Shown one piece after another: positions 1 to 35,918 of a stretch of 35,918 bases of DNA; the first letter of the stretch is position 1; each line of letters begins with the position of its first letter. The DNA is taken from contig CAKZLX010000594.1 of the NCBI GenBank assembly GCA_937127265.1, positions 1-35,918 of the forward strand. The letters run 5' to 3'. The notes under the pieces were generated by a model, which was given only the letters and a program-made list of their open reading frames with translations, ran no database searches and was not told where the DNA came from. The translations under genes and the position numbers were made by a program. The DNA comes from an uncultured Pseudomonadota bacterium. GTDB lineage: Bacteria; Myxococcota_A; UBA796.

Positions 1-838
1 CAATTCGTAAAGCCGAGGGATGCTCTCCGTAGTGTCTGGAGATTCCTGTATCAATGGCAAACAAGGTACCATCACAACGAGAATGAATCTGTCCGTCCCG
101 TTGTGTTGTATGGCCCATCACCATCCGACTGGCTCCCATCTGTTGGAGTACATATTTGGCTTCAGTGCAAGCCATTTCTTCGGTTTGTCTCCAATAGCCT
201 CGATACCAAAGTGGACCTTCACTACCCAATATATTGGATGCACCTTCTCCCAGTAAAGCCTTGCGAACCTCATCGGACAAGGTTTCAGCTGGTCTGGCAA
301 ACGCACGAGAAACCCCACCATGCACAAAAACAGTATCGCCAATTTGTAAGACGGCATCTTTTTGACGCAACCAACTGGCATACTGTCCGGTAGAAAAAGC
401 CACTTTACGCTGTTCCAGAGAACCAAAACTCAAAACGTCTTGTTGAGAAACATAGCGCCAATCACCCTGTAGGTTCATCACTTCATGGTTGCCCAACAAC
501 ACAATGAACTGACTGTTGTGTGACAGGGCTTGTTGTTCCAATTGTTGAATCCAATCCAACAGAGGTTTGCCATCAGGTCCTCTATCGGTCAAGTCCCCTG
601 TTTGAACCACGATGCTGTCTTTGAGTATCCACTGACCATCCATATCTGTAATGCCAGCAATCGCAAAGGATTTTTGAGCAGACTGTAAATCGGCGTGTAA
701 ATCCCCCACCGCGATAATCGGTTTGACAGATTGGGTTTCGGCATACCCTAGCAAGGGATTTAGCAGAGAAAAACACAGTAGAAAGACAAAAGCCAATGGA
801 TAGAATAGACACAAGGGGTATTTTTTGGATACAGTCAT
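1..838 (-). CDS. Secreted calcineurin-like metallophosphoesterase (partial; 3' end beyond left edge)
   Basis: Absent from the ORF track because it runs off the window. The minus-strand frame from ATG 838-836 reads MTVSKKYPLCLFYPLAFVFLLCFSLLNPLLGYAETQSVKPIIAVGDLHADL..GDLTDRGPD..VLLGNHEVMN..VFVHGG..MGHTTQ. These are the GDxH / GDxxDRG / GNHE / HGG / GH metallophosphoesterase motifs. The hydrophobic N-terminus looks like a signal peptide. Confidence 0.8.
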   Translation of the reverse strand, partial: MTVSKKYPLCLFYPLAFVFLLCFSLLNPLLGYAETQSVKPIIAVGDLHADLQSAQKSFAIAGITDMDGQWILKDSIVVQTGDLTDRGPDGKPLLDWIQQLEQQALSHNSQFIVLLGNHEVMNLQGDWRYVSQQDVLSFGSLEQRKVAFSTGQYASWLRQKDAVLQIGDTVFVHGGVSRAFARPAETLSDEVRKALLGEGASNILGSEGPLWYRGYWRQTEEMACTEAKYVLQQMGASRMVMGHTTQRDGQIHSRCDGTLFAIDTGISRHYGEHPSALRI

Positions 839-888
839 GTAGAACCTTAATTATGTTTGTACAACGAGTTGAAGTGAGAAATCGTATT

Positions 889-2241
889 ATGAATGACGCA
901 TTGCAGACCACAGCCGTTCAATGGGCAGCGCAACTCGAATCGGCGATCAAAGAACAACCCTTCATCACCAATTACGATATTAGCATCGAACTGTCTCAAC
1001 GTAAACAATTCAGCAATGGTCTGGATGCACGTAACAGATGGGGAAAAAGTTTACAGGCAGGTCAAGATACCCAGCACCGTTTTCAAATCCGAGCCTTTTT
1101 ACAAAATGGAATGTTCTCTTTCATCCAAGATGTTCGTCGTTTTGCCGATGGAGACCAAACACCACACAAAATCGTTGACCTGTTGGTCGATCCTCAAAAA
1201 CAGTTACCCAATCCCAATGGTTCTTCCTCTTACAAAAGCAATATCCACCAACTCAAGCCATTGGAAATCTTTGATCCTCGTTTTCCCCATATCGATGCCA
1301 CACTGCGCAAGGAGTTATTGCAAGAGCATTTCGATATGATCATCAACATGAATAAAAAATCACGTTTGCAAAGTGCCATCCTCACCGAAATTCAAATGAT
1401 GCGTCATGTTCGCAATCCCGTCAATGTACTATCGGAACAAAGTACATCTTTTGAATTACAGGGACAAGTAGCAACCGGAATACAACGAAGCGACTTCCGG
1501 ATTACCGCCAGACGATTTGCAGATTTGTGTACACACCCCTATGGTTGGAATGAATTTTACCTGCCTCCAGTGCCCAATAAAACGATCTCCTCGATCAACC
1601 CTGATTGGATGCTGATGCTCTCTCCACAAGTTGTGGCGGCGATTGTAGAAACTTTACCCCCAGCATTTGAATTGGAACGTCTTGAAAAAGGCAGCAGTTT
1701 CCTCTCGGGCAAACAAGGTACTGCGGTGGGATCGAAACGTATACACATCATTGACGATGCCACCATGCTTTCTGGGGTGAATTCAAGGAACTTCGATAGT
1801 CAAGGTGTTCTCTCTAAACCCCTAAACCTGATTGCTGACGGTGTCTTTCAAGACTTTTACATCCCCTTGGATTCGAATCGTACCTTGGAAGCCACTGGTC
1901 ACACCGATATGAACGGTCAATTGTGGGTCGGTAATCTGATGAGCCAAATGGGGCGTCGTTCCCAAAATATGGTTTTGGCAGACAAAGGAGAAGCCTTATT
2001 GGCAACCCATCTGGCTGATGCTGTCAATCTCAATATTGAAACTGGCATGATTCAGTTGCGCTTGCATGTCGCCCACCTCACTGCCAAAGGGTTTACCGGA
2101 AGTGTTGGAGTGCAAACGATTCATTGTCCAATCTTGGATATTTTTGCCCAAGTCAGTGAAACCGCCAATGACCAAAATCGCTATGGACACGTTGATGCCA
2201 GTACTTGGATTTTAGAGGATTGTCGGTTGTTGCAATCCTAA
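889..2241 (+). CDS. PmbA/TldD-family protein (no HExxxH seen, so PmbA-like)
   Basis: The C-terminal half (FDSQGVLSKPLNLIADGVFQDFY..EATGHTD..NMVLADKGEAL..ETGMIQL..TAKGF..) matches my recollection of the TldD/PmbA fold family. I moved the start from the track's 796 to ATG 889 (MNDALQ) because 796-838 would overlap the divergent upstream gene start. Confidence 0.55.
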   Translation: MNDALQTTAVQWAAQLESAIKEQPFITNYDISIELSQRKQFSNGLDARNRWGKSLQAGQDTQHRFQIRAFLQNGMFSFIQDVRRFADGDQTPHKIVDLLVDPQKQLPNPNGSSSYKSNIHQLKPLEIFDPRFPHIDATLRKELLQEHFDMIINMNKKSRLQSAILTEIQMMRHVRNPVNVLSEQSTSFELQGQVATGIQRSDFRITARRFADLCTHPYGWNEFYLPPVPNKTISSINPDWMLMLSPQVVAAIVETLPPAFELERLEKGSSFLSGKQGTAVGSKRIHIIDDATMLSGVNSRNFDSQGVLSKPLNLIADGVFQDFYIPLDSNRTLEATGHTDMNGQLWVGNLMSQMGRRSQNMVLADKGEALLATHLADAVNLNIETGMIQLRLHVAHLTAKGFTGSVGVQTIHCPILDIFAQVSETANDQNRYGHVDASTWILEDCRLLQS

Positions 2242-2249
2242 GCCCCGTT

Positions 2250-2435
2250 TCAGTCTGTTGACGTATCCTGTCTATCAGGGTTTACCACCACATTCGGATC
2301 ATCATCGCGTAGGGGTGCTAACGCCATTCGATCTGCTTGATCGTATTCATTTTGGCGAAACAGATACACAAAGAACAACACGGATAAGGTCACCAGACCC
2401 AAACTACAAAAAAGCAACAAGGGAACAATATTCAT
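2250..2435 (-). CDS. ccoS: cbb3 oxidase maturation protein CcoS/FixS
   Basis: A 61-aa single-TM protein, MNIVPLLLFCSLGLVTLSVLFFVYLFRQNEYDQADRMALAPLRDDD, with typical CcoS size and pattern. ATG 2435-2433 overlaps the ccoI TGA 2434-2432 (ATGA coupling). The track's longer start at 2465 would overlap ccoI. Confidence 0.8.
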   Translation of the reverse strand: MNIVPLLLFCSLGLVTLSVLFFVYLFRQNEYDQADRMALAPLRDDDPNVVVNPDRQDTSTD

Positions 2436-4726
2436 ACCTGCCTCAACATGTTTCGTTGTCTCCATAGGGTATACGATACCAACCCAATCGAAGACAAGGG
2501 CATCAATACCGCCGCCATCAATGGTGACATCTCACCAAAAAACGCTATCGTAATCACAATGACATTGTATACCAAGGCAAAGGCGAACACGCGCTTTTGG
2601 GTTTGTTCGGTATATCGCGCACCATGAATAGCCTGCCAAACACTGCGTAAATTGTCTCCTGTCAAATAGACATCCGCACGAGACAACAGTCCACCAAGAG
2701 CATTGGCAGGAGTGACCGAGATTCCACTTACATCAAACGCCGGAGCATCATTCAATCCATCCCCAACCATCATGGTCTGTTGGGGTTGATGAGCAAGGAT
2801 CCAGTTGGCTTTGTCCTCTGGAGAGAGACCACCTTGAAAAGAGATGTCGGGCAAATCAATCTGTGCTAGCAATTGTTGAACTTTGGTAGGGCTATCCCCA
2901 CTTAAAATAGACACCTCAATCCCCTGTTGGTTCAGTTGAGAGACGATGGCCTGCAGATTGCCACGCAGTTTCTCTTGGAAATGAAAGGTCGCCAAAACAG
3001 TTGTTCCTTGACGAAATTGGGTGTCACCCTTTGGATTTTTTTCGAGATGGTACGCCTGATATCGCAATCCCACTCCTGCCTCTTCGGTCAAGGCAAAGTC
3101 ATCTATCCACTGTGCTGCCCCTTGATACTCCAACATTTCAAAGATGGCACGACTTTTAGGGTGATGGCTGCGTGACACCATGTTGTAGAGAATCTTTCGG
3201 TCTGATTCAGACAAATGACCAGTTTGTATGGCTGCAATGTCTCCCATGGTTAGTGTTCCCGTCTTATCAAAGACAACTCGTTTCACCCCTGTAGCTTGAG
3301 CAAAAAACTTAGTGGTACGTACAAAGATGCCCTGTGCTTTAAGGTGTAATACCGCCAACTCTTTGGCTAGTGGCAAGGCAATCCCAAAAGCACATGGACA
3401 GGTCACAATCAACAGAGCCGTCATCACCGCCAATGCCCGATCGACCCCAGCCGAGTACCACCACAGAAACCCCAAACCGGAAATGGTAAACACCAGTGGA
3501 ACATACCAGCGTAGAATCGGCTGAAACCAACGAGGAATATCTTGGTGTTCGCCGCTTGGTGGGATAGTGAGCAGCTGTTTGAGTGTAGAATGTTCCCAAG
3601 TGTCTGTGGTGACAACCTCTATCGGATAAGCGGTGGCGTTTAAGGCACCTGCGGGTAAAGTACTTCCAGAAGCAAAAGGAATCAAATCACTTTCCCCGGT
3701 AATCCAAGCCAAATTCAACTGCACATCTTTGGTCGTGAACAAGGTTGAGGGGACTGGAATCACCCCACCCACTGGAATCATCAGTCGATCTCCTGTTTCA
3801 ATCTGTTGTACTGAAATTCGTTCTTGTTGTATTTCTTCTTCTGTGGATAGGATACGAACCATTCGCCAATCGACATCTTCTTCGTGCTGTTGTAACTGCT
3901 GGCGATTGTTTTCGATACTGCGAGTTTGAAAGAACCGTCCAAGCAACATCAAGGTGATGAAACTGTTCAGTGAATCCAAGTACATCTCTTGACCACCAGT
4001 GTGCAACATCAACACCACATTGCTCAACGAACTACTGATAATCCCCGCAGCAATCGGTAAGTCCAAGTGAAGCATCCCCTTGCGCAGAACACCAATGGAG
4101 GTTTTGAAAAATGGCCAACCACCAACGATCACATTGATTAGGGTCAACACCGATGAGACCATCCAGAAAGGTTGATACAGTTCACTCTCTGGCGTGAGTC
4201 CCATATAAAAAGAGATGTACATCAACATCACATTCATGGTGAGAGCAACGGACACCCCCACTCGCCACAATAGGGTTTGACTGACCCGTGGCAATTCTTT
4301 TTTGCGTGGTGTTGCCTGATACCCCAAAGATTCCATCTGTTTAAAATAATCGACTGGATTGAAACGTTGTGGGTCATAGCGCAGTGTCACCGAACCCATG
4401 GTTGGATTGATCAAAATCTCTTGACCACCCTCTTGTCGTTCAAACACTTCTTCCAACAACCAAACACAGGCCGAACAATGAATCCCATTGATGGAAACAT
4501 CCAAGCATCCACTGTCGACTTTCTCCTCTACCCACCCATAATCACCATCTGTTCGAACCTGAACCGGTGGCTTTTGTCCATCTGACAAATCATAAAAGCG
4601 ATTGAGACCCTCTTGATTCAGCAATTGATACACAGTTTCACAACCATGACAACAAAATCCTTCACCAATGGTGTGACTGCGATCTAGCGGTAATTGACAG
4701 TGTAAACATGTCTTGTGGGTACTCAC
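2432..4726 (-). CDS. ccoI: Copper-translocating P1B-type ATPase CcoI/FixI
   Basis: Contains the N-terminal CLHCQLP..FCCHGCETVYQLL metal-binding ribbon, an HMA-like INGIHCSAC, the CPC motif (VTCPCAFG), DKTGTLT and GDGLNDAP. Start placed at GTG 4726, preceded by AAGGAGG (plus-strand 4731-4737). The track's ATG 4804 would overlap the upstream gene by 52 nt. Confidence 0.9.
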   Translation of the reverse strand: MSTHKTCLHCQLPLDRSHTIGEGFCCHGCETVYQLLNQEGLNRFYDLSDGQKPPVQVRTDGDYGWVEEKVDSGCLDVSINGIHCSACVWLLEEVFERQEGGQEILINPTMGSVTLRYDPQRFNPVDYFKQMESLGYQATPRKKELPRVSQTLLWRVGVSVALTMNVMLMYISFYMGLTPESELYQPFWMVSSVLTLINVIVGGWPFFKTSIGVLRKGMLHLDLPIAAGIISSSLSNVVLMLHTGGQEMYLDSLNSFITLMLLGRFFQTRSIENNRQQLQQHEEDVDWRMVRILSTEEEIQQERISVQQIETGDRLMIPVGGVIPVPSTLFTTKDVQLNLAWITGESDLIPFASGSTLPAGALNATAYPIEVVTTDTWEHSTLKQLLTIPPSGEHQDIPRWFQPILRWYVPLVFTISGLGFLWWYSAGVDRALAVMTALLIVTCPCAFGIALPLAKELAVLHLKAQGIFVRTTKFFAQATGVKRVVFDKTGTLTMGDIAAIQTGHLSESDRKILYNMVSRSHHPKSRAIFEMLEYQGAAQWIDDFALTEEAGVGLRYQAYHLEKNPKGDTQFRQGTTVLATFHFQEKLRGNLQAIVSQLNQQGIEVSILSGDSPTKVQQLLAQIDLPDISFQGGLSPEDKANWILAHQPQQTMMVGDGLNDAPAFDVSGISVTPANALGGLLSRADVYLTGDNLRSVWQAIHGARYTEQTQKRVFAFALVYNVIVITIAFFGEMSPLMAAVLMPLSSIGLVSYTLWRQRNMLRQV

Positions 4727-4752
4727 ACTGCCTCCTTGGTTGATGACTGCGA

Positions 4753-5412
4753 TTAGTGATGATGATGCATAGCCATATCCGCCGGAACCGTCATCGCTTT
4801 CCATCCCACTTTGGCCAAAAAGAACAGGGCTATCAAAGACAATACCACTTGCAGACGCCGTTGGTTGACTGGAGAAATCTTAGAGAGTTGACTACGCACC
4901 AATTCCTGTCCCACCAACAAGGCTGGAGATGAGGCTATACCAAAAACCAGCATACTTCCCGCACCGGTCAACCAGTTGGGACTGGTCATCGCCAAGCCAA
5001 ATGCCATGTACAACAACCCACAAGGCAGGAAGACAGTTGCCAATCCCACACCCAAAGCACGGTATCGGGTTGGCCAACCGAGAACCACTGACTGCAAACG
5101 ATGAAACCATGCCTGTACAGTGGATACACCTGGCAAACGGTGAAAATTAACAAAGAGAGAGATCGCCAACACACCGGCCAATAACAACAGTACGACCCCC
5201 ATCATTTGACGACCCAACAAAGCGTGCAACTGTTTACCAAATAGTCCAAACAGTCCACCGACCACCGCATACCCCACCAAACGAGCCAGATGGTACTGTA
5301 CCAAATGCCAACGACTTTTTGCACCAACCAACAACACCAACGGTCCACACATCCCCACACAATGCAAGGAACCACCAAACCCCAATAGCAACGCAGGCAT
5401 CATCCATTCCAT
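4753..5412 (-). CDS. DsbD_2 / TauE-SafE-like polytopic membrane protein with C-terminal His4 tail
   Basis: Carries N-terminal GGSLHCVGMCGPLV and a later FLPCGLLY motif, about 6 hydrophobic segments, and ends ..DMAMHHHH. The start ATG overlaps the ccoG TAA by 1 nt (TAATG at 5410-5414). Confidence 0.7.
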   Translation of the reverse strand: MEWMMPALLLGFGGSLHCVGMCGPLVLLVGAKSRWHLVQYHLARLVGYAVVGGLFGLFGKQLHALLGRQMMGVVLLLLAGVLAISLFVNFHRLPGVSTVQAWFHRLQSVVLGWPTRYRALGVGLATVFLPCGLLYMAFGLAMTSPNWLTGAGSMLVFGIASSPALLVGQELVRSQLSKISPVNQRRLQVVLSLIALFFLAKVGWKAMTVPADMAMHHHH

Positions 5413-6833
5413 TACGGCACCTCGTTTTGGGCAGTTACGTTGGGTCCTAAGAATCGCAGGTCAACCACAATCGGGTCATCTTCTTGCATGATATGGAGAT
5501 GTAAAGTTTCATCTCCGGTGAATTGATCTTGGGGGATGCGCACAAAAATAGGAACCCGTAAGCCTTTACGTTTGTCCAAGTGTAGATTCTTTTGGGGTGC
5601 AATCAAGGTAAAGCCTTCGGGAAAGTCATCTTCAACCACCAAATCCACATCCGCAGAGCGCTTGTTTTCGATGTGTAATTCATAGGCATTTTGCACGACA
5701 TTGTCAGTGACTGAATAGGGTGTACCCGGTAAACGTAAAGCATTGATCGCCACACTGGTTGAGTTGAGAGCCACAAAAGTCAATGCGCCAATACCTGCCA
5801 ATCCTGCAAACAAATATAAAAACACCCGTGGTCGCCAAAAACGTTTTGGTTTGTGCTCCAAGCCATTCAAGGAGTCGAAGCGAATCAAACCAATCGGTTT
5901 GTTCTGTTTAATCATGATGGAGTCACAAGCATCAATACAGGCGGTACAACCAATACACTCGATCTGTAAACCATTGCGAATGTCGATCCCCGTTGGACAA
6001 ACCGCCACACATTTTCGACAATTGATACAGTCCCCAAACTTCTCAGTGCTGTTCTTTTTCGGTCGTCCTCTGGGTTCACCACGAATTGCGTCATAGCCGA
6101 CAACGTAAGTATCTTCATCGGTCAACAAACTTTGCATGCGGCCATAGGGACACAGCACCAAACACATCTGTTCACGGAACCAAGTGAAGTTTCCATAAAA
6201 AGCACCCGTCAAAAATAGCATCCACAAAAACACCTGCCAATGCTCAGCCGGACGGTGTTGTACCATTTCCCAGAGTTCTGGTAGACTGACAAAATAAGCC
6301 AACGTACAGTGTGCCAAGCCCAATGACCAGACAAAGAATACTGACCACTTGGCTATTTTTCGACGCCAATCATCAGCATTCCACTGACGAAAACCTTTGA
6401 GATCACGTCGACGACGCGCGGCTGGCTTCCCTTCAAAGAAAGCCTCCACCGGTCGATACAAAAACTCTAGCATCACAGTGTGAGGACAGGCAAAACCACA
6501 CCAAATTCGACCTGCAAATGCGCTCAACATAAAAAGAGAAAAGGCCGTTCCGGTAATCACAAAGAAGAGCATCCAAGTATCTTGGGCATTGAAACTTTGC
6601 CCAAAAAAGTGCAACCGTCGATGCAAAATGTCCATTTGGAAGGCTGGGTTACCGTTGATCTGAATCCAAGGTAGGTACAACCAAGTGCCCAAAAAGAACA
6701 GGTAAATCCACTGACGACGCGAAATCCACTTTCCTTTGACCTCAGTTGGGTGTATTGGAACTCGACCACCAGTGGCATCAATCGAGGCCAAATGGGCTAA
6801 GGGATCATCACTGTCATCTTTAATGGTTGGCAT
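5412..6833 (-). CDS. ccoG: cbb3 oxidase accessory 4Fe-4S protein CcoG/FixG
   Basis: Cys clusters CGFACP, CLVLCPYGR, CINCRKCVAVCP and CIGCTACIDACD, plus N-terminal TM segments and a C-terminal Ig-like tail. Sits in a cco operon context. Confidence 0.9.
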   Translation of the reverse strand: MPTIKDDSDDPLAHLASIDATGGRVPIHPTEVKGKWISRRQWIYLFFLGTWLYLPWIQINGNPAFQMDILHRRLHFFGQSFNAQDTWMLFFVITGTAFSLFMLSAFAGRIWCGFACPHTVMLEFLYRPVEAFFEGKPAARRRRDLKGFRQWNADDWRRKIAKWSVFFVWSLGLAHCTLAYFVSLPELWEMVQHRPAEHWQVFLWMLFLTGAFYGNFTWFREQMCLVLCPYGRMQSLLTDEDTYVVGYDAIRGEPRGRPKKNSTEKFGDCINCRKCVAVCPTGIDIRNGLQIECIGCTACIDACDSIMIKQNKPIGLIRFDSLNGLEHKPKRFWRPRVFLYLFAGLAGIGALTFVALNSTSVAINALRLPGTPYSVTDNVVQNAYELHIENKRSADVDLVVEDDFPEGFTLIAPQKNLHLDKRKGLRVPIFVRIPQDQFTGDETLHLHIMQEDDPIVVDLRFLGPNVTAQNEVP

Positions 6834-6862
6834 GGCTACATCCTCAGATTATGGTGTGGTGA

Positions 6863-7390
6863 TTACTTTTGGGCAGGTGGCATGGTCATGATGTACGCGG
6901 CAACTTGACTGACCTTCTCTTCGCCAATCATCGTCCCCCAAGCGGGCATTCCCTTCTCCAACCAGCCGTCTTTGACACTGGCAAAGATTTCCATTGGACT
7001 ACCGCCGTGCAACCATTCATCATCGGTGAGGTTGGGACCAATCAATCCTTCGCCCTGTTGTCCGTGACAAGCGGCACAGTTCATTTTGAACACTTCTTGA
7101 CCAGCAGCCACCGCGGTGGCATCATCGGTTAACTTTTCAATACGAGCATCGGTCCACTCCCCACGTTCAGCCGCCAATGCCGCCATTTTTGCATCGTAAG
7201 CCTCTTGTTCTATACGGTAGCGTTCTGCTGAACTGTTGCCGACAGTAAAGGTTTGGTAGTATCCCCAATAGCCAATCCCAAAGAAAATGGAGAGCCAAAG
7301 GGTCGTCAGCCACCAACGAGGCATGTAATTGTCGTATTCTTGAATACCATCATAGTTGTGATCGGTGGGAATATCTTGTTGTGTACTCAT
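6863..7390 (-). CDS. ccoP: cbb3 oxidase subunit III CcoP, short monohaem form
   Basis: Has the N-terminal FixP_N-like HNYDGIQEYDNYMPRWW followed by a TM segment. It has a single CxxCH (CAACH, plus-strand 7064-7078) in 175 aa. AGGAG lies upstream of the ATG. Confidence 0.8.
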   Translation of the reverse strand: MSTQQDIPTDHNYDGIQEYDNYMPRWWLTTLWLSIFFGIGYWGYYQTFTVGNSSAERYRIEQEAYDAKMAALAAERGEWTDARIEKLTDDATAVAAGQEVFKMNCAACHGQQGEGLIGPNLTDDEWLHGGSPMEIFASVKDGWLEKGMPAWGTMIGEEKVSQVAAYIMTMPPAQK

Positions 7391-7398
7391 GTCCGCTC

Positions 7399-7554
7399 CT
7401 AGTCATCCAAGGGAAGGTTTTCAATGTGATTGTAGGCATCCTGCTTTCTGGTAAACACCCAAATGATAGCACCCAGAAAAATCAGCAGGAAAATGGCAGT
7501 GGGCAGTCCCGCGGCGATCAGATGTTCAGTTTGATCCAAAAACTGTTTCTTCAT
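7399..7554 (-). CDS. ccoQ: Small single-TM protein, probable CcoQ/FixQ
   Basis: Hand-translated: MKKQFLDQTEHLIAAGLPTAIFLLIFLGAIIWVFTRKQDAYNHIENLPLDD (51 aa). It is below the ORF-track length cutoff. ATG 7554-7552 overlaps the ccoNO TGA 7553-7551 (ATGA). The position between ccoO and ccoP is canonical for ccoQ. Confidence 0.6.
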   Translation of the reverse strand: MKKQFLDQTEHLIAAGLPTAIFLLIFLGAIIWVFTRKQDAYNHIENLPLDD

Positions 7555-9893
7555 TGAACACCATCCACTTTGGCGCTTTCTTCGGGAATCGGATTGGTAC
7601 CCAAACTTTGAAGATAGGCAATGACAGCGGTCAGTTCAGAATCCCAAGCCAAATCCACACTGGCATCTTGCTCTTTGAGTTCAGCCACGATCTGCTTGGC
7701 TTGCGTCTCATAGTTGGCATCGGCATTTAACAAGTCTTGCTTGGTGTAAGGAACACCCAATCGTTTCATGACCGCAACCCGTGAGGCCGTGCGTTTCAAA
7801 TCCATTTTGTTGGTTTCCAAGTGAGCATAGTTTGGCATGATCGATTCAGTTTCCACTTGGCGAGGATTGATCATGTGTTTGTAATGCCACAAGTGATTCC
7901 GCTTACCACCTTCGTGATGCAAATCTGGTCCAGTGCGCTTTGAACCCCATTGAAAGGGATGATCATAAATAAACTCTTCGGCATAAGAATAATCATTTTT
8001 GACCCCTGCCCGTCCGTACCGAATGGTTTCATCCGTAAAAGGACGAATCATTTGAGAGTGACAGGTGTAGCAACCTTCTTTCAAATAGATGTCACGACCG
8101 GCCAGTTCCAAAGCAGTATATGGCTCTTGGGTACGACCACCGAGTGGTACGGCTTGCTCCATCATCACTGCGGGGACAATCTCCACCATGCCACCAATCA
8201 AGACCGCAATCACAGTCAACACGGTGAAAATGAGTGGCTTCCCTTCCAAGAAGTGGTGAAAACCAACCGTGGTTCCAGCACCTTGTGCTTTCCACCCCAA
8301 TGCACCTGCTGCAATCGCCAAGATCAGTCCAACAGTATAAGTGAAAGTGTTGGGAATCAAGAAAACCAACAGTCCAATCATCCCCAGATAACTCAACAAT
8401 AGTGCTGGATGAAACCAAGTTTGTAAGGGTGTCAGTTTTGGAGCCTCTTTTTTCCAAGCAGGAATTTCTGGCACGGTGACTTTGGTTTCAACGATCTGAC
8501 CACTTTTGATAGTCAATGCCAAATTCACAATCATCAAGATAAATCCGAGTAGGTAAAGAGTTCCACCGATAAAACGGAACCAGTACATCGGCTTGATAGC
8601 CACCACAGTTTCAATGAAATTGGGATACTGCAAGAGACCTTCCGGCGTATACGCACGCCACATCAAGCCTTGGGTAATACCGGCAACCCACATCGAACCC
8701 ATGTACAAGACAATACCCAAAGTCCCCATCCAAAAATGAATGTTACCCCAACTGGTACTGTACAATTTGGTACCCCACAATCTAGGCACCATCCAATAGA
8801 ACATACCGGCGGCCATGAAACCATTCCAACCGAGGGTTCCACCGTGAACGTGTCCAACAATCCAATCGGTATAGTGACCCAGTGCAGAGACTGTTTTAAT
8901 AGAGAGAAGTGGACCTTCAAATGTCGCCATACCATAGAAAGACAAGGCGGCTGCCATAAACTTTAAGACAGGATCACGACGAACTTTATCCCAAGCACCA
9001 CGCATGGTCAGTAGACCGTTCAACATCCCACCCCAACTCGGAGCCCAAAGAGCCACAGAGAACACCATCCCCAAAGACTGTGCCCAATCTGGCAAGGCGG
9101 TATTCAACAAGTGGTGTGGTCCTGCCCAAATGTAGACGAATACCAACGCCCAAAAGTGAATGATAGACAGACGATAAGAGAATACTGGACGTTCGGCCGC
9201 TTTGGGAACAAAATAATACATAATACCCAAAATCGGTGTGGTTAAAAAGAAGGCTACGGCATTGTGACCGTACCACCATTGTACCAAGGCATCCTGTACC
9301 CCAGCAAAGACAGAGTATGACCGATCCCAGGTCATCGGAATCGAGAGATTGTTGACGATGTACAAAATGGCGATGGTGACAATGGTGGCCATATAAAACC
9401 ACAACCCTACATAGAGGTGTTTCTCACGACGTTTGGCCAATGTCCAAAAATAGTTTACCGCAAAGGTGATCCAACTAAAGACGATCAACAAATCCAGTGG
9501 CCACTCCAGTTCGGCATATTCCTTCGCCTGCGTCATGCCCAAGGGAAGAGTGATTGCGGCACCCACAATCGCCAGTTGCCAAGACCACAGGTGAATCCGG
9601 CTCAACAAATCCGATGCCATACGTGTTTTCAGCAATCGTTGGGTGGTGTAATAAACCCCTGCAAAGATCATATTCCCCACAAAAGCAAAGATGGCGGCAT
9701 TGGTGTGCAAGGGACGAAGACGACCAAAGGTGAAGTATTCAATGCTGGTATTGGCCGGCCACCATGCCAATTGGAGTGCCACTATCGCCCCTAAAGACAT
9801 ACCAACGACCCCGAACACAATGGAGAAAAAAGTGAAATACCGTACGACGCTGTCATCGTAAGTAATTTCAATGGTGTTGCTTGGTTCTGACAT
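7551..9893 (-). CDS. ccoNO: Fused cbb3 oxidase subunits I and II (CcoN-CcoO)
   Basis: 780 aa. The first ~475 aa are a haem-copper oxidase subunit I (WWYGHNAV, HHLL, GHVHGG motifs). The C-terminal ~220 aa are CcoO (FHHFLEGKPLIF..IGGMVEIVP TM, then CYTCH at plus-strand 8058-8072). One uninterrupted frame. Confidence 0.95.
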   Translation of the reverse strand: MSEPSNTIEITYDDSVVRYFTFFSIVFGVVGMSLGAIVALQLAWWPANTSIEYFTFGRLRPLHTNAAIFAFVGNMIFAGVYYTTQRLLKTRMASDLLSRIHLWSWQLAIVGAAITLPLGMTQAKEYAELEWPLDLLIVFSWITFAVNYFWTLAKRREKHLYVGLWFYMATIVTIAILYIVNNLSIPMTWDRSYSVFAGVQDALVQWWYGHNAVAFFLTTPILGIMYYFVPKAAERPVFSYRLSIIHFWALVFVYIWAGPHHLLNTALPDWAQSLGMVFSVALWAPSWGGMLNGLLTMRGAWDKVRRDPVLKFMAAALSFYGMATFEGPLLSIKTVSALGHYTDWIVGHVHGGTLGWNGFMAAGMFYWMVPRLWGTKLYSTSWGNIHFWMGTLGIVLYMGSMWVAGITQGLMWRAYTPEGLLQYPNFIETVVAIKPMYWFRFIGGTLYLLGFILMIVNLALTIKSGQIVETKVTVPEIPAWKKEAPKLTPLQTWFHPALLLSYLGMIGLLVFLIPNTFTYTVGLILAIAAGALGWKAQGAGTTVGFHHFLEGKPLIFTVLTVIAVLIGGMVEIVPAVMMEQAVPLGGRTQEPYTALELAGRDIYLKEGCYTCHSQMIRPFTDETIRYGRAGVKNDYSYAEEFIYDHPFQWGSKRTGPDLHHEGGKRNHLWHYKHMINPRQVETESIMPNYAHLETNKMDLKRTASRVAVMKRLGVPYTKQDLLNADANYETQAKQIVAELKEQDASVDLAWDSELTAVIAYLQSLGTNPIPEESAKVDGVQ

Positions 9894-9993
9894 AAATGAC
9901 CCCCGATGTAATGAAAGAACAAATTTTCCTTTGTGTTCAATCTAGTCAATCAAAGATCACCAAAAACGTGCAGTATAGTTTACAATTTATCAG

Positions 9994-10013
9994 ATAGTAC
10001 ATGTATAGTACAT
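9994..10013. promoter_or_regulatory. Candidate operator: ATAGTACAT x2 with 11-bp period
   Basis: Plus strand ATAGTACAT (9994-10002), gt, ATAGTACAT (10005-10013). The junction also forms the palindromes TACATGTA and ATGTA-TAG-TACAT. It lies about 100-120 nt upstream of the ccoNO ATG. On the minus strand it ends 17 nt upstream of a TATACT -10-like hexamer. Confidence 0.25.
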
Positions 10014-10023
10014 ATTCAAGTAA

Positions 10024-10039
10024 TCAATGATTATATTGA
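10024..10039. promoter_or_regulatory. Inverted repeat TCAAT-N6-ATTGA
   Basis: Perfect 5-6-5 palindrome in the AT-rich ccoNO upstream region. It is not the FNR/FixK spacing. Confidence 0.2.
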
Positions 10040-10145
10040 ATAATAAAAGATTTGAATAGTTTCTGCAACCAAAAATAGTCATTAACAACCCAAAAACGAC
10101 CTTTGAGGTTTACTTTGCAAATGGAATTACCAAGGATCTCAATCC

Positions 10146-10174
10146 ATAAAAAAACACCGTCCAAAGACAGTGTT
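10146..10174 (-). terminator. Rho-independent terminator downstream of the 10215-11687 lipoprotein gene
   Basis: The minus strand reads AACACTGTC-TTTG-GACGGTGTT followed by a T-run: a 9-bp stem with one G.U pair, a 4-nt loop and then U-tract. It starts about 40 nt after the TAA at 10215-10217. Confidence 0.6.
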
Positions 10175-10214
10175 CTGATAGACCGACGAAAGCCGAAGAT
10201 GGATTAAAGATGCT

Positions 10215-11687
10215 TTATTGACAAGCCGCCAAGTTTGTGGTGGCAGGCGCGGTATTTTCCACCACAAACTGCCCTGCCCCTGCAGCCCAATAAATGTACC
10301 CGACATCCCATAAATCACGTGGAGACAATAAGCGCGACTCTTCGGCAATGATCACACCATCCAAATATACCCGTACGGTTGCAGTGGTATCGCCATTTCC
10401 ATTGCCGTTGAAGTAGTGAACAAAGATATTGTAAGAGCCATCATAAGGAGTCTCAATCTCAATTTCTTCCGGTCCATAGCCAATCCGATTGTCCAATGAC
10501 AATTGTGGGTCATCCGCCACCCCAGAAGCACCCCATTGCGGATTGGGATTACACCAACAACAGTCACCATCACTGTAAAAATCGTATCCCTCCATCACCA
10601 TGTGCAAGTCTACGTCAGTGTTGTTTTTGTCCCACACCAATTCAACTTGTATCGCCTCATCTGGAATTGCAGTAAAGGCACAGGTCTTGGGTTCAGATTC
10701 CAAACCGATGCTGTTGGCCACCACCAGTTGCAATTCGTAGTCCCCTGCTGCATCGACAAACAACGGAGTGTATTCCAAGGTTGGTTCTTCGATGGTGGTG
10801 GTCGAACCTGGAGGTTGCGACAACAAGGTCCACTCATAGGTCAAGGGTTCATATCCCTGTGGATCGGATGAGTTTTGGGCATTCAAATGCACAGTTGTCG
10901 GTGGGTCCACTTCTTCAGGACAAGGAAACTTGGCTTCTGGGTATTCAAAATCTCCACCGCCATTCCCCAAGAGTGCCACCGTTTGTTCAGATTCATCGGG
11001 ATCGTTACTGAGGATGGTGATCGTGGCATTGTCACCAGTCTCAGCGGTCGGTGTATAGGTGACCACCACAGTACTGCTCTGCTCCAATCCATAGGACACA
11101 CCGGAAACATCGGTCATAATCGAAAAGTTTTCCGACCCTTCCATCGTCACCGATTCGATGATCAAATCTCCAGTACCACGGTTGGTCAAAGTAAAATACT
11201 GGGTGCCGGTTTGTCCCTGTGCGACCAAACCAAAGTCCACCGCCCGTGGAGCAATCTCGATATCGGGTACCGGTCCAACAACCCCTTCTCCGTTCAATGG
11301 CAACACTACAGTCCCATTTTCTGGATCGTTACTGGTGATGGTAATCTCTCGATTGTATTCTCGATAAGTTGCTGGTTCAAAGGTGACCGTGACCGTTTGA
11401 CTTTGATTGGGCTCAATCACACCTTCGGTGGGTTCAATCGTATAGATGGCATCGTCATTATTGCCGATCTCAATCGAAGCAATATCCAGTTCTGCCAGTC
11501 CCGAATTGATGATTTGAAATTCTTGGGTATCGGTATAGAGAACCACCGTTTCAAAATCAAGACTTTCGGTGTTGAGGGTCACCGTAGGATAGAGTTCACG
11601 AAACTGGGTTTCCTCAAGTTTGTCCCCTGAACACGACAACAGTGGGAACAGCATCAGACTGAGAAGGACAGGTGTTTGACCGCGCAT
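10215..11687 (-). CDS. Secreted lipoprotein with choice-of-anchor-D-like Ig domains, a PKD-like domain and a C-terminal jelly-roll-like domain
   Basis: MRGQTPVLLSLMLFPLLSC has a lipobox. Repeated segments resemble DFGLVAQGQTGTQYFTLTNRGTGDLIIESV. The C-terminal VWDKNNTDVDLHM..GYGPEEIEI..GSYNIFVHY pattern is present. Start moved to ATG 11687 (GGAG 6 nt upstream); the track's start at 11699 is TTG. Confidence 0.7.
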   Translation of the reverse strand: MRGQTPVLLSLMLFPLLSCSGDKLEETQFRELYPTVTLNTESLDFETVVLYTDTQEFQIINSGLAELDIASIEIGNNDDAIYTIEPTEGVIEPNQSQTVTVTFEPATYREYNREITITSNDPENGTVVLPLNGEGVVGPVPDIEIAPRAVDFGLVAQGQTGTQYFTLTNRGTGDLIIESVTMEGSENFSIMTDVSGVSYGLEQSSTVVVTYTPTAETGDNATITILSNDPDESEQTVALLGNGGGDFEYPEAKFPCPEEVDPPTTVHLNAQNSSDPQGYEPLTYEWTLLSQPPGSTTTIEEPTLEYTPLFVDAAGDYELQLVVANSIGLESEPKTCAFTAIPDEAIQVELVWDKNNTDVDLHMVMEGYDFYSDGDCCWCNPNPQWGASGVADDPQLSLDNRIGYGPEEIEIETPYDGSYNIFVHYFNGNGNGDTTATVRVYLDGVIIAEESRLLSPRDLWDVGYIYWAAGAGQFVVENTAPATTNLAACQ

Positions 11688-11832
11688 GGGTTTCTCCAAA
11701 TAGATTGTACAGATTCAGTATACTCGATGTTTCAGACTGGCATCCAATTTGCATACCATTCATCTAGATTGTGGTCGGCAACTCGATTGAGATTGCGTTA
11801 CAATGTACACAATATAACTGGAGTTTTGGATC

Positions 11833-12801
11833 ATGCCTTTTGCTACTTCTTTCATCGTCTTTCTTTTTGGGTGTATCGGTTGTCAAAGTTGCCAACCTCA
11901 AATCGATGTCCCTGACAATCCCGACAACCAACCCGAACCCTCCACCGAAAATGTAGATACTGCAGAGACCATCGACACAGGGGACACCGCACTTGAACCG
12001 CCTCCCTGCCCGATCATGGAAGTAGAACCCAACGACAATTACGATGAAGCCCAACTGGTATTTTTGGAAAAATGGATTTGTGGTGAATACGATAAAGAAT
12101 TCGATCTCGACAATTTTGGTTTTCAGTTTCCTGAAGATGAAGGCTGGCTCAAAGTATGGGGACGTGCACAAAGTGTGGGTTCACTCTCCGACATTTTGAT
12201 CACCCTTGACCAAGGTTCCAACACCGCGGTTTCTTTTGCCCAAGCCGGCACTACCGATCCAATGCTGATTGTCCCCGTGACCAACGAGGAAGCGCTCTAC
12301 GCAACAATTTATGACCAGTACGGTGGCTATGGGGAAAACAACTTTTACGAGATGATGATTTCCCAAATCAAACCACCGGTTGAATGGAACCGTAACGAAA
12401 CGGATGCGCTAGGCGAAAACAATTCTCCCGCCGGAGCAGAAACCGTGGAAGATGGTGAGATTATTTTTGGAACCTCATCCACCAATTATGATACCGACTG
12501 GTTTAAGTTCACCGTCAACGAAGGTGAAACCGTACAAGTCACCTTGGAACTGACAGCCTTTTCTGAAGGCTCTCCCATGGATCCAATCGTCTATTTATAC
12601 GATGACCGCATCTTCACCGATTCCGATGCTCCTTATCGTGCGGTCCGCAACAATCGCTCTGGTGAAGCTGGAAACCTTGACCCACTGCTTCGCTACAGCA
12701 TCTCTGCCGCCGGCGACTGGGCAATTCTGGTCAAAAACAACGGACCCGGTGGTTCTGACTTTCATTGGTACATCATAGATGTCTCCTTGGAAGTTGAATA
12801 A
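11833..12801 (+). CDS. Secreted lipoprotein with two pre-peptidase C-terminal (PPC)-like domains
   Basis: MPFATSFIVFLFGC has a lipobox. EVEPNDNYDEA and DTDWFKFTVNEGETVQVTLE..DPIVYLYD are PPC-like signatures. Confidence 0.7.
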   Translation: MPFATSFIVFLFGCIGCQSCQPQIDVPDNPDNQPEPSTENVDTAETIDTGDTALEPPPCPIMEVEPNDNYDEAQLVFLEKWICGEYDKEFDLDNFGFQFPEDEGWLKVWGRAQSVGSLSDILITLDQGSNTAVSFAQAGTTDPMLIVPVTNEEALYATIYDQYGGYGENNFYEMMISQIKPPVEWNRNETDALGENNSPAGAETVEDGEIIFGTSSTNYDTDWFKFTVNEGETVQVTLELTAFSEGSPMDPIVYLYDDRIFTDSDAPYRAVRNNRSGEAGNLDPLLRYSISAAGDWAILVKNNGPGGSDFHWYIIDVSLEVE

Positions 12802-12877
12802 TCAACCGCGATTGAAATTCGGCATCAGAATTGCAACGGGATATATTGCACATCACTTATTTATTGAGGAACCTACC

Positions 12878-13876
12878 ATGAAACACACAACACTTTTGGC
12901 TCTATTTGCCTTATCTACCGCCTGTACCACTGAGGAAAAGAAGCCCGAACAAGGTGAAGTACCCACCGACACTGCTGTAGACGAAGATACTGGTGGCTTG
13001 GTCGACTGTGATGCCATGATGAGCAGTACCCCCTCCATTGACCTTCCCACCTCCAGTTGGTTCTTTCGTGATGCGGTGGAACTCACCTTTGATGAGGTCA
13101 ACGTGGCACTGGACCTTGTCTTGACCGACAGTAGTGGTGCTGATATTGCGGTTGGCTTTGAATGGAACGAGTCTCGTGAGATTGCCTATGTCCTCCCTGA
13201 GTCTGGCACGTGGACTGGAAACGAAGACTATACTTTGGTGGCAGATTTTTGTGGAAAAACTGAAACCTTGACTTTTGGAACCTCTGAATTCGGTGTTCCC
13301 ATGGAAAGTGGTGCAGAATCGTTGATTGGCAATACCTACAACATTGACTTGGCCTCGGCTGAATACTCTCATCCCCCGGGGATTGGCACCTTGCTATCGC
13401 AAAATATCGACCAACCTCTCTTATTTGGAGTCGAAGCCGCCACCGAAACCTCCTTGGACTTCATCGCTGCCTTGGGTGCCTACACCAACACTGGTGGCAT
13501 TGAGCAAACTACTGGTCTGTGGTATTTTCCCGGTGCCGATTTCACCACAACACCTTATTTCGATGCCTACGCCGAAACCTTAAACATCCAATATGGTTCC
13601 ATCGACATTCCCATCTTTGATTTTCAAATCTCTGGAACCTTTTCTGCCGATGCCCAAAAGATTGGCATGGCACATTTTGAAGGACTGGGTGATACCCGTG
13701 GCATCGCTGTGGAACTGACAAACAATGAAAATGGGCTATGTGATCTATTGGGAGCCAGTGGTAGTGAGTGCGTTCCTTGTCCAAACGCCACTGGTGACGA
13801 GGCTTTCTGTGTGTTCCTTGCTGGAGACATCGAAGAAGTGCTCTTGGTACCCAATCTTCAACTGGAAGACATGTAA
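12878..13876 (+). CDS. Lipoprotein of unknown function
   Basis: ATG 12878 is preceded by GAGGAA. MKHTTLLALFALSTAC is a signal/lipobox-like sequence. I recognise no family. The track's start at 12779 overlaps the upstream gene. Confidence 0.65.
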   Translation: MKHTTLLALFALSTACTTEEKKPEQGEVPTDTAVDEDTGGLVDCDAMMSSTPSIDLPTSSWFFRDAVELTFDEVNVALDLVLTDSSGADIAVGFEWNESREIAYVLPESGTWTGNEDYTLVADFCGKTETLTFGTSEFGVPMESGAESLIGNTYNIDLASAEYSHPPGIGTLLSQNIDQPLLFGVEAATETSLDFIAALGAYTNTGGIEQTTGLWYFPGADFTTTPYFDAYAETLNIQYGSIDIPIFDFQISGTFSADAQKIGMAHFEGLGDTRGIAVELTNNENGLCDLLGASGSECVPCPNATGDEAFCVFLAGDIEEVLLVPNLQLEDM

Positions 13877-13900
13877 CCCCACCATTTAGGGAGCAGAAGA

Positions 13901-14683
13901 ATGCTGTCCACTCTCAGTGTTGCCCAGATTCAGATTTTGTGTCACGGTGCAGCGCTGGGCATTTTTTTCTCGCTGGGTCACTTTTCACAACGCTACACCC
14001 AGTCGTTGATTCGTCGTGATACCCTGGTCAATGTTGGAACCGGTTTGGGTATTTTGGTGGTAATCAAGCCTCTGATGGTTTGGCTCAATGGCATCTTGTC
14101 TATTCATTTGATTTCTTTGGAAAGTCTACACCCTGTACTGCAATTTCTGTTGGCTTTTTTACTGCTCGATTTTACCCGATACTGGCTTCATTACATGCAC
14201 CACAGGGTCTCTTTCTTTTGGCAGTTTCATCGGGTACACCACTCTAGCGCCACCCTTGATTCGACCAGTGGACTGCGGATGCACCTCTTTGATTTCATTC
14301 AGTTGGCACTCCTTCCCACCTTGTTGTTTTCCACCGTGTTTGACATTCGCACTTGGTCTGAATGGATGCTCCCTTCTGTCTTGTTGGTGGGTACTTTCTT
14401 TGATGCCTTTCAACACGCCAACCTTCGGTTCAACATTGCCCACCCGATGGGAAAAATCTGGCACAAACTGTTGAACAACCCGCACTTTCACGCTTGGCAC
14501 CATGTACGAGATGCCCAAGGACAAGACGGCAATTATGGCAATGTACTGCTGGTTTGGGATCGTCTCTTTGGAACCGAAGTGACCCAAGACCATTTGCCTG
14601 AGACACTTGGACTCAATCAAACACAAGCCTTAAACACATCCGATCCGATTTCGCTACAATTGTTGCGTCGTCCCACCTCTTAA
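13901..14683 (+). CDS. Fatty acid hydroxylase / sterol desaturase superfamily membrane protein
   Basis: Three His boxes (HYMHHRV, HRVHH, HAWHH) in a polytopic protein. AGGGAG SD upstream. Confidence 0.85.
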   Translation: MLSTLSVAQIQILCHGAALGIFFSLGHFSQRYTQSLIRRDTLVNVGTGLGILVVIKPLMVWLNGILSIHLISLESLHPVLQFLLAFLLLDFTRYWLHYMHHRVSFFWQFHRVHHSSATLDSTSGLRMHLFDFIQLALLPTLLFSTVFDIRTWSEWMLPSVLLVGTFFDAFQHANLRFNIAHPMGKIWHKLLNNPHFHAWHHVRDAQGQDGNYGNVLLVWDRLFGTEVTQDHLPETLGLNQTQALNTSDPISLQLLRRPTS

Positions 14684-14699
14684 ACTCGGATCTTCAACC

Positions 14700-15704
14700 A
14701 TGTCTAAATCCACTCGCCTAATTGGCGTCCTACTGTTTACCCTAATCAGTATGTTCATCGCCTTTCGTGGATTGAACTGGCATGAAATGCTTTCTGGTAT
14801 TCAACAAGCCAACCTGTGGTATTTTGCCTTGGTCTGTTTGGGATATCTGTGCACCCATGCGATCCGAACCCTACGACTTTGGTTGCTCATTGGTTATCAG
14901 GGTTCTTATGGCTCAATGTTTTCCATCAACACCATTGGATTTTTGGCGATCAATGTCATTCCGATGCGAATGGGAGAACTGGTGCGTCCGTATTTGATGG
15001 TCGAAAAAGAGCAGATTCCTTTTGGTGAAGCGATGGTGGCTATCGTGTTGGAACGCTGGTTGGACATGTGTATGTTGCTGATCATGTTGGTTGGATTGGG
15101 CTGGTTTGTTGATTTGCCCAACGGTGTGGTGGTAGAAGGTATCGACATCCTCTCGGTTGGACAACGCACACTGGGAACCATAGTCTTTATTGGTGCACTT
15201 GGATTGACTGGACTAATTGGCTTTGGTGAACCACTGCTGCAACGGTTTGTTGACCACCCCAACCCCCTATTGGCAAAACTCAGCCATTTCATCTTATCCT
15301 TGCGAGATGGTGCGCATCGCTTATTTGCCAATCCCTTGATGGCATTGCAGGCATTTGTTCTCTCCTTGTCGGTTTGGGCAGTGACCATGGTGGCGATTTG
15401 GTTTGCTCTGATGGGATTTCCCGATCTACCAAACGGTTTGGGGGTAGTGTGGTCCGTTTGGACAATTACCTTGGTCGGTATGATCGTGGCACCCACACCG
15501 GGATTCATTGGGGTCTATGAGTTCTTTTGCGCCACCGCATTGGTTTTGTGGGGTGTTGATCGGGTCGATGGAACCGTATTTGCCCTCACCCTCCATGCCT
15601 CCCAACTGTTTTTTACACTGGCGATGGGTTCGATTTTTGTGATCAAAGAAGGGGTCAGTATTCAAGGTTTGGTCAAGGATTCTCGCTCTTTATCAAACGA
15701 GTAG
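14700..15704 (+). CDS. Lysylphosphatidylglycerol-synthase TM-region (flippase-like, UPF0104) protein, no synthase domain
   Basis: About 8 hydrophobic segments. The IGFLAINVIPMRMGELVRPYL motif is typical of the LPG_synthase_TM family. The 334-aa length leaves no room for a C-terminal aminoacyl-transfer domain. Confidence 0.8.
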   Translation: MSKSTRLIGVLLFTLISMFIAFRGLNWHEMLSGIQQANLWYFALVCLGYLCTHAIRTLRLWLLIGYQGSYGSMFSINTIGFLAINVIPMRMGELVRPYLMVEKEQIPFGEAMVAIVLERWLDMCMLLIMLVGLGWFVDLPNGVVVEGIDILSVGQRTLGTIVFIGALGLTGLIGFGEPLLQRFVDHPNPLLAKLSHFILSLRDGAHRLFANPLMALQAFVLSLSVWAVTMVAIWFALMGFPDLPNGLGVVWSVWTITLVGMIVAPTPGFIGVYEFFCATALVLWGVDRVDGTVFALTLHASQLFFTLAMGSIFVIKEGVSIQGLVKDSRSLSNE

Positions 15705-15723
15705 TACACAAGGGTACTCAATT

Positions 15724-16599
15724 CTATATCGAACCAGAGCAACTATCCTTCGATAACAGAGAAGATAACGACAGCGAATCCTTGATGTCCATAATCCGAA
15801 TGGTAAAAGGAGCATCCCTAAAAATGGTCTGTATCTCTTCGGTCACAAGAACGGTATCTTGTACATCTTCAATGGTTAACGAAGACAAGTTCATCCCCAC
15901 AATTGCTTTTGCCTGCTCCACCGTCAATGTCTTTGGGCGTATATACAATTCTCCCATCTTCCATGGTTGTAGAGCAATCAACGTCTCCACCGACCATTCT
16001 TTGATCCCACGCAAATGCACAACCACTCCGTCATACCATCTTCCCTGCAACAAGGTCATCTCCTTGGCCACCTCAGGCGTGATTGTACTGATCCCATCCA
16101 AATGCAACTCTCCATACCAAGAGCCATCGGCTAAGGCATGAATGGTCTCCGCATCGACTGTGGTCAATCCGTTAAGACAAAACTCCAATGGTCTTTTACT
16201 CTTGGCAAACTCGGCGGCGATATCAGGTGTCAAGACCGACAATCCGTTGAGTTCAATCGCAGGGTAGGACCCGGCTATTGCAATTGTGGGCGTCTCAACG
16301 TATTCCAATACTTTCAACGACCACAAGTCCCCTTTGGATTCTAGGTATTCTTCATGGGTTGGTTTCAGCCAATCGACAACTTCAGGGGGTAGATTTATCA
16401 AATTATTGGTTGGATGCCAGGAGGCTAATAATCTAGCATCGTCAACCGTCAATGAACTTAAGCCATTCAGTGCCAACGTTTCTTTCTTGGGTGACCAGTT
16501 CTCAATTGTACGCACTGCCGTTCGATCCAATTCGCTGATGCTATTCAATTCGGTTTCAGAATAAGTACAACCAATCAACAATCCCAATATCCAATACAT
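15724..16599 (-). CDS. LRR-like repeat lipoprotein (paralog A)
   Basis: MYWILGLLIGC has a lipobox. Repeated LxLNGLxxLxxxxAxxLa units, e.g. LALNGLSSLTVDDARLLA, IELNGLSVLTPDIAAEFA, CLNGLTTVDAETIHALA, LHLDGISTITPEVAKEM. GGAGG SD. Confidence 0.65.
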   Translation of the reverse strand: MYWILGLLIGCTYSETELNSISELDRTAVRTIENWSPKKETLALNGLSSLTVDDARLLASWHPTNNLINLPPEVVDWLKPTHEEYLESKGDLWSLKVLEYVETPTIAIAGSYPAIELNGLSVLTPDIAAEFAKSKRPLEFCLNGLTTVDAETIHALADGSWYGELHLDGISTITPEVAKEMTLLQGRWYDGVVVHLRGIKEWSVETLIALQPWKMGELYIRPKTLTVEQAKAIVGMNLSSLTIEDVQDTVLVTEEIQTIFRDAPFTIRIMDIKDSLSLSSLLSKDSCSGSI

Positions 16600-16659
16600 T
16601 CAACCCTCCATGTCATTGTCATTCCATTAACGATAGGACAGTCGATGTTCGTACATTTT

Positions 16660-17619
16660 TTAGGGGGAGCAATAAAGCCCATCATGACCACACATACCAG
16701 CAGTACGTATTATTGAGTCTCGAGAAAGGGTTACACTCACCCCATTAGAATACATCCAATCGCGCCGCCAAACAATTTTGGGGACGTCCAGTGCCCAATG
16801 ATAAAATACCGTAGCCGTTGGTAAGTCGATTATATCGGGTTGTTCAAATACATACCCACCATAAAACTTGCTCACCAATGCCTGCGCCTGATCATAGGTA
16901 ATCGTTTCAAGATTGGGAAAGGAGATGTATTTCACCGTATCCCAAGAAGCGACCACCTCGGCTTCTTCAACACTGATTTGACGTACACCCAAGGTAAACT
17001 CACTTCGATGTGCATGCAAGTAAGCATAGGCTTCTGTATCTAATTGTTCCAAGCCAGCCAAATGCAATTCCCCAGAATAGACACTCCCTAAAGCCTTGGC
17101 ACTCTCTAGAGATAGAGTTTGTAAACCGTTGAGGTGAAACGACATGTATTGACCAGCAGGAACCAATGCCTTGGCCACATTCTCTGGTAGTTCGATTAAA
17201 CCATTCAATTCAATTGCGTTACCAGCAAACTTCGACAATGCTTTGGCAGAAGTTTCATCGAGTTCAGTCAGCCCATTTAATAGCAATGAAAAGCGACAAC
17301 TCTGCGGAGAACCAAAACCAATGTCGTAAAGGAATTTGGGGATTTCCGTAGAAAAAGCATAGAGATCATGGATCGTCTCTCTTGACAGTGTAACCGGTGG
17401 ATCATTAGGGTTCCACCTAGCGATCTGTTCAGCCTCTGCAGGTGTGATCGAGGTCAAGCCATTCAAGTGCAAATCACAAGAGTGATTTGGATTGGGAAAT
17501 TGAATCGTCCGAACGGCTTTATTATCCAAAGTGGTAAGCAGATTCATTTCAGGGTCTTCATACCGACATCCTGACGATAATAAGAGCATTCCCCACAACC
17601 AAACCCCTTGCTTTTTCAT
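16660..17619 (-). CDS. LRR-like repeat lipoprotein (paralog B)
   Basis: MKKQGVWLWGMLLLSSGC is a signal/lipobox. It has the same repeat (LHLNGLTSITPAEAEQIA, LLLNGLTELDETSAKALS, IELNGLIELPENVAKAL, FHLNGLQTLSLESAKAL, LHLAGLEQL). It shares LD.(T/K)AVRTI and GELHL with paralog A. Confidence 0.65.
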   Translation of the reverse strand: MKKQGVWLWGMLLLSSGCRYEDPEMNLLTTLDNKAVRTIQFPNPNHSCDLHLNGLTSITPAEAEQIARWNPNDPPVTLSRETIHDLYAFSTEIPKFLYDIGFGSPQSCRFSLLLNGLTELDETSAKALSKFAGNAIELNGLIELPENVAKALVPAGQYMSFHLNGLQTLSLESAKALGSVYSGELHLAGLEQLDTEAYAYLHAHRSEFTLGVRQISVEEAEVVASWDTVKYISFPNLETITYDQAQALVSKFYGGYVFEQPDIIDLPTATVFYHWALDVPKIVWRRDWMYSNGVSVTLSRDSIIRTAGMCGHDGLYCSP

Positions 17620-17694
17620 ACTGTCTCCACCCCATTTTTTATCTCGCTATTCCAGTCACGTCTCCATGAAACAGTATTCGGACAATTGTAGGAT

Positions 17695-18762
17695 TTAGGC
17701 TTTGTAAAAAGTGACGGGTATGCCAGCGTTGGAAAACTGGGCAACTGAACTTGCGGTCTTAGATACCAACCTGGCTTTGTGAGGGTCGGTGGCGATAAAG
17801 TACAATTCCCATCCTGCAAAATAAGTGCGATGGGTTTCCCCTAGCCAGTGATAGACGGCATCGGTTTTCTTGCCCGATCCCATACCATAGGGTGGATTAC
17901 AGACAACAATTCCTGTTTGGGGACAGTCAACAAAGTGCTCTGTCGTCAGTTTCCGTACATTGGACACCACCACATTCATGGTACACTTCGCCTGATTGGC
18001 ATTTTGCTTTGCTTTTTGCACACTTGGTTCATCTCGGTCGGAACCTAACAACCTTGGAACGTCTGTGGTTGTAAACCGGCCCTCTTGCCAAGATGTGTTC
18101 CAAGTCGAAAAAATCCACGGTGAGCCCTCAAAGATCGGTTGATTGGCAAAACGACGACCGGCCTCAATCAATATTGTACCCGAACCACAAAAAGGATCGA
18201 GTATCGGACTGCTTTGGGTGCACCCCGCCAACCACAATAAACATTGCGCCCAGTTTTCTCGAATCGGCGTTTTGACATTTTGGTGTCGCCATCCTCGTTG
18301 GTGTAGTGGTCGATCATGCAGGGCGACCGAGACCCACAGTTTATTCTCAAACACCCGAATCTGAATTGGCAATCGGCTTGAATTTGGTTGTGGCTTACCA
18401 AAAACGGATCGAAACAGTCGATTGGCTTTATCTTCCAAAATATCAGAACGATTCAGTTTTGACTTTCGGGTACTGACCTTGAGTTTCCAGTCTACACCTT
18501 GTGGAAACACCGACCAGTCCAAATTGTCTAGCAGGGTACGAAAGTCCGACAGCGAGCGAACCGCCCGACCATTCAACAATTGCCACCGAATGGCTGTTGG
18601 GGTACGCATCTGGGTCAACAAGGACACCTCAACATCGGTCAGGCGGGTATAAACACCGCCTGTACTTGGATAAGCAGGTAGCCCCAAAGACTGTAATTCC
18701 ATTTGCACAGCCTGCTCTAGTCCATTGGCAATTACACAGAAAAATTGATGAGATGTAGTCAT
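17695..18762 (-). CDS. THUMP-domain class I SAM-dependent methyltransferase (RlmL/UPF0020-like)
   Basis: DPFCGSGTILIEA (SAM motif I) and VVCNPPYG (motif IV), preceded by a THUMP-like N-terminal region. AGGAAG SD. Confidence 0.85.
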   Translation of the reverse strand: MTTSHQFFCVIANGLEQAVQMELQSLGLPAYPSTGGVYTRLTDVEVSLLTQMRTPTAIRWQLLNGRAVRSLSDFRTLLDNLDWSVFPQGVDWKLKVSTRKSKLNRSDILEDKANRLFRSVFGKPQPNSSRLPIQIRVFENKLWVSVALHDRPLHQRGWRHQNVKTPIRENWAQCLLWLAGCTQSSPILDPFCGSGTILIEAGRRFANQPIFEGSPWIFSTWNTSWQEGRFTTTDVPRLLGSDRDEPSVQKAKQNANQAKCTMNVVVSNVRKLTTEHFVDCPQTGIVVCNPPYGMGSGKKTDAVYHWLGETHRTYFAGWELYFIATDPHKARLVSKTASSVAQFSNAGIPVTFYKA

Positions 18763-18836
18763 ATTTCTTCCTATTTACAGAAACGGTCTTGACGATTTGA
18801 TACAACACCATACGTTTGAGGGTGAAAAGGAGTATC

Positions 18837-19745
18837 ATGAACCGTAGCAAACACACCACCCGTTTTGGCACGATGCGCTATGAAATTACCGGCATCAAAA
18901 AAGATTTCGTCGGGGATATGTACCATACCCTGATGCGTTCTCCTTGGTGGACCTTGATGTTGTTGGCTTTTGGTTTGTATGTCACTTCGGCGATTGTCTT
19001 TGCTGGGCTATTGAACATTGGCAATGGTCATGTCATCGGGGCCAATACACCACTCGATTTATTTTGGTTCAGTGTGCAAACTTTGAGTACCATTGGCTAC
19101 GGAAACATGCATCCTGCCTCCAACTGGGCACATAGTTTGGTTTTGATAGAATCGTTTGTGGGCTTGGTGGAAACCGCAATCGTCACTGCGGTACTGTTTT
19201 CCAAGTTTTCTCGTCCCAAAGCACGCGTTGCTTTTTCTGAACACGCTGTATTGTTTGAAAGTCGAGAGCGTTTGTATCTGCAAATCCGTTTTGCCAACGC
19301 CAGAGGCTATGCCATCGTCAATGGTAAACTGAACCTTTCCGCACTGGTGAACCAACACGATGAGCAAGGAAACCCGATTCGTAGAATGATTAGTTTGCCC
19401 TTATTGCAAAAAGACATTCCCTTCTTTGGACTTAGTTTTACCGCTACTCACTGTTTATCAGAAGGATTTTTTGCTGGCAAGACCATGGAGGAAATGCACG
19501 AAGAACTGTTTCTGTTGATCATTTCCTTTCAAGGTATCGATGAAATTTTAGAACAAGAAGTTCGTGAACAACACTTCTATCGACCTGAAAAGATACTTGA
19601 ACACGCCCGTTATCAAGACATGGTGGTCCCTCACGATTGGGGTGCCGAAATGGATTTGAACAAACTGGATGATGTGATTGAAGAAGATATCTTGGAAATC
19701 CCTGACAGTGTGGCTCAACAGTCGGAATATGCCCAAATGGATTGA
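18837..19745 (+). CDS. Inward-rectifier-type K+ channel (KirBac-like)
   Basis: Two TM segments flank a pore helix with the TIGYG filter (19089-19103). A long beta-rich cytoplasmic C-terminal domain follows. Start at ATG 18837 preceded by AAGGAG; the track's start at 18816 is TTG. Confidence 0.85.
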   Translation: MNRSKHTTRFGTMRYEITGIKKDFVGDMYHTLMRSPWWTLMLLAFGLYVTSAIVFAGLLNIGNGHVIGANTPLDLFWFSVQTLSTIGYGNMHPASNWAHSLVLIESFVGLVETAIVTAVLFSKFSRPKARVAFSEHAVLFESRERLYLQIRFANARGYAIVNGKLNLSALVNQHDEQGNPIRRMISLPLLQKDIPFFGLSFTATHCLSEGFFAGKTMEEMHEELFLLIISFQGIDEILEQEVREQHFYRPEKILEHARYQDMVVPHDWGAEMDLNKLDDVIEEDILEIPDSVAQQSEYAQMD

Positions 19746-19751
19746 ATGCTA

Positions 19752-19781
19752 TTGACGACACCAAGTGACCCTGAATAGGAT
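19752..19781 (+). promoter_or_regulatory. Candidate sigma70-type promoter for the giant gene
   Basis: TTGACG (19752-19757), an 18-nt spacer, then TAGGAT (19776-19781), about 75 nt upstream of ATG 19856. This is a weak pattern match only. Confidence 0.25.
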
Positions 19782-19855
19782 ATACTAAAGACAATTCGTT
19801 GTGAATATTCGGTCACTATCTATGGTGAACTGATCAAACAACATCAGGGGGCTCT

Positions 19856-22800
19856 ATGAATTGGTTTAATGCATCTGCGGTTTCAGTATTGTTGGTGGCT
19901 TGTGGAGACAAAGACACAGGCTTTGCTGAAGAAGACTACCAAGAAGGCAGTACAGCTGGTGATTGCACCGACAACTTTGACAACGACTTTGATGGACTGA
20001 AAGATTGTGAAGATGAGGGTTGTTCCGATGCTGCGGCTTGCCTTCCCGATGCTGAAAGAGATCAAGATGGCGATGGTTTCACTCCAACGGATGGCGACTG
20101 TGATGATTCTGATGCCTCTGTTTATCCGGGTGCAGAGGATGCTTGGTATGATGGGGTTGATGCAGACTGTGCTGGCAACTCCGATTACGACCAAGACCAA
20201 GACGGGTATGACTCTGATGAATATGGTGGAACCGACTGTGACGATAGCAACTCAAACATCAACACCGATGCCCAAGATACTTGGTATGACGGCATTGACT
20301 CCAATTGCGACGGACTCTCTGATTTTGACCAAGATGGCGACGGTGAAGATTCCACGGAATACAACGGGGTAGACTGCGACGATACCGATGCCACCATCAA
20401 CACAAGTGCTTCGGACACCTGGTATGATGGGGTTGACTCCAACTGTGATGGGGCTTCCGATTACGACCAAGATGGTGATGGCTATGACTCTGACCAATAT
20501 GGTGGCGCAGACTGCAACGACATGTCGGTAGCGGTGAACCCTGGAGCCACTGAAACTTGGTATGACGGGATTGATTCCAATTGCGATGGGCTCTCTGACT
20601 ACGACCAAGACGCTGATGGACAAGACTCTGGCAATTTTAACGGCACCGATTGTGACGACACCAACGACAGCATCTATCAAGGTGCACCCGATGCATGGTA
20701 TGACGGCATTGACTCTGACTGTGCTGGAAACTCTGATCACGACCAAGATGGCGACGGGCAAAACACCACTGCGGTTGGTGGGACAGACTGTGATGACACT
20801 GACCCCAATGAATATTTTGGCGCCACTGAAACTTGGTACGACGGTATTGATTCCAATTGCGATGGGCTCTCTGACTACGACCAAGATGGCGATGGTGACG
20901 ATGCACTACAATATGGGGGAACAGACTGCGATGACACCAACCCACTACTAAACACCAGTGCCATCGAAGTTTGGTATGATGGCGTCGACCAAGACTGTGA
21001 TGGACTCTCCGACTACGACCAAGATGGGGATGGTTTTGATGCACTACAATATGGTGGGACTGACTGCGATGACACCGATGCCACAATTTATGTGGGCGCG
21101 CCAGACTCTTTTTATGACGGCGTAGACTCAGACTGTGCTGGTGACAACGACTTTGACCAAGATGGTGACGGCCATCCCAGCATTACCTATGGTGGAACCG
21201 ACTGTAACGACTTCAATGCCGAGGTCTATGCTGGGGCAACCGACCTTTGGTACGACGGGATTGATTCCAATTGTGACGGTCTGAACGACTACGACCAAGA
21301 TGGCGATGGATTTGATTCAAGTGCACATGGAGGCAATGACTGCGACGATACCAATCCAAGTATCAGTCCGATCATGACCGACACTTGGTATGATGGTATC
21401 GACACCAATTGCGATGGGCTCAATGACTATGATGCCGACCAAGATGGATTTGATTCAATCGATCACGGTGGAACGGATTGTGACGATGATGATGCCACCA
21501 TCAATCCTGGCATAACCGATACTTGGTATGATGGTATCGACTCCGATTGTGACGGACTCAACGACTATGACCAAGACGGCGATGGATACCCAGCACAAAG
21601 CACTGGTGGGGACGACTGTGACGACACCAATGCCTCAGTCTATCCCGGTGCTTCTGACAGTTGGTATGATGGTGTTGACTCAAACTGTGATGGCTTGGCC
21701 GACTATGACCAAGATGGTGATGGATTTGATTCAGTCGATCATGGTGGAACAGACTGTGACGACACCAATGCTACCGTGTACGTTGGTGCCACTGAAACTT
21801 GGTATGATGGCGTCGACTCAAACTGTGACGGACTCAACGATTATGACTACGATGGTGATGGCGAGGATGCTTTGTTTGCAGGAGGAACCGACTGCGCCGA
21901 CAACAACCCCAACATCAACACCCAAGCCACCGAAATCTGGTATGACGGAACCGATCAAAACTGTGATGGCCTCTCTGATTTCGACCAAGATGGCGACGGA
22001 CAAGTGACCACCATTATTGGTGGACCAGATTGTGATGACACCGATCCCAGCGTCTACGATGAAGCCCCTGAGGTCTGGTACAACGACATCGACAACAACT
22101 GTGACGGGCTTTCCGATTTTGATCAAGATGGTGATGGATTCGACTCCGATCAATATGGCGGTACCGATTGTGATGACACCAATGAATACGTCAATACCGA
22201 TGCCTCCGATGCCAACTTGGATGGAATTGACAACGACTGTAACGGACAAATTGATGAAGGCGCACAAGCCGGTGATCAAGATGGCGATGGCTATGACGAA
22301 ACACAAGGCGATTGTGATGACGATGACCCCAATATCTATCCAGGTGCTCCGGACACTTGGTATGATGGCATCGATGCAGACTGTGCTGGTAACGATGACT
22401 ATGACCAAGATGGCGATGGTGACCCTTCCCGACAATATGGTGGTAGTGACTGTGATGATGGCGACAGCAGTACCTATGGTGGAGCCCCTGAAGTCTGGTA
22501 TGACGGCATTGACCAAGACTGTGGAAATGATTCCGACTACGACCAAGATGGTGATGGGCAAGAATCCATTGCTTTTGGTGGTTCTGACTGTAATGACATA
22601 GACCCCTCTGCTTATTTTGGTGCCACCGAAGTTTGGTATGATGGCGTTGATCAAAACTGTGATGCCCTCTCCGATTATGACCAAGACGGCGACGGGGTCG
22701 ACTCCGATCAATATGGTGGTTTAGACTGTGACGATACCGATGTCAGCACCTACATGGGTGCCGATGAAATCTGGTATGACGGCATTGATCAAAACTGTGA

Positions 22801-25800
22801 TGGTGCTTCTGACTATGACCAAGATGCCGACGGGCAAGATTCCGACCAGTATGGTGGGACCGACTGTGACGATATAGACGAAGATATTTATGTTGGTGCC
22901 ACAGATGTTTGGTATGACGGTAAAGACTCAAACTGTGATGGACTCGATGATGATGACCAAGATGGCGACGGAGAATACCCCATCTCCAGAGGTGGTCCAG
23001 ATTGTGATGATACTGATGCCAACATCAATACTTCGGCTGATGAAATTTGGTACGACGGCATCGATCAAAACTGCAATGATGACAATGATTTCGATGCTGA
23101 TGGTGACGGCTATGATTCTTACCTGCACGGTGGTACCGACTGTGACGATGAAGATGTCACCGCCTACCTTGGTGCCACTGAAATTTGGTACGACGGCATC
23201 GACCAGAATTGTATGGGTGACAACGATTTTGACCAAGATGGCGATGGGTTTGAATCAATTGACTATGGTGGGACCGACTGTGACGACACCAACCCACTCA
23301 CCAACCCCGATGCTTCTGATGCCAACTTGGATGGGGTCGACAACAACTGCGATGGGCAAATTGACGAAGACGGCCTACCCGGTGACCAAGATGGTGACGG
23401 ACAAGACGAATCACAAGGGGACTGTGATGATTCTGACCCCAACATTTACCTTGGTGCCCCCGATGCTTGGTATGATGGCATTGACTCCAACTGCGCTGGT
23501 CTGAACGACTTCGATCAAGATGGCGATGGGGAAGCCTCTGCCGACTACATGGGTTTTGACTGCAATGATACCGATGGCACCATCAATACCGATGCCACTG
23601 AGATTTGGTATGATGGCATTGATCAAGACTGTGCCGGAGACAATGACTACGATCAAGATGGCGATGGTGAAGACTCTGATCAATACGGTGGGACTGACTG
23701 TGACGATACCGACGCCACAATTTATGCTGACGCAAGAGAAATCTGGTATGACGGCATTGATCAAGACTGTAACGGTGGCAATGATTTTGACCGTGACTTG
23801 GATGGTGAAGAAGCCATCGAATATGGTGGAACCGACTGTTATGATCTTGATTCCACCATCAATACCCAAGCTTCTGATGCCAATACTGACGGCATTGACA
23901 ACGACTGCGATGGCGAAATCGATGAGGATGCCGAAGCCGGAGATGCCGATGGTGATGGATTTGATGAGGATGCTGGAGATTGTGATGACACCGATCCTAC
24001 TGTCTATCCTGGAGCGGTAGAGATTTGGTATGACGGACTCGACCAAAACTGTGACGGATTATCCGACTACGACCAAGATGGCGATGGTGATACCCATGAC
24101 CAATATGGTGGTAATGATTGTGATGATACCGATCCCACCATCCAAGTTGGTACCACTGAAATCTATTATGACGGGGTAGACCAAGACTGTGACGGTTGGT
24201 CTGACTTTGATGCAGATATGGATGGATTTGATTCTGCTGACTATGGCGGTACCGACTGTGATGACACGGATGGCACCGTCAGTCCTGCTGAGATTGAGAT
24301 CTACTACGATGGCTTTGATCAAAATTGCGATGGTCTCTCTGATTATGACCAAGATGGGGATGGGTTCGACTCGGACCAATATGGTGGAACCGATTGTAAT
24401 GATGGCGATGCCTTAATCAACCCTGATGCCGCTGATGACAACGGTGATGGTGCGGACGACAACTGCGATGGCACACCTGACGATGGCGTCATTGATTCTA
24501 ACGATCTCGATGGGGATGGCTATACACCTGATGCAGGCGATTGTGATGACGATGATCCGCCAATCAACCCTGAAGCAGACGAGGTTTATTACGATGGCAT
24601 CGACCAAGATTGTGACGGAATGTCTGACTACGATGTTGACTTTGATGGTGAGGATTCTGACCTATACGGTGGAACCGACTGCGATGATAGCAACCCATAC
24701 ATCAACACGTCTGCCTCCGACGCCAATTTGGATGGACTCGACAACGACTGCAATGGTCAAATCGATGATGGTGCGCAACCTGGTGATCAAGATGGCGATG
24801 GCTTCGATGAACTCTCTGGGGACTGCAACGATGAAGATGTGGCTATTTTCCCTGGTGCCACCGAGGTTTGGTACGATGGGGTCGATCAAGACTGTGCGGG
24901 TGACAACGATTTTGACCAAGATGGTGATGGTGAAATTTCCGACCAGTACGGTGGCTTTGACTGTAATGATACAGATCCCAACATCAATCCCGATGCCCTA
25001 GACATCAACAATGATGGGGTCGACGATGATTGTGACGGTACAGCAGACAACGGCAGTGTCAGTGCCGCAGACTTGGATGATGATGGTTTCTCCGAAGATG
25101 ACGGCGACTGTGATGATGCTGACCCAACCATCAACCCTGATGCTGTCGAAACTTATTATGATGGCATTGACGCTAACTGTGACGGGCTCTCCGACTTTGA
25201 TGCTGACCAAGATGGGGAAGACGCAATTGATTACAACGGTGCTGACTGTGATGATGCTGACCCCAACATCAACACTTCTGCCACGGAAATCTATTACGAT
25301 GGTATCGACCAAGACTGTAATGAACTCTCGGACTTTGATGCCGACCAAGATGGCGATGATTCAATCGACTATGGTGGATTGGACTGTGATGATGCTGACA
25401 CCTTTATCTACAGTGGTGCCACTGAAATTTGGTACGATGGCGTCGACCAAGATTGCAGTGGTGGTTCTGACTTTGACCAAGATGAAGATGGTGAGGACTC
25501 CATTGATTATGGTGGTACCGATTGCAATGACACCGATGCGTTTATCAACACCCAAGCATCTGACAACAATAATGATGGTATTGACGACGACTGCGATGGT
25601 ACTCCTGACAATGGTGGACAAATTACCGATTTTGATGGGGACGGCTATATCTCCGATCAGTTTGGCGGACTAGACTGTGATGACAATGACCCCAATATCA
25701 ACCCTGATGCCACTGATGACAATGGCGATGGCATTGATGACAACTGCGATGGGGTCGCTGACGACAGTGCCGATATGGATGGCGATGGCCTCAGTTTTAC

Positions 25801-28800
25801 CGAGGGTGACTGCGACGACAACGATCCTGACGTCTATCCAGGTGCTATCGACACTTGGTATGACGGCATTGACTCCGACTGCAATGGCGAATCCGACTTC
25901 GACCAAGATGGCGATGGGGAAGACGCTACCCAATATGGTGGTGTGGACTGTGACGATCAAAATCCACTGATCAACACCTCTGCCTCCGACGCTAACCTCG
26001 ATAATATTGACAATGACTGCAACGGACAAATTGATGATGGCGCAATTCCTGGTGACCAAGATGGCGATGGATACGATGAATCTCAAGGGGACTGCAATGA
26101 TGATGACCCTGACATCTACCCTGGAGCCACCGAGGTTTGGTATGACGGCGTAGACTCAGACTGTGCTGGTGACAACGACTTTGACCAAGATGGCGATGGC
26201 GAAGAACCTCTGGAATACAGTGGTACTGACTGTGATGATACCAATGTCGATGTCAACACATCCGGAGATGATAACAACAGCAACGGTATTGACGATGACT
26301 GCGATGGTGTAATTGACAATGGTGGAATCTCAACCGATCTGGATGGCGATGGCATCACCGAAGATGAAGGTGACTGTAACGACAACGACGCCGACATCTA
26401 TCCAGGTGCACCTGATGCTTGGTATGATGATGTGGATTCAGACTGTGCTGGCAACAACGACTTTGACCAAGACGGTGACGGCTATACTTCTGACCAGTTC
26501 GGTGGATTGGATTGTAATGATACCAATGAACTGATCAACCCCAGCATTACCGATGACAATGCCGATGGCGTTGATGATGACTGCGATGGTTCTGCCGACG
26601 AAGATGAGATTGACAATGATGGGGATGGCGTACGTAGTTCTGAAGGTGACTGTAACGACAACGACGCCACAATCAGTCCAAACGCCAATGAAATCTGGTA
26701 CGACGGGATCGATCAAAACTGTGACGATCTCTCTGACTACGACCAGGATGGCGATGGATACGACTCGGATCAATATGGTGGTACCGATTGTAATGACACC
26801 AGTGTCTATGTCTTCTTGGGTGCCAACGATCCATGGTATGATGGTGTAGACTCAGATTGTGGTGGCAACTCAGACTATGACCGTGACGAAGACGGCTATG
26901 ACTCGGTTGACTATGGTGGTACTGACTGCGATGACAACGATCTGCTGATCAATCCTGGAATCGTTGATGCCAACAACAACGGGGTCGATGATGACTGTGA
27001 CGGGCAGATTGATGAAGATGGTGCTACCGACAACGATGGCGATGGTTATACGACTGACAGTGGAGATTGTGATGATAGCGATGCCACAGTCTACCCTGGT
27101 GCGCCAGACAATTGGTACGATGGCACCGACTCTAACTGCGATGGAGCCAGTGACTATGACCAAGATGGCGATGGTGAAGACAGCATGGACCACGGTGGTA
27201 CCGACTGTATGGATATTGATGCCACCATCAATACCCAAGCCACTGAGATTTGGTACGACGGTGTCGATCAAAATTGCGATGGGCTCTCCGATTACGATCA
27301 AGATGGGGATGGTGAAGACTCGATTGATTACAACGGAACCGATTGCGAGGACACCAACGCGGCGATCAACACTTCGGCAACCGATGATAATGCTGACGGA
27401 GTCGATGACAACTGTAATGGTCTAACCGACGAAGGGTCTGACTTGGATGGGGATGGATTCTCGGTACTCGACGGAGATTGTAACGACGCCAATGTCAACA
27501 TCAACCCCAATGCCCAAGAGTTGTTCTATGATGGCGTAGATCAAAACTGCGATGGTCTCTCCGACTATGATATGGACGGTGACGGTGATGACAACGACCA
27601 ATTTGGTGGAACAGACTGTAATGATGACAACCCCGGTATCTATTATGGTGCACCGGAAACGTTCTATAATGGTAAAGATGAGGACTGCTTTGGCGACTCA
27701 GACTACGATGCCGACCAAGATGGGTTTGACTCTGATGCCTATGGTGGAACCGACTGTGACGATAGCAACGCCTTGATCAACCCCAATGCGGCTGACAACA
27801 CGGCCGATAACATTGACAACAACTGTAACGGACAAACCGATGAAGGTGTTGGTGGCGTAGACAACGATGGCGATGGATACACCAACCTTGATGGTGACTG
27901 TAACGACAACGATATCACCATCAATCCTGGTGCTAGCGAGATTTGGTACGATGGTGTTGATCAAAACTGTAATGGCGATGATGACTTCGATCAAGATGGC
28001 GATGGTGAAACTGCCGCTGGATATGGTGGAACCGACTGTGACGATACTGAAGCACTACTCAACAGCCAAACGGTCTGGTTTGCTGATAACGATGCCGATG
28101 GCTATGGAAATGGTGACGATACCCAAATGGGCTGTACCCAACCAGTGGGCTATATCTTTGACGAAGGTGATTGTAACGACAACAGTGAACACTCCTATCC
28201 CAATGCCGATGAGATCTGTGATGGGTTGGACAATGACTGTGATGACAGCATCCCATTAAATGAAATGGATCAAGACCAAGATGGATACGCCATCTGTGAT
28301 ATTCACATCGACGGTTGGCTGGGTGATGCCAATGTCGTGGGTGGTGGGGATTGTCAAGATGCCGATCCACAAATCAATCCAGGCGTCACTGAGGTCTATT
28401 ACAACAGTATAGACCAAGACTGTGACGGACTCTCAGACTTTGATGCCGATGGTGATGGTTTTGATTCTGATCAACATGGTGGTACAGACTGTGATGATAG
28501 CAATGCCCTCATCAACCCCAATGCCATCGATGACAATTTGGATGGCGTTGATGACAATTGTGACGGTGTGGCCGATGAGTCTGCGACAATTGTTGACAAT
28601 GACAACGATGGTTATACCAATGCTGACGGTGACTGTGATGATAACGATCCAACGGTTCATCCTAATGCCACCGAAGTTTGGTACGATGGTATTGACCAAG
28701 ATTGTGCTGGCGACAATGACTTCGATCAAGACCAAGATGGATTCGATTCAGCAGACTACAACGGTACCGACTGTGATGACACCGACGCCACAGTCTATGT

Positions 28801-30847
28801 AGGGGCAACGGACACTTGGTATGACGGAACGGACTCCAACTGTGACGGTGCCAATGACTTCGACCAAGATGGCGATGGTTTTGACTCGGATCAATATGGC
28901 GGCGACGACTGTAATGATGAAAGTGCCACTGTGTACGTGGGTGCCACCGATGCTTGGTATGACGGAATCGACGCTAACTGTGATGGACTAGACGATTACG
29001 ACCAAGATGGCGATGGCGAACGGGCAACTGCGCATGGTGGAGATGACTGTGACGATGAAAACCCACTGATCAACACCTCCGCCTCCGATAACAACGGTGA
29101 CGGTGTGGATGACAACTGTGACGGTGTCCCAGACGATGGTCTATCTGATGTGGATCAAGACCAAGATGGGTTCACCCCAACCCAAGGAGACTGTAATGAT
29201 GATGACAACACAGTATTCCCTGGTGCACCTGATGACTGGTATGATGGCATCGATTCCAACTGTGATGGCGCCAACGACTACGATCAAGATGGCGATGGAT
29301 TTGATTCGGATGGGTATGGTGGTATTGACTGTGACGATCTCAATGCCAACATCAGCCCTTCTACGGTTTGGTATGCCGATACTGATGCCGATGGTTTTGG
29401 AAACCCCAACAGCACCACCCAATCTTGTACCCAACCCAGTGGGTATGTCCAAGACAACAATGACTGTGACGACGGACGAGCACAAACCTATCCAAATGCA
29501 CCGGAACTCTGTGATGGACTGATCAACCAGTGTGGTGGGTCTCTCCCCAGTGATGAAGTAGACTTTGATGGGGACTTCTATGTGGAGTGTTCGATTGATG
29601 CCAACGGTTGGAACGGAGCACCAGCAATTCAAGGAGGCGATGACTGTGACAACACCGACGCCACTCGAAATCCTGGTGCTAGCGAAACGTGGTACAACGG
29701 CATTGATGAAAATTGTGATGGTGCCAGTGATTTCGACCAAGATGGTGATGGACAAGACAGTGCCGACCATAACGGCAACGATTGTGATGATACCGATGCC
29801 ACAATTTACCTTGGTGCCACCGACACTTGGTACGATGGGGTCGATAGCAACTGTGATAGCGCCAACGACTATGACCAAGATGGCGACGGTTTCATGGCTT
29901 CTGCCTACAATGGCTTGGACTGTAATGATACCAATGCCTTGATCAACCCAAGTAGCCCTGACGATCAAGGTGATGGGGTTGATGACAACTGTGACGGATA
30001 TGCTGACGAAGCCCTTCTGGAAACTGCCAACGACCTTCAAACAGGTGCAATACTGGTGACTGAAGTGATGCAAAATCCGGATGTGGTCAGTGATGTCAAC
30101 GGCGAATGGTTTGAAGTATTCAACAGCACCAACTCCGACATCAACCTGATTGGCTTGCAAATCAGCGACTTGGGTACCGATTCATTCACCATCGATCGTA
30201 CCTTGGTGGTGGAATCCAACGACTATGTGGTTTTGGGTAAAAATGGAGATACCACTGCCAATGGTGGTATCGAGATTGACTTTGCCTATGGTTCACAAAT
30301 GACCCTCAGCAACACCGAAGATGAAATTGTCTTGGGGAATGATTTGGGACTGTTGGACATGGTGGCTTGGGACAATGGACAAACCTTCCCTAATCCAACG
30401 GGGGCATCAATGAACCTCGATCCATCGTTCTACAGTGAAACCGACAACGATGATGGGTCCAACTGGTGTGAACCCACCACTGCGATGGCTTCCGGTGACT
30501 TGGGTACGCCTGGGGTGGAAAATGACGCTTGTGGTGGTACCGTCCAACAATACACCTATGCCAACGACATTTTGCCGATTTTGAACGGGTCTTCTTGTAC
30601 GGGATGCCACAGTAACCAGTTCTCCAGTTTGAACACACTGTTAAACACCCAATCGGGTGACTACTCTGGTTCAAATGCGGCTGCCAACATGCCGTGGATT
30701 ACCCCGGGCGACGCGACCAATTCCTACATGTACTTGAAGATTCAAGGTACTACAGCCTATGGTAGTCAAATGCCACAAGGTGGTGCACCGATTTCAGCGG
30801 TCGATCAACAAATCATCGAGCAATGGATCATTCAAGGTGCCCAATGA
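19856..30847 (+). CDS. Giant (3,663 aa) hyper-acidic repeat lipoprotein: MopE-like/TSP3-like Cys-pair repeats + lamin-tail domain + cytochrome c-like C-terminus
   Basis: A single uninterrupted frame. An in-frame TGA at 19826-19828 leaves no earlier start. MNWFNASAVSVLLVAC has a lipobox. There are about 71 tandem units of consensus GGTDCDDTdatIn.gAtE.WYDG.D.nCDGlsDYDQDGDG.dsdqY. A C-terminal LTD and a CTGCH motif follow. Confidence 0.9.
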   Translation: MNWFNASAVSVLLVACGDKDTGFAEEDYQEGSTAGDCTDNFDNDFDGLKDCEDEGCSDAAACLPDAERDQDGDGFTPTDGDCDDSDASVYPGAEDAWYDGVDADCAGNSDYDQDQDGYDSDEYGGTDCDDSNSNINTDAQDTWYDGIDSNCDGLSDFDQDGDGEDSTEYNGVDCDDTDATINTSASDTWYDGVDSNCDGASDYDQDGDGYDSDQYGGADCNDMSVAVNPGATETWYDGIDSNCDGLSDYDQDADGQDSGNFNGTDCDDTNDSIYQGAPDAWYDGIDSDCAGNSDHDQDGDGQNTTAVGGTDCDDTDPNEYFGATETWYDGIDSNCDGLSDYDQDGDGDDALQYGGTDCDDTNPLLNTSAIEVWYDGVDQDCDGLSDYDQDGDGFDALQYGGTDCDDTDATIYVGAPDSFYDGVDSDCAGDNDFDQDGDGHPSITYGGTDCNDFNAEVYAGATDLWYDGIDSNCDGLNDYDQDGDGFDSSAHGGNDCDDTNPSISPIMTDTWYDGIDTNCDGLNDYDADQDGFDSIDHGGTDCDDDDATINPGITDTWYDGIDSDCDGLNDYDQDGDGYPAQSTGGDDCDDTNASVYPGASDSWYDGVDSNCDGLADYDQDGDGFDSVDHGGTDCDDTNATVYVGATETWYDGVDSNCDGLNDYDYDGDGEDALFAGGTDCADNNPNINTQATEIWYDGTDQNCDGLSDFDQDGDGQVTTIIGGPDCDDTDPSVYDEAPEVWYNDIDNNCDGLSDFDQDGDGFDSDQYGGTDCDDTNEYVNTDASDANLDGIDNDCNGQIDEGAQAGDQDGDGYDETQGDCDDDDPNIYPGAPDTWYDGIDADCAGNDDYDQDGDGDPSRQYGGSDCDDGDSSTYGGAPEVWYDGIDQDCGNDSDYDQDGDGQESIAFGGSDCNDIDPSAYFGATEVWYDGVDQNCDALSDYDQDGDGVDSDQYGGLDCDDTDVSTYMGADEIWYDGIDQNCDGASDYDQDADGQDSDQYGGTDCDDIDEDIYVGATDVWYDGKDSNCDGLDDDDQDGDGEYPISRGGPDCDDTDANINTSADEIWYDGIDQNCNDDNDFDADGDGYDSYLHGGTDCDDEDVTAYLGATEIWYDGIDQNCMGDNDFDQDGDGFESIDYGGTDCDDTNPLTNPDASDANLDGVDNNCDGQIDEDGLPGDQDGDGQDESQGDCDDSDPNIYLGAPDAWYDGIDSNCAGLNDFDQDGDGEASADYMGFDCNDTDGTINTDATEIWYDGIDQDCAGDNDYDQDGDGEDSDQYGGTDCDDTDATIYADAREIWYDGIDQDCNGGNDFDRDLDGEEAIEYGGTDCYDLDSTINTQASDANTDGIDNDCDGEIDEDAEAGDADGDGFDEDAGDCDDTDPTVYPGAVEIWYDGLDQNCDGLSDYDQDGDGDTHDQYGGNDCDDTDPTIQVGTTEIYYDGVDQDCDGWSDFDADMDGFDSADYGGTDCDDTDGTVSPAEIEIYYDGFDQNCDGLSDYDQDGDGFDSDQYGGTDCNDGDALINPDAADDNGDGADDNCDGTPDDGVIDSNDLDGDGYTPDAGDCDDDDPPINPEADEVYYDGIDQDCDGMSDYDVDFDGEDSDLYGGTDCDDSNPYINTSASDANLDGLDNDCNGQIDDGAQPGDQDGDGFDELSGDCNDEDVAIFPGATEVWYDGVDQDCAGDNDFDQDGDGEISDQYGGFDCNDTDPNINPDALDINNDGVDDDCDGTADNGSVSAADLDDDGFSEDDGDCDDADPTINPDAVETYYDGIDANCDGLSDFDADQDGEDAIDYNGADCDDADPNINTSATEIYYDGIDQDCNELSDFDADQDGDDSIDYGGLDCDDADTFIYSGATEIWYDGVDQDCSGGSDFDQDEDGEDSIDYGGTDCNDTDAFINTQASDNNNDGIDDDCDGTPDNGGQITDFDGDGYISDQFGGLDCDDNDPNINPDATDDNGDGIDDNCDGVADDSADMDGDGLSFTEGDCDDNDPDVYPGAIDTWYDGIDSDCNGESDFDQDGDGEDATQYGGVDCDDQNPLINTSASDANLDNIDNDCNGQIDDGAIPGDQDGDGYDESQGDCNDDDPDIYPGATEVWYDGVDSDCAGDNDFDQDGDGEEPLEYSGTDCDDTNVDVNTSGDDNNSNGIDDDCDGVIDNGGISTDLDGDGITEDEGDCNDNDADIYPGAPDAWYDDVDSDCAGNNDFDQDGDGYTSDQFGGLDCNDTNELINPSITDDNADGVDDDCDGSADEDEIDNDGDGVRSSEGDCNDNDATISPNANEIWYDGIDQNCDDLSDYDQDGDGYDSDQYGGTDCNDTSVYVFLGANDPWYDGVDSDCGGNSDYDRDEDGYDSVDYGGTDCDDNDLLINPGIVDANNNGVDDDCDGQIDEDGATDNDGDGYTTDSGDCDDSDATVYPGAPDNWYDGTDSNCDGASDYDQDGDGEDSMDHGGTDCMDIDATINTQATEIWYDGVDQNCDGLSDYDQDGDGEDSIDYNGTDCEDTNAAINTSATDDNADGVDDNCNGLTDEGSDLDGDGFSVLDGDCNDANVNINPNAQELFYDGVDQNCDGLSDYDMDGDGDDNDQFGGTDCNDDNPGIYYGAPETFYNGKDEDCFGDSDYDADQDGFDSDAYGGTDCDDSNALINPNAADNTADNIDNNCNGQTDEGVGGVDNDGDGYTNLDGDCNDNDITINPGASEIWYDGVDQNCNGDDDFDQDGDGETAAGYGGTDCDDTEALLNSQTVWFADNDADGYGNGDDTQMGCTQPVGYIFDEGDCNDNSEHSYPNADEICDGLDNDCDDSIPLNEMDQDQDGYAICDIHIDGWLGDANVVGGGDCQDADPQINPGVTEVYYNSIDQDCDGLSDFDADGDGFDSDQHGGTDCDDSNALINPNAIDDNLDGVDDNCDGVADESATIVDNDNDGYTNADGDCDDNDPTVHPNATEVWYDGIDQDCAGDNDFDQDQDGFDSADYNGTDCDDTDATVYVGATDTWYDGTDSNCDGANDFDQDGDGFDSDQYGGDDCNDESATVYVGATDAWYDGIDANCDGLDDYDQDGDGERATAHGGDDCDDENPLINTSASDNNGDGVDDNCDGVPDDGLSDVDQDQDGFTPTQGDCNDDDNTVFPGAPDDWYDGIDSNCDGANDYDQDGDGFDSDGYGGIDCDDLNANISPSTVWYADTDADGFGNPNSTTQSCTQPSGYVQDNNDCDDGRAQTYPNAPELCDGLINQCGGSLPSDEVDFDGDFYVECSIDANGWNGAPAIQGGDDCDNTDATRNPGASETWYNGIDENCDGASDFDQDGDGQDSADHNGNDCDDTDATIYLGATDTWYDGVDSNCDSANDYDQDGDGFMASAYNGLDCNDTNALINPSSPDDQGDGVDDNCDGYADEALLETANDLQTGAILVTEVMQNPDVVSDVNGEWFEVFNSTNSDINLIGLQISDLGTDSFTIDRTLVVESNDYVVLGKNGDTTANGGIEIDFAYGSQMTLSNTEDEIVLGNDLGLLDMVAWDNGQTFPNPTGASMNLDPSFYSETDNDDGSNWCEPTTAMASGDLGTPGVENDACGGTVQQYTYANDILPILNGSSCTGCHSNQFSSLNTLLNTQSGDYSGSNAAANMPWITPGDATNSYMYLKIQGTTAYGSQMPQGGAPISAVDQQIIEQWIIQGAQ
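20057..30007 (+). repeat. In-frame tandem coding repeat, basic period 138 nt (46 codons), about 71 units
   Basis: I counted units by their first-Cys motif (xDC[DN]D). A representative unit, TDCDDTDATINTSASDTWYDGVDSNCDGASDYDQDGDGYDSDQYGG, has 46 aa, of which 14 are Asp and 2 are Cys. Confidence 0.85.
30050..30478 (+). other. Lamin-tail domain (LTD) within the giant protein
   Basis: ILVTEVMQNPDVVSDVNGEWFEVFNSTNSDINLIGLQISDLGTDSFTI..YVVLGKNG.. matches the bacterial LTD pattern (INE..nP.g.D..gEw.EL.N.....dLsGw.l.d) as I recall it. Confidence 0.75.
30551..30844 (+). other. Planctomycete-type cytochrome c (PSCyt1-like) domain with CxxCH
   Basis: YANDILPILNGSSCTGCHS (CTGCH at 30596-30610) ..WITPGDATNSYMYLKI..QMPQGG.PIS..QQIIEQWIIQGA fits the remembered PSCyt1 pattern (PIl..C..CH ... 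PG.p..S ... MP ... WI..GA). Confidence 0.7.
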
Positions 30848-31698
30848 TAGTGTTCAGTTGTCTGACAGTATTGGGCTTTTTCACGCAAAATGTATTTGCC
30901 AAAGAAGCTCAAACCGTAGACCTCACCGGCTATTGGGAATCGGAAAGTGGTGTCAAAGTATTCATTCCGATTATGCGAGATGGACCGATGCCCTTGGTGT
31001 TGATGAACAAAAAACCAACCGTACTCATGGGCAAGTGGGACTGGGCTAGCCAAACACTGCAAGTCAATAACTCTCGATTTTCGATGGTGGAAAATCGATT
31101 GGTGATGACCAATAATAAAGTCACCCAAACCCATCAGCGACTGCAGACGCTCACCCCACAATTTAACCACGGGATTTGGTATCACGAGGGCAAAGGCGAA
31201 CTGCTCATCAGCAACGACGGTAAAACAGAGTGGATCATTCAAATCCCACCCTCACAACAAGCCACTATTCACAAAGCCAAATGGCGGCCCGAAAACGAAG
31301 TGTTAAAAGTCAGACTGGATGGTCGATGCACCCTTGACTGGTTGTATGAGCCGGATGACAACGACTTGATGTACATGCTCTGTCCCAACACCGAACACGA
31401 CTGGTTGCGGATTCACAAACCGACCACCTTTCAAACTGTCGATTGGTCAGGCACTTGGACATCCAAGCAAGGTTGGACTTTGGAAATGGATATGAGCGGA
31501 CAGCAATTTGGTAAGGTGTACATCGAATCCGAAGAACGAATCATTGACTTTACTGCCAGTTGGATCGGGCGTTCTGAAGGACACAGTATTCTGTTGGAAC
31601 GCAAAAAAGAATCCAACGCCATTCTGTCTGTGGACCCCAATCTCCCCGCGCGAGCTACCTTGCGTATTGATGGCTTGGACATTGTCTTTACCCGTTAA
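30844..31698 (+). CDS. Secreted protein of unknown function with three GxW-initiated internal repeats
   Basis: ATG 30844 overlaps the giant gene's TGA 30845-30847 (ATGA). MIVFSCLTVLGFFTQNVFA looks like a signal peptide. There are three ~90-aa segments beginning LTGYWESESG, NHGIWYHEGKG and WSGTWTSKQG. Confidence 0.6.
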   Translation: MIVFSCLTVLGFFTQNVFAKEAQTVDLTGYWESESGVKVFIPIMRDGPMPLVLMNKKPTVLMGKWDWASQTLQVNNSRFSMVENRLVMTNNKVTQTHQRLQTLTPQFNHGIWYHEGKGELLISNDGKTEWIIQIPPSQQATIHKAKWRPENEVLKVRLDGRCTLDWLYEPDDNDLMYMLCPNTEHDWLRIHKPTTFQTVDWSGTWTSKQGWTLEMDMSGQQFGKVYIESEERIIDFTASWIGRSEGHSILLERKKESNAILSVDPNLPARATLRIDGLDIVFTR

Positions 31699-31727
31699 TT
31701 TCCAATTGTCTTTACACGAGAAAACAG

Positions 31728-32504
31728 ATGACGAGTCCTATTTTCATCCCACATGGTGGTGGTCCCTTACCACTGTTAAACGACCCACGACACCAAACCT
31801 TGATTTCTTTTCTCCAACAATTGCCGACCACCCTTGAAAAACCTTCGGCGATTGTGGTAATCAGTGCACACTGGGAGGAATCGACCTTTGCCATTACCAG
31901 TCACCCCAATCCAGCTTTGTTGTATGATTACAGTGGCTTTCCCAAAGAGTCTTATGAGATCACCTACCCAGTCTCTGGGCACCCGGTCTTGGCACAGCAG
32001 ATCGAACAATTGTTAAGACAAGCCAACCTACCCACCTCACAAACGACATCCCGCAAACTAGACCACGGGGTCTTTGTTCCTTTGAAACTGATGTATCCCA
32101 GCGCTGATATCCCAGTGGTTCAAGTATCCTTACACCGTAGTTTGGATCCTTCCCTACACATTCGCTTGGGAGAGGCACTCAAAGGATTGGATGACAGTAT
32201 CTTATTGCTGGGATCAGGGTTTTCCTATCACAACTTGCGGGCATTTTTCTCACCAGATCCGCGTCATCGAGAGGCCAATGTAGCCTTTCACCAGTGGTTA
32301 CGTCAAGTCTGTACCCAAATGTCCCGTTCGGAGATGCTTGAACACCTTCGACAGTGGACAATTGCCCCTTCGTCACAACTGTGTCATCCTCGTTCGGAAC
32401 ACCTCTTGCCCTTGATGGTCTGTGCTGGTGCTGGACGAGGTGTAGCAAAATCGATTTTTGATGGGGTCATCTTTGGGAAGCAGAGTTTGGGACTGCAATG
32501 GTGA
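31728..32504 (+). CDS. Class III extradiol ring-cleavage dioxygenase (LigB/YgiD, DOPA 4,5-dioxygenase-like)
   Basis: IFIPHGGGP, VISAHWE, YDYSGFPKESYEITYP, LDHGVFVPLKLMYPSADIPVVQVSL and GSGFSYHNL are the conserved blocks of this family. Confidence 0.85.
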   Translation: MTSPIFIPHGGGPLPLLNDPRHQTLISFLQQLPTTLEKPSAIVVISAHWEESTFAITSHPNPALLYDYSGFPKESYEITYPVSGHPVLAQQIEQLLRQANLPTSQTTSRKLDHGVFVPLKLMYPSADIPVVQVSLHRSLDPSLHIRLGEALKGLDDSILLLGSGFSYHNLRAFFSPDPRHREANVAFHQWLRQVCTQMSRSEMLEHLRQWTIAPSSQLCHPRSEHLLPLMVCAGAGRGVAKSIFDGVIFGKQSLGLQW

Positions 32505-32519
32505 CCAAATGATTCTTGA

Positions 32520-32951
32520 CTAGACCGAATAGAGTCCAAAATAGACCATCGCATTTAGAATCCGTACCGACAATGGACTTGTAGTAGAGCTTTGATTCAG
32601 TTGTGTCATCTTCGTGTTGATTTGTTCTAGCTCTTGGTAATCCAACCAAATCACCCCACAAGCATCACAGTGATCTAATACGATGGTTTGATCGCCTAAA
32701 AACCCAACCTTTTGCATTGGTGTGAGTGTTGGACACTTGGGACAAGATATCGTCTGTTTATTTTCAGTGACAATCGTTGGCGAGGCAAAGGTACTGTATT
32801 CAATACTCCCTGCAGTCTCTATCGCGACTGGATCCAACTCTCCCTCATCCAATACGACGCCTTTACAAGAAGGACAATACTCTATATCAATGTCATTGTG
32901 CTGATATGCTTGTAATCCTTGATCACAATGTGGACAGTTAATTTGTTTCAT
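32520..32951 (-). CDS. Double TFIIB-type zinc-ribbon protein
   Basis: Two copies of CPxC..(17-20)..CPSCKGVxLDxGEL / CDACGVIWLDYQEL. Start at ATG 32951 preceded by GGAG; the track's start at 32978 is GTG. Confidence 0.75.
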   Translation of the reverse strand: MKQINCPHCDQGLQAYQHNDIDIEYCPSCKGVVLDEGELDPVAIETAGSIEYSTFASPTIVTENKQTISCPKCPTLTPMQKVGFLGDQTIVLDHCDACGVIWLDYQELEQINTKMTQLNQSSTTSPLSVRILNAMVYFGLYSV

Positions 32952-32999
32952 AACATCTCCAAGTTCAATTATGTTCACTTCATAGCATACTGTGACTTG

Positions 33000-34571
33000 T
33001 TATTCCACTCTCTCATGACAGACCGCCCGATAGATTTGCCAGACTTCTTTGTTGATGGAGACCACTTCGTGTACCTTGCTCCATGCCTTTGGAAACTGCT
33101 CACGCTCGCTGGCAAACAAGGCCGCCTCGTTACTCAAACCTGAGGTGGCTACGTAGTCCTGATAAGAACACTCTCCCTCATATTGAGAATAGGCTTTGGC
33201 ACGTTGAGGATAAATCGCCTTGTCATACTGGGTCAAGGAATCGGTCACCCATAGCGTTGCCCGTCTGGAGGTTTGTTGTCGCATCCAACCCCGTACAGAC
33301 ATAATGCGGGTTGAAATACAGGTCTCTCGTTCAAGTTGAAGGGTTTGCTCAATTGACGAACCATTCCAAGTAAACCAAAGCAAACCAGATAAGGCCAACA
33401 GACCTTTCCAACGAAAGATATCGAGCCACACTTGGGTCGACCAAGCCAATAGAATGACTGCTGGTGCCCACAATACGGTGTAGTGATAGGGTTCAAAAAT
33501 CGGCACCACAATTAAGGGTACCACCGCCAGCAAATGCACGAATATCCAAATACCCTCTCCCCAACGTACTGTGGTTGGTTTGGTTAACCAAAAGTTCCTC
33601 GCCCAAAGGGATACCGCAGTAAACAAACTAAAACCCAGACAAAACAAAATCGGTGTTTTCATGTCTTGCATCAAGGAACTGGAGGAGGCATCTAAAAATG
33701 ACCACCAAGAATCGGTAAGCCCAAAACGTTGGCCAAAAGAGCCCCAAGTGGTCTCCAGTTGCATTTGACCATCAAAGTCAGTAGCCCCAGCCATCAAAGA
33801 AAGGTCCGATGTAAAAATCTTCCACTTTTCACCGTAGATCCACTGGGCATACAAATGCACACCATACCAACCCAACAAAGGTACTGCACCCAACATATAC
33901 CAACCCAATCTGGCAAATGCCGAACGCCATCCCGACCAAGTCAATCCCACCACACCAAGCACCGATAAGGGAAAGAGCAGTATGCCCTGCTCTTTGGCAC
34001 AGACAGCCAATCCAGCGACCAAACCAGTCCCCACCAACCAACCTCGACGTTGCCACACCGAAGATGGTTCAGCCCGCAACAGCGACCAACCCACAAATAA
34101 ATGTACCACAAACAGGGCATTGACCAACATTTCAGCATTGAGCCAGATGATCAGTTTACCAAAGGCCGAAGACCCCATCATCATCCCAACAGCACCGATT
34201 ATAACCAGTGGAGAAGTCCATCGCAGCAAGCCTATTAACGTAGTCGCCACCAACACCGAGAACGACAAACGGGCTACCATTTGTAAGGCTTGTACCTCGC
34301 TGTACCCAAAGGCGTAGAGCCAAGCCCCCATCCACAAACTCAACGGGGGACGATCACCTTCCACCTGACCACTGATCACATCACCATACTGAAAGTTAAT
34401 CAGTCCATCCACCCACAAGACCGCATCCATAAAACAATACGAGGCTTCAGCAATTGTCGTCAGATTTTCCAACCAGCATAGCGTACCCACGACCATCGCC
34501 AGCCACAGTGACATCATGCCCCAAATTGGTAACCGTAAGGGACCCAACAAGCCTTCCAATGATGATTTCAC
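33000..34571 (-). CDS. Polytopic membrane protein, possible GT-C (ArnT/PMT-like) glycosyltransferase
   Basis: More than 10 hydrophobic segments and a soluble C-terminal ~100 aa. An early-loop D..GDRPPLSLW segment is reminiscent of the GT39/GT83 families. GTG start with no clear SD. The family call is tentative. Confidence 0.45.
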   Translation of the reverse strand: MKSSLEGLLGPLRLPIWGMMSLWLAMVVGTLCWLENLTTIAEASYCFMDAVLWVDGLINFQYGDVISGQVEGDRPPLSLWMGAWLYAFGYSEVQALQMVARLSFSVLVATTLIGLLRWTSPLVIIGAVGMMMGSSAFGKLIIWLNAEMLVNALFVVHLFVGWSLLRAEPSSVWQRRGWLVGTGLVAGLAVCAKEQGILLFPLSVLGVVGLTWSGWRSAFARLGWYMLGAVPLLGWYGVHLYAQWIYGEKWKIFTSDLSLMAGATDFDGQMQLETTWGSFGQRFGLTDSWWSFLDASSSSLMQDMKTPILFCLGFSLFTAVSLWARNFWLTKPTTVRWGEGIWIFVHLLAVVPLIVVPIFEPYHYTVLWAPAVILLAWSTQVWLDIFRWKGLLALSGLLWFTWNGSSIEQTLQLERETCISTRIMSVRGWMRQQTSRRATLWVTDSLTQYDKAIYPQRAKAYSQYEGECSYQDYVATSGLSNEAALFASEREQFPKAWSKVHEVVSINKEVWQIYRAVCHERVE

Positions 34572-34592
34572 GCTATCTAGTCCGCCAAACCA

Positions 34593-35366
34593 CTATCTTG
34601 GATGGGAATCCAAATAGTCTTCAAACTGGCGAAGAATCCCACCCAAAACGTCGCTGGCTACCATGAACGCGCCTTCTTCAGGCAACGGTATGTCACCCAG
34701 CGCAATGTCACCCCAAATGTGCTCTATCTGCTTGGCTCGCAGACCATCCTCGTCTTCCCAAGGGATAGTGATGGCAAAAGAATACCCGTGGTTCAGATGT
34801 ATCCAATCGACGCTCACTTCGGGTGTATCAGTCAACCACCGCTGTTGGACGAACACTGGACCCATCTCCGATTCCACCCAACGGATGTGGGTATGAAAGT
34901 AAATGGTGGCATCGATACCCAACGGCAAGAAGCGTTGCAAGGTGGCTTCATACTCTAGTTCCGAACAATCTCCCTCAACAAAACATTCCGGTTCACCAAT
35001 ATAAGTGCGTTCATTGATGGCATCGGGATTGGTGAATACATCACTGGGGTGAACCATAAAATTGGTATGCGCCAAATCTTCGACCGTATAAGGAAAGTCC
35101 CGTGAGCGAACAATCCCCAGCAATTCAGGTTGCGTAGTCAGTCCCGGCTCCAAGGTATCAATCGCCTCAGCGGTCAGGGTTTGCATTCGTTGTCCACGAT
35201 CCAACTTTTTGGCTACATCCTCATCGAGCAAGGTCAGCATTTGGGCGACACCATCCTCTAAATAAGCAGGATCATCATGAAAGTGCTCGACCATATAAGC
35301 GAGCAAAGCATCATAATCTTCCGGTGCTTCTGCACGACATCCAAACAATCCCAATAGCAACAGCAC
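34593..35366 (-). CDS. Probable lipoprotein of unknown function
   Basis: GTG 35366 has GGAG 6 nt upstream and an in-frame TGA further upstream. MLLLLGLFGC has a lipobox but a very short n-region. The mature protein is acidic and belongs to no family I recognise. Confidence 0.55.
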   Translation of the reverse strand: MLLLLGLFGCRAEAPEDYDALLAYMVEHFHDDPAYLEDGVAQMLTLLDEDVAKKLDRGQRMQTLTAEAIDTLEPGLTTQPELLGIVRSRDFPYTVEDLAHTNFMVHPSDVFTNPDAINERTYIGEPECFVEGDCSELEYEATLQRFLPLGIDATIYFHTHIRWVESEMGPVFVQQRWLTDTPEVSVDWIHLNHGYSFAITIPWEDEDGLRAKQIEHIWGDIALGDIPLPEEGAFMVASDVLGGILRQFEDYLDSHPR

Positions 35367-35515
35367 CTTCTTCTCCGATTCGTATACCTGTGATCAAGAC
35401 AATGTACATAGTATATCTTACAATCAAATCAATCGACAGTATTTTATCAGTATCCCTCTCTGCAAGGACCTTGCCAACGATACCTCAAACCCAGTCCCTT
35501 TCATCAAAATGAAGA

Positions 35516-35918
35516 ATGGAGACTACGAATACATTGGTTCTTATTTCAGCACTCTTTGCTTGTGGTGATAAAAAGACTATCGACACCGCTGACAGCAACA
35601 CAGATACCGTACCAAATATGCCAAACAACCGTAATGTCAAAGTGGAGAGTGGATGGCGAATTCACAACCTGTCAACAGGATATCAAAGTGAGGCGTACCA
35701 ACAAATCCAACACCATCATCAACCAACCTACAAAAACAGACTAGCACCTAAACCACCGAAACAGTCTACACCAACGAGACAACACCTCCGAAGGAAAAGC
35801 CAACTGCTAAATCAACCAGCCCACAAAAACAAACCAGCAACCAAATCACCCCAAAAGCCCCCAACACACCATATAGCACACCGTATATACAAAAGGTACG
35901 TAGTTTCAAAGTGGAGAG
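35516..35918 (+). CDS. Probable lipoprotein (partial; continues past right edge) with Pro/Lys/Gln/Thr/His-rich low-complexity region
   Basis: Not in the ORF track because there is no stop in the window. ATG 35516 gives METTNTLVLISALFACGDKK, a signal with lipobox. The frame stays open to 35918. However, the last ~200 nt are A/C-rich, so openness there is weak evidence for coding. Confidence 0.4.
   Translation, partial: METTNTLVLISALFACGDKKTIDTADSNTDTVPNMPNNRNVKVESGWRIHNLSTGYQSEAYQQIQHHHQPTYKNRLAPKPPKQSTPTRQHLRRKSQLLNQPAHKNKPATKSPQKPPTHHIAHRIYKRYVVSKWR

What the first reader, a model, noticed from the sequence alone, without database searches (positions are those of the whole stretch)
19856..30847. 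3,663-aa hyper-acidic lipoprotein: about 71 tandem Cys-pair/Asp-rich units capped by a lamin-tail domain and a c-type haem motif
Seen directly:
- One 10,992-nt ORF occupies 31 percent of the window.
- The N-terminus has a lipobox (LLVAC).
- About 3,300 aa are 46-aa units. Each has two Cys and roughly 30 percent Asp (14 of 46 in a unit I counted), including a DYDQDGDG segment resembling thrombospondin-type-3 / DxDxDG Ca-binding loops.
- An LTD and a CxxCH domain follow.

From memory, the units are a variant of the 'putative metal-binding motif' (MopE-like) common in Myxococcota. I do not recall that motif iterated about 70 times and fused to LTD plus PSCyt1.

Inference: this is a surface-anchored, disulfide-stapled polyanionic fibre with very large Ca2+/metal binding capacity and a redox-capable or haem-sensing tip. 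Adhesion, biomineral or metal sequestration, and extracellular electron transfer are all possible roles. None is demonstrated.
Basis: partly seen in the sequence, partly recalled or inferred. Interest (0 to 1): 0.85.

Follow-up and report, generated by a model that had tools for sequence, protein, structure and literature searches.

The report
Giant calcium-stalk lipoprotein with cytochrome tip
A marine Myxococcota-like bacterium encodes an intact 388-kDa lipoprotein in which about 72 aspartate-rich, cysteine-paired repeats, probably stiffened by calcium, form a very long stalk carrying a binding domain and a single-haem cytochrome at its far end; this arrangement has not been described and its job is unknown.

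Summary
ORF 19856-30847 is intact: 3,663 aa, 26% Asp, 17 Lys+Arg. Cysteines are spaced exactly 23 residues apart almost throughout, giving about 72 units of 46 aa. Pfam finds 66 MopE-motif matches and one lamin-tail domain (LTD).

The last ~100 aa are a real class-I-type monohaem cytochrome c. CxxCH and a distal Met are invariant in 13 relatives, and the best solved match is FoxE. The PSCyt1 label is sub-threshold for this protein.

It is not an assembly artefact:
- Units are only 60-76% identical in DNA.
- The longest exact repeat is 53 nt.
- Four orthologues are collinear at about 70% identity and differ mainly by whole-unit indels.
- A long-read contig carries a syntenic locus of about 10.6 kb.
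- dN is about 0.21 while dS is saturated.

The conserved part of the family is lipobox + acidic spacer + C-terminal LTD-cytochrome head. Spacer length runs from about 70 to about 3,300 aa.

Best reading: a Ca2+-rigidified, disulfide-stapled stalk that holds a one-electron redox head far from the membrane. The name "Cu-binding" is not supported. Cellular location, Ca2+ binding, haem attachment and the physiological partner are all inferred. I rate it a new variant of the giant repeat-stalk surface proteins.

The parts
19856..30847 (+). Complete giant ORF, 3,663 aa plus stop, 388 kDa.
   Evidence: GC3 is 0.47, like the neighbouring genes. Orthologues are collinear.
19846..19851 (+). Shine-Dalgarno-like AGGGGG just upstream of the ATG.
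   Evidence: An in-frame TGA at 19826-19828 rules out a longer N-terminus.
19856..19903 (+). Signal peptide with lipobox (MNWFNASAVSVLLVA|C16). Cys16 is the predicted lipidated residue.
   Evidence: Conserved in L001. Similar xxAC-G-[DE]-K lipoboxes occur in P0009, P0016, P0028, L005 and L006. There is no K/R in the n-region.
19904..20098 (+). Acidic N-terminal cap (residues 17-81). It includes a 4-Cys module, CTDNFDNDFDGLKDCEDEGCSDAAAC (residues 37-62, nt 19964-20041).
   Evidence: No Pfam hit. The motif resembles the teneurin C-rich core listed in PMC3278476; this is by eye only.
20099..30007 (+). Repeat array, residues 82-3384. It holds 146 Cys at 23-aa spacing, about 72 units of 46 aa. Consensus: C-D-D-T-D-x-x-I-x-P-G-A-x-E-x-W-Y-D-G-I-D-x-N-C-D-G-L-S-D-Y-D-Q-D-G-D-G-x-D-S-x-x-Y-G-G-T-D. 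Variant units with 22-28-aa second halves recur every 2-8 units.
   Evidence: The AF2 model of 4 units has pLDDT 94.9 and almost no regular secondary structure.
28037..28351 (+). Inserted module 1 (residues 2728-2832): classical multi-Cys MopE-type unit, WFADNDADGYG...C..P.GY...DCND...PNADEICDG.DNDC.
   Evidence: Conserved in position in L001 at 71% identity.
29330..29644 (+). Inserted module 2 (residues 3159-3263), a paralogue of module 1.
   Evidence: Conserved in L001 at 83% identity.
30038..30535 (+). Lamin-tail domain (Ig-like), residues 3395-3560. It includes the nearly invariant Cys3538/Cys3559 pair.
   Evidence: Pfam PF00932, 39.2 bits. AF2 pLDDT 89.8 for the LTD-plus-cytochrome model. 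Foldseek matches the lamin A/C and B1 Ig-folds at E 1e-4, probability 1.0. Conservation.
30551..30844 (+). C-terminal monohaem class-I-type cytochrome c domain (residues 3566-3663).
   Evidence: Alignment A1. The PDB profile search gives FoxE at E 9e-7, plus c552 and c6. There are 374 relatives, mostly small stand-alone cytochromes. The AF2 model is helical.
30596..30610 (+). Haem-attachment motif C3581-T-G-C3584-H3585.
   Evidence: Invariant in 13 of 13 family members.
30770..30772 (+). Met3639, the predicted distal axial haem ligand (the Q-M-P motif).
   Evidence: Invariant in 13 of 13. It aligns with the MP of both FoxE haem domains.
30823..31698 (+). Downstream 291-aa secreted protein of unknown function. 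Its start overlaps the end of the giant gene by 25 nt, so it is probably co-transcribed.
   Evidence: Signal-peptide-like N-terminus, and found only next to the giant orthologues L001-L004. No Pfam hit.

Best explanation
The gene encodes a lipid-anchored cell-envelope protein built as anchor, stalk and head.

The stalk (residues 82-3384):
- It is a chain of about 72 small non-globular modules.
- Each module is closed by one disulfide. There are 146 Cys, an even number.
- Each module is probably packed around two or three Ca2+ ions held by about ten invariant Asp positions, Asn and backbone carbonyls. This would give roughly 150-220 Ca2+ per molecule.
- In seawater these sites would be full. 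Ca2+ would therefore act structurally, turning a chain with about -1,000 net charge into a stiff, protease-resistant rod.
- The rod would be of the order of 100-200 nm long. This is a rough estimate by analogy with 40-45-aa Ca2+-binding modules.

The head (residues 3395-3663):
- It is the conserved working part of the family.
- The lamin-tail Ig-like domain most likely docks onto a polymer or partner.
- The His/Met-ligated monohaem cytochrome c carries one electron.
- The stalk sets how far from the membrane the head operates.

What is shown:
- the domain identities;
- invariance of the haem ligands;
- purifying selection and positional orthology of the units;
- a family-wide constant head with a variable stalk.

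What is inferred:
- lipidation and surface exposure;
- disulfides and Ca2+ binding;
- haem attachment;
- rod shape and length;
- the redox partner. My guess for the partner is an extracellular or envelope-associated electron donor or acceptor that small periplasmic cytochromes cannot reach.
For: The gene is real and selected:
- The ORF is intact over 10,992 nt.
- Units are 60-76% identical in DNA, and the longest exact repeat is 53 nt.
- L003, L004 and L086 align collinearly at 70-72% identity over 2,100-2,500 residues. Their larger indels are mostly whole units of 46 or 48 aa. L002 aligns at 63% over about 800 residues.
- dN is about 0.21 in the repeats, the same as in the head, while dS is saturated.
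- The long-read contig L001 carries a syntenic locus of about 10.6 kb.

The stalk is modular:
- Invariant positions per unit are D, C, D, D, C, D, D, D, D, G, D.
- The AF2 model of 4 units has pLDDT 94.9 with almost no helix or strand.
- The only solved-structure sequence matches are the single MopE motifs of MopE* and acyloxyacyl hydrolase.
- A MopE-like core in the teneurin C-rich domain binds three Ca2+ in a thrombospondin-type-3-like manner in a 1.5 A crystal structure (PMC9058538). The link of that core to PF11617 is from PMC3278476.
- His is 0.4% and Met 0.6% of residues, so soft-metal ligands are lacking.

The head is the constant part:
- LTD by Pfam and by Foldseek.
- Cytochrome c by invariant CxxCH and Met, and by profile matches.

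The stalk is the variable part:
- P0009 and P0016 (about 435 aa), L005 (887 aa), L006 (about 1,240 aa, two cytochrome domains) and P0405 (2,134 aa, an LTD-rich stalk with no MopE array) are all lipoproteins that end in LTD plus cytochrome c.

The acidity is specific to this protein: cytoplasmic neighbours have ordinary pI values.

The organism makes c-type cytochromes: a cbb3 oxidase cluster and a CcdA/DsbD-like gene are in the window.
Against: - No tool here predicts lipoprotein processing or location. The signal peptide lacks a positively charged n-region.
- Ca2+ binding rests on motif resemblance and one literature analogy. Pfam TSP_3 does not hit. Foldseek finds no structural relative of the repeat model.
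- A single haem at the end of a cofactor-free stalk has no obvious route to pass electrons back to the cell.
- Gene neighbourhoods of family members give no conserved redox partner.
- The role of bacterial LTDs is unknown (PMC6085458).
Confidence: 0.55

Rival explanations
1. Cation sink or mineral nucleator. In this reading the polyanionic array is itself the functional part. It would buffer or sequester Ca2+, Fe, Mn or rare-earth ions, or template mineral formation on the cell surface. The LTD-cytochrome end would be accessory.
For: There are 962 Asp residues and 119 D.D.DG motifs. MopE-family proteins are annotated as 'putative metal-binding'. A FoxE-like cytochrome would fit oxidation of Fe(II) followed by capture of Fe(III) on carboxylates.
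Against: - The units have invariant Gly, Cys and aromatic positions and a confident AF2 model. These are features of folded structural modules, not of loose polyanions.
- Family members with only 2-3 units keep the head, so a large binding capacity is not what the family conserves.
- In seawater Ca2+ and Mg2+ would occupy carboxylate sites permanently.
- No conserved His or Met is available for Cu.
Confidence: 0.15
2. Periplasmic membrane-tethered respiratory electron carrier, like cytochrome c_y or the lipoprotein cytochromes c of Gram-positive bacteria. The anchored cytochrome would shuttle electrons to the cbb3 oxidase. The long acidic region would be a compact Ca2+-loaded mass or a periplasmic Ca2+ store.
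For: The layout lipobox, linker, C-terminal class-I monohaem cytochrome c matches that of tethered cytochromes. A complete cbb3 oxidase cluster lies 10 kb upstream. Haem attachment happens in the periplasm.
Against: - A 3,300-aa stalk, conserved unit by unit among orthologues, is neither needed nor easily housed in a periplasm. Periplasm width is general knowledge, not measured here.
- The LTD is always present next to the cytochrome and has no role in such carriers.
- The gene is not in the cco operon. It is separated from it by about ten unrelated genes on both strands.
Confidence: 0.15
3. Long-reach adhesin. The LTD would be the binding tip for a polymer, cell or particle. The cytochrome domain would be a redox or ligand sensor, or a stabilising cap, rather than an electron carrier.
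For: Variable stalk length with a constant distal domain is the hallmark of surface adhesins. Multi-LTD giants of up to 7,265 aa are common. Bacterial LTDs have been proposed to target proteins to membranes or membrane-associated structures (PMC6085458).
Against: CxxCH and Met are invariant in every family member examined, and the domain is duplicated in L006. This argues that redox-active haem is central rather than accessory. This rival overlaps the best explanation and differs from it only in emphasis.
Confidence: 0.12
4. Assembly artefact or decaying pseudogene: a collapsed or chimeric repeat region that only looks like one ORF.
For: Orthologues in short-read assemblies are always cut by contig ends. 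The long-read copy, L001, is broken into many short ORFs.
Against: - No stop codon in 10,992 nt.
- The longest exact repeat is 53 nt and units are 60-76% identical.
- Four independent assemblies are collinear with the window, with mostly whole-unit indels.
- dN is about 0.21 while dS is saturated.
- The L001 locus has nearly the same length and the same flanking genes. Its frameshifts fit long-read indel errors.
Confidence: 0.02

Closest known systems
MopE-related or 'putative metal-binding motif-containing' proteins (Pfam PF11617), abundant in Myxococcota
   Same: The first half of every unit plus the start of the second half matches the 30-residue Pfam model: 66 stretches, 1,294.7 bits. Thousands of relatives exist, many named MopE-related or carrying MYXO-CTERM.
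   Different: - Most units here have lost the middle Cys of the classical motif. WYDG replaces 'E.CDG'.
- They have gained a second, 23-aa DxDxDGDG half that the Pfam model does not cover.
- About 72 copies stand in one chain.
- The copper site of MopE* itself (His132, His203, Kyn130) lies outside the motif. The motif-bearing N-terminus is invisible in the MopE* crystal (PMC3423442).
Thrombospondin type-3 repeats and the teneurin C-rich domain
   Same: Asp-rich D-x-D-x-D-G-type loops are interleaved with disulfides, there is little secondary structure, and the period is about 23 residues. The teneurin-4 C-rich domain binds three Ca2+ through eight acidic residues in a T3-like way (PMC9058538). 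An earlier study aligned that core with PF11617 (PMC3278476).
   Different: No significant Pfam TSP_3 hit. No thrombospondin or teneurin entry appears among the PDB sequence-profile matches at E<=1. No Foldseek match. The Cys pattern differs, with two Cys per 46 aa. The resemblance is a lead, not membership.
Giant Ca2+-dependent repeat adhesins (RTX/BIg type, such as the Marinomonas ice-binding adhesin) and the Cys-rich stalk of Myxococcus TraA
   Same: A membrane-proximal anchor, a long array of small repeats acting as an extender, and a functional domain at the far end. For TraA the authors proposed that the Cys-rich repeats serve as a rigid stalk presenting the PA14 domain (PMC3325183). The RTX adhesin comparison is from my own knowledge.
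   Different: - The anchor here is an N-terminal lipobox, not a type-I secretion retention module or MYXO-CTERM.
- The repeat is a MopE variant, not a BIg or TIGR04201 repeat.
- No RTX or BIg family appears in Pfam.
- The tip is a cytochrome, not a lectin or ice-binding domain.
PSCyt1 / FoxE-type and other small class-I c-type cytochromes
   Same: - CxxCH near the start of the domain.
- An invariant Met about 54 residues later.
- A C-terminal amphipathic helix ending W-I-x-x-G-A.
- The profile matches both haem domains of FoxE (5mab, E 9e-7), as well as c552 and c6.
- 7 of 13 family members touch PSCyt1 at E<=1.
- Some of the 374 relatives carry PF07635 or PF13442.
   Different: - This protein scores 13.6 bits, against a PSCyt1 gathering score of 22.
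- No PSCyt2 or PSD1 partner domains are present.
- It has one haem, whereas FoxE has two.
- No FoxY or FoxZ neighbours are present.
- No described member of these families sits at the end of an LTD on a giant stalk.
Surface lipoprotein cytochromes (MtrC/OmcA) and tethered cytochromes (cytochrome c_y)
   Same: A lipid- or membrane-anchored c-type cytochrome that works outside the cytoplasm. This comparison is from my own knowledge.
   Different: MtrC and OmcA are decahaem proteins that sit on a porin-cytochrome conduit. Cytochrome c_y has a linker of about 70 residues and stays in the periplasm. Here there is one haem, about 3,300 spacer residues, and no conduit genes nearby.

Membership tests
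Pfam PF11617 Cu-binding_MopE (putative metal-binding motif) | HMM score above the gathering score of 27 bits | tested here: met
   1,294.7 bits in 66 stretches. Two-unit and inserted-module fragments also hit, at E about 1e-16.
Pfam PF11617 Cu-binding_MopE (putative metal-binding motif) | Copper coordination as in MopE* (two His plus kynurenine) | tested here: not met
   The Cu(I) ligands His132, His203 and Kyn130 lie outside the motif, and the motif region is absent from the crystal (PMC3423442). The units have no conserved His, and His is 0.4% of residues.
Thrombospondin type-3 repeat (Pfam PF02412) | Significant match to the TSP_3 model | tested here: not met
   No hit at E<=0.01 on the whole protein, nor at E<=10 on a two-unit fragment.
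Thrombospondin type-3 repeat (Pfam PF02412) | D-x-D-x-D-G-type Ca2+ loops in tandem | tested here: met
   D.D.DG occurs 119 times against 8.8 in shuffles. D.D.DGDG occurs 37 times against 0.3.
Thrombospondin type-3 repeat (Pfam PF02412) | Bound Ca2+ and inter-repeat disulfides in a structure | not testable with these tools
Foldseek found no PDB relative.
Lamin tail domain (Pfam PF00932) | HMM score above the gathering score of 34.3 bits | tested here: met
   39.2 bits, E 9.8e-10, residues 3395-3505, model positions 4-107 of 109.
Lamin tail domain (Pfam PF00932) | Ig-like beta-sandwich fold of lamin tails | tested here: met
   AF2 pLDDT 89.8. Foldseek top 15 hits are all lamin A/C, B1 or B2 Ig-folds; the best 12 have E 1e-4 to 6e-4 and probability 1.0.
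PSCyt1, Planctomycete cytochrome C (Pfam PF07635) | HMM score above the gathering score of 22 bits | tested here: not met
   No PSCyt1 hit at E<=10 on a 149-aa C-terminal fragment. 13.6 bits, E 0.1, on the isolated 108-aa domain. 7 of 13 relatives hit at E<=1, best 9.1e-5.
PSCyt1, Planctomycete cytochrome C (Pfam PF07635) | Usual company of PSCyt2 / PSD1 domains in the same protein | tested here: not met
   Only MopE and LTD are found in the protein.
Class I c-type cytochrome | CxxCH haem-attachment motif conserved across relatives | tested here: met
   C26, C29 and H30 are invariant in 13 of 13.
Class I c-type cytochrome | Conserved distal Met ligand and terminal helices | tested here: met
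   M84 is invariant. The AF2 model has helices before the CxxCH and at the C-terminus. The profile aligns end to end with FoxE, c552 and c6.
Class I c-type cytochrome | Covalently bound haem | not testable with these tools
   Needs haem staining or mass spectrometry.
Bacterial lipoprotein | Lipobox [LVI][ASTVI][GAS]C after a hydrophobic stretch, with Cys at position 15-35 | tested here: met
   L-V-A-C16 follows AVSVLL. It is conserved in L001 and in shorter family members.
Bacterial lipoprotein | Lys or Arg in the n-region (the PROSITE PS51257 rule, from memory) | tested here: not met
   MNWFNAS has no K or R. No alternative upstream start exists.
FoxE Fe(II) oxidase system | Dihaem protein encoded with foxY (PQQ protein) and foxZ | tested here: not met
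   One CxxCH only. No PQQ or FoxZ-like neighbour. System description from PMC10654088.
RTX / BIg giant adhesins | RTX nonapeptide or BIg repeats and a type-I secretion signal | tested here: not met
   No such Pfam family is hit. The protein has an N-terminal signal peptide instead.

The most novel reading that the evidence does not exclude
The protein is a tethered extracellular electron shuttle. A single cytochrome sits on a Ca2+-stiffened line of about 0.1-0.2 um. It exchanges electrons with particles, minerals or neighbouring cells beyond the cell surface, while the LTD grips the target. The head would return electrons either by swinging back to the surface or through many such molecules forming a redox-active brush. 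This would be a third design for extracellular electron transfer, beside multihaem conduits/nanowires and soluble shuttles. It would also give the widespread MopE motif its first defined role, as a Ca2+-dependent spacer module.
Probability: 0.12. Interest if true: 0.85.

Novelty: new variant of a known kind. Interest (0 to 1): 0.6.

Why it matters
MopE motifs are found in at least 1,826 proteins in the one search I ran, many from Myxococcota, yet they have no established function, and their Pfam name points to copper without evidence. Here the motif forms a 3,300-residue array that is conserved unit by unit, and in shorter relatives it is interchangeable with other spacers. That gives a concrete, testable role: a calcium-dependent structural extender.

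The constant LTD-cytochrome c head defines a family of lipoproteins for which I found no description in the held literature. These proteins place a one-electron carrier at controllable distances from the membrane. If the head acts outside the cell, marine Myxococcota-like bacteria would have an unrecognised way of exchanging electrons with their surroundings.

The repeat is also a compact, cysteine-stapled, confidently modelled module with no solved structural relative. That makes it a good target for structural work.

Tried and rejected
- **PSCyt1 by direct Pfam scan.** No PSCyt1 hit on the whole protein at E<=0.01 or on a 149-aa C-terminal fragment at E<=10. The isolated 108-aa domain scores 13.6 bits, below threshold. 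I therefore used a family alignment, a PDB profile search and a protein profile search instead.
- **Pfam TSP_3 and NCBIfam.** No hits.
- **Foldseek of the 4-unit model against the PDB.** Nothing below E=4. The acyloxyacyl hydrolase match covers 47 columns and reflects one shared MopE motif.
- **The acyloxyacyl hydrolase structure paper.** Not held, so I make no claim about Ca2+ in that motif.
- **Ca2+ site of MopE*/CorA.** It lies in the beta-sheet core that CorA shares with MopE*, not evidently in the N-terminal motif, so it is not evidence for the motif.
- **Exact look-up of the giant protein in public assemblies.** Not on record.
- **Genome scan with the wide alignment A2.** It failed for lack of conserved columns. 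I repeated it with A4.
- **Gene-neighbourhood approach to function.** Only close orthologues share neighbours. The contexts of the short member P0019 and of the Tara orthologue fragment P0002 show no redox partner.
- **Search of representative proteins.** It was swamped by multi-LTD giants, so it could not count proteins with this exact architecture.
- **Repeat-profile protein search.** The 120 listed hits are all <=345 aa, so it could not show whether other MopE giants are named.
- **Super-repeat periodicity.** Mean identity does not depend on the offset between units.
- **Halophile-type acidity.** Rejected, because cytoplasmic neighbours have normal pI.
- **dS.** Saturated, so only a bound on dN/dS is available for the repeats.


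Full report
**1. The observation**

The window holds one uninterrupted ORF at 19856..30847 (+), 3,663 codons. An AGGGGG ribosome-binding-like site sits just upstream. An in-frame TGA nine codons before the ATG rules out a longer N-terminus.

- Composition: 26.3% Asp, 13.2% Gly, 4.2% Cys, and only 17 Lys+Arg. Net charge is about -1,067 and mass is 388 kDa.
- Cytoplasmic neighbours have ordinary pI values, and third-position GC matches the neighbours. The acidity is therefore a property of this protein, not of the proteome, and the gene looks native.

**2. Anatomy**

- *Signal and lipobox.* Residues 1-16 are a short signal peptide ending in L-V-A-C. It lacks a basic n-region. The VACGDKD context is kept in the orthologue L001, and similar lipoboxes head all complete shorter relatives.
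- *N-terminal cap.* Residues 17-81 are an acidic cap with a four-Cys module.
- *Repeat array.* From residue 82 to 3379 there are 146 Cys, almost all exactly 23 residues apart. Two half-units alternate:
  - the first half is C-[DN]-D-x-D-x-x-I-x-P-G-A-x-E-x-W-Y-D-G-I-D-x-N;
  - the second half is C-D-G-L-S-D-Y-D-Q-D-G-D-G-x-D-S-x-x-Y-G-G-T-D.
- *Pfam coverage.* Pfam PF11617 (Cu-binding_MopE) matches the first half plus the start of the second half, in 66 stretches. The D-x-D-x-D-G-D-G second half lies outside that model.
- *Variant units.* Units with a 22-28-residue second half recur every 2-8 units. Fifteen regular units run uninterrupted at the N-terminal end.
- *Inserted modules.* Two 105-residue modules of the classical multi-Cys MopE type are inserted at residues 2728-2832 and 3159-3263. 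They are conserved in position in L001.
- *Head.* A lamin-tail domain follows at residues 3395-3505 (Pfam 39.2 bits, above the 34.3 cut-off). The final ~100 residues carry C-T-G-C-H.

**3. Is it real?**

- Adjacent units are 65-76% identical in DNA, and all regular units average 62%.
- The longest exact repeat in the gene is 53 nt.
- Related assemblies carry the same gene: L002, L003 and L004 (MAGs titled uncultured proteobacterium or Myxococcota) and L086 (a JGI metagenome). Every copy runs off a contig end.
- L003, L004 and L086 align collinearly with the window at 70-72% identity over 2,100-2,500 residues. Their larger indels are mostly whole units of 46 or 48 residues. L002 aligns at 63% over about 800 residues.
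- Positional identity (about 70%) exceeds unit-to-unit identity within the protein (about 58%). The units are therefore individually orthologous, not homogenised.
- dN against these orthologues is about 0.21 in the repeats, the same as in the globular head. Synonymous sites are saturated.
- A 139-kb long-read, Pilon-polished contig (L001) has the same order: Kir-type channel, a repeat locus of about 10.6 kb, then the 291-aa gene. The repeat locus there is broken into short ORFs, as expected from long-read indel errors.
- An artefact or pseudogene is therefore very unlikely.

**4. The head**

- *LTD.* An AF2 model of residues 3386-3663, built on 35 sequences, has pLDDT 89.8. Foldseek places its first half on the Ig-folds of lamins A/C and B1 (E 1e-4, probability 1.0).
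- *Cytochrome, direct scan.* The whole protein and a 149-aa C-terminal fragment gave no PSCyt1 hit. The isolated 108-aa domain scores 13.6 bits, E 0.1, below the cut-off of 22.
- *Cytochrome, family evidence.*
  - An alignment with 12 relatives shows invariant C-x-x-C-H, an invariant Met 54 residues later (the Q-M-P motif), and an invariant W-I-x-x-G-A C-terminal helix.
  - A profile of that alignment matches both haem domains of FoxE, the dihaem Fe(II)-oxidising cytochrome of Rhodobacter ferrooxidans, at E 9e-7. It then matches cytochromes c552, c6 and c551 (PMC10654088).
  - It also finds 374 proteins, mostly stand-alone cytochromes of 100-200 residues, some carrying PF07635 or PF13442.
  - Seven of the 13 aligned members touch PSCyt1 at E<=1.
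- *Conclusion.* The domain is a His/Met class-I-type monohaem cytochrome c, distantly allied to PSCyt1 and FoxE. It is not a PSCyt1 member by Pfam's own criterion.
- The window encodes a cbb3 oxidase cluster and a CcdA/DsbD-like protein, so the organism matures c-type cytochromes.

**5. The family**

A search with the LTD-plus-cytochrome region gave 61 proteins, all 485 aa or shorter.

- P0009 and P0016: lipobox, a Thr/Asp/Glu-rich low-complexity linker, 2-3 MopE motifs, LTD, cytochrome c.
- P0018, P0019 and P0021: lipobox, another N-terminal region, Asp/Gly-rich stretches, LTD, cytochrome c.
- L005 (887 aa): LTDs alternate with pairs of WYDG-type units.
- L006 (about 1,240 aa): about six WYDG units, about four classical MopE units, and two cytochrome domains.
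- P0405 (2,134 aa): a lipoprotein whose stalk is rich in LTD copies with no MopE array, again ending in LTD plus cytochrome c.

What the family conserves is the lipid anchor and the distal LTD-cytochrome head. The spacer varies in both material and length, from about 70 to about 3,300 residues. The window protein and its orthologues are the extreme case.

Neighbouring genes give no functional clue. Only close orthologues share the downstream 291-aa secreted protein and the 523-aa and 257-aa pair. Other family members sit in unrelated contexts.

**6. What the repeats do**

- The AF2 model of four units, using the protein's own 58 four-unit windows as the alignment, is very confident (pLDDT 94.9). 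It has almost no helix or strand. This is typical of ion-organised, disulfide-stapled modules.
- It has no structural relative in the PDB by Foldseek.
- By sequence profile, the only meaningful solved matches are the single MopE motifs of MopE* (residues 5-44, E 1.5e-6) and of acyloxyacyl hydrolase.
- The MopE* literature shows that its Cu(I) site (His132, His203, kynurenine 130) is elsewhere. The N-terminal 46 residues that carry the motif are missing from the crystal (PMC3423442). The Pfam name therefore gives no evidence of copper binding.
- The units have no conserved His or Met.
- A MopE-like core was noted in the teneurin Cys-rich region (PMC3278476). The 1.5 A structure of that domain shows three Ca2+ ions bound by eight acidic residues, two of them as in thrombospondin type-3 repeats (PMC9058538).
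- D-x-D-x-D-G motifs are 13-fold enriched over shuffles.
- My inference is that each unit binds two or three Ca2+, and that its two Cys take part in disulfides; the Cys count in the array is even.
- Relatives come from Tara Oceans, marine and lagoon assemblies. In seawater such sites would be saturated, which makes Ca2+ structural.
- A rigid, protease-resistant extender is the role that fits the length variation across the family and the unit-by-unit conservation among orthologues.
- The same logic was proposed for the Cys-rich repeats of Myxococcus TraA (PMC3325183). It is also known, from my own knowledge, for the Ca2+-bound repeats of giant RTX adhesins.
- The length of 100-200 nm is a rough analogy-based guess. 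I could not read the model coordinates.

**7. What remains open**

- Lipidation, the membrane and face on which the protein sits, disulfides, Ca2+ binding and haem attachment are all inferred.
- The function of bacterial LTDs is unknown. Membrane or structure targeting has been suggested (PMC6085458).
- A single haem at the end of a cofactor-free stalk cannot by itself wire the cell to a distant partner. The head must either act locally or return to the surface.
- I therefore commit only to 'anchor, Ca2+-stiffened stalk, LTD-docked one-electron carrier'. I rank three narrower functions as rivals: cation sink or mineral nucleator, periplasmic tethered respiratory carrier, and adhesin with an accessory haem.

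**8. Novelty**

Every domain is known. Giant repeat-stalk surface proteins are a known kind, and multi-LTD giants are common. Three things are new as far as these searches show:
- the MopE-variant array of about 72 positionally conserved units;
- its use as a spacer;
- the constant LTD-cytochrome c tip.

No paper in the held library links LTD and cytochrome c in bacteria, and only two papers mention PF11617. I rate it a new variant of a known kind, of moderate to high interest.

Noticed in passing
window 2432-9893 (- strand): A complete cbb3-type oxidase cluster. CcoN and CcoO are fused in one 780-aa ORF (7551-9893). The cluster also has FixP (6863-7390), FixG (5412-6833), a DsbD_2/CcdA-like protein (4753-5412) and a CcoI-type copper ATPase (2432-4804).
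   Followed up: no
window 18816-19745 (+): A bacterial inward-rectifier (KirBac-like) K+ channel lies directly upstream of the giant gene. It matches Pfam IRK, IRK_C and Ion_trans_2. L001 has the same gene order.
   Followed up: partly
window 30823-31698 (+), 33000-34571 (-), 34593-35366 (-): Three genes without any Pfam hit stay next to the giant gene in L001-L004. They are a 291-aa secreted protein whose start overlaps the giant's stop by 25 nt, a 523-aa polytopic membrane protein, and a 257-aa lipoprotein-like protein that is 79-83% identical across the orthologous loci where it is found (L001, L003, L004). L085 shows unannotated genes of similar sizes in the same order. They may be partners of the giant protein.
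   Followed up: partly
window 15724-16599 and 16660-17619 (- strand): Two adjacent lipoprotein-like ORFs, apparently paralogous, with repeated 'LNGL...' leucine-rich segments. Neither has a Pfam hit.
   Followed up: no
window 10215-13876: Three very acidic ORFs (pI about 4; secretion not tested). One is a 494-aa protein with HYDIN/ASH-type Ig-like and PKD domains, one is a 322-aa protein with a PPC domain, and one is a 365-aa unknown.
   Followed up: no
window 20099-30007; units listed: Each 46-aa unit keeps four aromatic positions (W19, Y20, Y/F33, Y/H/F45). They probably form the small core of the unit. The regular string of Trp and Tyr along a stalk that ends in a haem is noted but not interpreted.
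   Followed up: no
L007 (CAYVQL010000104.1), open frame 2-8410: Another truncated giant of at least 2,803 aa, with 18% Asp and 64 Cys. It has an LTD but no CxxCH. The MAG is titled 'uncultured Enterobacterales'; its many LTD-family loci suggest the label may be unreliable.
   Followed up: no
P0301-P0331: Many proteins of up to 7,265 aa carry 10-18 LTD copies. LTD arrays in giant proteins appear to be widespread in metagenomes.
   Followed up: no
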